Virus record (IMG/VR): IMGVR_UViG_3300016667_000529
Location: 1-36,014 of that record
Reading direction: 5' to 3' (one strand)
DNA length: 36,014 nt
Source of the DNA: a virus
Lineage: Duplodnaviria > Caudoviricetes
This document shows, piece after piece, positions 1 through 36,014 of the stretch. The translations under genes and the position numbers were made by a program. Numbering within the stretch: position 1 is the stretch's first letter; each line of letters opens with the position of its first letter. The notes under the pieces were generated by a model. That model had not been told where the DNA came from and made no database searches. It saw nothing but the letters and a program-made list of their open reading frames with translations.

Positions 1-2
1 AC

Positions 3-1685
3 TACGCCGCCCGCGCCCGTGCTGCCGCACTCCGTGCTTACGCTGACGCGGCCTCAAAGAGCTTCTCTGAGCGCGGCGAGCTGAGCAGTGACCTCGAGGA
101 CATCAACCAGCTTGAGGACTTCAACTACAGTCCGGCCGCCTTGCAGTACCTCCGGGATTATCAGGCAGCTCTGACTGGGTACGCCGGCCCGTACTCTCTA
201 TCATCGATGGATCTCAATAAAGACGGTCCATACACCACGTCAGACCTCGAGCGGTATGCGGCGATGGGCGACCCGCTCAGCCGGATGTACGCCAACTTCA
301 ACCTTTCCGGCCAGAACGATGCGTGGGACGTAGGCAACCTTCAGTTCGCGCCGAACCAAAACTACCGCATCGTTGATCGATCCACCGGTGAGGTGCTGTA
401 TAGCGGCAAGGGGTACGAGGCTGGCGAGAAGATCTCTGGTATCGCCTCCGGCCTGTTCGACAACAGCGGCAAGATGGCTGACTGGGTCATCGAGCAGCAG
501 GGCCCGGAAGGTGGTGAGTGGGCGCAGCGCTACGAGCACGATCCTGAGACCAGTGGTTTCAGCGACTTCCTGCTGGCAGCTGCGCCATTCGCCACGATGG
601 GCCTGCTCTCCGGCCTTGGTGTTCTAGCGCCAGCTGCAGCCACTGGAAGCGCCCACGCCGGTATCGGTGCAACGATTGGGGCTGGTGGTCTGGCGAACGC
701 TGCACCGGGCTTGGCCACGCTGGGGGCTGGTACAGCTGCTGGAGCCGCCGGGCTCGCCGTACCCACTCTGGGTGCCGGCGCGCTGAGCTCTTTGGCTGCG
801 CCCATCACGGTTGTTGGAGCCCCTGCTGCCGGTGGCATCGGCGCGGGAACTCTTGCTGGTATAGGTACTGGCATCGCCTCCGGTATAGGTGCAGCCTCCG
901 GTATAGGTGGAACCGCGTCAAACGCAGCGGCAACCCAAGCTGTTCCAGACGAGATCGTAGTGACCGGTTCAAATGTGGTGCCGGGCGGTGTTCCGGTTGA
1001 CATACTCGGCGGGACGCTTGGCACTATTGCGGGTGGTGTGGCTGGCATTCCAGCGAATGCCATTACGCCGACCACCGGTGGAGGGGGAGGTGGGCTGAGC
1101 ACTCTCGATTATATCCGCCTCGGCCTGATCGCCCCCGGCGTGATCGGTGGTATCGCGGATGCGCTGGGTGGCGGAGGGGGCGGCACTCTCCCGGTCGACA
1201 ATAGCGCCGTCCAGTACAGCCCGCTTAGCCGTCAGCAGACAATCCGTAGTGCCAATGATGCCCCGTTTGATGTCTTCACGTACGGTCAGGCGGCACCCGG
1301 CGCGCAGAGCGGGGAGTTCGCATTCTTCCAGCCTGCGGCGCCGTCTGCCGTGAAGCTCAAGGAAGGTGGCGAAGCTGACGATGACATGGTAAAGCACCTT
1401 GTCGAATACAGCAGCGGCCGAGGTCATATGGGTCCGGGGCAGGTCAAGGGTATCGGAAGTGGTCAGGAAGACCTGATCCCGGCTTGGCTCTCTGACGGCG
1501 AGTATGTCTGGAGCGCTCAGGATGTTGCCGATCTGGGCGATGGTTCGACTGATGAGGGGGTGCGCCGCCTCGATAAGATGCGTCAGATGGTTCGCAAGCA
1601 GGCGGGCCGGAAGGACACTAAGAAGATTGCGAAGCCCCAGCGTGGCATCGAGCACATGCTGAAGGCCGTAGGAGGTGCAGCGTAA
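3..1685 (+). CDS. Internal virion / DNA-ejection-type protein, Gly/Ala-rich (5'-truncated by window edge)
   Basis: Frame is open from base 3, so the TTG at 141 is probably not the start. It has long Gly/Ala hydrophobic tracts and a C-terminal motif GIGSGQEDLIPAWLSDGEYVWSAQDV of the G-x-G-x3-D-x-IPA-x-LS-x-GE-x-V type seen in phage tape-measure/internal proteins. TAATG coupling to the next gene. Confidence 0.7.
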   Translation, partial: YAARARAAALRAYADAASKSFSERGELSSDLEDINQLEDFNYSPAALQYLRDYQAALTGYAGPYSLSSMDLNKDGPYTTSDLERYAAMGDPLSRMYANFNLSGQNDAWDVGNLQFAPNQNYRIVDRSTGEVLYSGKGYEAGEKISGIASGLFDNSGKMADWVIEQQGPEGGEWAQRYEHDPETSGFSDFLLAAAPFATMGLLSGLGVLAPAAATGSAHAGIGATIGAGGLANAAPGLATLGAGTAAGAAGLAVPTLGAGALSSLAAPITVVGAPAAGGIGAGTLAGIGTGIASGIGAASGIGGTASNAAATQAVPDEIVVTGSNVVPGGVPVDILGGTLGTIAGGVAGIPANAITPTTGGGGGGLSTLDYIRLGLIAPGVIGGIADALGGGGGGTLPVDNSAVQYSPLSRQQTIRSANDAPFDVFTYGQAAPGAQSGEFAFFQPAAPSAVKLKEGGEADDDMVKHLVEYSSGRGHMGPGQVKGIGSGQEDLIPAWLSDGEYVWSAQDVADLGDGSTDEGVRRLDKMRQMVRKQAGRKDTKKIAKPQRGIEHMLKAVGGAA

Positions 1686-2698
1686 TGGCCGTTCAGCAGA
1701 CTACCACCCAGACCATCCTCCCGGAATGGTATACGCAGTACGCGCGGAACCTGACTGGCAAGGCGATGTCCGCAGCGGAGGAGCCGTATCAGGCGTACAA
1801 CCTCCCGCGCATCGCCGGCTTCGCGCCGGAACAGGAGCAGGCCTTCGCAATGGCTCCGACTGCGGCTGCTTCATATAAGCCGTATCTGGAGAACGCGGGT
1901 GTTCTGGCCACGGCTGGCGGAACTGGCAGTGCTCTGGGCGCAGCCTCGCCGTACCTCGCGCGTGGCGCTGGATCATTCACCGATCCGGGCGTCGCCGGCC
2001 GCTACATGAACCCCTACATCCAGCAGGTCGTCGCTGGCATTGGCGACGTCGCTGCCCGAAATCTGCGTGAGAAGATTCTCCCTGAGGTCAACCGCACCTT
2101 CGTTGGTGGGGGAACCTTCGGCGGGAGCCGGAGTGCTGAGTTCACCAATCGCGCCATCCGGGATGCCGGATCGGCGGCACTGGCTCAGCAGGTTCAAGCC
2201 CTGCAACAGGGATACACGCAGGCCGCCGACATTTATGGTCAGGAGGCTGGCCGGTCATTGACCGCTGGTCAGCAGGCGGGCGCCCTTGCCGGCGATGATT
2301 ACACCCGGATGATTGAGGGTGCGCGCGGGCTGGGGGCTCTGGGTCAGTCGGCCCAGCAGATGGGCTTGCAGGAGGCAGAGACCTTGCAGGGGATTGGTGC
2401 GCAGCGCCAAGGTCTCGCGCAGAAGTCTGCCGACCTCGCCTATCAGGACTTCACTGCGCAGCGCGACTATCCGTGGACGCAGCTCGAGCGCATGTCCCGT
2501 GTGGCAGGGACGCCGAGCGCGACTGGGAGCACCACTGTCGAGAGGGCGCCGGGGCCGTCCAGCGCCTCACAGATTGGGGGCGCCCTTGCCAGCATCGCTG
2601 GAATCCTTGGCTCCGCCGGCGTGTTCAAGGATGGCGGCGAGATCGAAAAGAAGAAGAAGTCGAAGCGCGGCCTTGGCTGGTTGAAGGACAAGAAGTGA
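1685..2698 (+). CDS. Putative DNA transfer/ejection (internal virion) protein
   Basis: RBS AGGAGG. N-terminal TTTQTILPEWY and YMNPY motifs and a Gln/Ala-rich helical body resemble podovirus pilot/ejection proteins. Hydrophobic C-terminal segment followed by a Lys-rich tail. Confidence 0.65.
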   Translation: MAVQQTTTQTILPEWYTQYARNLTGKAMSAAEEPYQAYNLPRIAGFAPEQEQAFAMAPTAAASYKPYLENAGVLATAGGTGSALGAASPYLARGAGSFTDPGVAGRYMNPYIQQVVAGIGDVAARNLREKILPEVNRTFVGGGTFGGSRSAEFTNRAIRDAGSAALAQQVQALQQGYTQAADIYGQEAGRSLTAGQQAGALAGDDYTRMIEGARGLGALGQSAQQMGLQEAETLQGIGAQRQGLAQKSADLAYQDFTAQRDYPWTQLERMSRVAGTPSATGSTTVERAPGPSSASQIGGALASIAGILGSAGVFKDGGEIEKKKKSKRGLGWLKDKK

Positions 2699-3915
2699 TG
2701 GACATTCAGGGGGAAGCTCTTCGTCGCAAGAATGCTGGTGATCCTCGGCCCATCCCGATGATCATCGCTGAGCTCTCTGGTGGTGCACCGCAGGGAGGTG
2801 CCCCGGCCGTCGCTCCGTCGCCAGCCTCACCGGTTCCTGTTGGACAGCCGGTTGAGGTGCAGGCGCCTGCGCCCGTTGCTGCAGTCCCCCCGATGAGTAC
2901 GCCCTACAGTTCCGTGGAGAAGGCGCGTGGTGCGTCGGCCGGCGTAAGCGCCACTGACGTCGCGGTTGCGAACGCGGCGCAGCAGGGTAAGCCTGAGGCC
3001 GATCTGCTCACGCGGGTTCGTGCCCAGCAGGCTGCGGCATTGCGCGATGAAGAGGAGAGGATGGCGGCACTCCGCGCCTCCGCCAAGGTTGATCCGCGCA
3101 TGGAGGAAATGTTCCGTCAGCGCGAGGAGCGATATGCTCGCGAAGAGGCGGAGATTGCTAAGGACGAAAAGAAGCAGGCATGGAACGCTCTGGCTATGGC
3201 GGGCTTCCAGATGGCTCAGTCAACCAGCCCGTATTTCCTCTCGGCACTTGCCGCCGGCCTGCAGTCCGGCTTCGAGGGCTTCAACGCCGCAAAGGCTGCC
3301 GCTGCCGAGAAGAAGGCGCGCCTGCTGGACGCGCGCGAAGGCGTGCAGCTTAGCCGCATTCAGGCTGAGAACGCCGCTGCTGACCGCATGATGGCCGACC
3401 GCAATGCAGCGATGACCGCCGTGATGCGTGAGCAGGATGCGATTGCGAAGGCCCTTGAGGTCGAGATGGCGAACGAGCTAAACCCCCTGCGCAAGGAGCA
3501 GCTCAAGGTGCAAATCCAACAGGTGCGCGCCAATATCGCAAACGATGCCGCACGCCTCGGCCTTGCCTACCGCGCTGATGCGCGGGCAGCGGCTGCGGCG
3601 GCACGAGCGGCACGAGCTGCACGAGGCTCCGGCGATCTGCCTGCCAAGGCTCGCTGGGCAGCTCTCGCCAAGGCGGATGAGTACGGCCGTGACTTCGCGG
3701 AGAAGGCACTCGAGTCTCAGGGCATCACCCCTGACGATCCGGGATATGCCGCCGCCTTTGAGCGGGCGGCTGGTCAGGGCGCAGACATCTGGATCAACAC
3801 CAATCGTCAGGCCAAGGCGATTCTTGGTGCAGGGGCTCCGACGATCAAGGCTCCGCCTCCTCCCCCGCCTCCCAAGGAGGAGAAGAAGGGCTGGTTCAGC
3901 GGCTGGTTCGATTGA
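2698..3915 (+). CDS. Coiled-coil putative internal virion/ejection protein (405 aa, starts MDIQGE)
   Basis: ATG at 2698 overlaps the upstream TGA (TGATG). Ala/Glu/Arg-rich coiled coil with a central amphipathic segment; lies between an ejection gene and the giant protein. Confidence 0.6.
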   Translation: MDIQGEALRRKNAGDPRPIPMIIAELSGGAPQGGAPAVAPSPASPVPVGQPVEVQAPAPVAAVPPMSTPYSSVEKARGASAGVSATDVAVANAAQQGKPEADLLTRVRAQQAAALRDEEERMAALRASAKVDPRMEEMFRQREERYAREEAEIAKDEKKQAWNALAMAGFQMAQSTSPYFLSALAAGLQSGFEGFNAAKAAAAEKKARLLDAREGVQLSRIQAENAAADRMMADRNAAMTAVMREQDAIAKALEVEMANELNPLRKEQLKVQIQQVRANIANDAARLGLAYRADARAAAAAARAARAARGSGDLPAKARWAALAKADEYGRDFAEKALESQGITPDDPGYAAAFERAAGQGADIWINTNRQAKAILGAGAPTIKAPPPPPPPKEEKKGWFSGWFD

Positions 3916-3965
3916 TGTTGCTGGGCTAAGGCTGTATACCCTATTCTCCCGGCACGGAGATCCTG

Positions 3966-6900
3966 ATGCCCAGACTTGTTATTCTTCCCGATGGTCGTGC
4001 GGTTTATGCGCCGGACGAGATGACGCGCGATCAGGTTCTGGCTGCGAGTGGCTTCGCTGCGCCGGCCGCGCCTGAGCCTGACGTCCGGGATGACGAGCAG
4101 AAGTCTGACATCATCGATGACATCCAGCGCGGGCTCGGCGGTCTATTGGCTGGCACCGGCTCCGCCATCCGCGACATCAACGAAGGTGCTGGCCGATGGC
4201 TGCAGGAGCGCGGCAACGAGATCGTCGCGGCCAACCCTGCCGACTACGGGTCACTCAGTGACATCAGTGGCATTGGAGACCTTGTTGGTTTCGGGATTGA
4301 GCGCCTCGCTGAGACTGCGCCCCAGCTCGTTGGCGCAGGTATCGCGTCCGCAGTGGGCTCGCCTCTGGCTGGCGCAGCCATTCTCGCCGCGCCGACTGGT
4401 GTGTCGACCTACGGTTGGGCGCGCCAAGCTCAGCGCGACACTGGCCAAGAAAGCTATCTGCGCGCAGCGGCGGCTGGCGTCGGAGCGGGCGCTCTGGATC
4501 TCCTCGGTGTTGCTCGCGTACTTCCGGGTAACGTCGCGAGCAGGCTGCTGGGCGATGTCGTGAAAGGTGGTATCCGCGGCACCGTCAAGAGCGGCCTGAA
4601 GGTTGGCGGTGAAGAAGCGCTGACGGAAACAGGGCAGCAGGTTCTGCAGCGCTTTGGTGGCATGCAGGAACTCACGTCACCTGAGGCTATGGAGGAGTAC
4701 GCCTTCTCCGCTCTGGCTGGCGGCTTGGTCGGCGGTGGACTCGGTGCGGGTGCTGGCGCGGTGCGCAGCTTCACATCGCCGACCGAAGCGCCCCCCATTG
4801 AGGATGTGGGGACGCAGGGCTTCAGGGCAACGGCTGCCCCGCAGATCGAGGTTCCGCCCGAGATTGCGTCCGCAGCGCCACTGGCAACCATCGATATCCC
4901 AGACATCGAGGCCCCAGAGCCGGGCGCCGTCAGGACGATGGCGGTTCTCTCGCAGCCGGACGAAGGCGGCAGGGTGTGGGTCCGCACCCCAGAAGGCGTC
5001 ACCACGCAGATGCCTGAGTTTCTGCTCAGCCAGATCGGCGGAACATACACGCCGTTCACTGAGCCCACTTCCGGCGTGGTTCCGGGCGAGACTATCGGGA
5101 CTGGCACCACGACGATTACCGTGAACGATGTGCCGGTCACCACGTCCGGGTCTCTACAGCCCACCATGCCTGTGGCGCTTCCGATTGGTGAGCCCGTAGA
5201 CGTTACTGCTCCCGTCGATGTCACGGCTCCAATTGAGGTGGCCGCCCCTATCGAATCGCCGGCTCCTATTGAGGCGCCAGCTCCACCCGAGTCCGTTCCC
5301 CCGGTCGAGGCTCCCGCCCCTGCCGAAGCACCCGCCCCGATTGAGTCTCCGGCTCCGGTCCCGGCCCCCGCTCCGGCTCCGATTGAGTCTCCGGCTCCGG
5401 TCCCAGCCCCAGCTCCGGCTACGGCTGAGGTGCCCGCCATCCCAGCCCCCGCTCCAGCGCCGGCAGCCATTGAGCCGCCGGCCATCGCGACGCCTGCGCC
5501 CGCGCCTGCACCCGAGGAATACGTCTTCACGGCTGAGAGGGCAGCGAAGGCTGGTAGCCATGACCCCAAGCTGGCGAAGGCTCTGATCGGCAAGACTGTC
5601 AGCGGAGCAGCAGAAGCGCTGGCCCAGCGGACGCCGGTAGAGCCCTATAAGATTCTCGCGAACCGTGTCGCTGGTGTTGCCCGTGCGATTGAGGGTGCGG
5701 GCGTACGTATGCCAGTTGGGGTCACAGCTATTCCGGGCGGGCAAGGTGCCGTCAGTGATAGTACTATGGCCGCAGCCAGAGAGCCGGGGACCGCCGGGGT
5801 GACGCAGTCATTCCCGCGCGCTGACGGAATTGGTTATTCCGCGGTAGAGGTTGCCATGCGGGGCAAGCGCTCCAAGAATGCGCCGCGCGGCGCAAATGAG
5901 CGCACCCTTCTGCACGAGCTTCTCCATTCAGTGACGACTGGCGCACAGCGTATGTCGGAGGCGGGGCAGCTTCCCTCCGGTAGCCGCGTTAGCGAAGCCC
6001 TCAAGCAGATCAAGGAGCTGCATGGTAAGGTCAAGCAGGGCGCTGCTGATATTGAATCCGGCAAGCTAAAGGTCGACCCTGAAGTTCGTGCGGCCCTCGC
6101 TCGGCTGCGGGGATCGAACGCATTCCTGAACGAGCGCGAGCTGCTCGCGTGGGGCATGACGGACTACGACATGCAGCTCGTCCTTAAGGCCATCCCGGTC
6201 AAGGGCGGGAACGCATTCACCGAGTTCGTCCGCCTGATCGGCCGGATGCTTGGCGTCGGACCGAAGGACATGAGTGCACTGCGTGAGCTGATCGAGCTCA
6301 CTGAGGTTGTGATCCCGACCGAACCTGCGGCGCAGCAGGAGATTGCGGACATCGTCTCCGGGAAGGCTGTAGAGCCAGTCACTGAGCCTGAGGCTGGGGT
6401 GGTGGCCGATGTTGATGCTGAGGCTAAAACTCGCTCGCAGGTCACATCAGAAACCCCTGTGTTCCATGGCACTAATGTCGATTTTGACGATCTGAATTTC
6501 AACCAACATCGCGGCGGTATTACATTCACAACTGACCCAGACCTTGCTGATTATTACGCTAAGGACCGCGCCAAGAAACTTGGTGGAACTGGTCGAGTCG
6601 TAGAGTCACGTCTTAATATCACTAACCCCCTCTACACTAATGAGACGAATGATTACGTAGAGGATGTGCGGTATGCGAAAGAAAATGGCTATGACGCAGT
6701 CATTGGTCCTGCGCATGAGGGCCCAAATCCGCCACTAAATATTACTGTTTGGGATGAGAAGGCTATTGCAAAACCTGGGTCTACTCAGACCGAGTCCTCA
6801 GCATTCAAGGCATGGTTCGGTGGCAGCAAGGTGGTGGATGCCGATGGCAAACCGCTGGTGGTTTATCATGGGACGCAGGGCGAGGCGTTCGACATCTTCA

Positions 6901-9900
6901 AGCCCGGAGCGTGGTTCTCGGAGAACCCTAGCGAGAGCAGTGCGTACACCTTTGCGAGCGACATTCCCAAGCGTGACAGGGCGACTGGGAAATACCGAAT
7001 TGCGAGTGGCGCAGAGCTCGCCGGTCAGAGGGTACCGTACGCTGGCATACTTGCGGATATTGAGAACAAGGAGGTTGGTGGCGTATATGCCACTGATAAC
7101 GGGGTATACCGCTCTCTCGGTAACGGGAAGTGGGAGGTTTTCTCCGATCTTGATAGCGATTACGACGACTTCGACTATGACAGCATGACTGTCGTTCTCC
7201 GCCGAGGTGATTTCCAGCGGCAGGCGGAGGATCTAATCAGGGACTACGAGGGCGCCGTCGAGCGTGCCTACCCCGGTGGCGTCGGCGGTCGCGTGTATCC
7301 GGTGTACCTCTCGATCAAGAATCCAATTAAGCTTCCACCCCTCGAGGCAAATCGGATTGCCCGGCGCCTAGGAATGGGTGACGCAGATATTGATGCGAAG
7401 ATCCGTGAATACGAGGCGGCTGGGTACGACGGTATCGAGACCACCAGTGATGAGGCCACGCTGTTCCCGGAGGTATTCGAGGATCTCGGCGGCATCCCCC
7501 GGCAGTGGGTCGCGTTCCGGCCGGAGCAGATCAAGTCAGCCACCGGAAACCGCGGCACCTTCGACCCAAATCGTCCTGAGATCGACCGCCAGCAGCAGGC
7601 ACCCACCCCACGCCCGATTGTCCAGTACTCTCTGGGTGATGAGACGAAGCTCGATGCGTTCAAGCGCCGCTGGGTAGACAAAAACCGGCGCCTATATTTT
7701 GTCGAGGAGATGATCGCTCAGCAGCAGGGCGCTCCGATCCCTCGCACTCAGCGCCCAACCGAGAAGGCCGCTCTGTTTGAGGGGCGCGCTGACACCCGCA
7801 TTCAGGAGCTGCAGCGCGATCACTTCGACAAGATCGTCAACGCGATCAAGGATGAAGGTCTACAGCCGCACGAAGTCGACACGTACCTGATCTCTCGGGC
7901 AGCATTCGACCGAAACGCGAAGGTCGCGCGCCGGAACCCGGAGATGCCGGACGGTGGTATCGGCATCACCAACGCTATCGCTCAGCAGAACCTGCTCGAC
8001 GCCGCGAATAGTGGCCGGCTGCCAGCCCTTCAGCGCATTGCTGAACTGTATGATGCGATGACCAAGCAGACCCGCGACACGATGGTCGAGTACGGTTTGC
8101 TGAGCAAGAAGCAGGCTGACGCATTGGTTCGGGAAGAGCCCTTCTACGTACCAGCCAAGGGCACGTCACTCGAGGGCGACTTCACGGAAGCGGCGGCAGA
8201 CGTTTTCTCCGCGCCGGGCTCAGGTCGCGGCTTCTCGGTTCCGCGCAAGGAGTACCTCGCGGCGAAGGGCCGTCGTTCTCTGCCATTCAGTCCGCTTGCG
8301 ACGGCGATGAATGACGCGGCCGAGACCATTGTCCGTGGGGAACGCAATCGCGTTGGCCAGTCCTTCCTCGACGATATCGCTCGCAAGTATGACTCGAATG
8401 CGTGGGAGGTTTTCACGGACGAAAACCCAGACACCACCCTCCAGTATGTCCAGAAGTCGAATACGGTTCGCCGCGTTCCCGTCGACATGGCGGCAAACTC
8501 GAAGAACTACTTCGTCGTCAAGAAGCAGGGTAAGCCCTACTACATCAAGATCGAAGACCCCCTCCTACTGCGCGTCCTCACCAACGGTAGCACGCAAGAC
8601 TTCTCGGCCGTGAACCGCTTCCTCGGCAATACGATTGGCCGAGTGACCCGAATGATCTCGCAGCTGCACACCACGCTGAACCCCGAGTTCGTCATTCCCA
8701 ACATCATCCGTGACGTCGAGGCCGCAGCCTTCAACATCGCGGCCGAGCAGGACATGGTCGACGGCCGTCTCGCTGGAAAGAAGATCGTCGCTGGCGTGAT
8801 GAAGGACATCAAGTCCTTCGATAACTTCAAGCGCCTTGCCAAGGCGACGTTCAATCACGAGGCCACGACGGCAGAGCAGCGCCAGACCAACGCCCTGTTC
8901 CAGCAGGCCAAGGAGGACGGCGCCTTCACCGGATGGATCCTGTATTCTACGCCGGAAGAGCACATGGCGAAGATCAAGGGGGAGCTCGAGAGCGCCACTG
9001 CTACAGGTAAGAAGAAGGCTTGGTACTCCACCAAGGCTGGCGCGAAGAAGGTCATCGACTGGGTTCAGGATCTGAACTCCGTGTTTGAAAACACCACGCG
9101 CTTCGCTGTCTACAAGAACGCCCTCGATGCCGGACTGACCCGTGATGAAGCGGCGAATATGGCGCGCAACGTGACGGTCGACTTCAACCGAAAGGGTGAG
9201 GCCGGCCCCACGGTCAACGCACTCTATGCGTTCTTCAATGCGTCCATTCAGGGTAACGTGCAGTTGCTGCGTACGCTCACCCGGAAGAAGGTCGACGGTA
9301 CATATACGATGGCGCAGAAGGCGGCGTTCGGTCTTGTCGGCTTCGGGATCCTGCAGACGATGATCGCTCGCGCGCTGTCTGACGAGGACGACGACGGGTC
9401 GCTATTCTACGACAAGATCCCTGACTGGGAGAAGGAGCGGAACATGATCTTCATGCTCCCGAATGGTCAGGACTACATCAAGATCCCGCTGCCGTATGGG
9501 TACTCGTTCTTCCACACGCTGGGTCGTACGGGAGCAGAGCTGTCGGCCGGCGTGAAGAGCGTCGGTGACTTCGTGATGGGGGTGCTGAGCGGCCTGATCA
9601 ACAATTTCTCACCGCTTCCGATTTCGGGGAGCTCGATCTCGGGCGTTGCGGCCAGCACCGTACCGACAGCATTGCGTCCCTTCGCAGACCTGATGATCAA
9701 CGAGAACTTCTTCGGCAGCCCGATCTATAACGAGCCGTTCGACGAGAATCAGGCTAAGTCCAGCGTCTCTCGGTATTCGACGCCGGAGGGGTACAAGGCT
9801 GTGGTTGAGTTCCTCAATGAGGTGACCGGAGGAAAGGGTAAGATTGCCGGCGCCGTAGATATCCCTGCGGAGTCAATCCAGTACCTGATCAACTACTACA

Positions 9901-10343
9901 TCGGTGGGATGGGCAAGTTCGCCGGCGACGCTCTTGGGTTCGCGAAGGGTGCCGCGACCGGTGAAGGGGTGGAGAACATCAAAGACGTCCCCCTGATGCG
10001 CAAGCTGCTTGGGACGCCCAATGAGCAGAACGATCTCGGGTTGTACTACGACCGCCTCAATGCAATCGAACCGGCCGCTCGTCAGCTCAAGGACAGTGAT
10101 GCCTCGGAGCGCGCCCTCCTCCGTGAGAAGTTCCCGGTCGAAACCAACCCGCGCATCATCAGCGCCCTGAAGCAGGCTAAACAGCAGCTCAAGGATGCCA
10201 ACAAGATCAAGCGCAACCTGCTTGATCGCGACATGGATGACGTTGAGCGGCAGCGCCGGCTGGACGCGCTCGATGAGCGGATCCACAATACGTACCTGAG
10301 GTTCAACCGCACATACAATCAGGTGGAAGAGCGGGAGGGATGA
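3966..10343 (+). CDS. Large polyvalent (injected) protein: Pro/Ala linker, zincin-like HExxH, two ART-like domains, LPD38-like C-terminus
   Basis: RBS GGAG. LLHELLH (HELLH at 5913-5927). VFHGT..GITFTTDPDLADYYA..NITNPL..GYDAVI at ~6455-6760. FKAWFGGSKVVDADGKPLVVYHGT..VYPVYLSIKNP..GYDGI..AFRPEQIKSATGNRGTFD at ~6800-7570. IPDWEKERNMIF..YIKIPLPYG near 9420-9500. Confidence 0.8.
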   Translation: MPRLVILPDGRAVYAPDEMTRDQVLAASGFAAPAAPEPDVRDDEQKSDIIDDIQRGLGGLLAGTGSAIRDINEGAGRWLQERGNEIVAANPADYGSLSDISGIGDLVGFGIERLAETAPQLVGAGIASAVGSPLAGAAILAAPTGVSTYGWARQAQRDTGQESYLRAAAAGVGAGALDLLGVARVLPGNVASRLLGDVVKGGIRGTVKSGLKVGGEEALTETGQQVLQRFGGMQELTSPEAMEEYAFSALAGGLVGGGLGAGAGAVRSFTSPTEAPPIEDVGTQGFRATAAPQIEVPPEIASAAPLATIDIPDIEAPEPGAVRTMAVLSQPDEGGRVWVRTPEGVTTQMPEFLLSQIGGTYTPFTEPTSGVVPGETIGTGTTTITVNDVPVTTSGSLQPTMPVALPIGEPVDVTAPVDVTAPIEVAAPIESPAPIEAPAPPESVPPVEAPAPAEAPAPIESPAPVPAPAPAPIESPAPVPAPAPATAEVPAIPAPAPAPAAIEPPAIATPAPAPAPEEYVFTAERAAKAGSHDPKLAKALIGKTVSGAAEALAQRTPVEPYKILANRVAGVARAIEGAGVRMPVGVTAIPGGQGAVSDSTMAAAREPGTAGVTQSFPRADGIGYSAVEVAMRGKRSKNAPRGANERTLLHELLHSVTTGAQRMSEAGQLPSGSRVSEALKQIKELHGKVKQGAADIESGKLKVDPEVRAALARLRGSNAFLNERELLAWGMTDYDMQLVLKAIPVKGGNAFTEFVRLIGRMLGVGPKDMSALRELIELTEVVIPTEPAAQQEIADIVSGKAVEPVTEPEAGVVADVDAEAKTRSQVTSETPVFHGTNVDFDDLNFNQHRGGITFTTDPDLADYYAKDRAKKLGGTGRVVESRLNITNPLYTNETNDYVEDVRYAKENGYDAVIGPAHEGPNPPLNITVWDEKAIAKPGSTQTESSAFKAWFGGSKVVDADGKPLVVYHGTQGEAFDIFKPGAWFSENPSESSAYTFASDIPKRDRATGKYRIASGAELAGQRVPYAGILADIENKEVGGVYATDNGVYRSLGNGKWEVFSDLDSDYDDFDYDSMTVVLRRGDFQRQAEDLIRDYEGAVERAYPGGVGGRVYPVYLSIKNPIKLPPLEANRIARRLGMGDADIDAKIREYEAAGYDGIETTSDEATLFPEVFEDLGGIPRQWVAFRPEQIKSATGNRGTFDPNRPEIDRQQQAPTPRPIVQYSLGDETKLDAFKRRWVDKNRRLYFVEEMIAQQQGAPIPRTQRPTEKAALFEGRADTRIQELQRDHFDKIVNAIKDEGLQPHEVDTYLISRAAFDRNAKVARRNPEMPDGGIGITNAIAQQNLLDAANSGRLPALQRIAELYDAMTKQTRDTMVEYGLLSKKQADALVREEPFYVPAKGTSLEGDFTEAAADVFSAPGSGRGFSVPRKEYLAAKGRRSLPFSPLATAMNDAAETIVRGERNRVGQSFLDDIARKYDSNAWEVFTDENPDTTLQYVQKSNTVRRVPVDMAANSKNYFVVKKQGKPYYIKIEDPLLLRVLTNGSTQDFSAVNRFLGNTIGRVTRMISQLHTTLNPEFVIPNIIRDVEAAAFNIAAEQDMVDGRLAGKKIVAGVMKDIKSFDNFKRLAKATFNHEATTAEQRQTNALFQQAKEDGAFTGWILYSTPEEHMAKIKGELESATATGKKKAWYSTKAGAKKVIDWVQDLNSVFENTTRFAVYKNALDAGLTRDEAANMARNVTVDFNRKGEAGPTVNALYAFFNASIQGNVQLLRTLTRKKVDGTYTMAQKAAFGLVGFGILQTMIARALSDEDDDGSLFYDKIPDWEKERNMIFMLPNGQDYIKIPLPYGYSFFHTLGRTGAELSAGVKSVGDFVMGVLSGLINNFSPLPISGSSISGVAASTVPTALRPFADLMINENFFGSPIYNEPFDENQAKSSVSRYSTPEGYKAVVEFLNEVTGGKGKIAGAVDIPAESIQYLINYYIGGMGKFAGDALGFAKGAATGEGVENIKDVPLMRKLLGTPNEQNDLGLYYDRLNAIEPAARQLKDSDASERALLREKFPVETNPRIISALKQAKQQLKDANKIKRNLLDRDMDDVERQRRLDALDERIHNTYLRFNRTYNQVEEREG
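5200..5515 (+). repeat. Pro/Ala-rich coding repeat (PIESPAPVPAPAP-type units)
   Basis: 26-bp exact repeat CCGATTGAGTCTCCGGCTCCGGTCCC at 5337-5362 and 5379-5404 (42-bp period) inside degenerate PAP repeats. Confidence 0.8.
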
Positions 10344-10354
10344 CCCTCCCGCTC
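10329..10354. terminator. Hairpin at the convergent junction of late and early arms; probable bidirectional terminator
   Basis: Perfect 11-bp stem GAGCGGGAGGG / CCCTCCCGCTC with loop ATGA containing the stop codon. No U-tract on either side. Confidence 0.55.
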
Positions 10355-10360
10355 CACTGA

Positions 10361-10795
10361 TCAGAACCCGATATCGTCATCGAGCTCTTCGCGGGCGCTG
10401 CGGCGCGGCTCCTGCGATTGCTGTTGGCGCTCACCGCCGCTACCGCCTGCGCCATCGAGCATGGCCAGCGTACCGCCATAGCCCTGAAGAACGACTTCGG
10501 TGGAGTAACGGTCAGCACCGGACTGGTCTTGCCACTTCCGGGTCTGGAGCTGACCCTCAATGTATACCTTGCTTCCCTTCTTCAGGAAGCGCTCGACAAC
10601 TCCGACCAGACCATCATTCCAGATCACGACGGTATGCCACTCGGTTCGCTCCTTGCGCTCGCCGCTGGCTTTATCCTTCCACGATTCGGAGGTGGCGATG
10701 CGCAGGTTGGCAACCTTGCTGCCGTTCTGCATGCTGCGAACTTCCGGGTCGGCGCCCAGATTGCCGACGAGGATGACCTTATTGACGCTCGACAT
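10361..10795 (-). CDS. ssb: Single-stranded DNA-binding protein
   Basis: [40 protein letters not shown]-fold signature and acidic tail ELDDDIGF; alphaproteobacterial-like. Confidence 0.97.
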
Positions 10796-10812
10796 ATTCA
10801 CTTCCTTCCTTC

Positions 10813-11895
10813 TTAAATCATATCCAGCAGTGCGGAGACCTCGTCTGGCGCGACCAGCTCGGCCTCATTGAGGATGTCGCTGTGCACCTCTGCCCATACG
10901 GAAATCTTCTTAGCGCTGCCGAGGGTGCTCAGGTACTCGACACACTCACTCGACCATGCGCCCCAGTCGTCGCCCCCATCTGCAGTCTCTGGTACAGCGA
11001 TGCGCTTCGGGCTCCACTGCGGCTCAGCCTTCGCCTTCGGCTTCGCTGCGACCTTCTCGGCAATCCGCTCAAGCTGTGTCTCGGCCGCCTGCGTCGGAGC
11101 CTCGTCGAAGATCTCACCGGTGTCCTCATCGAACATGCCTGCCGTGATGTCGTCTGCGTCAGTCACCTCACCGATGTCGGTGTCGATGATGCCCTCGGCG
11201 ACATTGTCGATGTGAACCGCGCGTGCAGCTTCGGTCGACAGCGGCATGTACTTCGTTGCCCGCCGTACCACAGTCTTGCGCCACATCTCGGCTGGATCAG
11301 TGGACCACGGGGTAGACTTGATCTTGCCTGCGGAAAAAGCCTTCCACCCTTCAGAGCGATTGCGGATGGCTTCGATCTCCTCCTTGTCCATCACCTCGAA
11401 CTGGGACTCTCCATTGCGAAGCTTCCACACGCAGTACGCGCCGATCATGTCGCCGCGATTGCCGAGGCCGTGCTTGTGGATGATGCGAGACTCGATGCCC
11501 TCCTCGATCTCAAACTGGTCCTTTGCATAGACGATCCGGCTCTCGATCTTCAGGACGTCGCCTGCCTGCAGGGCGAGCTTCATCAGGCCCTTATAGCGGG
11601 GGCGGAACTGCGCCTCCGTGCGGCCACGGTTGAAGGTCTTCAGGATATCAGCCTCGCCCATCGCCTTGTTCAGCGAAAGGCCGAGCTCCGCCGCCTGTAG
11701 GCACGACTTCAGGAGGGAGCCGCGGTCGCAGTCCAGCAGATCCATGTTGTCAGCCACGGCTGCCACAACAATGGCTTGGAACTTCTGGACAGTCATGCCT
11801 TTGGGCAGCAGATCCTTCAGCATGCTCTCGCGCAGGGCCAGCTCCTGCTTGAACCGATCCATCGGCTTCACGGTTGCGACTTCGTTACCGGACAT
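10813..11895 (-). CDS. recT: RecT-family single-strand annealing recombinase
   Basis: [55 protein letters not shown] motifs; adjacent to ssb and a YqaJ exonuclease. Confidence 0.92.
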
Positions 11896-12049
11896 TTTTA
11901 ATTTCCTCTTCGAGATCTTCGATCATCAGTTCGATGGCGCGCTCGACTGCAGCGCGTAGGGTTGGCTTCAGTGGATGCCGGTCTGCAGTGCTGCGCATCT
12001 TGTTGAGCAGCTTCTTGTCCAGCCGGATCATGGCGACTTCAGAGGACAT
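11885..12049 (-). CDS. Small DNA-binding protein, possibly ribbon-helix-helix
   Basis: MSSEVAMIRLDKKLLNKMR..LRAAVERAIELMIE strand-helix-helix pattern; AAGGA RBS before the ATG at 12049. Confidence 0.5.
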   Translation of the reverse strand: MSSEVAMIRLDKKLLNKMRSTADRHPLKPTLRAAVERAIELMIEDLEEEIKNVR

Positions 12050-12221
12050 CGATCTTCCTTTTGCGGCGCTTGTGGTCGGAGTAGAAGATTTCATGGCGTC
12101 GACATAGGCGAAGCGCGGTCGACCACTCGATCCCTATGAGGGCGATTGCATCCCGGAGGAGGCGTCCACGCTCTGCGTAATATCGCAGCAACTCGATGCG
12201 CTTGTCAGACAGTCTGGTCAT
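12039..12221 (-). CDS. Small basic HTH-like protein
   Basis: LRDAIALIGIEWSTALRLCRRH helix-turn-helix-like; ATGA-coupled to the exonuclease gene. Confidence 0.55.
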   Translation of the reverse strand: MTRLSDKRIELLRYYAERGRLLRDAIALIGIEWSTALRLCRRHEIFYSDHKRRKRKIDVL

Positions 12222-13162
12222 GAGATTGAGATCCTCTGATATCCCTTGCGGGTGCCGATAACGGTGCCGACCATGTCCTCCGTAATCGTCGTTCCGAAAT
12301 TCGGAGCGACCGTGCTGATGGACATCTTGTGATCGCCGCAGCGGACAACGGCGCGCTCGAGCTTGGTGTTAGCACCTTCCATGCGCTCCTTGGCGAGCAG
12401 GAGTAGCTGCGCCCGGGCACCCTCTTTTGCCTCCTTGGCCAGCTTCTCAGTTGCCGCAGCATCAAGGTACTTGGTGTAGAGAATTGCATGCTCTGCCTCC
12501 AGTTCGACATCAGTCAGCGGGGTCTGCTCGAGCAGCCGGTCAATCGCCTTGGCGTCAAGATTGAAGTCGGGGTCGGGCTCGAGGCCATCCTCGATGGACT
12601 GCCAGAACCCGGCCACTTCAGCCTTGATGTTCGAGATGATGCCTTCGTGCCGGGGGATCTTCATGCGCCGCGGCTCATTCTTGATCAGAACGACCAGCCA
12701 AGCATAGGGCGCGTTGGTGTTGTAGCAGGCGAGCTGATGCTGGACCTGCAGGATATATTTCTCAGGCGCCTCAATGATGGTGTCGCCTTCGCACACCCAC
12801 TCTCCTCCGAAGCCAGAATTCCACTTGATCTCGAGCGGGATGCCATCGAGGGTGGCGTAATCCAGCGTCGCCCCCATGCCGGGAGTGTCGTCGGCGGTGT
12901 GGTACTCCTCGACCTTCTTGATCTTCCAGCCCCACAGGTGAGCGGCCCACTCCGCGATACCGGATTCAAAGAACTTGCCGGCCATTACCGCCTTGTTCTT
13001 CGACAGGTCTTCGGACGGCAGCTTCCCGGACTTCTCCATCCACAGCTGCCAGCGGGTCGAGAAGGACGAGAGGCCGAACAGGGCGGCGACATCGCTACCA
13101 CCGACGTGCTTGGCACGCAGTTCGTGCCAGTGCGCCTCATCGCGCACAGGTATGATAGACAT
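12218..13162 (-). CDS. YqaJ-like viral recombinase exonuclease (lambda Exo family)
   Basis: WHELRAKHVGGSDVAALFGLS, GATLD, LEIK, YILQVQHQL motifs; RBS GGAG. Confidence 0.92.
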   Translation of the reverse strand: MSIIPVRDEAHWHELRAKHVGGSDVAALFGLSSFSTRWQLWMEKSGKLPSEDLSKNKAVMAGKFFESGIAEWAAHLWGWKIKKVEEYHTADDTPGMGATLDYATLDGIPLEIKWNSGFGGEWVCEGDTIIEAPEKYILQVQHQLACYNTNAPYAWLVVLIKNEPRRMKIPRHEGIISNIKAEVAGFWQSIEDGLEPDPDFNLDAKAIDRLLEQTPLTDVELEAEHAILYTKYLDAAATEKLAKEAKEGARAQLLLLAKERMEGANTKLERAVVRCGDHKMSISTVAPNFGTTITEDMVGTVIGTRKGYQRISIS

Positions 13163-13191
13163 ATTTTTGCTCCGGTTGTTATGTGACTTAG

Positions 13192-13221
13192 TGTATACGA
13201 GGTGTCACGGCTGTATGTCAA
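13192..13221 (-). promoter_or_regulatory. Putative sigma70 promoter for the recombination genes
   Basis: TTGACA-18 bp-TATACA upstream of the exonuclease RBS. Confidence 0.5.
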
Positions 13222-13528
13222 GCCCTCGGTAAACGTCCTCCAGCGAGCGAGCCAGAATGTAGAGGCCGCCGCGCTTTTCCCACGCTTCCTGCCATTTCTT
13301 CTGGGCATCACGCTGCTTGCCCTTGGCGGTCTTGACCTCGATGCCGAAGGCGCGGCCGGGGGTCATCACCCCCATCAAGTCAGGCGTTCCCTCCGGCGCC
13401 GACTGGATTACGCGCGGGCCTCCCTCGAGGGGGCGGAACTTCCCGACGTTGATGCGGAACATGAAGATGTCGTCGCGCATCCCTAGGGCGAGGCGGATCT
13501 CCTGCTGGAGTACGGCTTCGGATTTCAT
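13205..13528 (-). CDS. VRR-NUC domain nuclease (possible Holliday junction resolvase)
   Basis: SEAVLQQEIRLAL..GTPDL..IEVKTAKGKQRDAQKKWQ..GGLYILARS PD-(D/E)xK pattern. Confidence 0.9.
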   Translation of the reverse strand: MKSEAVLQQEIRLALGMRDDIFMFRINVGKFRPLEGGPRVIQSAPEGTPDLMGVMTPGRAFGIEVKTAKGKQRDAQKKWQEAWEKRGGLYILARSLEDVYRGLDIQP

Positions 13529-13704
13529 TGCAGCGTCCTTCCATCGCTCGATCCGAGGACCATCTCCTCGATCATATTGCCAGCAACCCGCATGGTGGCG
13601 ACAAGCACCAGTGGTTCGATCTCGTAGTTGTTGTCCTCATGCCACTCGTGCATGGCGCGCAGGGAGATCTCACACACGAACTGCACCAATTCTTCAGGAA
13701 GCAT
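13525..13704 (-). CDS. Hypothetical protein (59 aa, MLPEELVQF)
   Basis: TAATG overlap with the helicase stop and ATGA overlap with VRR-NUC. Confidence 0.55.
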   Translation of the reverse strand: MLPEELVQFVCEISLRAMHEWHEDNNYEIEPLVLVATMRVAGNMIEEMVLGSSDGRTLQ

Positions 13705-15188
13705 TATGCAGCCGCGCTGCGCAGGGTTCCCATTGTCATCTTCCATATCCGCTCCCTCTCCGCCTCAGTGAGACCATTGACCAGCCTATGATGCACCGCA
13801 TCACGCTGCTTCGCCAGCCTTGCGCTCTCTTGCCCGCAAATAACATTGAAGGCCCATTTGTCGGGATGCTGATACCGGCGATTGCGGCCGACAGCCATCA
13901 ACACATTGAAGCGGCGCGTCAGGTCCGCCTCACGTGCAGCCTCTTGCGCTTCGTGTGAACGGCTGACCTGAACCAGATCGCCATCACGCTGCTCGATCTT
14001 CCGCGATTGGATCTGATAAACGTGCCCACACTTCGGGCACACAGGCGCTGGACGATGGACCGCGTAGCACTCTGGGCATGTGCGCGCAGACGGAACGGCC
14101 TCGCCCTGCTTCTTGCGCTGCGTTGTGCCATTCGTCAGCTCCCACTCACGGTGCTCATCGATGAAGCCGTGCCGGGCAGTGTTGCCGGCGTGATCGAGGA
14201 TGATGGTCGACGTCTTGTCGGGATGGATGCGGATCGCCCGTCCAACTTGCTGCAGGTAAAGTGCGAGTGACTGCGTTGGTCGGAGCAGGATCGCCACCTC
14301 GATAGCAGGGATATCGAAGCCCTCACTGATAAGGTCGCAGCTGGTCAGAACCTGAACGACCCCTTTCTCGAAGTCGGCAATCACCTTGTCTCGCTCTGCG
14401 ATATCCATGCTGCCATCGACATGGTGAGCATTGTACCCGGCGCGGCGGAACTCCTCAGCTACATCCTTCGCATGCTTTACGCTGACGCAGAACACGCAGG
14501 CCCGCTTCCCAGCGGCAAGCTTGGTGTAATGTGAGACGGCGCTGCCGGTGATGGATGGCTTGTCCATCGCCCCCTCGAGCTCGTTCGTGACGAAGTCGCC
14601 TGCCCGCTTGTGGAGTCCGGAGAGGTCGGGGGTACTCGGCGCATATACGTCGGCGGGGGACAGGAAGCCCTGAGCCGTCAGCTCTGCGACCGTGGGGCCG
14701 AGCACCATGTCGTCGAACATCAGGCCGAGGCCCTTGCCATCAAGGCGCTCAGGCGTTGCGGTGACGCCAAGAAGGAATGCCTTCGGGAAGTGTTTCACCA
14801 CCTGACCCCACGTCGAGTCTGGCGTGAAGTGATGGCATTCGTCGCCGACTATCAGGGCTGGCTCTGGCCAGTGCTTCAACCGCTTGGCCAGAGTGAAGAC
14901 CGATGCCACGACGACCGGCGTGGTCGGGATACCGCGGTAGCCGGCGGCGAGGACGGAGTGCCTGACACCGGCTGCCTTCAGGGCCTTGCTGATCTGATTG
15001 AGTAGCTCGCGTCGGTGTGCGATGATCAGGACGCGCTTGTTGTTCTTGGCTGTGCCGGCTGCGACGTAAGAGAAGATCACCGTCTTCCCTGATCCGGTGG
15101 GGCTGACCAGCAGCACCCGCTTATTCCTGCGCGCAAAGCTGGCGCGCACCTTTCCGATGATGTCTTCCTGATATCCGCGTAGCTTCAC
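13704..15188 (-). CDS. Superfamily 2 DEAD/DEAH-like helicase with C-terminal zinc finger
   Basis: SPTGSGKT, DECHH, TATP, QQVGRAIR motifs, then CPEC..CPKC. Confidence 0.95.
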   Translation of the reverse strand: MKLRGYQEDIIGKVRASFARRNKRVLLVSPTGSGKTVIFSYVAAGTAKNNKRVLIIAHRRELLNQISKALKAAGVRHSVLAAGYRGIPTTPVVVASVFTLAKRLKHWPEPALIVGDECHHFTPDSTWGQVVKHFPKAFLLGVTATPERLDGKGLGLMFDDMVLGPTVAELTAQGFLSPADVYAPSTPDLSGLHKRAGDFVTNELEGAMDKPSITGSAVSHYTKLAAGKRACVFCVSVKHAKDVAEEFRRAGYNAHHVDGSMDIAERDKVIADFEKGVVQVLTSCDLISEGFDIPAIEVAILLRPTQSLALYLQQVGRAIRIHPDKTSTIILDHAGNTARHGFIDEHREWELTNGTTQRKKQGEAVPSARTCPECYAVHRPAPVCPKCGHVYQIQSRKIEQRDGDLVQVSRSHEAQEAAREADLTRRFNVLMAVGRNRRYQHPDKWAFNVICGQESARLAKQRDAVHHRLVNGLTEAERERIWKMTMGTLRSAAA

Positions 15189-15412
15189 TCCACCCTCCAG
15201 ACACGGATCCCGTCGTCGTCACGGCGACAGGCGAACTTCATTCCGGTGCGATGACCGGTTGCGTAGGCGCGCTTGGCCACGTGCCCGCTGGGCGCCTCAC
15301 TCGCTGGGACATAGATCGATTGCCCCACCTGCATATCCCGGAAGCGGTACGACGCCGGCCGGCCATTGCGGTACGACGCCGGCATAGGAACGCCGTCTTC
15401 GATCTGGGTCAT
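15185..15412 (-). CDS. Conserved small phage protein (DUF7303-like, putative nucleic-acid binding)
   Basis: IEDGVPMP..YRFRDMQVGQSIYVP..GIRVWRVE pattern. Confidence 0.65.
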   Translation of the reverse strand: MTQIEDGVPMPASYRNGRPASYRFRDMQVGQSIYVPASEAPSGHVAKRAYATGHRTGMKFACRRDDDGIRVWRVE

Positions 15413-15582
15413 AACATATTCCTCCTCATCTTCTCCTGCTTCAGCACATGGGCTGCAGCTTCACGGTTCACTCCGTATGACTGCATGATCTGCTCCACAG
15501 TTCTCGCAAGGAGATACTCATCGGTCCACGTTGCAGCCATCCCGGCAGCAAACAGTATACCATCATCCTTCTTCTTGGCCAC
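15409..15582 (-). CDS. Hypothetical protein (57 aa, not in ORF track)
   Basis: Translated by hand: MAKKKDDGILFAAGMAATWTDEYLLARTVEQIMQSYGVNREAAAHVLKQEKMRRNML. GTG start after GAGGGG; ATGA-coupled to the downstream gene. Confidence 0.65.
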   Translation of the reverse strand: MAKKKDDGILFAAGMAATWTDEYLLARTVEQIMQSYGVNREAAAHVLKQEKMRRNML

Positions 15583-15585
15583 TAT

Positions 15586-17940
15586 CTACCCCTCAATCTT
15601 GAAGAACTCTTGCTTGGGGATGAAGACTGCGCGGCTGTTCACGCCAGCGAACTTGATAGAGAAGTCCGACTTCTTGGCGTATGGATGCCGCTCAAGGACG
15701 CGGCCCCAGCCTTCGTTGTAATCGGACGACGCCATGATCTGCTTCATCCCAGTGATCGATGTCCCGATCCAGATGCCTCCGTCTCGTTTGTCAGCACGAA
15801 TGCCGAGGCGCAGCAGGGTGTTGTTGGCACTAACCGGGTTGACGATGCCATCATCTTGCCCGGTGAACACCATCTCAATGAGCTCACCAACGAGGCGATC
15901 ATGTGATCCGGAGGCGCTGTCTACCCTAACCTTGGCGTTGGCAAGGTGATACAACAGCGCGAGATCCTCTCGCAGAGCCTTGGTCGCAGTGAAGTCAGTC
16001 CAATCGTACTGATCGAGGAACTTCTCGCACGTCTCTGTGTTGAGAACGCCGTTCGAGAACAGGCTGGCAAGCCCTGCCAGTAGTGTGCCAAGCTGATCAC
16101 CGAGGCGGCGATTGCCAAGGTTCACGGCGATGACTTCCTTGAAAAGCTCGATGTTCTGCTTGATGATCGGCAGCTGCCTCACCTGACGAGCAAGCAGTCT
16201 GTCTGGCGTGTCAGTCGGGATCGCTGCGCAGGCCGCCTGCAGTGCCTTCCACTGTTCCTCCTGTGCGATCCGTTCCGCCGTCGTGGTTGCGGACAGCGGC
16301 TTGATGGTGAGCACAGCTGTGCGTGTGAGGTCGGCGGCTTCCCGCAGGCCTACCCCGATGGACGACATGAGGAACGCGGAGCGCAGGGTGAAGGTCACGG
16401 ACTGGTGGTTTGCCGATCCCTTCATAATGCGCCCCCTCGTCTCGGCCGAAGACTGACGCATCAGCTGGATCACGGCCTGCCGCCGCTCCTCGGTGTTGCC
16501 ATTACCCTCGGCCTCGTCGAACACGACGGGTACAGCACGGTTCCCGACTGACTGGCGGATGCCCGCCTCGGTGGATGCACCAACAGGATAGACGGCGATC
16601 CCGCCAAGACATGCCGTGACGATGTCGTGGATCACGGTGCTCTTGCCTGACGATGCATTGCCTGTGATCCACGCATGCGTGCGCCACGGGAGTCCACCGC
16701 AGATGATTGCGGTTGCAATCCAGCCAGCCAGCAGGTCGCCATAGATGGGCTTATCCCAGCGAACCAGACTGCATGCCTTACGGATATGGCGCCCGTACAG
16801 ATTTGGCGCCGGGTCATTCAGGCCAGACCAGTCCTCGAGCATATTGTCACGGTTGGGGTAAACGAACGCGGAGCGGAACTTCGCTGGGTTCACCTCACGG
16901 CCATCAACGAATAGCGTCTCCCCGAAGTGCAGGACCACTCGCCCCGCATCAGACCATACGCCCTGCTCGCGCAGCTTGTTTGGGCTGTATACGCCAGCAT
17001 CGGTGCACTGTCTCATGATGAAGGCGCCGGCCCGCTTCCAGTTGATACGGCCCTTCTCGTCAGAGAAGTGCGTGTGCCAGAACGATTCATCGTTCACGAT
17101 CTCGAGGCACGTCTCCTCGCTCATCAGCTGCTTCGCGGTGTATGGATACGGCTGACGCTGGACCGCGGACATCACGTAATACTTCTGCTCGTTGTATCCG
17201 ATTGCCCGGTAGCGCAGTCCATAGTCCTGCGTATCGTCATCGTCGGCGACCTCGATGGGTATAACTGATGCGGGCTCAGCCTTTCCTGTGGTGACGGCGC
17301 GTGCCTGACGGATCAGGTCCATAACCATCCCGTCCTTCCCCTCAGGGATATCGTCCGCGAGATCCCACTTCTCAGGCAGATCTGCAGGGAGCTCAACAAC
17401 CGCGACGCGGCATTCGATCTCGCGCAAGCGCTCTGCGATTGACTGCGCTGTCGTCACTCCGGCGTCGTCATTGTCAGGCCAGATCACAACTTCCCGGCCA
17501 GCAAGGATGGACCAGTCCGCGTAGCTCCAATTACCAGTGCCGCCTATCCACGTCGTGACAATGAAGCCATCACCGACATGCTTCATCGCCCCATCGACCG
17601 AGCGCTCACCCTCGACAATGAGAACTGGTGCGGTCAGGTTGGCGGAAATAGCGGGCGCCTGATACAGCGGGCGAGGCGCAGGGATGCCAGAAGATATGAA
17701 CTGCTCACCATCCCACACGATGGGGAGGATCAGCTTGCGCGCAGATCCACGCGCATCCCAGCGAGCAATAGCGCCGACAGTCTCGCCAGTCGCAAGTTGG
17801 TATTCCCATACCCCGTCAGGCTCACGGCCTCCGCACAACCCATCGGGAACAACCACGGGTGATGGCGCAGGGATGACTGCAACAGGTTTAGTCACCTCCC
17901 ACTTCGCCACCACATTCTTCAGGTCAACCTTTTCCATCAC
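15586..17940 (-). CDS. Primase (TOPRIM)-helicase (P-loop) fusion
   Basis: VLIVEGE and WPDNDDAG TOPRIM motifs, KWDLAD, Walker A GNASSGKST, Walker B VVFDEAE. Start is GTG 17940 or ATG 17937. Confidence 0.88.
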   Translation of the reverse strand: MMEKVDLKNVVAKWEVTKPVAVIPAPSPVVVPDGLCGGREPDGVWEYQLATGETVGAIARWDARGSARKLILPIVWDGEQFISSGIPAPRPLYQAPAISANLTAPVLIVEGERSVDGAMKHVGDGFIVTTWIGGTGNWSYADWSILAGREVVIWPDNDDAGVTTAQSIAERLREIECRVAVVELPADLPEKWDLADDIPEGKDGMVMDLIRQARAVTTGKAEPASVIPIEVADDDDTQDYGLRYRAIGYNEQKYYVMSAVQRQPYPYTAKQLMSEETCLEIVNDESFWHTHFSDEKGRINWKRAGAFIMRQCTDAGVYSPNKLREQGVWSDAGRVVLHFGETLFVDGREVNPAKFRSAFVYPNRDNMLEDWSGLNDPAPNLYGRHIRKACSLVRWDKPIYGDLLAGWIATAIICGGLPWRTHAWITGNASSGKSTVIHDIVTACLGGIAVYPVGASTEAGIRQSVGNRAVPVVFDEAEGNGNTEERRQAVIQLMRQSSAETRGRIMKGSANHQSVTFTLRSAFLMSSIGVGLREAADLTRTAVLTIKPLSATTTAERIAQEEQWKALQAACAAIPTDTPDRLLARQVRQLPIIKQNIELFKEVIAVNLGNRRLGDQLGTLLAGLASLFSNGVLNTETCEKFLDQYDWTDFTATKALREDLALLYHLANAKVRVDSASGSHDRLVGELIEMVFTGQDDGIVNPVSANNTLLRLGIRADKRDGGIWIGTSITGMKQIMASSDYNEGWGRVLERHPYAKKSDFSIKFAGVNSRAVFIPKQEFFKIEG

Positions 17941-18328
17941 CCAACCCCAGCATTTCAGCGAAGCCGCTCAAGGTGTCAGCAAGCGTGTCACCGAACAGCT
18001 TCATAGACAGATCGAAGATGTCGCCAGCCTCGCCGGTCGCGAAGTCCTTCCATCGCCCAGTACTCAGAGAAACACCCAGAGATGGCTTGGTGTCATCGCG
18101 CCAAGGAGTGGTGCATACCCACCATCCACCCTGCTTACTACCGTGACGCAGCCAGTGACTGCATAGCGCCTCAATGTGCGCGGATGTCAGGTGAGACTTG
18201 ATGTTCTCAATGGAGTGGGTCCGGGTGTTGACGATCCTGCGCGGAGCGGAAAGGCGGGACGCTTGGGCGCTGGCTCGATGGGTTTTAGCGTGAGCTTGGA
18301 CAGCACCATCGCACCCGGACTTGTTCAT
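17924..18328 (-). CDS. Stand-alone primase N-terminal (CHC2 zinc-finger-like) domain protein; start uncertain
   Basis: CTTPWRDDTKPSLGVSLSTGRWKDFATGEAGDIFDL matches the DnaG ZBD pattern CPFH.D..PS..V......CF.CG..GD with most Cys/His ligands replaced. Confidence 0.75.
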   Translation of the reverse strand: MNKSGCDGAVQAHAKTHRASAQASRLSAPRRIVNTRTHSIENIKSHLTSAHIEALCSHWLRHGSKQGGWWVCTTPWRDDTKPSLGVSLSTGRWKDFATGEAGDIFDLSMKLFGDTLADTLSGFAEMLGLGDGKG

Positions 18329-18330
18329 AG

Positions 18331-18402
18331 TAGATACCCTTTCGCAAACGAGTCGTCAAACTCGCGAACTACTAACCTGTCCCAGAAGTGGGTCAGGTGT
18401 CA
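18331..18402 (-). promoter_or_regulatory. Putative promoter(s) for the replication genes
   Basis: TTGACG-17 bp-TATCTA (18359-18331), with a second TTGACA at 18402-18397. Confidence 0.5.
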
Positions 18403-18416
18403 ACGGGGTGTGGATA

Positions 18417-18674
18417 TTATTCGTCGATGCGGCCCTGCGTGTACAGGCTGCAGAGCGAGAGGAGGAATAGACGCTCCGTCGGATTCAGCTTCAGGGGAGC
18501 GGACAGTCGCTCAATGTGATCGACCGCGGAACCCGGAAGGTCGATGGCTAGTCGGCAGATAATCTTTGCCTGCTCAGTGATCATGCTCATGCGGTCGATG
18601 TCCAGAGAGATGGGCTGAGCCGCAGCCGGCGATGAGGTGAGAGCGAGCGAGAGTGCGATCAGGATTTTATACAT
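18417..18674 (-). CDS. Small exported protein with Sec signal peptide (85 aa)
   Basis: MYKILIALSLALTSSPAAA|Q signal peptide; GGAG RBS; two Cys in the mature part. Confidence 0.7.
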   Translation of the reverse strand: MYKILIALSLALTSSPAAAQPISLDIDRMSMITEQAKIICRLAIDLPGSAVDHIERLSAPLKLNPTERLFLLSLCSLYTQGRIDE

Positions 18675-18749
18675 TGCGTTGCTCCGGTATCTTTGTTTGA
18701 GATTTACAGTATGTGACCTAACGCGCGGATTGATTGCGGAGGGGTTGGC

Positions 18750-18954
18750 GGTGGGGGAGTGACGGGCTTCCACCGTCTGCGCCGTTTGCAACCGGCTCTG
18801 GTCTGTCAATAGCTGGGCTTCCACCAACATTCAGCAAGGGCGGCACACCAGCGCTCTCTTGCCATAGCCCTGCCTCGGAAGGCGGACTAACCTTTGCTGG
18901 GACCGTCTAAACGATCGCGAATGCTAACCCTACTCTTGGCAGGGAAGACGGCCC
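18750..18954 (-). ncRNA. Putative structured non-coding RNA with two T-loop-like hairpins
   Basis: Has its own promoter, nested stems, and two 5-bp hairpins with the identical loop UGGAAGC (see findings). Confidence 0.55.
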
Positions 18955-18956
18955 GC

Positions 18957-18985
18957 ACACTAGCCTAACGCGCGGGGTTAGGCAA
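18957..18985 (-). promoter_or_regulatory. Putative sigma70 promoter of the ncRNA
   Basis: TTGCCT-17 bp-TAGTGT; overlapped by the inverted repeat GCCTAAC/GTTAGGC. Confidence 0.55.
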
Positions 18986-18988
18986 GGT

Positions 18989-19270
18989 TCACCCTTCCCC
19001 CACGATCTTGGCCGGGTCGAGGGCGCGGATTGCTTCGCGCAAGGTTCGCCGGGTCCATTGACCAACAGTTTCGCATTCGCCCGACGGCGTCTTACTTGGC
19101 GCAACGGTTGCCGCCGCCTCAATCGCCAACCGCGCGCCTTCCAGCTTGCCGCGTTGCTCTGCTGCGATGCGGTGGCGGGCAACATGACGAGCAAGCGCAG
19201 CCTTTTCGTGCGTGGACAGCCATGCGTGGTCAACAATGTCACGATCTTCCTGCGTCACTTCAACCATCAT
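18989..19270 (-). CDS. Hypothetical protein
   Basis: Coupled ORF in the minus-strand operon; ARHRIAAE..GARLAIEAAA..AIRALDP phage-type helical protein. Confidence 0.65.
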   Translation of the reverse strand: MMVEVTQEDRDIVDHAWLSTHEKAALARHVARHRIAAEQRGKLEGARLAIEAAATVAPSKTPSGECETVGQWTRRTLREAIRALDPAKIVGEG

Positions 19271-19499
19271 GCGTCCTTTCGAGTTCTGCGCGGACGGCTA
19301 AGATTGGAAAGCCTGTGTCCGAGTCAATAAGGTGCGGCGGACAGTAATCTTCATTCATACAATGTGGACGTGATGTTTCGCTGCCCCACCTGCTGCCTGT
19401 CCAGCAGGTATTTTTAATTGGAAATCCGTTACGGCAAATCATGCGCCGATCAATGTATGCGCTACATGGCCCCCGCGCGATCTTCGCTGCGTCAGTCAT
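19260..19499 (-). CDS. Hypothetical Cys-containing protein
   Basis: ATGA coupling with the upstream gene; lower-GC interior. Confidence 0.5.
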   Translation of the reverse strand: MTDAAKIARGPCSAYIDRRMICRNGFPIKNTCWTGSRWGSETSRPHCMNEDYCPPHLIDSDTGFPILAVRAELERTHDG

Positions 19500-19822
19500 G
19501 GCTTGGCTCCTGCGAGGGCAGCTATTTGCATGCGAGACTGTGCGTGGATGCGCGCGGCTTCAACTGGCATCCCATCGACACGCCAAAAATACCGGAACAT
19601 CCATTCCTCTAGTGCGCTCAGCAACGCCTTCTCCCGCTCCTCCGCAGCGCGCAGGGCTTCGGTCAGGCGGGTGATTTCGGCGGGTGATCCCACCGGCTCC
19701 TGCGGCGCTGGCTGCATCGCTGCGATAGCGGCTTCGGCCAGCCCGGTCAGCGCATGGGGCTTCAATCGCATTCCGCACATTTCGCCCAGATAGTCTGACA
19801 GGGCCTTCTCGATCTGGTTCAT
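19496..19822 (-). CDS. Hypothetical protein
   Basis: AAGGA RBS; ATGA coupling at both ends. Confidence 0.65.
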   Translation of the reverse strand: MNQIEKALSDYLGEMCGMRLKPHALTGLAEAAIAAMQPAPQEPVGSPAEITRLTEALRAAEEREKALLSALEEWMFRYFWRVDGMPVEAARIHAQSRMQIAALAGAKP

Positions 19823-20118
19823 GTCGGTTCCTTCGGTTGGTGCTGGCGCATTTCAGCAACCTTGTCCTTGGCTAGCGCGGTGGCGAGAATATCGCGCAGC
19901 TTTTCGCGTTCGCGCTTCTCATCAGCGGTTAGCGGCTGGCACCATTCGCAGCGCCGGGTGCAGAGGCAGGTTCCTTCACCTTCGTCATAGGTGTCGCACT
20001 GCCAATCCCACGAACAGCCATAGGTAAAGCCCTCGCCCCCGCAGTTGGCGCAATCATTGGCGTCGTCATCATAGTTGTAGCAGTCGCAGTTAGCGCGATC
20101 GCATTGGTTGCAGTCCAT
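19819..20118 (-). CDS. Cys-rich zinc-finger protein (99 aa, starts MDCNQC)
   Basis: CNQC, CDC, CANCGGEG (DnaJ-type CxxCxGxG), CLC, CEWC. The ORF-track extension to 20379 overlaps another gene. Confidence 0.65.
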   Translation of the reverse strand: MDCNQCDRANCDCYNYDDDANDCANCGGEGFTYGCSWDWQCDTYDEGEGTCLCTRRCEWCQPLTADEKREREKLRDILATALAKDKVAEMRQHQPKEPT

Positions 20119-20179
20119 CACACACCCCGCGCTTTGAGTGCTGCGGCTGCGAGGGCTAGGGCCTCGGTGTCGGTCATGG

Positions 20180-20740
20180 TCATTGGGGTTCTCCAAGGGC
20201 TGCGCGGGCTTCTGCTTCGCTGGCGTGTTCGGTGTAGGTGAACCGTTCATCAGCGTCCGGGTCATTCGATACGTAAACAGCGCACCAGATTGATGGCAGG
20301 GCTGCGGCGCAATGGATCTCGAACACATGGACGCCCGGTAGAGGGTCATAATCTTCATCAATGACTTCGCTCGGGTCAAACTTACAGTATTCGGGATAGT
20401 CTGGATGGTAAAACCAAGTGGGGTTTGTGAGTTTCTTCAACCGCGCATTCTCTGCCCGCAGTTCGCGGATTTCGGTGAGCATGGCGGGGGCGGAATTGTG
20501 GAGGGCGACGATCAGGGCGGCGTTGGACGTTGCCTCTTTCCATGAAATCCGACGCTCGGAATAATCTGCGTCACTCCAGTTGTGTTGGCAGTAAGCAAGG
20601 AATGTTCCGAGCGATCCGGCCTTACCGGGCAGGCAAACAGCCGTCGCATGGTCGCCTACCTCGATGGGGTCAAATTCCGTATCCCACTCCCCCGGCGTAG
20701 CAGCCGCCAACAGCCGCTCCAGTTCGTCAATGTCAACCAT
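20180..20740 (-). CDS. Ead/Ea22-like protein
   Basis: MVDIDELERLLAAATPGEW..NAALIVALHNSAPAMLTEIRELRAENARL signature; TGATG coupling. Confidence 0.75.
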   Translation of the reverse strand: MVDIDELERLLAAATPGEWDTEFDPIEVGDHATAVCLPGKAGSLGTFLAYCQHNWSDADYSERRISWKEATSNAALIVALHNSAPAMLTEIRELRAENARLKKLTNPTWFYHPDYPEYCKFDPSEVIDEDYDPLPGVHVFEIHCAAALPSIWCAVYVSNDPDADERFTYTEHASEAEARAALGEPQ

Positions 20741-21063
20741 CACTTCACACCTCGAATGATCCCGCGGCCGCGCTTGGTTATTCCCCAGATGCTGCTGTCC
20801 GGGGTGTTGCCGTAGCCATGATCGTCTGGAAGGGCGCGACTGTCGACCAGCCCCTTGAACCACAGCACCTGCATTGCATCCGCGCTGGCGCGCAGGTGGC
20901 GGCGCGCGACCATGCCCCAGTCCCCACATCCATCACCGGATATTCTTTCAAGGCGACGTAGGATCTTGATCTCGCGTTCGGTGACGGGCTCCGTCACAAT
21001 AACCTCAGGGCTGCCGACAGTGACGGCATACACCTTGATACCCGGATCATACGTAAACATCAC
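20740..21063 (-). CDS. Hypothetical protein, possible winged-helix
   Basis: TEREIKILRRL..LWFKGLVDSR..WGITKRGR wHTH-like pattern; GGAGG RBS. Confidence 0.6.
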   Translation of the reverse strand: MMFTYDPGIKVYAVTVGSPEVIVTEPVTEREIKILRRLERISGDGCGDWGMVARRHLRASADAMQVLWFKGLVDSRALPDDHGYGNTPDSSIWGITKRGRGIIRGVK

Positions 21064-21227
21064 TCGTCCTCCATACTAAGCACGATCTCAAACGTGCGGC
21101 CTGCCCAGATGAAGCCAATACGGGCGCTGCAATCCGGGCAGAAGGTGCGCAGCTTGTCGGCGTCTTCGATGATCCGCTTGCCCAGTTCGGCTGCGAACTC
21201 TGGCTCAGGTTTAAAATCTAATGTCAT
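21060..21227 (-). CDS. Hypothetical protein (start uncertain)
   Basis: MTLDFKPEPEFAAELGKRII..; coupled to the downstream gene. Confidence 0.5.
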   Translation of the reverse strand: MTLDFKPEPEFAAELGKRIIEDADKLRTFCPDCSARIGFIWAGRTFEIVLSMEDE

Positions 21228-21294
21228 CGGGGTTCCAGTCGTAAATGTCCCAGCCAAAGTTCAGCCAGAGCCAGTGGCGCAGGGCGGGGTTCAT
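21211..21294 (-). CDS. Trp-rich micro-protein (27 aa)
   Basis: MNPALRHWLWLNFGWDIYDWNPDDIRF; ATGA overlap with the upstream stop and GAGGA RBS. Confidence 0.5.
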   Translation of the reverse strand: MNPALRHWLWLNFGWDIYDWNPDDIRF

Positions 21295-21542
21295 TCGCCG
21301 TTGTCCTCAATCACTGCGTTGTTCCACCTCCACACATTGCAGCCCATGATCTCGAAGCATTGCGCAAGGCTTGGCTTTTCGTCCATGCCAAGCGAGTAAC
21401 GATGCCATCCGCCGCCTGCGTTTTCGCAAGTATCATAGCGTGCAGGAGCTTCGCCCTTGCCATACCATGTCAGGGTGTATCTCGATCTCATTCCGGCAGG
21501 CTTTACCTCAAGTACGGGGTACGCGAATATGCTGGTCATCAT
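21291..21542 (-). CDS. Hypothetical protein (MMTSIFAYP)
   Basis: ATGA coupling at 21539-21542. Confidence 0.55.
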   Translation of the reverse strand: MMTSIFAYPVLEVKPAGMRSRYTLTWYGKGEAPARYDTCENAGGGWHRYSLGMDEKPSLAQCFEIMGCNVWRWNNAVIEDNGE

Positions 21543-21763
21543 AGCCCGAAGTACTCCTCCAGATCGTTGCGGGTCAGCGCGCCGTCGATGCTTTCGCATT
21601 CGAGGTAGAGCCGGCCGATCTCCTTTAGTACGGCTCGCGTTGCGACTGCGGCGCGCGGCATCCACACACGGGCGTCAACCTCCCACCAACCATCATCGGT
21701 GTCATCGCCAGCCATCGCCCGCGCGATCCGGGTCAGGCGCGCATTAGGTTCAATACCTGTCAT
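21539..21763 (-). CDS. Hypothetical protein (MTGIEPN)
   Basis: GGAGG RBS; RIARAMA..W...AAVATRAVL pattern. Confidence 0.6.
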   Translation of the reverse strand: MTGIEPNARLTRIARAMAGDDTDDGWWEVDARVWMPRAAVATRAVLKEIGRLYLECESIDGALTRNDLEEYFGL

Positions 21764-21878
21764 CCCAGTCCTCCCTATCATCCAGTGGCGCCGTGATGAT
21801 CGCATAGAGGACAACCGAGAAGCTGACGATCACAGTGGTCAGCACTATGGTGACGGCGATAATCTGCGGCGTGGTCAT
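21750..21878 (-). CDS. Single-pass membrane micro-protein (42 aa)
   Basis: MTTPQIIAVTIVLTTVIVSFSVVLYAIITAPLDDREDWDDRY; ATGA-coupled. Confidence 0.6.
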   Translation of the reverse strand: MTTPQIIAVTIVLTTVIVSFSVVLYAIITAPLDDREDWDDRY

Positions 21879-22144
21879 TTCTTCTTCCTCTCTTCCTCAC
21901 GGGCCTTGCGTTCGCGCATGATCCGCGCCCGGGCCAGATTGATTGCGTCGTCGAGATACTTCGCTTCACAAGTGGCCTCGTCCTTTCCCATACACACTGT
22001 GGCGACCGCATTGCCGTCGGCCATGTCGATGTTTGGGCCGCGCGTCCCCAAGCTGACGATCACATAATCATCCTGATCCATCATCAGGGAATACAGGTCA
22101 GCCTGAAGGCGCAGGATCCGACTGCGGGGCCAAGCTTCGCTCAT
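21875..22144 (-). CDS. Hypothetical protein (MSEAWPRS, 89 aa)
   Basis: GAGG RBS; ATGA coupling at both ends. Confidence 0.6.
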   Translation of the reverse strand: MSEAWPRSRILRLQADLYSLMMDQDDYVIVSLGTRGPNIDMADGNAVATVCMGKDEATCEAKYLDDAINLARARIMRERKAREEERKKK

Positions 22145-22269
22145 TTCTTCTTCCTCTCGGACATCAACTTCCAGAACCTGCGGTCTTCGTCGGACATCGG
22201 TTGCAAGCCAGCGTAATCTTCCGCCGGCCGGGATGTGGATCGGACCACGCCATTGATGATGTAGCGCAT
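22141..22269 (-). CDS. Hypothetical micro-protein (42 aa)
   Basis: MRYIINGVVRSTSRPAEDYAGLQPMSDEDRRFWKLMSERKKK; TGATG and ATGA coupling fill the gap exactly. Confidence 0.55.
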   Translation of the reverse strand: MRYIINGVVRSTSRPAEDYAGLQPMSDEDRRFWKLMSERKKK

Positions 22270-22565
22270 CACTCAATGTCCTTCACGAACACGCCGCCCA
22301 CCATGCGGCCCTTCCGATCCTTAATCTCCTGCCACGCCTGTTCTATGCAGCCCTCGATGGACACGCCGGTCTGCTCAGCCATGATCGTGAGCACCACAAC
22401 CATGTCGCCGATGGCATCCCAGACCTCGCTCTGCCGGCTCCGGGCAAGGCCGGCGGCCAGCTCACCCATCTCCTCGGCCAGCTTGATGAACTGCTTGTCG
22501 GCGCTGCTGCCATCAATCAGGTTGCGGTCACGCGCCCAACCGCGGATGTCTTCGAAACGGTTCAT
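22269..22565 (-). CDS. MazG-like nucleotide pyrophosphohydrolase
   Basis: WARDRNLI..QFIKLAEEMGELA..DAIGDMVVVL..AWQEIKDRKGRMVGGVFVK. Confidence 0.9.
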   Translation of the reverse strand: MNRFEDIRGWARDRNLIDGSSADKQFIKLAEEMGELAAGLARSRQSEVWDAIGDMVVVLTIMAEQTGVSIEGCIEQAWQEIKDRKGRMVGGVFVKDIE

Positions 22566-22574
22566 TGCATTCTC

Positions 22575-23189
22575 CTATACTGGCATCTTCGACAGCGGTT
22601 TACGCTGCTTGGTCAGTCCATACTTCACACGCTCGAGCTCGAGCAGCTCACGCTCACGCTGCTCACGCAGTGCGGCGGCATCATTCGTGCGACTTGGATC
22701 CCACTGCATGGGGCCGCGCTTCTTCTTATGGATGGTGGTGCGCAGCGCATTGGCCACGAACCTGTCGCAGGTGTCACCCTGAAGGAACGCGAACACCTTG
22801 CGAGGATTGGCCAGCACCAGCGTCGATAGCCCGTTCAGCGGCACCCCGCTCTCTCTCATCCATGCCATCACCTCACGGCGCAGATCATCTGATTCCTCAA
22901 CGGACAGGAGCTCGTCGATCCACGAAGCCTCCTTCGCCACCTCCTGCTTCGCATCCCTGACAGGCTTCTGGAACACACCGCTATCGAAGCGGGGTGGCCA
23001 CGTCAGCCGGCAGCTCAGGAAGTACAGCCACTGATCGAGCTCATCCAGCGTGACGCCAATGTATTTCGCCGCTGCCTGCCTGCTCTTGCAGTCGTTCGCC
23101 GCCGCATCACATAGCCGCAGCAGCCATTGCCTCTGCTCCGGTGTAAGGTGCTCGACCTCACGCCATGTCATGCGGGGGTGGTCAGTCAT
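22575..23189 (-). CDS. Hypothetical protein with HTH-like segments
   Basis: SRQAAAKYIGVTLDELDQWL HTH-like; start assigned to MTDHPR. Confidence 0.6.
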   Translation of the reverse strand: MTDHPRMTWREVEHLTPEQRQWLLRLCDAAANDCKSRQAAAKYIGVTLDELDQWLYFLSCRLTWPPRFDSGVFQKPVRDAKQEVAKEASWIDELLSVEESDDLRREVMAWMRESGVPLNGLSTLVLANPRKVFAFLQGDTCDRFVANALRTTIHKKKRGPMQWDPSRTNDAAALREQRERELLELERVKYGLTKQRKPLSKMPV

Positions 23190-23448
23190 TGGCCAGCCGA
23201 TCTGCCACCAGCTTGGCATACCCGGCGATGTCCACCCATGAGTCGGCGTATCGCGGATCCCCGTTCACGATCCGGCCGATCTTGTGAGCGATCATATCGA
23301 GAGCCTCGACCATGTCGTCCTCCATCTTAACGAACGACGGGCCCTGCCTGATCTCATACTTAATAGCCTGCGTGATGCGGGCATGATCCTTAAACTCACC
23401 GTATCGCGAGCCACGCTCGGTCAGCACTGCGTCGATATCTTCCGCCAT
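23182..23448 (-). CDS. DUF6378-like protein (all-alpha NTP pyrophosphatase-related)
   Basis: LTERGSRYGEF..EALDMIAHKIGRIVNGDP..DSWVDIAGYAKLV. Confidence 0.85.
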   Translation of the reverse strand: MAEDIDAVLTERGSRYGEFKDHARITQAIKYEIRQGPSFVKMEDDMVEALDMIAHKIGRIVNGDPRYADSWVDIAGYAKLVADRLAND

Positions 23449-23606
23449 CTTTTCTCTCCTTCCTTGCGCACCTCGATGTGCATCGTGGTCGCGTCATCCA
23501 TTTCGTACAGGTACAGATACCTCTCGGCCTCAGCTATTGCCCGATCGTCGTCGCCGAACCCTGAGGCAATGACCAACCCGAACTGCTTGATGCGCCAGCT
23601 CAGCAT
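23421..23606 (-). CDS. Hypothetical protein
   Basis: MLSWRIKQFG..; fills the operon gap, GGGG RBS. Confidence 0.5.
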   Translation of the reverse strand: MLSWRIKQFGLVIASGFGDDDRAIAEAERYLYLYEMDDATTMHIEVRKEGEKRWRKISTQC

Positions 23607-24157
23607 CGTCCCCACTCACGGATACGGGTGGCATAGGCCGGCGGGATCTGCCCGGCATTGCGCCAGTAGGTACCCATCGCCGGGCTCACACCCAGCTTGC
23701 GGCAGATCTCCGTCTGGTTCAGGCCGGTCAGCTCCTTCGCTCGTTCCATCGTCAGCTTGTGGTGCTGCGACTGGACCAGATAATACAGATCCTCGAACGC
23801 CTTCAGCGGCACCTCTTCAAGGCCCCACCTCCATGCCTCGACCTTCTTCTTGCCTACCCCATGCAGCTTGGGCAGGTGGCGCAGGCCGACACCGCACGCA
23901 GCGACCATCGATTTATATGCGACGGACAGCTGCTTGTAATCGAGCCGGCGCTGCCGCCCTTCATAGTCCGGCGTGACCTGCTCGATGGTGGCATTGATAG
24001 CCTCGGCCACCTTCGCCCGATACTGCTCCGGTATCTCCTTCTGTCGCCGCCACTTCTCGATGGTGTAGCGATTGATCGGATACCCCAGCAGCCGGACCAT
24101 TGCGGATATGCCACCGACGCGCTTGAGAATTGCGCCGAATGAGAGACGCTGTTCCAT
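23600..24157 (-). CDS. Multi-HTH Cro-like protein
   Basis: GGISAMVRLLG..TIEKWRRQKEIP, LPKLHGVGKKKVEAW and QTEICRKLGVSPAMGTYWRNAGQIP. Confidence 0.7.
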   Translation of the reverse strand: MEQRLSFGAILKRVGGISAMVRLLGYPINRYTIEKWRRQKEIPEQYRAKVAEAINATIEQVTPDYEGRQRRLDYKQLSVAYKSMVAACGVGLRHLPKLHGVGKKKVEAWRWGLEEVPLKAFEDLYYLVQSQHHKLTMERAKELTGLNQTEICRKLGVSPAMGTYWRNAGQIPPAYATRIREWGRC

Positions 24158-24330
24158 CAGTCCGCCTGTACAAATCGGCCGCGCTCGTCACGCTTGGGTC
24201 CACGCTTCATCCGCTCGCGCATCAGCGTGTCGATTGCCTTGCGCAGATACTGTTCCTCAGCCCGGCGCATAACCAGCTGTTGCTCCAGCTCACGGACCAC
24301 CAGCCACGGCAGGAAGATACGTTTCAGCAT
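24157..24330 (-). CDS. Hypothetical protein (57 aa) with RDERGRF motif
   Basis: MLKRIFLPWLVVRELEQQLVMRRAEEQYLRKAIDTLMRERMKRGPKRDERGRFVQAD; AAGGGA RBS; TGATG coupling. Confidence 0.65.
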   Translation of the reverse strand: MLKRIFLPWLVVRELEQQLVMRRAEEQYLRKAIDTLMRERMKRGPKRDERGRFVQAD

Positions 24331-24331
24331 G

Positions 24332-24583
24332 TCACAGTCCCTTCTCTTTCAGTGCAGCCAGCAGTTCCTCGACAATATCGGACAGCTTGCGCGCCTCACC
24401 TGCCGGCACTGCGGGATCCGGTGTATTGCGCAGCTCCTTGAGGTGCGCTGACACTTCCTTGACGCGCGCCTTGGGGATCTCGCCGCGCGCTTTCCACCAT
24501 CCGACAGCGGCGGAGCTGACGCCGATAGCCTTGGCCAGATCCTTCTGGCCTCCATGATACTGGTACTCTTTCGGGAACTTCAT
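24332..24583 (-). CDS. Cro/YdaS-like HTH protein (83 aa)
   Basis: GGQKDLAKAIGVSSAAVGWWKARGEIP; ATGA coupling at 24580-24583. Confidence 0.8.
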   Translation of the reverse strand: MKFPKEYQYHGGQKDLAKAIGVSSAAVGWWKARGEIPKARVKEVSAHLKELRNTPDPAVPAGEARKLSDIVEELLAALKEKGL

Positions 24584-24777
24584 ACTTCTTCTCCTACGTA
24601 TTGAGCGATGCCCTCGTCCTCGAACGCCGCCCACAATTCGTGCTCGGGCTTCGCCATCAGCTCCGCATACATCCGTTCGGTCAGCTCGAGCCTCAGCTCG
24701 TGCAGGCTCATCCTCCACACCAGCTTCTCGGCCAGATCCCAGACCCTCTCCGAATGCGAAATCTCCATGCCGTCCAT
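24580..24777 (-). CDS. Acidic hypothetical protein
   Basis: GGAGG RBS; Glu-rich helical sequence. Confidence 0.65.
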   Translation of the reverse strand: MDGMEISHSERVWDLAEKLVWRMSLHELRLELTERMYAELMAKPEHELWAAFEDEGIAQYVGEEV

Positions 24778-24840
24778 TGTCTACCTCCTCGATTGTCCGA
24801 TGCCCCGGGAAAGGGAACACGGGTGGTGCAGCGCGCGGCC

Positions 24841-24981
24841 TCATCGCGTCGCCATCCAATAGATAACGTAGCCCCAGCTGCCTGCGCTGTGAGCAATCGC
24901 CCACACCAGCGAGCCATGCGTGCCGCCGCTCAGCGCCGCAGCCAGCGCAGCGCCTGTCCAGTAAACATCACGCTTACGCAT
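24841..24981 (-). CDS. Small membrane protein (46 aa)
   Basis: MRKRDVYWTGAALAAALSGGTHGSLVWAIAHSAGSWGYVIYWMATR; GGAGG RBS; resembles the small-membrane-protein pattern S..WAI.H...SW.YVIY. Confidence 0.65.
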   Translation of the reverse strand: MRKRDVYWTGAALAAALSGGTHGSLVWAIAHSAGSWGYVIYWMATR

Positions 24982-25210
24982 CGCGCCGTGCCTCCGCGTC
25001 ACCGAAGCAGGTCAGGCCGCTGAGCAGGCGCTCTGCCTCCGCAATCCCGCCCGCGGCCATGCGCTCCAGCCCTGTCTGCAAGTACCGCACCGTCCGCTCC
25101 GCCTCCTGTGCTCGCTCCGCGAAGTCAGTCACATCATCGGTCAGCTCCGCCTCTATCCTCTCAAGGTTCTCGATGTACCGGACGACGATCTCAGTCATCT
25201 TGTCATGCAT
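24974..25210 (-). CDS. Coiled-coil hypothetical protein (MHDKMTE)
   Basis: TGATG coupling at 25210. Confidence 0.6.
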   Translation of the reverse strand: MHDKMTEIVVRYIENLERIEAELTDDVTDFAERAQEAERTVRYLQTGLERMAAGGIAEAERLLSGLTCFGDAEARRDA

Positions 25211-25434
25211 CAGTCCCACCCCTTGCAGCCGCAATAGTATGCGTCGGTTTCCCATGCGCCGTGCGGCTGGAATGCGTGATCCTCATGCTTCCCCGGCGCC
25301 GTGTCCATGTACCCGCATACGCACTGGTGCAGCGCCATCCGCGACGTCTCGCTGCGGTCCTCGAAGAATGCCAGCATATGCCGGTCAGATGGGACAGTGT
25401 GCCCGCAGTACGTGCAGGATGCCATGCGCCTCAT
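25210..25434 (-). CDS. Small Cys/His-rich (zinc-binding) protein
   Basis: CTYC, CVCG, YYCGCKGWD. Confidence 0.7.
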   Translation of the reverse strand: MRRMASCTYCGHTVPSDRHMLAFFEDRSETSRMALHQCVCGYMDTAPGKHEDHAFQPHGAWETDAYYCGCKGWD

Positions 25435-25685
25435 GACAGCGCCTCGTCTGGCAGATCAACGCTAACATCCTGCACACGATTGGCCTTCGCCCGCTCCAGC
25501 GCATCCTCGAGCGCCTCTTTCAGCGTATCACCATACCCATGCTCACACGGAGCCGTGTCTCGATAGTACCCGGACCACCACACCGTAGCCATGCACTTCC
25601 CGGACAGGCGGATGCCGACGTCTACGCGCTGCAGATCGTTCTGACGGACGATCTCGCGCAACGAATTCTCTAACTTACCAGTCAT
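25431..25685 (-). CDS. Hypothetical protein
   Basis: TAATG and ATGA coupling; GYGDTLKEALEDA HicB-like motif (weak). Confidence 0.6.
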   Translation of the reverse strand: MTGKLENSLREIVRQNDLQRVDVGIRLSGKCMATVWWSGYYRDTAPCEHGYGDTLKEALEDALERAKANRVQDVSVDLPDEALS

Positions 25686-26407
25686 TATGCCGCCTCCAGT
25701 TCACGCATCCGCGCGTGCTTCGCGCCTGCCCCATGCGGTGCAATCACAATCGATGCCCGCGCCTTCCCGCTCATTCCCATGCACGCCTTGCAGCTTGCGC
25801 AGTCCGTCTTCTTCCCGGCCTCCGCCGATGCAGGACAGCGCACTTCCTTGCCGAACAGCAGCCCGGCACCAACCCGGAATGTGCGATAGCCCAGCGCCCG
25901 CGCCTCATCGCCCTCGTCCAGCGTGTCGGCCGATGCCATCACCAGCTTCGACCATGCGGGATCGATCCGCTTCCACTGGTGCGTATACCCGGTCCATCCA
26001 GCAGCGTGCTTCACCAGCTCCTGCCAGATAGCGCGCGGCGCTGCAGCCGGATCGCCATACGTGCCCAGCCGGACCATGCGCCCAGCCACCAGCTGCCCCG
26101 CATCCTCCGGGGTGACGGTCTCATAGACACCGCGCAGCCATGCCTGCCACACCGATGCCGGGCCATGCGCCAGCGTGACGTAGCAGCTGCGGCCATTACC
26201 CATGCCGTCGCCCCGATGTTTGCAGTCACCGCAGATCGATTCATCCGCACCGCTGCGCACCGCTGCAATCGGATGCCGATCAGCGCGCAGGATGTACGTC
26301 TGGATCATGTCACCAGTCTTGCTATTGCGGGACCGTGCCTTGAGACCAGTCACCACCACGATAATGCGCTTGCCGTCGATCATGGACGGGCCATCGTAAA
26401 TAATCAT
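25685..26407 (-). CDS. Gp88-like Cys-rich protein (putative Fe-S / radical-SAM-like fold)
   Basis: NSKTG, CGDCKHR..CYV, RLGTYGDP, GYTHQW, MASAD, CPAS..CASCKAC; RBS AGGGG before the ATG at 26407. Confidence 0.7.
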   Translation of the reverse strand: MIIYDGPSMIDGKRIIVVVTGLKARSRNSKTGDMIQTYILRADRHPIAAVRSGADESICGDCKHRGDGMGNGRSCYVTLAHGPASVWQAWLRGVYETVTPEDAGQLVAGRMVRLGTYGDPAAAPRAIWQELVKHAAGWTGYTHQWKRIDPAWSKLVMASADTLDEGDEARALGYRTFRVGAGLLFGKEVRCPASAEAGKKTDCASCKACMGMSGKARASIVIAPHGAGAKHARMRELEAA

Positions 26408-26447
26408 ATCCGTTCCCCTCGTCAAAGCGGGCCATCAATGCGTCTAT

Positions 26448-26475
26448 TAAATACTCTCAATTTAACGGGCGTCAA
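26448..26475 (-). promoter_or_regulatory. Putative sigma70 promoter
   Basis: TTGACG-16 bp-TATTTA in an AT-rich intergenic gap. Confidence 0.5.
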
Positions 26476-26720
26476 CCCCTGTTAAACAGCGCCTCCGTTT
26501 CCTCATACGTCAGCGCCTCGGGACCGCGCCCGCGCCACGGATCGTGCAACAGATCCCGGTCAATGCCCAGCTCGTCGGCCAGCGCGCAAGCCCGGTCCAG
26601 CGGCATGGAATTCGCTTTGATCCATGCGTATACCGCGACGTGCGATATACCCAGCCGATCAGCCAGCGGCCGCGCTCCACCCAGCCGGGCAACGATTGCC
26701 TTGATGCTCGCTCGTTTCAT
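26472..26720 (-). CDS. Cro/YdaS-like HTH protein
   Basis: LGGARPLADRLGISHVAVYAWIKANSMP..GIDRDLLHDPW. Confidence 0.85.
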   Translation of the reverse strand: MKRASIKAIVARLGGARPLADRLGISHVAVYAWIKANSMPLDRACALADELGIDRDLLHDPWRGRGPEALTYEETEALFNRG

Positions 26721-27139
26721 TCTGCCACCTCCTCGAATGCCGAGCCATCCAGCGCGGCCTTGAACCCTGTCACCAACATCGCAATCGTCTGGTCCAGCGT
26801 ATACGGATAGCTCGTTGCCTTGCGCCGGTGAAACCGATTAACATCCGCTCCAGCCCACCCCTTCAGGGGTCGCACTGCCCCGAACCATGACAGCAGCGGC
26901 GTCGGCCAGTCCTTCGACACGGACAGCGAAACCTCCAGCACGCCCGGCACAGCAAAGGCCAGCCTGCATTCGTGCCAGTTACCTTTCGGGGCTACGAAAT
27001 TCCTGCGCCTACCCAGCCATACCAGCCGCGTCAGCTTCACCCCCTCGATTGCGTCCAGCGCCTTCAACAGGTCATCAACAAACCGCTTGCGCTGCGCCTT
27101 CCATCGCAGCTCCGTCACCTCCGTATACCGCTCCATCAC
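26717..27139 (-). CDS. Hypothetical protein
   Basis: GGAGG RBS, coupled at both ends; WFG..DVNRFHRRKAT motif. Confidence 0.7.
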   Translation of the reverse strand: MMERYTEVTELRWKAQRKRFVDDLLKALDAIEGVKLTRLVWLGRRRNFVAPKGNWHECRLAFAVPGVLEVSLSVSKDWPTPLLSWFGAVRPLKGWAGADVNRFHRRKATSYPYTLDQTIAMLVTGFKAALDGSAFEEVAE

Positions 27140-27693
27140 ACCACCTCCACGTTATACTGTCGCCACGACGGCCAGCGGAAATACCCGCCGAACCCGTCCA
27201 CCTTGAACAACGGTTTCGTCCCTGCCCGCAGCACCGTGACCTCCCGGAGCGGGATCCCGTCGATCGTCGGCACGCTCTCGTTCGCAATGCGCAGCCGCAT
27301 ACCCTCAGCCAGCTTCGGCAGGGCCGCGCGCCGGGCATGATACTCGCGGCACTTCGCGCGCCATCCATTCGCGTATGCGTTCTCGGTCGGCGTCAGCGCG
27401 TCCAAGATCCGCACCGGGCAGCGCCATGCGTATGGGCCCATTTCCTCGGACATATCCTTATACCCGAACGTCAGCCCATCGCGCGCCCTCGGGTGAAACT
27501 TCAACAGAAACACCGCGCACCAAACCTCGCGCGTCCCATCCGGGCGCACCCATTCGACAGCCGCATAGTATTCGGTGCGATTCACAATCGCACTGTCCAA
27601 CACGCGCCGCGCACCGCTCTCATTCGCCCACGTCAGCGAGCGATCCAGATCCTCGCGCACGTTCAACGGCTTTTCCTTAAACGTCCAACCCAT
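27136..27693 (-). CDS. DUF6927-like protein
   Basis: MGW.., YYAAVE, FGYKDMSEEMGPY..CPVRILDAL..WRAKCRE signature; AGGAGG RBS. Confidence 0.75.
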   Translation of the reverse strand: MGWTFKEKPLNVREDLDRSLTWANESGARRVLDSAIVNRTEYYAAVEWVRPDGTREVWCAVFLLKFHPRARDGLTFGYKDMSEEMGPYAWRCPVRILDALTPTENAYANGWRAKCREYHARRAALPKLAEGMRLRIANESVPTIDGIPLREVTVLRAGTKPLFKVDGFGGYFRWPSWRQYNVEVV

Positions 27694-27702
27694 ATCCGCC
27701 TC

Positions 27703-27903
27703 CTATAATCCCGCGCCGTCAATGCGCACCGGCTTACATTCCTGTAGCGCCCGGGCGGCCTCACGCTCGCCCTCAAGCCACAGCCAAGAGATAGCCGCAT
27801 CAATATCCCGGAAGGAATGCAGCTTCTTCCGCTCCTCATCGCTCAACAGGAACGCATCCGTTCCAGACCAGCCATGCCAGCGCCCGTATATAAACGCGCC
27901 CAT
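27703..27903 (-). CDS. Hypothetical protein
   Basis: Coupled ORF with GGGG RBS. Confidence 0.6.
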   Translation of the reverse strand: MGAFIYGRWHGWSGTDAFLLSDEERKKLHSFRDIDAAISWLWLEGEREAARALQECKPVRIDGAGL

Positions 27904-27995
27904 CAGACCGCCCCTTCCCTAAACACCAGCGCCACCACCAGCAGCACCAGCAATCCAACCAGCAACAACGTGCCGTCCGTTCCTGTCAGTGTCAT
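27903..27995 (-). CDS. Single-pass membrane micro-protein (30 aa)
   Basis: MTLTGTDGTLLLVGLLVLLVVALVFREGAV; ATGA and TGATG coupling at both ends. Confidence 0.6.
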   Translation of the reverse strand: MTLTGTDGTLLLVGLLVLLVVALVFREGAV

Positions 27996-28369
27996 TCGTC
28001 CTCATCCCAGTTCACGGGCTGCGAGTAATCGAACACATCGTCGTCATCGATCAGCGGCTGTTCTGCAGCGTCTGAATACGGATCATCCCCCTGCAGCAAG
28101 CGACCCATCTGCAACGGCGTCAGCCGCCGACTATCACCCCACGGATCATGCAACCAATCGCGGTCAATACCCATCATCAGAGCAATCACCTCCGCATGGC
28201 GCGTCGGTATGCTGTTCGCCTTCACCCACTTCGAAACAGACGGATGAGAAACCTTGAAACGACGTGCCGTCGCAACCACACCGCCGAAGTGCTGCACCAG
28301 TGCCCCGATGTCCAATCGTCCACCAGTCTCACCACCACATACCCGGCAAATCGTCCTCTGATCGTCCAT
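27992..28369 (-). CDS. Cro/YdaS-like HTH protein with N-terminal CxxC and acidic tail
   Basis: FGGVVATARRFKVSHPSVSKWVKANSIP..GIDRDWLHDPW; GGAGG RBS before the ATG at 28369. Confidence 0.8.
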   Translation of the reverse strand: MDDQRTICRVCGGETGGRLDIGALVQHFGGVVATARRFKVSHPSVSKWVKANSIPTRHAEVIALMMGIDRDWLHDPWGDSRRLTPLQMGRLLQGDDPYSDAAEQPLIDDDDVFDYSQPVNWDEDE

Positions 28370-28405
28370 ATTTTCCTCCAATCCGCAGCTACAACTTTCG
28401 AAAAA

Positions 28406-28434
28406 ACGGTAACCTGACGGGAACCGTTCGTCAA
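28406..28434 (-). promoter_or_regulatory. Putative sigma70 promoter
   Basis: TTGACG-17 bp-TACCGT upstream of the Cro-like gene. Confidence 0.55.
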
Positions 28435-28736
28435 TGGGTACGTAATTTTATTTCCGCATGCATAAAATAGCATGTCACCGATTGGTTACGTGTTCCGTTT
28501 AGGTTACGGAGTCTGTTCCTCTAATTTTAATCCGTCACTTAAAAGGAACGGTGATAAGTGCCCACAAACGCTGGATAATTTCCAAAAACGGGGCAACCGT
28601 AACCCAGAGTGCACAGGAACAGCTACAGGAAAATATAGCTATATAGAGAGAAAAATACCCCGTAACCAAAAGGTTACCATTTTTCCAATTATAAATATAT
28701 ATTTATTGGAGCAGATATATATATATATATGGGGAT

Positions 28737-28760
28737 CTGCCGCGTTTCGGCGGTTTTTTT
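28737..28760 (+). terminator. Intrinsic-terminator-like hairpin on the non-coding strand
   Basis: CTGCCG-CGTTT-CGGCGG hairpin (one G-U pair) followed by a T-run. Confidence 0.4.
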
Positions 28761-28857
28761 AACAGATCCGCCGATTTCTGCGTAGCGGATTTTCCAAAAA
28801 ACGGGAGAAACGCCACGGGACGGCGCTGTTCCCGATATTTCAGTAAACCGCCTGGGT

Positions 28858-29064
28858 TTATTTTACGGCCGCGATTTTGCCGCCCTCCATCACGACGTTG
28901 GCGAAGAATTCCCGCTTGTGCCCGGTCATGTGTGGCCGGTTGCATCCGGTCAGCGTGCCGTCGGCGCGGTATTCCGGGCCGAACATGGATGTTTCGCGGT
29001 AACGCAGGGGCTGGCCGATGCACTCACGCAGGGCTTTCTTGGTCGGATAGTCGAAGATCAACAT
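28858..29064 (-). CDS. Conserved phage hypothetical protein
   Basis: YPTKKALRECIGQPLRYRETSMFGPEY..FFANVVMEGGKIAAVK; GAAAGG RBS. Confidence 0.75.
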   Translation of the reverse strand: MLIFDYPTKKALRECIGQPLRYRETSMFGPEYRADGTLTGCNRPHMTGHKREFFANVVMEGGKIAAVK

Positions 29065-29201
29065 GATGGTCGCCTTTCATTGTGCCGTATTTTGCCCTCA
29101 GAGGGGCCCTACAGCGCGTTCATGGGGTTGCCCGCTAGGTAGGTAGCCCAGAGCACGATATTCGCGCTGAGAACGCCTCCTAGCGGATTTCTGTAAATTA
29201 T

Positions 29202-29372
29202 TTACAAGCGGTGATCCTGCCCACAGGCGGACATAAACCGCGCCAGTTCGAAGCGCGGATTGCTGCGACGCAGCGCAAACCCGATAGACCGGGCAATCGT
29301 GTAAGCGCTTGCATTGTCCGCGCCAGCCTCTCGGATCGCGTCGGCAATCAGAATGAAATCCTTACGTGTCAT
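29202..29372 (-). CDS. Small early protein (56 aa, not in ORF track)
   Basis: MTRKDFILIADAIREAGADNASAYTIARSIGFALRRSNPRFELARFMSACGQDHRL; MTRK.F..IA..NPRF...RF..AC phage pattern; AGGGG RBS. Confidence 0.75.
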   Translation of the reverse strand: MTRKDFILIADAIREAGADNASAYTIARSIGFALRRSNPRFELARFMSACGQDHRL

Positions 29373-29383
29373 ATCGGTTCCCC

Positions 29384-29560
29384 TCAGCTGTGCGTGTATC
29401 CATCGCGTTCAATCCCGAGCCACATCCCGGCCCACTGCAGCATGATGCAGTCATGCCCGGGCAGAACGGCGCGGCGGATCTCGCGATAGGTGCGGCCATC
29501 AGCGCCGCGCCGGTGAATCCGAAGAAGCGCTTCGCGTTGCTTACGTGTAATCGGAAACAT
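29384..29560 (-). CDS. Small early protein (58 aa, not in ORF track)
   Basis: MFPITRKQREALLRIHRRGADGRTYREIRRAVLPGHDCIMLQWAGMWLGIERDGYTHS; GMWLGIE.DGYTHS C-terminus; AAGGA RBS. Confidence 0.75.
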   Translation of the reverse strand: MFPITRKQREALLRIHRRGADGRTYREIRRAVLPGHDCIMLQWAGMWLGIERDGYTHS

Positions 29561-29651
29561 ATCGGTTCCTTTCCCCTATAGTTAACCAGTGCAGCGCCAC
29601 AGCGCCGGACAGATTAACCATATAGGTCAATCCCCTCGCCTCCACACGTTC

Positions 29652-29770
29652 GGGGATGGAACGCATCCCCTAGGGAAACAGTGGCCTTGCAATCGGCCCA
29701 CGTGGCAATGACGCCACCAGAAATCCCGTTGTCAGCGGGCGGGCGGTTAAGCCCTTGCTGGAAAACCAGC
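29652..29770 (-). other. Array of six consecutive short hairpins
   Basis: Stems at 29652-70, 29683-98, 29702-17, 29725-39, 29741-54 and 29757-70. Confidence 0.6.
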
Positions 29771-29788
29771 CAATTACACTAGAACGGA

Positions 29789-30007
29789 TTAACGCGAGAC
29801 GCCCTTGCCGACAGCTCGTGCAGCATACTCGCCGCGATAGACGGATGAAATCATCCCTTCCGTGCGCTCACGCCGGTTGACGCGAGTCAGATTCTCATCG
29901 CGGATTGCCCGTTGCTTCAAGACCAGCGCAGTATTGTGCGCATCACAGGCCTTGAGTGCATCGCGCCGGGCCTTCGCCTTCCGGCGTTGGTTGCGAGTAA
30001 GTGCCAT
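29789..30007 (-). CDS. Arg-rich basic protein (72 aa), first gene of the early arm; possible N-like RNA-binding protein
   Basis: MALTRNQRRKAKARRDALK..; RBS GAAAGGGA before the ATG at 30007. Confidence 0.7.
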   Translation of the reverse strand: MALTRNQRRKAKARRDALKACDAHNTALVLKQRAIRDENLTRVNRRERTEGMISSVYRGEYAARAVGKGVSR

Positions 30008-30103
30008 GTTAACCGTCCCTTTCGGTGGGCCTTGCGGCCCTAGGTTTATGTAAGCTTTCCGGGGAAAGCCTCTCTTGCTAGTCGTCAAACCAGCGATGCA
30101 TTA

Positions 30104-30131
30104 ACAGTAATTCAATCAACTCACTTGTCAA
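30104..30131 (-). promoter_or_regulatory. Early promoter P2
   Basis: TTGACA-16 bp-TACTGT. Confidence 0.65.
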
Positions 30132-30134
30132 GCG

Positions 30135-30475
30135 TTTTGTTTGACGCTGGTTTGCTGCAATGGCGCGGCGTACACTCGGACCGCCACCCGCAAACCTAGT
30201 CGAAACATAGTGGCGACTGCGCCACCCGCTTAGTTGATCAGGACCGCAACCGCTGGCCCGCTTGGTAGGGGACTAAATCCCCGTTTCGCCTTACCGCCCC
30301 TTGGGGTCGTTGGAGCGTATTCCCGCTGCCTTTAGCCCTGCGGTCCTGATCTATCTCGGCAGCGGCTAGGGGAAGCATTCACTCCCATCCGGTAACGGCG
30401 CAACCCGCTATCCCTAGCCTTCTGCCTTCTCAGCGAAACCAGCTGATCACTGCCGTGGGGTTTCGCTTTCGATGT
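30135..30475 (-). ncRNA. Putative ~330-nt highly structured RNA (ncRNA or leader) between P1 and P2
   Basis: Five non-overlapping helices, including a perfect 13-bp stem (30236-48/30339-51); no credible ORF. Confidence 0.65.
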
Positions 30476-30479
30476 CCCT

Positions 30480-30540
30480 ACAATACCGATTTGATTGATT
30501 AGGTCAATACAGTATTTTCGATTAAAAATAAAAAAATAAT
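30480..30540 (-). promoter_or_regulatory. Early promoter P1 with UP-like element
   Basis: TTGACC-16 bp-TATTGT (30507-30480) preceded by an A/T tract at 30513-30540. Confidence 0.7.
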
Positions 30541-30609
30541 CGAGCAAGCCGATCAAGCCCTACGCAAGCAAGCAAGATCCCGCGATTGCGCGCGTGATTG
30601 ATAACATCA

Positions 30610-30730
30610 CCCCGCCTGCCCCCGCCCACGCGCTTGCCCGCCAGCGCACGCACGCACGCGCACCACGCGCACGCACGCATCATGCACGCCCGCGCACCAG
30701 CCCGCGCGCCCACGCACCCCCACCCACCGA
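30610..30730. repeat. C-rich (CGCA/CACG)n low-complexity tract in the divergent control region
   Basis: GCGCACGCACGCACGCGCACCACGCGCACGCACGCA; almost no T on the + strand. Confidence 0.7.
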
Positions 30731-30898
30731 GAATCTCAGGAAGGCCGGGGGTAAATATAGATATATACCCAACCACACCCGCATTCTGGGAATTTTCCGC
30801 CCGCCCCCAGCGAAACCATTCTGGTTACCCCACCCCTGAGATCACCCCCGGTAGGGGCACCCTGTTTGGTTCCATACCCAGCGCGCCGGGATTTCGCG

Positions 30899-30963
30899 GC
30901 CGAGATTGACACAGTTCGAGATTCCCCGCCGAGATTGACACAGTTCGTAGACAGGATTATCTA
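30899..30963 (+). promoter_or_regulatory. Putative late promoter with duplicated -35 module
   Basis: 20-bp direct repeat GCCGAGATTGACACAGTTCG at 30899 and 30928; the second copy gives TTGACA-17 bp-TATCTA. Confidence 0.6.
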
Positions 30964-30969
30964 CCGGAT

Positions 30970-31530
30970 ATGGAAGACGATCTGGAGGCTCTGCTGGCTG
31001 GAGTGCCTGATGAGGCGCTTCCGTTTGATGTCACACCCTCTTCCGGGCCTGAGCCGCTGCAGTTGCCGGCGCCGAGTGGTCGGTTGTCGCCTGAGGAGAT
31101 TTTTGCGCGGACGTATGTGCGCAATGGGAATGACGCGGCGGCTGCGGTTCGCAAGGCTGGTCTGCAGGACGCGCGTTATGACATGGAGTACGTGGTTCGG
31201 GGCTTGCTGAGCCGGCCGGATGTGCAGGCGTATATTGAGCGTGCGCAGGACATGGTGGCGGCGGATCGGGATGTGGGCCGATATACGCGGGAGTTTTTCC
31301 TGCACGGCTTGCAGGAGGTGCGTGAGAAGTCGATGGATGCGAACCAGTTCGCGAGTGCGATATCGGCGACGAAATTGCAGGCTCAGCTTCTGGGGATGCT
31401 GGAGCAGACGGTTAATGTGAACCACAGTGTGTCGCCGCGTGAGCTGTCGCTGGCGGATTTGCGGGCGATGGTGGCGAAGCACGCGGTGGTTGATGGTGAG
31501 ATGAGGGTTATTAACGATGGCGGTGAGTGA
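30970..31530 (+). CDS. terS: Terminase small subunit
   Basis: EEIFARTYVRNGNDAAAAVRKAG..LLSRPDVQAYIE..AISATKLQAQLLGML; lies upstream of terL. Confidence 0.85.
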   Translation: MEDDLEALLAGVPDEALPFDVTPSSGPEPLQLPAPSGRLSPEEIFARTYVRNGNDAAAAVRKAGLQDARYDMEYVVRGLLSRPDVQAYIERAQDMVAADRDVGRYTREFFLHGLQEVREKSMDANQFASAISATKLQAQLLGMLEQTVNVNHSVSPRELSLADLRAMVAKHAVVDGEMRVINDGGE

Positions 31531-31705
31531 CGAGGCGTATTTCGTGCCGATGACGTTTGATGCCGATCTGGAGGTGAACGTGATGGCGCTGATCGATGTG
31601 ATGGAGGGCCGTGCGATCCCGCCGGCTGGCGCGTGGGATGATATCAAGGAGCAGGTCGCCGATTGCCTGAAGCAGTTCGTGGAGCTTCGGCGTGCTGAAG
31701 GTTGA
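31517..31705 (+). CDS. Hypothetical protein
   Basis: GAGG RBS; overlaps the terS end. Confidence 0.55.
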   Translation: MAVSDEAYFVPMTFDADLEVNVMALIDVMEGRAIPPAGAWDDIKEQVADCLKQFVELRRAEG

Positions 31706-31895
31706 GCAGACCCTGTCATGCGATATCTGCGGGGCTGAGATCGCGACGCTGAGCCAGACGGTGCATCGCGGGACGGCGATCCAGTACGTTGACGGCGCCA
31801 GCCCCGGCGTGACCGGGTGGCGCGACGTCTGCTCGGAATGCTTCGGTGATTTGTCGCGCGCATTCGTGGAGCTTCGGCGTGGCCGGGCCGGGTGA
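31692..31895 (+). CDS. Small zinc-ribbon protein
   Basis: CDICG..DVCSEC; GGAG RBS before GTG. Confidence 0.65.
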   Translation: MLKVEQTLSCDICGAEIATLSQTVHRGTAIQYVDGASPGVTGWRDVCSECFGDLSRAFVELRRGRAG

Positions 31896-31908
31896 AGTTA
31901 CGCCCGCG

Positions 31909-32067
31909 ATGATGCGGGAGTGGTTTCCAGAGGCGCGGGTTATCTGTGAGTGCGGTGAGGCGCGGGACGTGTGCCCGGCCGGGTGTTCGTGGCTGAAGCG
32001 TGCGCGCGAGGGCGTGCGCGAGTGGCTTGCGCGGGGTGATGAGGTTGTGGCCGGAGATAATGAATGA
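31909..32067 (+). CDS. Small Cys-containing hypothetical protein (start uncertain)
   Basis: MMREWFPEARVICECGEARDVCPAGCSWL..; ATGA-coupled to terL. Confidence 0.4.
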   Translation: MMREWFPEARVICECGEARDVCPAGCSWLKRAREGVREWLARGDEVVAGDNE

Positions 32068-33605
32068 CCCACACCCCGGGCGAGATGGATTTCGACGCAC
32101 TGGTCGCGGAGTTGATTGCCCGCGAGGAGGCGATGGAGTCGCTCGCCGCGTATATTGAGTACGTATCCGGCCTGAAGCCGCCGCCGCACATTCGGTTGGT
32201 GTGCGAGAAGCTGGAGCAGGTGGCAGCCGGGAAGCTGAAACGCCTGATGATATCCATGCCTCCGGGCCACGCGAAGTCGTTCACCGCGTCGCAGCACTTT
32301 CCGGCGTGGTTTCTGGCGAAGTACCCGGATAAGAACCTGATGTGCGCGTCGCACACGCAGGAGCTGTCGGACAGTTTCGGCCTCAAGGTCCGCAATATCG
32401 TGAAATCCGACGAGCACAGGCGGATTTTCCCGGAGTCTGGCATCAGCAGCGATAAAACCGCGGCCGGCGAGTGGATGACGCTGGGAGGCGGGTCGTATAA
32501 AGCCACCGCAGTAGGCGCATCGCCGACCGGACGCCGAGCGCACCTGATCATCGGGGACGATCTGCTTTCAGGGATCGAGGCCGCGGAGAGTGAATCGCAC
32601 CGAAAGAAGCTGTGGGCGTGGTACCAGAACGACCTGTTCACGCGGCGCGTGGACGACGACACGCCCATCATCCTGATCGGGACCCGTTGGCACATCGGAG
32701 ACCACTTCGGGCGGCTGGATCAGGAAGAACGCGACGGAACCGGCGAGAAATGGGAGCGGATCATCTTCCCGGCACTGGCGCTCGAGAACGATCCGCTGGG
32801 CCGGGAACCCGGTGAGGCGCTCTGGCCGGAGCAGTTCAGCAAGGAAGGGCTCGAGGCCATCCGCAGGCGGTCCAGCACCACGGCGCGGATCTGGTCGTCG
32901 CTCTATCAGCAGAACCCGGTCGTCGAAAATGGCGGGATCATCGACCAGACGTGGTTTAAATGGTGGCGATCAGCCGACCCACCGAAGATTAAATACGTGA
33001 TCCAGTCGTGGGATACCGCGCTCACGGCGAATAAAACGTCCGCGTACAGCGCCAGCACGACGTGGGGCGTGTTCGATGACGACAATGACATCCCGAACCT
33101 GATCCTGCTGTCGGCATGGCGAGACCGCGTCGAATGGCCGATCTTGCGCAGGCAAGTGCAGCGCATGGCCAAGGACTATCGCGACGACAATTATCGCGTT
33201 CCGATCAAGCCGGTGCGCGGGCGTCAGCCCGATACCATACTGGTCGAGGCCAAGGCGAACGGGCAGATGCTGATCCACGACCTTGCGCGGGCAGGAATCG
33301 TGGCGACGAAGTTCAATCCGGATAAGTTCGGCGACAAGATCGCGCGCGTCAGGCTGGTCACTGACCTGATCGAGAACGGGCGTGTGTGGCTGCCGGCTCA
33401 GGGGCCGACGTACGAGACGCTCAGGCCGTGGGCCGCTGACTTTCTGGAGCAGTGCGTGCAGTTCCCGGCCTCGGACGCGCGCGACTGGGTCGACACGATG
33501 ACGATGGCGTTCCTCCGGGTGAAGCAATCCGGGTGGGTCGCGAACACTGAAGACCCACACGAAGAACACTACGACACGCCAGCCGAGAGGGTGGCATTCT
33601 ATTAA
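32064..33605 (+). CDS. terL: Terminase large subunit
   Basis: ISMPPGHAKS (Walker A), LIIGDD (Walker B), IGTRWH, LYQQNP, QSWDTA, VEAKANG, DWVDT nuclease motifs. Confidence 0.96.
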   Translation: MTHTPGEMDFDALVAELIAREEAMESLAAYIEYVSGLKPPPHIRLVCEKLEQVAAGKLKRLMISMPPGHAKSFTASQHFPAWFLAKYPDKNLMCASHTQELSDSFGLKVRNIVKSDEHRRIFPESGISSDKTAAGEWMTLGGGSYKATAVGASPTGRRAHLIIGDDLLSGIEAAESESHRKKLWAWYQNDLFTRRVDDDTPIILIGTRWHIGDHFGRLDQEERDGTGEKWERIIFPALALENDPLGREPGEALWPEQFSKEGLEAIRRRSSTTARIWSSLYQQNPVVENGGIIDQTWFKWWRSADPPKIKYVIQSWDTALTANKTSAYSASTTWGVFDDDNDIPNLILLSAWRDRVEWPILRRQVQRMAKDYRDDNYRVPIKPVRGRQPDTILVEAKANGQMLIHDLARAGIVATKFNPDKFGDKIARVRLVTDLIENGRVWLPAQGPTYETLRPWAADFLEQCVQFPASDARDWVDTMTMAFLRVKQSGWVANTEDPHEEHYDTPAERVAFY

Positions 33606-33625
33606 GCGACGTGATAGGAATTGGC

Positions 33626-35974
33626 ATGGCTCGGAAACCCACCTCGCTCGCTGACACGCTGCGCCCTGCTTTCGAGGGCATCGGCGGCGTCGATGTTGAC
33701 ACGCCTGAAGGCGATATCGAGATCGAAATCCCCGATGATGAGGGTGAGATGGTCGATGGCGCACTGGTCATCGAAAACGAAGACGGATCGGTCGACATCG
33801 ATTTCGCGCCAGAGATGGGCGGGGCGCTGGATATCGAGGACCAGAACGCGAATCTGGCCGAATACATGTCCGAAATGGACCTTGCCGGCCTGTCGCAGGC
33901 GCTGATGCAGGGCGTCGAAGAGGACCGCGAGAGCCGTTCTGACTGGGAAACCACGATGACGCGGGGCATCGAGCTGCTCGGCCTGAAGTTCGAGGACCGC
34001 ACCACGCCGTTCAAGGGCGCATGCGGCGTGTTCGACCCGCTCATGGCGGAGGCCGTCATCCGCTGGCAGGCTGTAGCGCGCGGAGAGCTGATGCCAGCCG
34101 CAGGACCGGTGAAGACGCAGGTGATCGGCGTCCCGAACCCGGCGCTGGACGACCAAGCGAGCCGCGTCAAGGAATGGATGAACCTGTACCTGACGGAGCT
34201 GGCGCCGGAGTACTACGAAGAATTCGACCAGATGCTGATGTGGCTGCCGCTGGTCGGCTCCACGTTCAAGAAGGTCTATCAGGATCCGGTGCTGGCACGC
34301 CCGGTCGCCCGGTTCGTGACGCCGCAGAACTTCATCGTGTCCTACGGCACGAGCGATCTGTCCACGTCGCCGCGGTACGCCCACATCGTCCACATGACGC
34401 GCAAGGCAATGCGTCAGGCGCAGATCTCTGGCCAGTATCGCGACGTCGATCTGGGCGAGCCTGAGGCGCTCGAGGACGGGTCGCCGCTGCAGGCCGAGGT
34501 CGACTCCACGCAGGGCGTTCAGCCGGGCGCTGAGGGCGTCGAGGACTACAAAGTATACGAGGTCTACGCCGATCTTGACCTCAAGGGCTTCGAGAACGAG
34601 GACGGCATACCGCTGCCGTACGTCGTGTCCATCGAGACCCACAGCCGCAAGGTGCTGGCGATCCGCCGTAACTGGAAGGCGGGGGACTTATCGTTCCAGA
34701 AAAAGGCGCACTTCGTCCACTATAAGTTCATGCCGGGGCTCGGGTTCTATGGCCTCGGTTACGCGCACATCCTCGGGAACAGCGCGAAGACCGCCACGTC
34801 GATCCGGCGCCAGCTCATCGACGCCGGCACGCTGAATAACTTCCCGGGCGGCCTGCGCGTCAAGGGTATGCGGATCGAGGACAACAACCTCGGGATCGGG
34901 CCCACCGAGTTCCGCGAAATCGATACGGGTGGCCTGCCCATCCAGAACGCGATCATGCCGATGCCCTATAAGGAGCCGTCGCAGGTATCGCTTGCTCTCC
35001 TCAAGGAGACGTACGAAGGTGCTCGTAATCTCGCCAACACGGCAGAGATTGCGGTGGGCGATGGTCGTCAGGACGCTCCGGTGGGAACCACCGTCGCGTT
35101 GATGGAAGCGGCGACCCGCGTCCAGTCCGCTACCCTCAAGCGGTCGCACAAATCACTCGGCCAAGAACTGAAGATGATCGCCGACCTGTTCGGTGAACAC
35201 CTGCCTGACGCCCCGTATCCGTTCCCGGTGCGCGGCGGCATGAAGGCGATCATGCGTCAGGACTTCGTCACGAACGTCGACGTCATCCCGGTCAGCGACC
35301 CGAACATCTCGTCGTCGGCCCAGCGCATGATGCGCGCAGAGGCGCTGCTCCGCTTTGCGACCCAGCAGCCGGAGCTGCACGACCTGACCGTCGCGTTCCG
35401 GCAGATGTATCGCGAGATGGGCATCGACGAGCAGATCGTAGAGATGATCCTGCCGAACAAGCAGAAGCAGGCCGTCCCGCTGGATCCGCTCACGGAGAAC
35501 CAGAACGCGATCATGGGTATGCCGCTCAAGGCTGCGGAGTATCAGGATCACGACGCGCACATCGCTGCTCACGCGCCGATTGCCGGCGAGAACCCGAACC
35601 TGCAGGCGCACATCAACGAGCACTTGGCGCTCAAGCTGCGGGTTCAGGTGCAGCAGATGATCGGCCAGCAGCTTCCGCCCCCGGGCCAACCCATGCCGCC
35701 CGAGCTGGAGAACCAGCTGGCGATTGCAGTGGCTCAGGCGATGCAGCAGCTGGCGCCGATGTACAAGCCGCAGCAGGAGCAGCAGGTCGATCCTCTCGTG
35801 CAGGTCGAGGCGTCCAAGGTTGAGCAGAAGGCCACTAGCGATAAGCGCGATGCTGATGTAAAGATGGCAATCGCGGAGCTGAAGTATCGCAGCGACGAGG
35901 AAGACCGGAAAACGAAGGAACGCATCGAGGGGCTGAAGATCGCCGCAGAGGCCGCTCGCAATCTTGGAGATTAG
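33626..35974 (+). CDS. Portal protein (P22-like podovirus type)
   Basis: Follows terL; SRSDWE, GSTFKKVY, PGLGFYGLG, RQLIDAGTLNN, APVGTTVALME motifs and a Gln-rich C-terminal barrel. Confidence 0.9.
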   Translation: MARKPTSLADTLRPAFEGIGGVDVDTPEGDIEIEIPDDEGEMVDGALVIENEDGSVDIDFAPEMGGALDIEDQNANLAEYMSEMDLAGLSQALMQGVEEDRESRSDWETTMTRGIELLGLKFEDRTTPFKGACGVFDPLMAEAVIRWQAVARGELMPAAGPVKTQVIGVPNPALDDQASRVKEWMNLYLTELAPEYYEEFDQMLMWLPLVGSTFKKVYQDPVLARPVARFVTPQNFIVSYGTSDLSTSPRYAHIVHMTRKAMRQAQISGQYRDVDLGEPEALEDGSPLQAEVDSTQGVQPGAEGVEDYKVYEVYADLDLKGFENEDGIPLPYVVSIETHSRKVLAIRRNWKAGDLSFQKKAHFVHYKFMPGLGFYGLGYAHILGNSAKTATSIRRQLIDAGTLNNFPGGLRVKGMRIEDNNLGIGPTEFREIDTGGLPIQNAIMPMPYKEPSQVSLALLKETYEGARNLANTAEIAVGDGRQDAPVGTTVALMEAATRVQSATLKRSHKSLGQELKMIADLFGEHLPDAPYPFPVRGGMKAIMRQDFVTNVDVIPVSDPNISSSAQRMMRAEALLRFATQQPELHDLTVAFRQMYREMGIDEQIVEMILPNKQKQAVPLDPLTENQNAIMGMPLKAAEYQDHDAHIAAHAPIAGENPNLQAHINEHLALKLRVQVQQMIGQQLPPPGQPMPPELENQLAIAVAQAMQQLAPMYKPQQEQQVDPLVQVEASKVEQKATSDKRDADVKMAIAELKYRSDEEDRKTKERIEGLKIAAEAARNLGD

Positions 35975-35976
35975 GA

Positions 35977-36014
35977 ATGGCTGATAACTCGATGCGCAGC
36001 AAGGCCGCTGCGAT
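35977..36014 (+). CDS. Start of the next late gene (truncated)
   Basis: ATG after GGAG/AGGA; MADNSMRSKAAA.. open to the window end. Confidence 0.45.
   Translation, partial: MADNSMRSKAAA

Follow-up and report, generated by a model that had tools for sequence, protein, structure and literature searches.

The described systems closest to the locus reported here are the phage proteins N and Nun, in both of which, as far as the accessible parts of the sources go, the N-terminal arginine motif contacts a boxB hairpin and the extended C-terminal region reaches into RNA polymerase (PMC8632103, PMC5386594). HK022 itself antiterminates through the protein-free put RNA, according to the same parts of these papers (PMC8632103, PMC5386594). 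A non-lambdoid N-like system is represented by Gp17 of mEp021; in the accessible part of its description, gp17 and conserved nut sites are found in all 48 mEp-type genomes (PMC11893012).

The locus lies in a virus record, 66% complete, that makes up the whole 36,014-nt stretch of DNA analysed (the window). Terminase and portal are encoded on the plus strand, whereas primase, helicase, RecE/RecT and SSB lie in a minus-strand arm.

The first early gene and its surroundings

The early region was annotated as follows, in the order of transcription and with the exchanged segment last. L002 is a related locus with a terminase 100% identical, and flanks about 90% identical, to those of the window.

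30480 to 30507, minus strand: promoter-like sequence P1, TTGACC-16-TATTGT (consensus match only)
30140 to 30475, minus strand: folded non-coding block between P1 and P2 (folding score, domain folds, strain deletions); by domain folds it consists of D1 (30467-30432), D2 (30426-30358), D3 (30351-30236) and then two hairpins (about 30228-30157)
30104 to 30131, minus strand: promoter-like sequence P2, TTGACA-16-TACTGT (consensus match), kept in L002 as TTGACA-16-TATCGT
30077 to 30094, minus strand: leader hairpin 1 (fold), common to L002 and absent from the first-pass annotation
30052 to 30071, minus strand: leader hairpin 2, GCUUUC/GAAAGC core at 30054-30069, spanning the left cassette junction (fold, L002 alignment)
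30027 to 30040, minus strand: leader hairpin 3, GGGCC-GCAA-GGCCC with a GNRA tetraloop (sequence, fold)
30016 to 30022, minus strand: ribosome-binding-site-like AAAGGGA, 8 nt upstream of the ORF (sequence)
29789 to 30007, minus strand: arginine-rich protein of 72 aa from an unnamed family (family profile, strain variants, predicted helix)
29561 to 29788, minus strand: non-coding hairpin array, the tail (folding score; variants at 29762 and 29765)
29384 to 29560, minus strand: second ORF of 58 aa, within the swapped segment, also present in L009 and L210, both without the arginine-rich gene
29382 to 30061, minus strand: swappable 680-nt segment (the L002 alignment stops at 30062 and restarts at 29381; same joint in run X2)

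The ORF at 30007-29789 encodes a protein of 72 aa with the N-terminus MALTRNQRRKAKARR and with 19 K/R against 7 D/E residues. The ORF is a real gene under purifying selection, and each of the five strain variants listed within it is synonymous. A first full profile scan returned 10 matches, seven of them small basic homologues, and the iterated search expanded the family to 33 and then 113 clusters. R5, R8 and R9 are invariant in 116 aligned sequences, R15, N39, L40, G51, Y57 and G69 are conserved in at least 90% of them, the C-terminal part carries the conserved motifs NLS-P, GxVSSxY and G[YF]TRP, and the net charge is basic in all 32 members counted. Structure prediction gives a single confident helix over residues 5-41, with the arginine motif at its start, followed by a tail of low confidence. 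Homologues of 145-156 aa, considered as tandem copies, were rejected as such; they are upstream-extended gene calls. The first-pass annotation had described a basic, arginine-rich protein encoded by the first ORF after the early promoters, and both statements hold: the small basic protein is conserved, an arginine-rich helix is predicted at its N-terminus, and the gene stands directly behind a non-coding leader in all five loci with context.

No credible match to the protein was obtained in Pfam and none among PDB sequences, and PHROGs gave no credible match (single weak matches for 2 of 116 family members). A viral-model fold search gave no match, a single helix being uninformative as a query, and the best score in a protein atlas, 0.76, fell under the lead threshold. 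Cultured phages yielded no credible match for four family members and no DNA match for the window, L155 and L230 regions. A search of the literature open without subscription, supplements aside, returned nothing on the protein family or on the large RNA described below. Contigs from RNA libraries cover 30279-30457 (two runs of one study), 29853-29994 and 29480-29686 at a depth of 3-4.5; as there is no silent control, this coverage is not evidence of transcription.

Against dinucleotide shuffles, the block (30475-30140) folds with a z of -3.9 (0/100 shuffles as good), the leader (30105-30008) with -2.4 (5/200) and the tail (29790-29561) with -2.7 (2/200), compared with -1.0 to +2.5 for ten coding stretches of 330 nt taken from the early arm as controls; Rfam gave no match in the early region of the window at E up to 1. 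The folded flanks proposed for the gene are real, with the caveat that P2 separates the 330-nt block from the leader. Deletions of strains in public DNA runs, from 30228 to 30468 (239 nt) and from 30357 to 30461 (103 nt), end near domain ends of the block, and since strains delete domains, the block is modular. In L002 its last two hairpins alone are kept, with compensatory changes. The block had been put forward as a partner of the protein, which is not borne out, as the element is modular and other strains lack parts of it. Both leader hairpins of the first-pass annotation were recovered, at 30040-30027 and 30069-30054; shuffling the 98-nt leader produces a GNRA hairpin of at least 5 bp in 2% of cases, and the window holds 19 such hairpins (7 on the plus and 12 on the minus strand). 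In the tail, the first loop reads UUUU in the window and CUUG in 4/4 DNA runs compared, with variants at 29762 and 29765. CUUG loops closed by a G-C pair have special stability.

No RNA polymerase family was matched among 54 proteins scanned from the window (a record 66% complete) or among 17 from the L230 phage, so the host polymerase likely transcribes the early arm. The minus strand of the arm has few terminator-like sites, and the total over both strands (17, compared with 12.0 +/- 3.2) is near chance. The boxA-like sequence GCTCTT, the enterobacterial-type core and the sole one searched, does not occur on either strand between 23.1 and 36 kb of the window. An alphaproteobacterial host had been assumed earlier; the best cultured terminase matches reach only 31-35% identity and come from mixed hosts, so this host is unconfirmed for the window. 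The box GAAC-N7-GAAC, the alphaproteobacterial LexA site, is present in L155, L160 and L230 and absent from the window.

Several further features of the window were recorded. A gene-free stretch at 28391-28860 is AT-richer (58% vs 39%), contains six GTAAC/GTTAC repeats, and may be a replication origin; GTAACA-rich repeats occur at a similar place in relatives, and a plus-strand terminator-like hairpin lies within the stretch at 28737-28753. Two 26-nt direct repeats at 30893-30947, each with a TTGACA, lie just upstream of the small terminase gene and are kept in L002. The tetranucleotide CTAG occurs 7 times in 29561-30520 (960 nt) and 10 times in 34,014 nt of the remaining window. The plus-strand gene at 3966-10343, close to a DNA-ejection gene, encodes a polyvalent protein of 2125 aa that carries ART-PolyVal and LPD38 domains.

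The gene is exchangeable with a protein-free structured RNA

L002 replaces 30061-29382 of the window by about 380-400 nt of unrelated non-coding structured sequence and keeps P2 and hairpin 1; as this locus shares hairpin 1 without having the gene, the hairpin lies outside the cassette. The segment is swapped in L002 and in public DNA runs alike; the gene thus belongs to a cassette that can be exchanged, and at this site a structured RNA without protein can take its place. Loose ends at 30075 and 30053 (runs X10 and X11) show at least two further alleles starting at the cassette junction, one L002-like and one unlike either.

The extent of the exchange was followed among uncultured relatives with terminases 72-100% identical to that of the window (80 loci kept of 115), 40 of which have records reaching the early region. 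The family profile, which found the window as positive control, detected the gene in 0/40 of these records and in 0/5 of the near-complete ones. The gene is not needed by sister phages, and the proposal that its product drives the early arm of about 20 kb is not supported by this distribution, which includes a strain with flanks about 90% identical.

Non-coding leaders of 400-500 nt without the gene, located between the early promoter and the first ORF, were found in L074/L208, L075, L079/L209, L080/L206, L212, L002/L213 and L210; in L210 the two genes downstream are those of the window, with the arginine-rich gene absent. These protein-free RNAs share the motif GC(G/T)GA(T/A)C-GTGT-G(A/T)TC-GAAAT with one compensatory pair (8 hits), and fold with z values of -1.6 to -4.6 over six of them. 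One consensus fold from four sequences, distinct but close copies, serves as their structure, and 32 of its 124 predicted pairs show a compensatory change. Rfam returned no match at E up to 1 in the early regions of L002, L074, L079, L080, L155, L160 and L177. Profiles of the protein-free RNA gave no match in the early region of the window or at the four homologue loci; it is therefore distinct from the 330-nt block. This undescribed RNA of about 500 nt is possibly more interesting than the arginine-rich gene.

Short leaders prevail among the relatives: 23 of 28 distinct leaders are at most 66 nt long, a count with misplaced automatic calls in the case of L002, L074 and probably L053. Eight loci (L005, L009, L012, L018, L033, L058, L070 and L071) have two hairpins in the first 50-66 nt after the early promoter, with stems that vary while pairing. 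These twin hairpins were considered as put-like, being of put-like size, and rejected, as most fold no better than shuffles.

RNA elements at the homologue loci

DNA context is available for five loci, namely the window, L155, L160, L177 and L230, out of a family of 113 clusters. L155, L160 and L177 are the three homologues among 120 metagenome pattern hits (57 of 64 parts scanned, CGN arginine codons only); they sit on contigs of 1.0-1.6 kb from a single assembly project and cannot count as independent samples. L230, the one homologue among 16 genome hits, lies on a 50.8-kb Zobellviridae-like contig with a portal matching those of ICBM2, ICP2 and O4 at 47-50%, in a group unrelated to that of the window. 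A deeper family profile found no further homologue locus over 236 loci; searches of viral contigs for the protein gave 46 and 34 candidate stretches with no relative confirmed, and a pattern search gave four hits, all false. DNA patterns for the leader and tail motifs of the homologues hit 0 viral contigs.

In all five loci, across two unrelated podophage groups, the gene lies between a non-coding leader and a non-coding tail; in the three short contigs its first position is deduced from at least 300 nt of gene-free upstream sequence. The GNRA hairpin within 120 nt upstream of the gene is less constant, being found in three of the five (window, L155, L160). L177 has UUCG at the hairpin where L160 has GCAA, with proteins identical in 66 of 67 residues, and L230 has a leader without a GNRA hairpin and a GCAA hairpin in the tail. 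GCAA hairpins also occur in two of six protein-free RNAs. The reading of the GNRA hairpin as a boxB that co-occurs with the protein is not supported by these findings.

These observations bear directly on a true N/nut system, in which the protein would bind the GCAA hairpin as boxB and be required for expression of the early arm. The position as first gene, the arginine motif and the GCAA hairpin a short way upstream of the gene (window, L155, L160) all agree with it, and mEp021 Gp17 offers a non-lambdoid precedent in the accessible part of its description (PMC11893012). The exchange of the loop beside a nearly identical protein, the L230 leader and the missing boxA nevertheless make this reading very improbable, as does the absence of the gene from all 40 relatives, set against the presence of gp17, in the same part of that report, in 48/48 mEp-type genomes (PMC11893012). 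The Pfam models N36 and N_peptide likewise gave no family match: N_peptide weakly detects lambda N and Gp17 and finds 0/3 of the family members tested with it. As N_peptide also misses Nun, this result excludes kinship with N, not a similar way of working. Homology, a boxA of the core searched, a conserved boxB and group-wide presence were all looked for and not found, which places the protein outside the N family.

A different element is common to the tails of all four non-window loci: hairpin-AA(U/G)AGUUAGCG-stem-UUAGCGGACAC, 44-92 nt after the stop codon (806-848 in L155). Both stems change on both sides among the four, and three copies have a U-GNRA-U loop. The motif is a candidate internal-loop site for a protein. 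It was not found in the window, and hence the five loci have no RNA element in common.

One alternative is an RNA chaperone or protector, which would coat and stabilise its own folded transcript or regulate its own translation and leave RNA polymerase untouched, protein and RNA together being a possible decoy. We regard this as possible though doubtful. Long folded flanks in five of five loci, with a covarying tail motif in four, fit it, as do selection at the RNA level in the tail of the window, from UUUU to CUUG in a G-C-closed loop, and the lack of boxA and the scarcity of terminators to read through. It does not account for the large structured RNAs that occupy the same site without the protein (L002, L210, L206, L208, L209, L212), and it leaves the conserved C-terminal motif unexplained.

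The lack of a common RNA element would also be expected of a host-takeover peptide directed not at phage RNA but at the ribosome, at host RNA or DNA or at RNA polymerase directly, with the hairpins as ordinary stability or processing elements. The first early genes of the group to which the window belongs are highly variable accessory genes, most of the short leaders of its relatives also form one or two hairpins, and GNRA hairpins exist without the protein. We consider this explanation somewhat unlikely: the long non-coding flanks in all five loci, in two phage groups, are unlike those of the other first genes of the group.

Dispensability, the first-gene position and the want of a conserved cognate hairpin in cis agree with Nun-like exclusion, whereby the protein would bind the RNA element of a competing phage and arrest its transcription, the early arm of the carrier being independent. 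Nun follows the same logic, and HK022 itself relies on the protein-free put RNA, in what the cited sources make accessible (PMC8632103, PMC5386594). Nun works from a prophage, however, and the 66%-complete window showed neither an integrase nor a lysogeny gene; nor is there homology to Nun or a known target phage, and we rate exclusion as improbable.

Proposed mechanism and comparison with known systems

Our tentative choice, made on the N/Nun-like layout and held at less than even confidence, is that of an optional, swappable first-early cassette with a product that would act as an RNA-tethered modifier of the host RNA polymerase, N/Nun-like by analogy only. The protein is a likely RNA binder that may adjust early transcription. 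Its arginine motif would bind folded RNA of its own early transcript, with recognition depending on shape and not on a fixed GNRA loop; the C-terminal part, conserved but unfolded (NLS-P, GxVSSxY, G[YF]TRP), would fold against a host partner, of which the elongating polymerase is the likeliest; and the protein on the polymerase would increase read-through of the earliest transcript or make this transcript more stable. Its role would thus be that of a booster, not that of the switch of the early arm.

If such an RNA-tethered polymerase modifier is real, it would represent a second, unrelated origin of N/Nun-type control, outside the enteric phages, and RNA tethering would provide a new peptide-RNA pair of a kind widely used as a tethering tool. 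Natural controls exist in L160 and L177 (proteins identical at 66/67 residues, GCAA vs UUCG) and in the window and L002 (the same phage with the cassette swapped). Even otherwise, the analysis has defined a protein family of 113 clusters, as yet unnamed, and at the same site a structured RNA of about 500 nt that had not been described.

The protein-free RNAs belong to the same size class as the large ornate RNAs GOLLD, ROOL and OLE (PMC12286853), from which they differ in being far more variable in sequence and without an Rfam match in the regions scanned.

With lambda N/nut and P22 N, as described in the accessible parts of the sources, the arginine-rich protein shares small size, basic character, an N-terminal arginine-rich helix, the place of first early gene, an extended C-terminus and leader hairpins (PMC8632103, PMC11480772). 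It departs from lambda N in profile probability (0.1%) and length (72 aa vs about 110), and from both in having no boxA, a loop that is not conserved and a gene dispensable in sister phages; by analogy, it may still work like N. With mEp021 Gp17 it has in common a non-lambdoid phage and a short arginine-rich first early gene, whereas the profile probability is about 0.1% and the gene occurs in 0/40 relatives, compared with 48/48 genomes for Gp17 with nutL, nutR1 and nutR2 in what is accessible of that report (PMC11893012).

The arrangement parallels that of HK022, where, within the accessible parts of the sources, Nun is an accessory arginine-motif protein beside the protein-free structured early RNA put (PMC8632103, PMC5386594); here protein-plus-hairpin cassettes stand against RNA-only ones. 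Nun itself shows no homology (profile probability 0.4%), and put, at about 65 nt in those parts, is small beside the RNA-only alleles of 400-500 nt. A broader generalisation, which we think unlikely, is that podophages without an RNA polymerase of their own keep a hot-swappable slot at the head of the early transcript, filled either by an arginine-motif protein of independent evolutionary origin with hairpins or by a 400-500-nt protein-free structured RNA, both of which would let the host polymerase resist termination, as a convergent counterpart, on a much larger scale, of N/nut vs put.

Follow-up and report, generated by a model that had tools for sequence, protein, structure and literature searches.

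Sequence comparison indicates that a 341-nt stretch on the minus strand of an uncultured phage genome (positions 30135–30475) is part of a real, selected and uncatalogued phage RNA, which occurs in relatives as a natural domain-swap series and whose function is putative. An earlier, sequence-only reading of this DNA had proposed a structured noncoding RNA behind the first early promoter, and our analysis supports that proposal. The window (the whole stretch of DNA analysed) is the 36,014-nt linear virus record IMGVR_UViG_3300016667_000529 (Duplodnaviria; Caudoviricetes), which is 66% complete. Terminase and portal genes run rightward from 30970 and small early genes run leftward from ~30007 (Table 1). 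The nearest cultured phages, namely Pelagibacter HTVC023P/027P, Roseobacter CRP-901 and Caulobacter RW-type phages, are still distant, with 30–35% identity in the large terminase and 27–41% in the portal protein. The best plasmid matches of the SSB encoded in the window are alphaproteobacterial, with Novosphingobium, Paracoccus and Sphingomonas at the head, which suggests that the host is likely to be an alphaproteobacterium. Sequencing runs containing most of the stretch came from freshwater, aquaculture, aquatic and wastewater metagenomes, and 14 DNA runs contain 40–100% of it.

Table 1. Features of the RNA zone in the window and gene-free early RNA zones of relatives
Feature	Positions	Strand	Remarks
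Small terminase gene (terS)	30970..31530	+	Divergent from RNA zone; upstream of large terminase; PF03592, E 0.012, below Pfam cut-off
G-rich motif kept across relatives	30717..30735	-	Variable cassette starts just past it; L001 identity breaks near 30691
P1, sigma70-type promoter-like site TTGACC-16-TATTGT	30480..30507	-	Predicted start near 30473; 16-nt spacing same in relatives
Closing helix, 5' strand	30467..30473	-	Can pair in each of four alleles, though with low probability in window
Hairpin H1, optional insert	30432..30467	-	Absent from X15 contig
Long hairpin H2, optional insert	30358..30426	-	3' strand matches a stretch of L216 RNA at 15/17 letters
H3, perfect 13-bp stem closing ~90-nt branched domain	30236..30351	-	11-nt motif 30327-30317 and hairpin order common to the different insert of L121
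Core hairpin H4	30209..30226	-	3/7 pairs change on both sides
Closing helix, 3' strand	30199..30205	-	Invariant in the alleles compared
Core hairpin H5	30149..30196	-	6/13 pairs change on both sides; 16-nt loop 30181-30166
A/C-rich linker, conserved	30132..30148	-	May be UP element of P2 or RNase-sensitive spacer
P2, promoter-like site TTGACA-16-TACTGT	30104..30131	-	L001 and L121 have both hexamers but a diverged spacer
Hairpin just after P2	30077..30094	-	Compensated version inside L216 RNA
Orphan 72-aa Arg/Lys-rich ORF	29789..30007	-	Occupies place of further RNA in L001 and L121
Second noncoding folded stretch	29561..29788	-	z -2.83; module 29697-29684 common to L001, L121 and L216
Gene-free early RNA zone, L073	4083-4532	-	No Rfam match
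Gene-free early RNA zone, L078	571-1021	-	No Rfam match
Gene-free early RNA zone, L079	4312-4790	-	No Rfam match
Gene-free early RNA zone, L218	1185-1630	+	No Rfam match
Gene-free early RNA zone, L216	955-1440	-	No Rfam match

The minus strand of the stretch folds at -150.9 kcal/mol (z -4.22), and none of 100 shuffles was as good. Among 31 other 341-nt minus-strand segments of the genome, used as a control with 12 shuffles each, two reached z <= -4 and the median was -0.1. Folded singly, the hairpins gave z values of -2.96 (H1), -3.76 (H2), -4.90 (H3), -2.49 (H4) and just -1.08 (H5). All five helices described in the sequence-only reading, together with its closing pair, were found, and its verdict that the stretch holds no credible open reading frame was borne out by six-frame translation, which gave only short frames, none of them retained in relatives. 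The closing pair, UCGAAA/UUUCGA, had been offered only as a possibility. Its potential to pair is present in four alleles, yet the 3' strand does not vary, and the predicted pairing probability in the window itself is low (0.2–0.36), compared with ~0.7 in L001; in L121 the helix is out-competed.

When the two strands were compared, the minus strand folded at -149.6 with 13 G-U pairs, versus -132.2 with 4 for the plus strand, which fits a minus-strand RNA. This asymmetry, and the acceptance of G-U pairs in the covariation described below, speak against a signal at the DNA level, in which the hairpins would serve entry, packaging or replication near a genome end. The element also starts at the predicted transcription start in all carriers, and it is absent from most relatives, although those must package DNA too. 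What prompts such a reading is that the zone adjoins terS and that Caulobacter phage RW, a distant cultured relative, has its terS region duplicated at both genome ends. By analogy with RW, it is plausible that the RNA zone of the window lies near a genome end, but we regard a function of the hairpins as DNA as very unlikely.

An indication of selection comes from an alignment of three alleles (the window, L001 and L121), with the structure drawn from these same three related sequences. Across the core (30226–30149), both partners change in 9 of 20 pairs, a number reached by none of 500 shuffles, and 58 of the 59 H4 and H5 cells (98%) are paired, versus 26–49% in slid controls. The 16-nt loop of H5, which contains a 4-nt palindrome, is identical at 15 positions in the three alleles. 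Compensatory changes in homologues, which the sequence-only reading had named as a check, are therefore present in H4 and H5, and the reading is not refuted on this point. The covariation covers H4 and H5 only, as the helices of H1–H3 have no homologue for comparison. These results indicate that the core base pairs are kept by selection on the RNA. No complement of the H5 loop of 9 nt or longer occurs in the window.

The interior of the stretch, by contrast with its core, is swapped or absent among close relatives. L001, a phage 97–99% identical to the window on both flanks, carries another allele between 30691 and 29381, and within this cassette its similarity to the window is confined to 30222–30062, at 76%. 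A contig from the X15 run skips 30229–30467 (239 nt) and has 23 other letters instead. Between the strands of the closing helix lie H1–H3 in the window, ~25 nt in L001 and ~135 nt of other hairpins in L121; this third interior has the hairpin order of the branched domain and the exact 11-mer of H3, but a different closing stem. The 11-mer occurs only at the window's locus, in L121 and in the unrelated L169, as judged from both strands of 2.04 Mb of loci. Contigs of X15 and X16 depart from the window sequence at 30091–30094, so further alleles exist, and at least four interiors are known. The comparison thus resolves the 330 nt into a core of ~100 nt and an optional plug-in of 239 nt (H1–H3). 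This replaces the single dedicated RNA of ~330 nt that had been claimed: about 240 nt are an optional insert, and the modular zone, of which the stretch forms the 5' portion, is longer. The natural series comprises a core of ~120 nt (L001), a 236-nt form (L121) and the 340-nt form of the window, in phages up to 97–99% identical elsewhere.

RNA modules common to relatives continue past P2, a site that a consensus promoter scan did not flag. P2 had been taken to serve the downstream gene independently, but in L001 and L121 it opens ~390 nt of further folded RNA, 81% alike between the two. This second folded RNA spans 4000–4410 (-) in L001 and 950–1330 (-) in L121 and ends in a stem of 16–17 bp before the first gene. 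The window retains the first 40 nt of the RNA behind P2, which is followed by the 72-aa ORF and then by its second folded stretch, with a long stem immediately ahead of the first ribosome-binding site; it does not have the 3' module of its closest relatives. The first hairpin after P2 has a counterpart in the interior of the L216 RNA, with 2 of 6 pairs changed on both sides and 2 on one side, a weak signal (25 of 500 shuffles as high). In all, L216 and the window have three short modules in common, one of them with compensatory changes. No U-tract follows H5, which makes 30135 just a putative 3' end, and no U-tract terminator was seen behind the RNA in any carrier.

The orphan 72-aa ORF had no homologue but itself in our search, and three of its five variants in other contigs fall at third codon positions. 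Its Arg-rich start is reminiscent of the arginine-rich motifs of N and Nun. An N/Nun-like role had no support in Pfam, PHROGs or the homologue search, and the ORF is missing from L001 and L121.

Folded zones of 450–665 nt (z -2.2 to -6.1) with shared modules occupy the same site in seven relatives from three TerS lineages. Those of L073/L074, L078, L079, L218 and L216 are gene-free zones of 450–480 nt, with an extra insert of ~55 nt in L079, and stems of 10–17 bp are present in all ten zones measured. Between L073, L078 and L079, both partners are changed in 24 of 129 predicted pairs; in the 5' domain of this type the covariation, at 1 of 13 pairs, is weak. With a model of the 3' module built on L001, L121 and L216, the four L073-type RNAs were retrieved (E 3.5e-5 to 0.036), and short-leader relatives gave no match (42 sources). 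The core model R1 retrieved only its three training sequences and nothing in the L073-type or L216 RNAs, and the window's loop escaped model R3, which represents the 5' domain of the L073-type RNAs; the wider family is therefore linked by short modules only, and the links of the window core to the L073-type RNAs appear weak. A motif of 14–15 nt, confined to RNA zones in a set of 85 loci, connects the loop of H5 with the initial hairpin in L073-type RNAs; it was composed after the sequences had been seen and is therefore a hint only. The covarying RNAs of L073, L078, L079, L218 and L216 merit a separate family description.

How widespread the RNA is was read from a TerS tree of 43 rows, in which 29 of the 42 relatives were measurable and 13 were excluded for too little flank. 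The distance from the G-rich motif to the early gene was 178–315 nt in 22 of the 29, so this type of phage can express its early genes without the RNA. The other seven had a long zone, identified by script in five and by eye in L074 and L216, where the script called spurious ORFs. Carriers sit in three deep TerS lineages interspersed with short-leader lineages. In a separate count, promoter-to-gene leaders of 29–71 nt were found in 17 of 35 distinct regions; the other 18 comprised 13 with no promoter by pattern, 3 mis-hits, and the window and L001. Such patchiness over three lineages, the presence of at least four interiors, and a downstream half that in the window is broken by the orphan ORF and lacks the 3' module would also be expected of a near-neutral hitch-hiking cassette, one that does not affect the host, whose modules are reassorted at a hotspot of recombination next to the genome end and which persists through mobility of its own or weak selection. 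We consider this unlikely: the compensatory changes and the near-invariant loop require selection on the RNA, and no transposase, homing endonuclease or reverse transcriptase adjoins it among the 10 small or nearby ORFs scanned.

In line with the sequence-only reading, which did not recognise a known family, an Rfam 15 covariance search, which included GOLLD, ROOL, ribozymes, riboswitches and tmRNA, gave no match at the gathering cut-off in the window or in six relatives. The best E-value-level matches, all below the cut-off, scored 14–17 bits around the stretch and up to 29 bits in relatives. ARAGORN detected no tRNA or tmRNA gene in the window or in any of five relatives scanned. DNA searches of 50,697 phage records and 72,556 plasmid records gave no match to the stretch, and the RNA zones of relatives gave chance matches of 22–27 nt or none against phages. 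In pattern scans of viral sequences, 1 of 1 (L001), 1 of 2, 1 of 5 and 1 of 1 matches were real; the scan with two matches also returned L085, which is coding. The metagenome scan gave one real match in 96 (L121) and the genome scan 0 convincing matches in 3, while a last viral scan gave 29 matches, of which 8 adjoin terS and the remainder are chance, many within one coding motif. TerS searches added nothing new except the contig of L001 and L082. No description of the RNA was found in the literature searched, in which subscription papers were few. These searches indicate that the RNA family is uncatalogued. Possible likenesses to tmRNA, RNase P, group I introns, c-di-GMP and cobalamin riboswitches, hammerhead, the sarcin-ricin loop and 16S helix 27 were dropped, as they had no Rfam or ARAGORN support.

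The multi-branch junctions with conserved unpaired purines raise the question of a self-cleaving or processing ribozyme by which the early transcript would acquire its mature 5' end. The Rfam search, with no ribozyme family at cut-off in the window or the six relatives, makes this highly improbable. A weak twister-sister match at 30042–29943 (14.4 bits versus a cut-off of 34, E 8.3) lies outside the stretch, overlaps an ORF and is at chance level, and on inspection by eye the hammerhead core is missing.

A hint of transcription, though weak, comes from a 151-nt metatranscriptome contig (X18, depth 3.3) that is identical to 30307–30457 and contains no other part of the surrounding 3 kb; it carries no strand or ends, and DNA may be present. 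The other three of the four RNA-labelled runs (X15, X16 and X20) amount to guesses or small shares, or cover other parts of the sequence, and were excluded as expression evidence; in X20, a 35-nt piece at 30324–30358 continues into unlike sequence. Judged by its position only, the RNA would be the very first transcript.

In every carrier the RNA stands immediately after the first early promoter, the early genes come next, and no U-tract terminator was seen; a leader acting in cis would have this position. In such a role, mainly the two-hairpin core would bind the elongating polymerase, as put RNA of HK022 does, or shield the 5' end, raising read-through or stability of the ~20-kb leftward early operon, with the inserts as tolerated extras. 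put RNA is a compact abutting stem pair of ~74 nt with a conserved junction residue; it contacts the zinc-binding domain of beta' and, in cis, counteracts pausing and termination (PMC9378689). Like put, the RNA is placed between an early promoter and the early genes and would be structured while nascent, and its core of two hairpins, ~80 nt, is similar in size to the two stems of put (U2–U74; PMC9378689). One or two hairpins also stand at this place in several short-leader relatives, and no phage RNA polymerase was noticed among the translated ORFs of the 66% complete genome. However, H4 and H5 do not abut but are separated by 12 nt that include a closing strand, unlike the compact pair of put. 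The RNA further differs from put in its hundreds of extra nucleotides, in its likely alphaproteobacterial host and in the second promoter downstream, from which transcription would bypass the element. There are also few intrinsic terminators to overcome (16 terminator-like sites over 10300–30200 versus 12.0 +/- 4.2 by chance, no excess), and the 450–665 nt of covarying structure in relatives go far beyond what put needs. A cis-acting leader strikes us as rather unlikely, although it is the foremost rival explanation.

Our leading explanation, to which we give slightly less than an even chance, is that the stretch forms the 5' portion of a modular accessory early RNA that is cut from the early transcript and acts in trans on a host partner. 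Host RNA polymerase would transcribe from P1 at the start of infection and, since no terminator was seen, would continue past P2, with the long stems or the A/C-rich linker as processing sites. Early transcripts of T7 are processed, and on this general basis, together with the stems in the ten zones, host RNases (RNase III or E) may free the RNA from the early message. The closing helix could be a scaffold into which domains plug, and the near-invariant H5 loop could be the working surface, with a host protein or RNA as its partner or, by way of the palindrome, another copy of the same RNA. A host-specific benefit, in takeover or counter-defence, would account for a turnover of the cassette like that of neighbouring small early genes. 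We prefer action in trans because the RNA is dispensable in most relatives and turns over like early accessory genes, because its selected structure far exceeds the needs of a leader, and because it has an independent promoter downstream and an operon with no excess of intrinsic terminators. Its cis-leader position in every carrier counts against this explanation, as does a covariation drawn from three related sequences and H4 and H5 only. We think it unlikely that the RNA goes as far as a plug-and-play scaffold serving as an early anti-host weapon, in which the closing helix and loop form a chassis for swapped decoy or binder domains. Each domain would then act as decoy or binder for its own target among host defence or expression factors, the first-expressed cassette would carry RNA domains and small proteins as interchangeable cargo, and the orphan basic protein of the window would replace the downstream RNA half of its relatives.

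The closest precedent for action in trans, by analogy, may be the Pleft RNAs of the cluster A mycobacteriophages L5, D29 and StarStuff, which the RNA would resemble most in mode of working. These are described as abundant, processed and host-toxic RNAs of ~500 nt, with ~90% of the transcripts terminating (PMC5712189). They form a long gene-free sequence behind the first early promoter, in a divergent region near the genome end (PMC5712189); here too the zone is gene-free and behind P1, in a record that is linear and 66% complete. By contrast, our phage differs in host phylum and phage type, no terminator was seen in its RNA, the stretch has no sequence match in the phage records, and the available part of the Pleft description does not contain domain swapping in a covarying scaffold (PMC5712189). 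GOLLD and ROOL are large multi-domain phage RNAs, GOLLD with a conserved 3' and a variable 5' region, and GOLLD and OLE form intermolecular kissing loops with palindromic sequences (10.1101/2024.12.08.627333). Our RNA has in common with them an ornate, variable 5' part and the palindrome in the H5 loop. It is smaller, sits at an early promoter and has no Rfam match. GOLLD and ROOL are often near tRNA islands, whereas ARAGORN placed no tRNA beside the RNA here. Candidate structured RNAs of 29–151 nt have been found by covariation in phage intergenic regions of IMG/VR, some beside terminase genes (PMC10690425). Three motifs and three contig identifiers had no match in three of the supplements, so a piece of the RNA may figure elsewhere in that catalogue.

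A function is known for only a few noncoding RNAs of phages, and those made early might serve host takeover or counter-defence with no need of translation. The RNA adds an uncatalogued family to a widespread group of uncultured freshwater phages with likely alphaproteobacterial hosts. Because near-identical phages provide a natural deletion series, the roles of the core and of each plug-in are directly testable.

Several smaller features accompany the zone. The G-rich motif is possibly close to a packaging or terminal site. Behind it and an AT-alternating motif, both retained in nearly all relatives, lies a low-complexity GCGT-rich tract; recombination breakpoints map to this region (30600–30735), which is itself a possible packaging or terminal site. 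Just upstream of terS, at 30901–30941, a 19-nt direct repeat is present in two copies, each with a plus-strand TTGACA; it is kept in L001 and present as a single copy in L121. The two control segments with z <= -4 are 28601–28941 and 10201–10541, both on the minus strand. The first overlaps an AT-rich, repeat-rich gap that resembles TGTAAC-rich tracts of L216 and L218 and is possibly an origin, and the second is the junction of convergent early and late genes. A 35-nt stretch, seen via L001, is present twice in the window, at 26535–26569 and 28139–28173, with ~86% identity.
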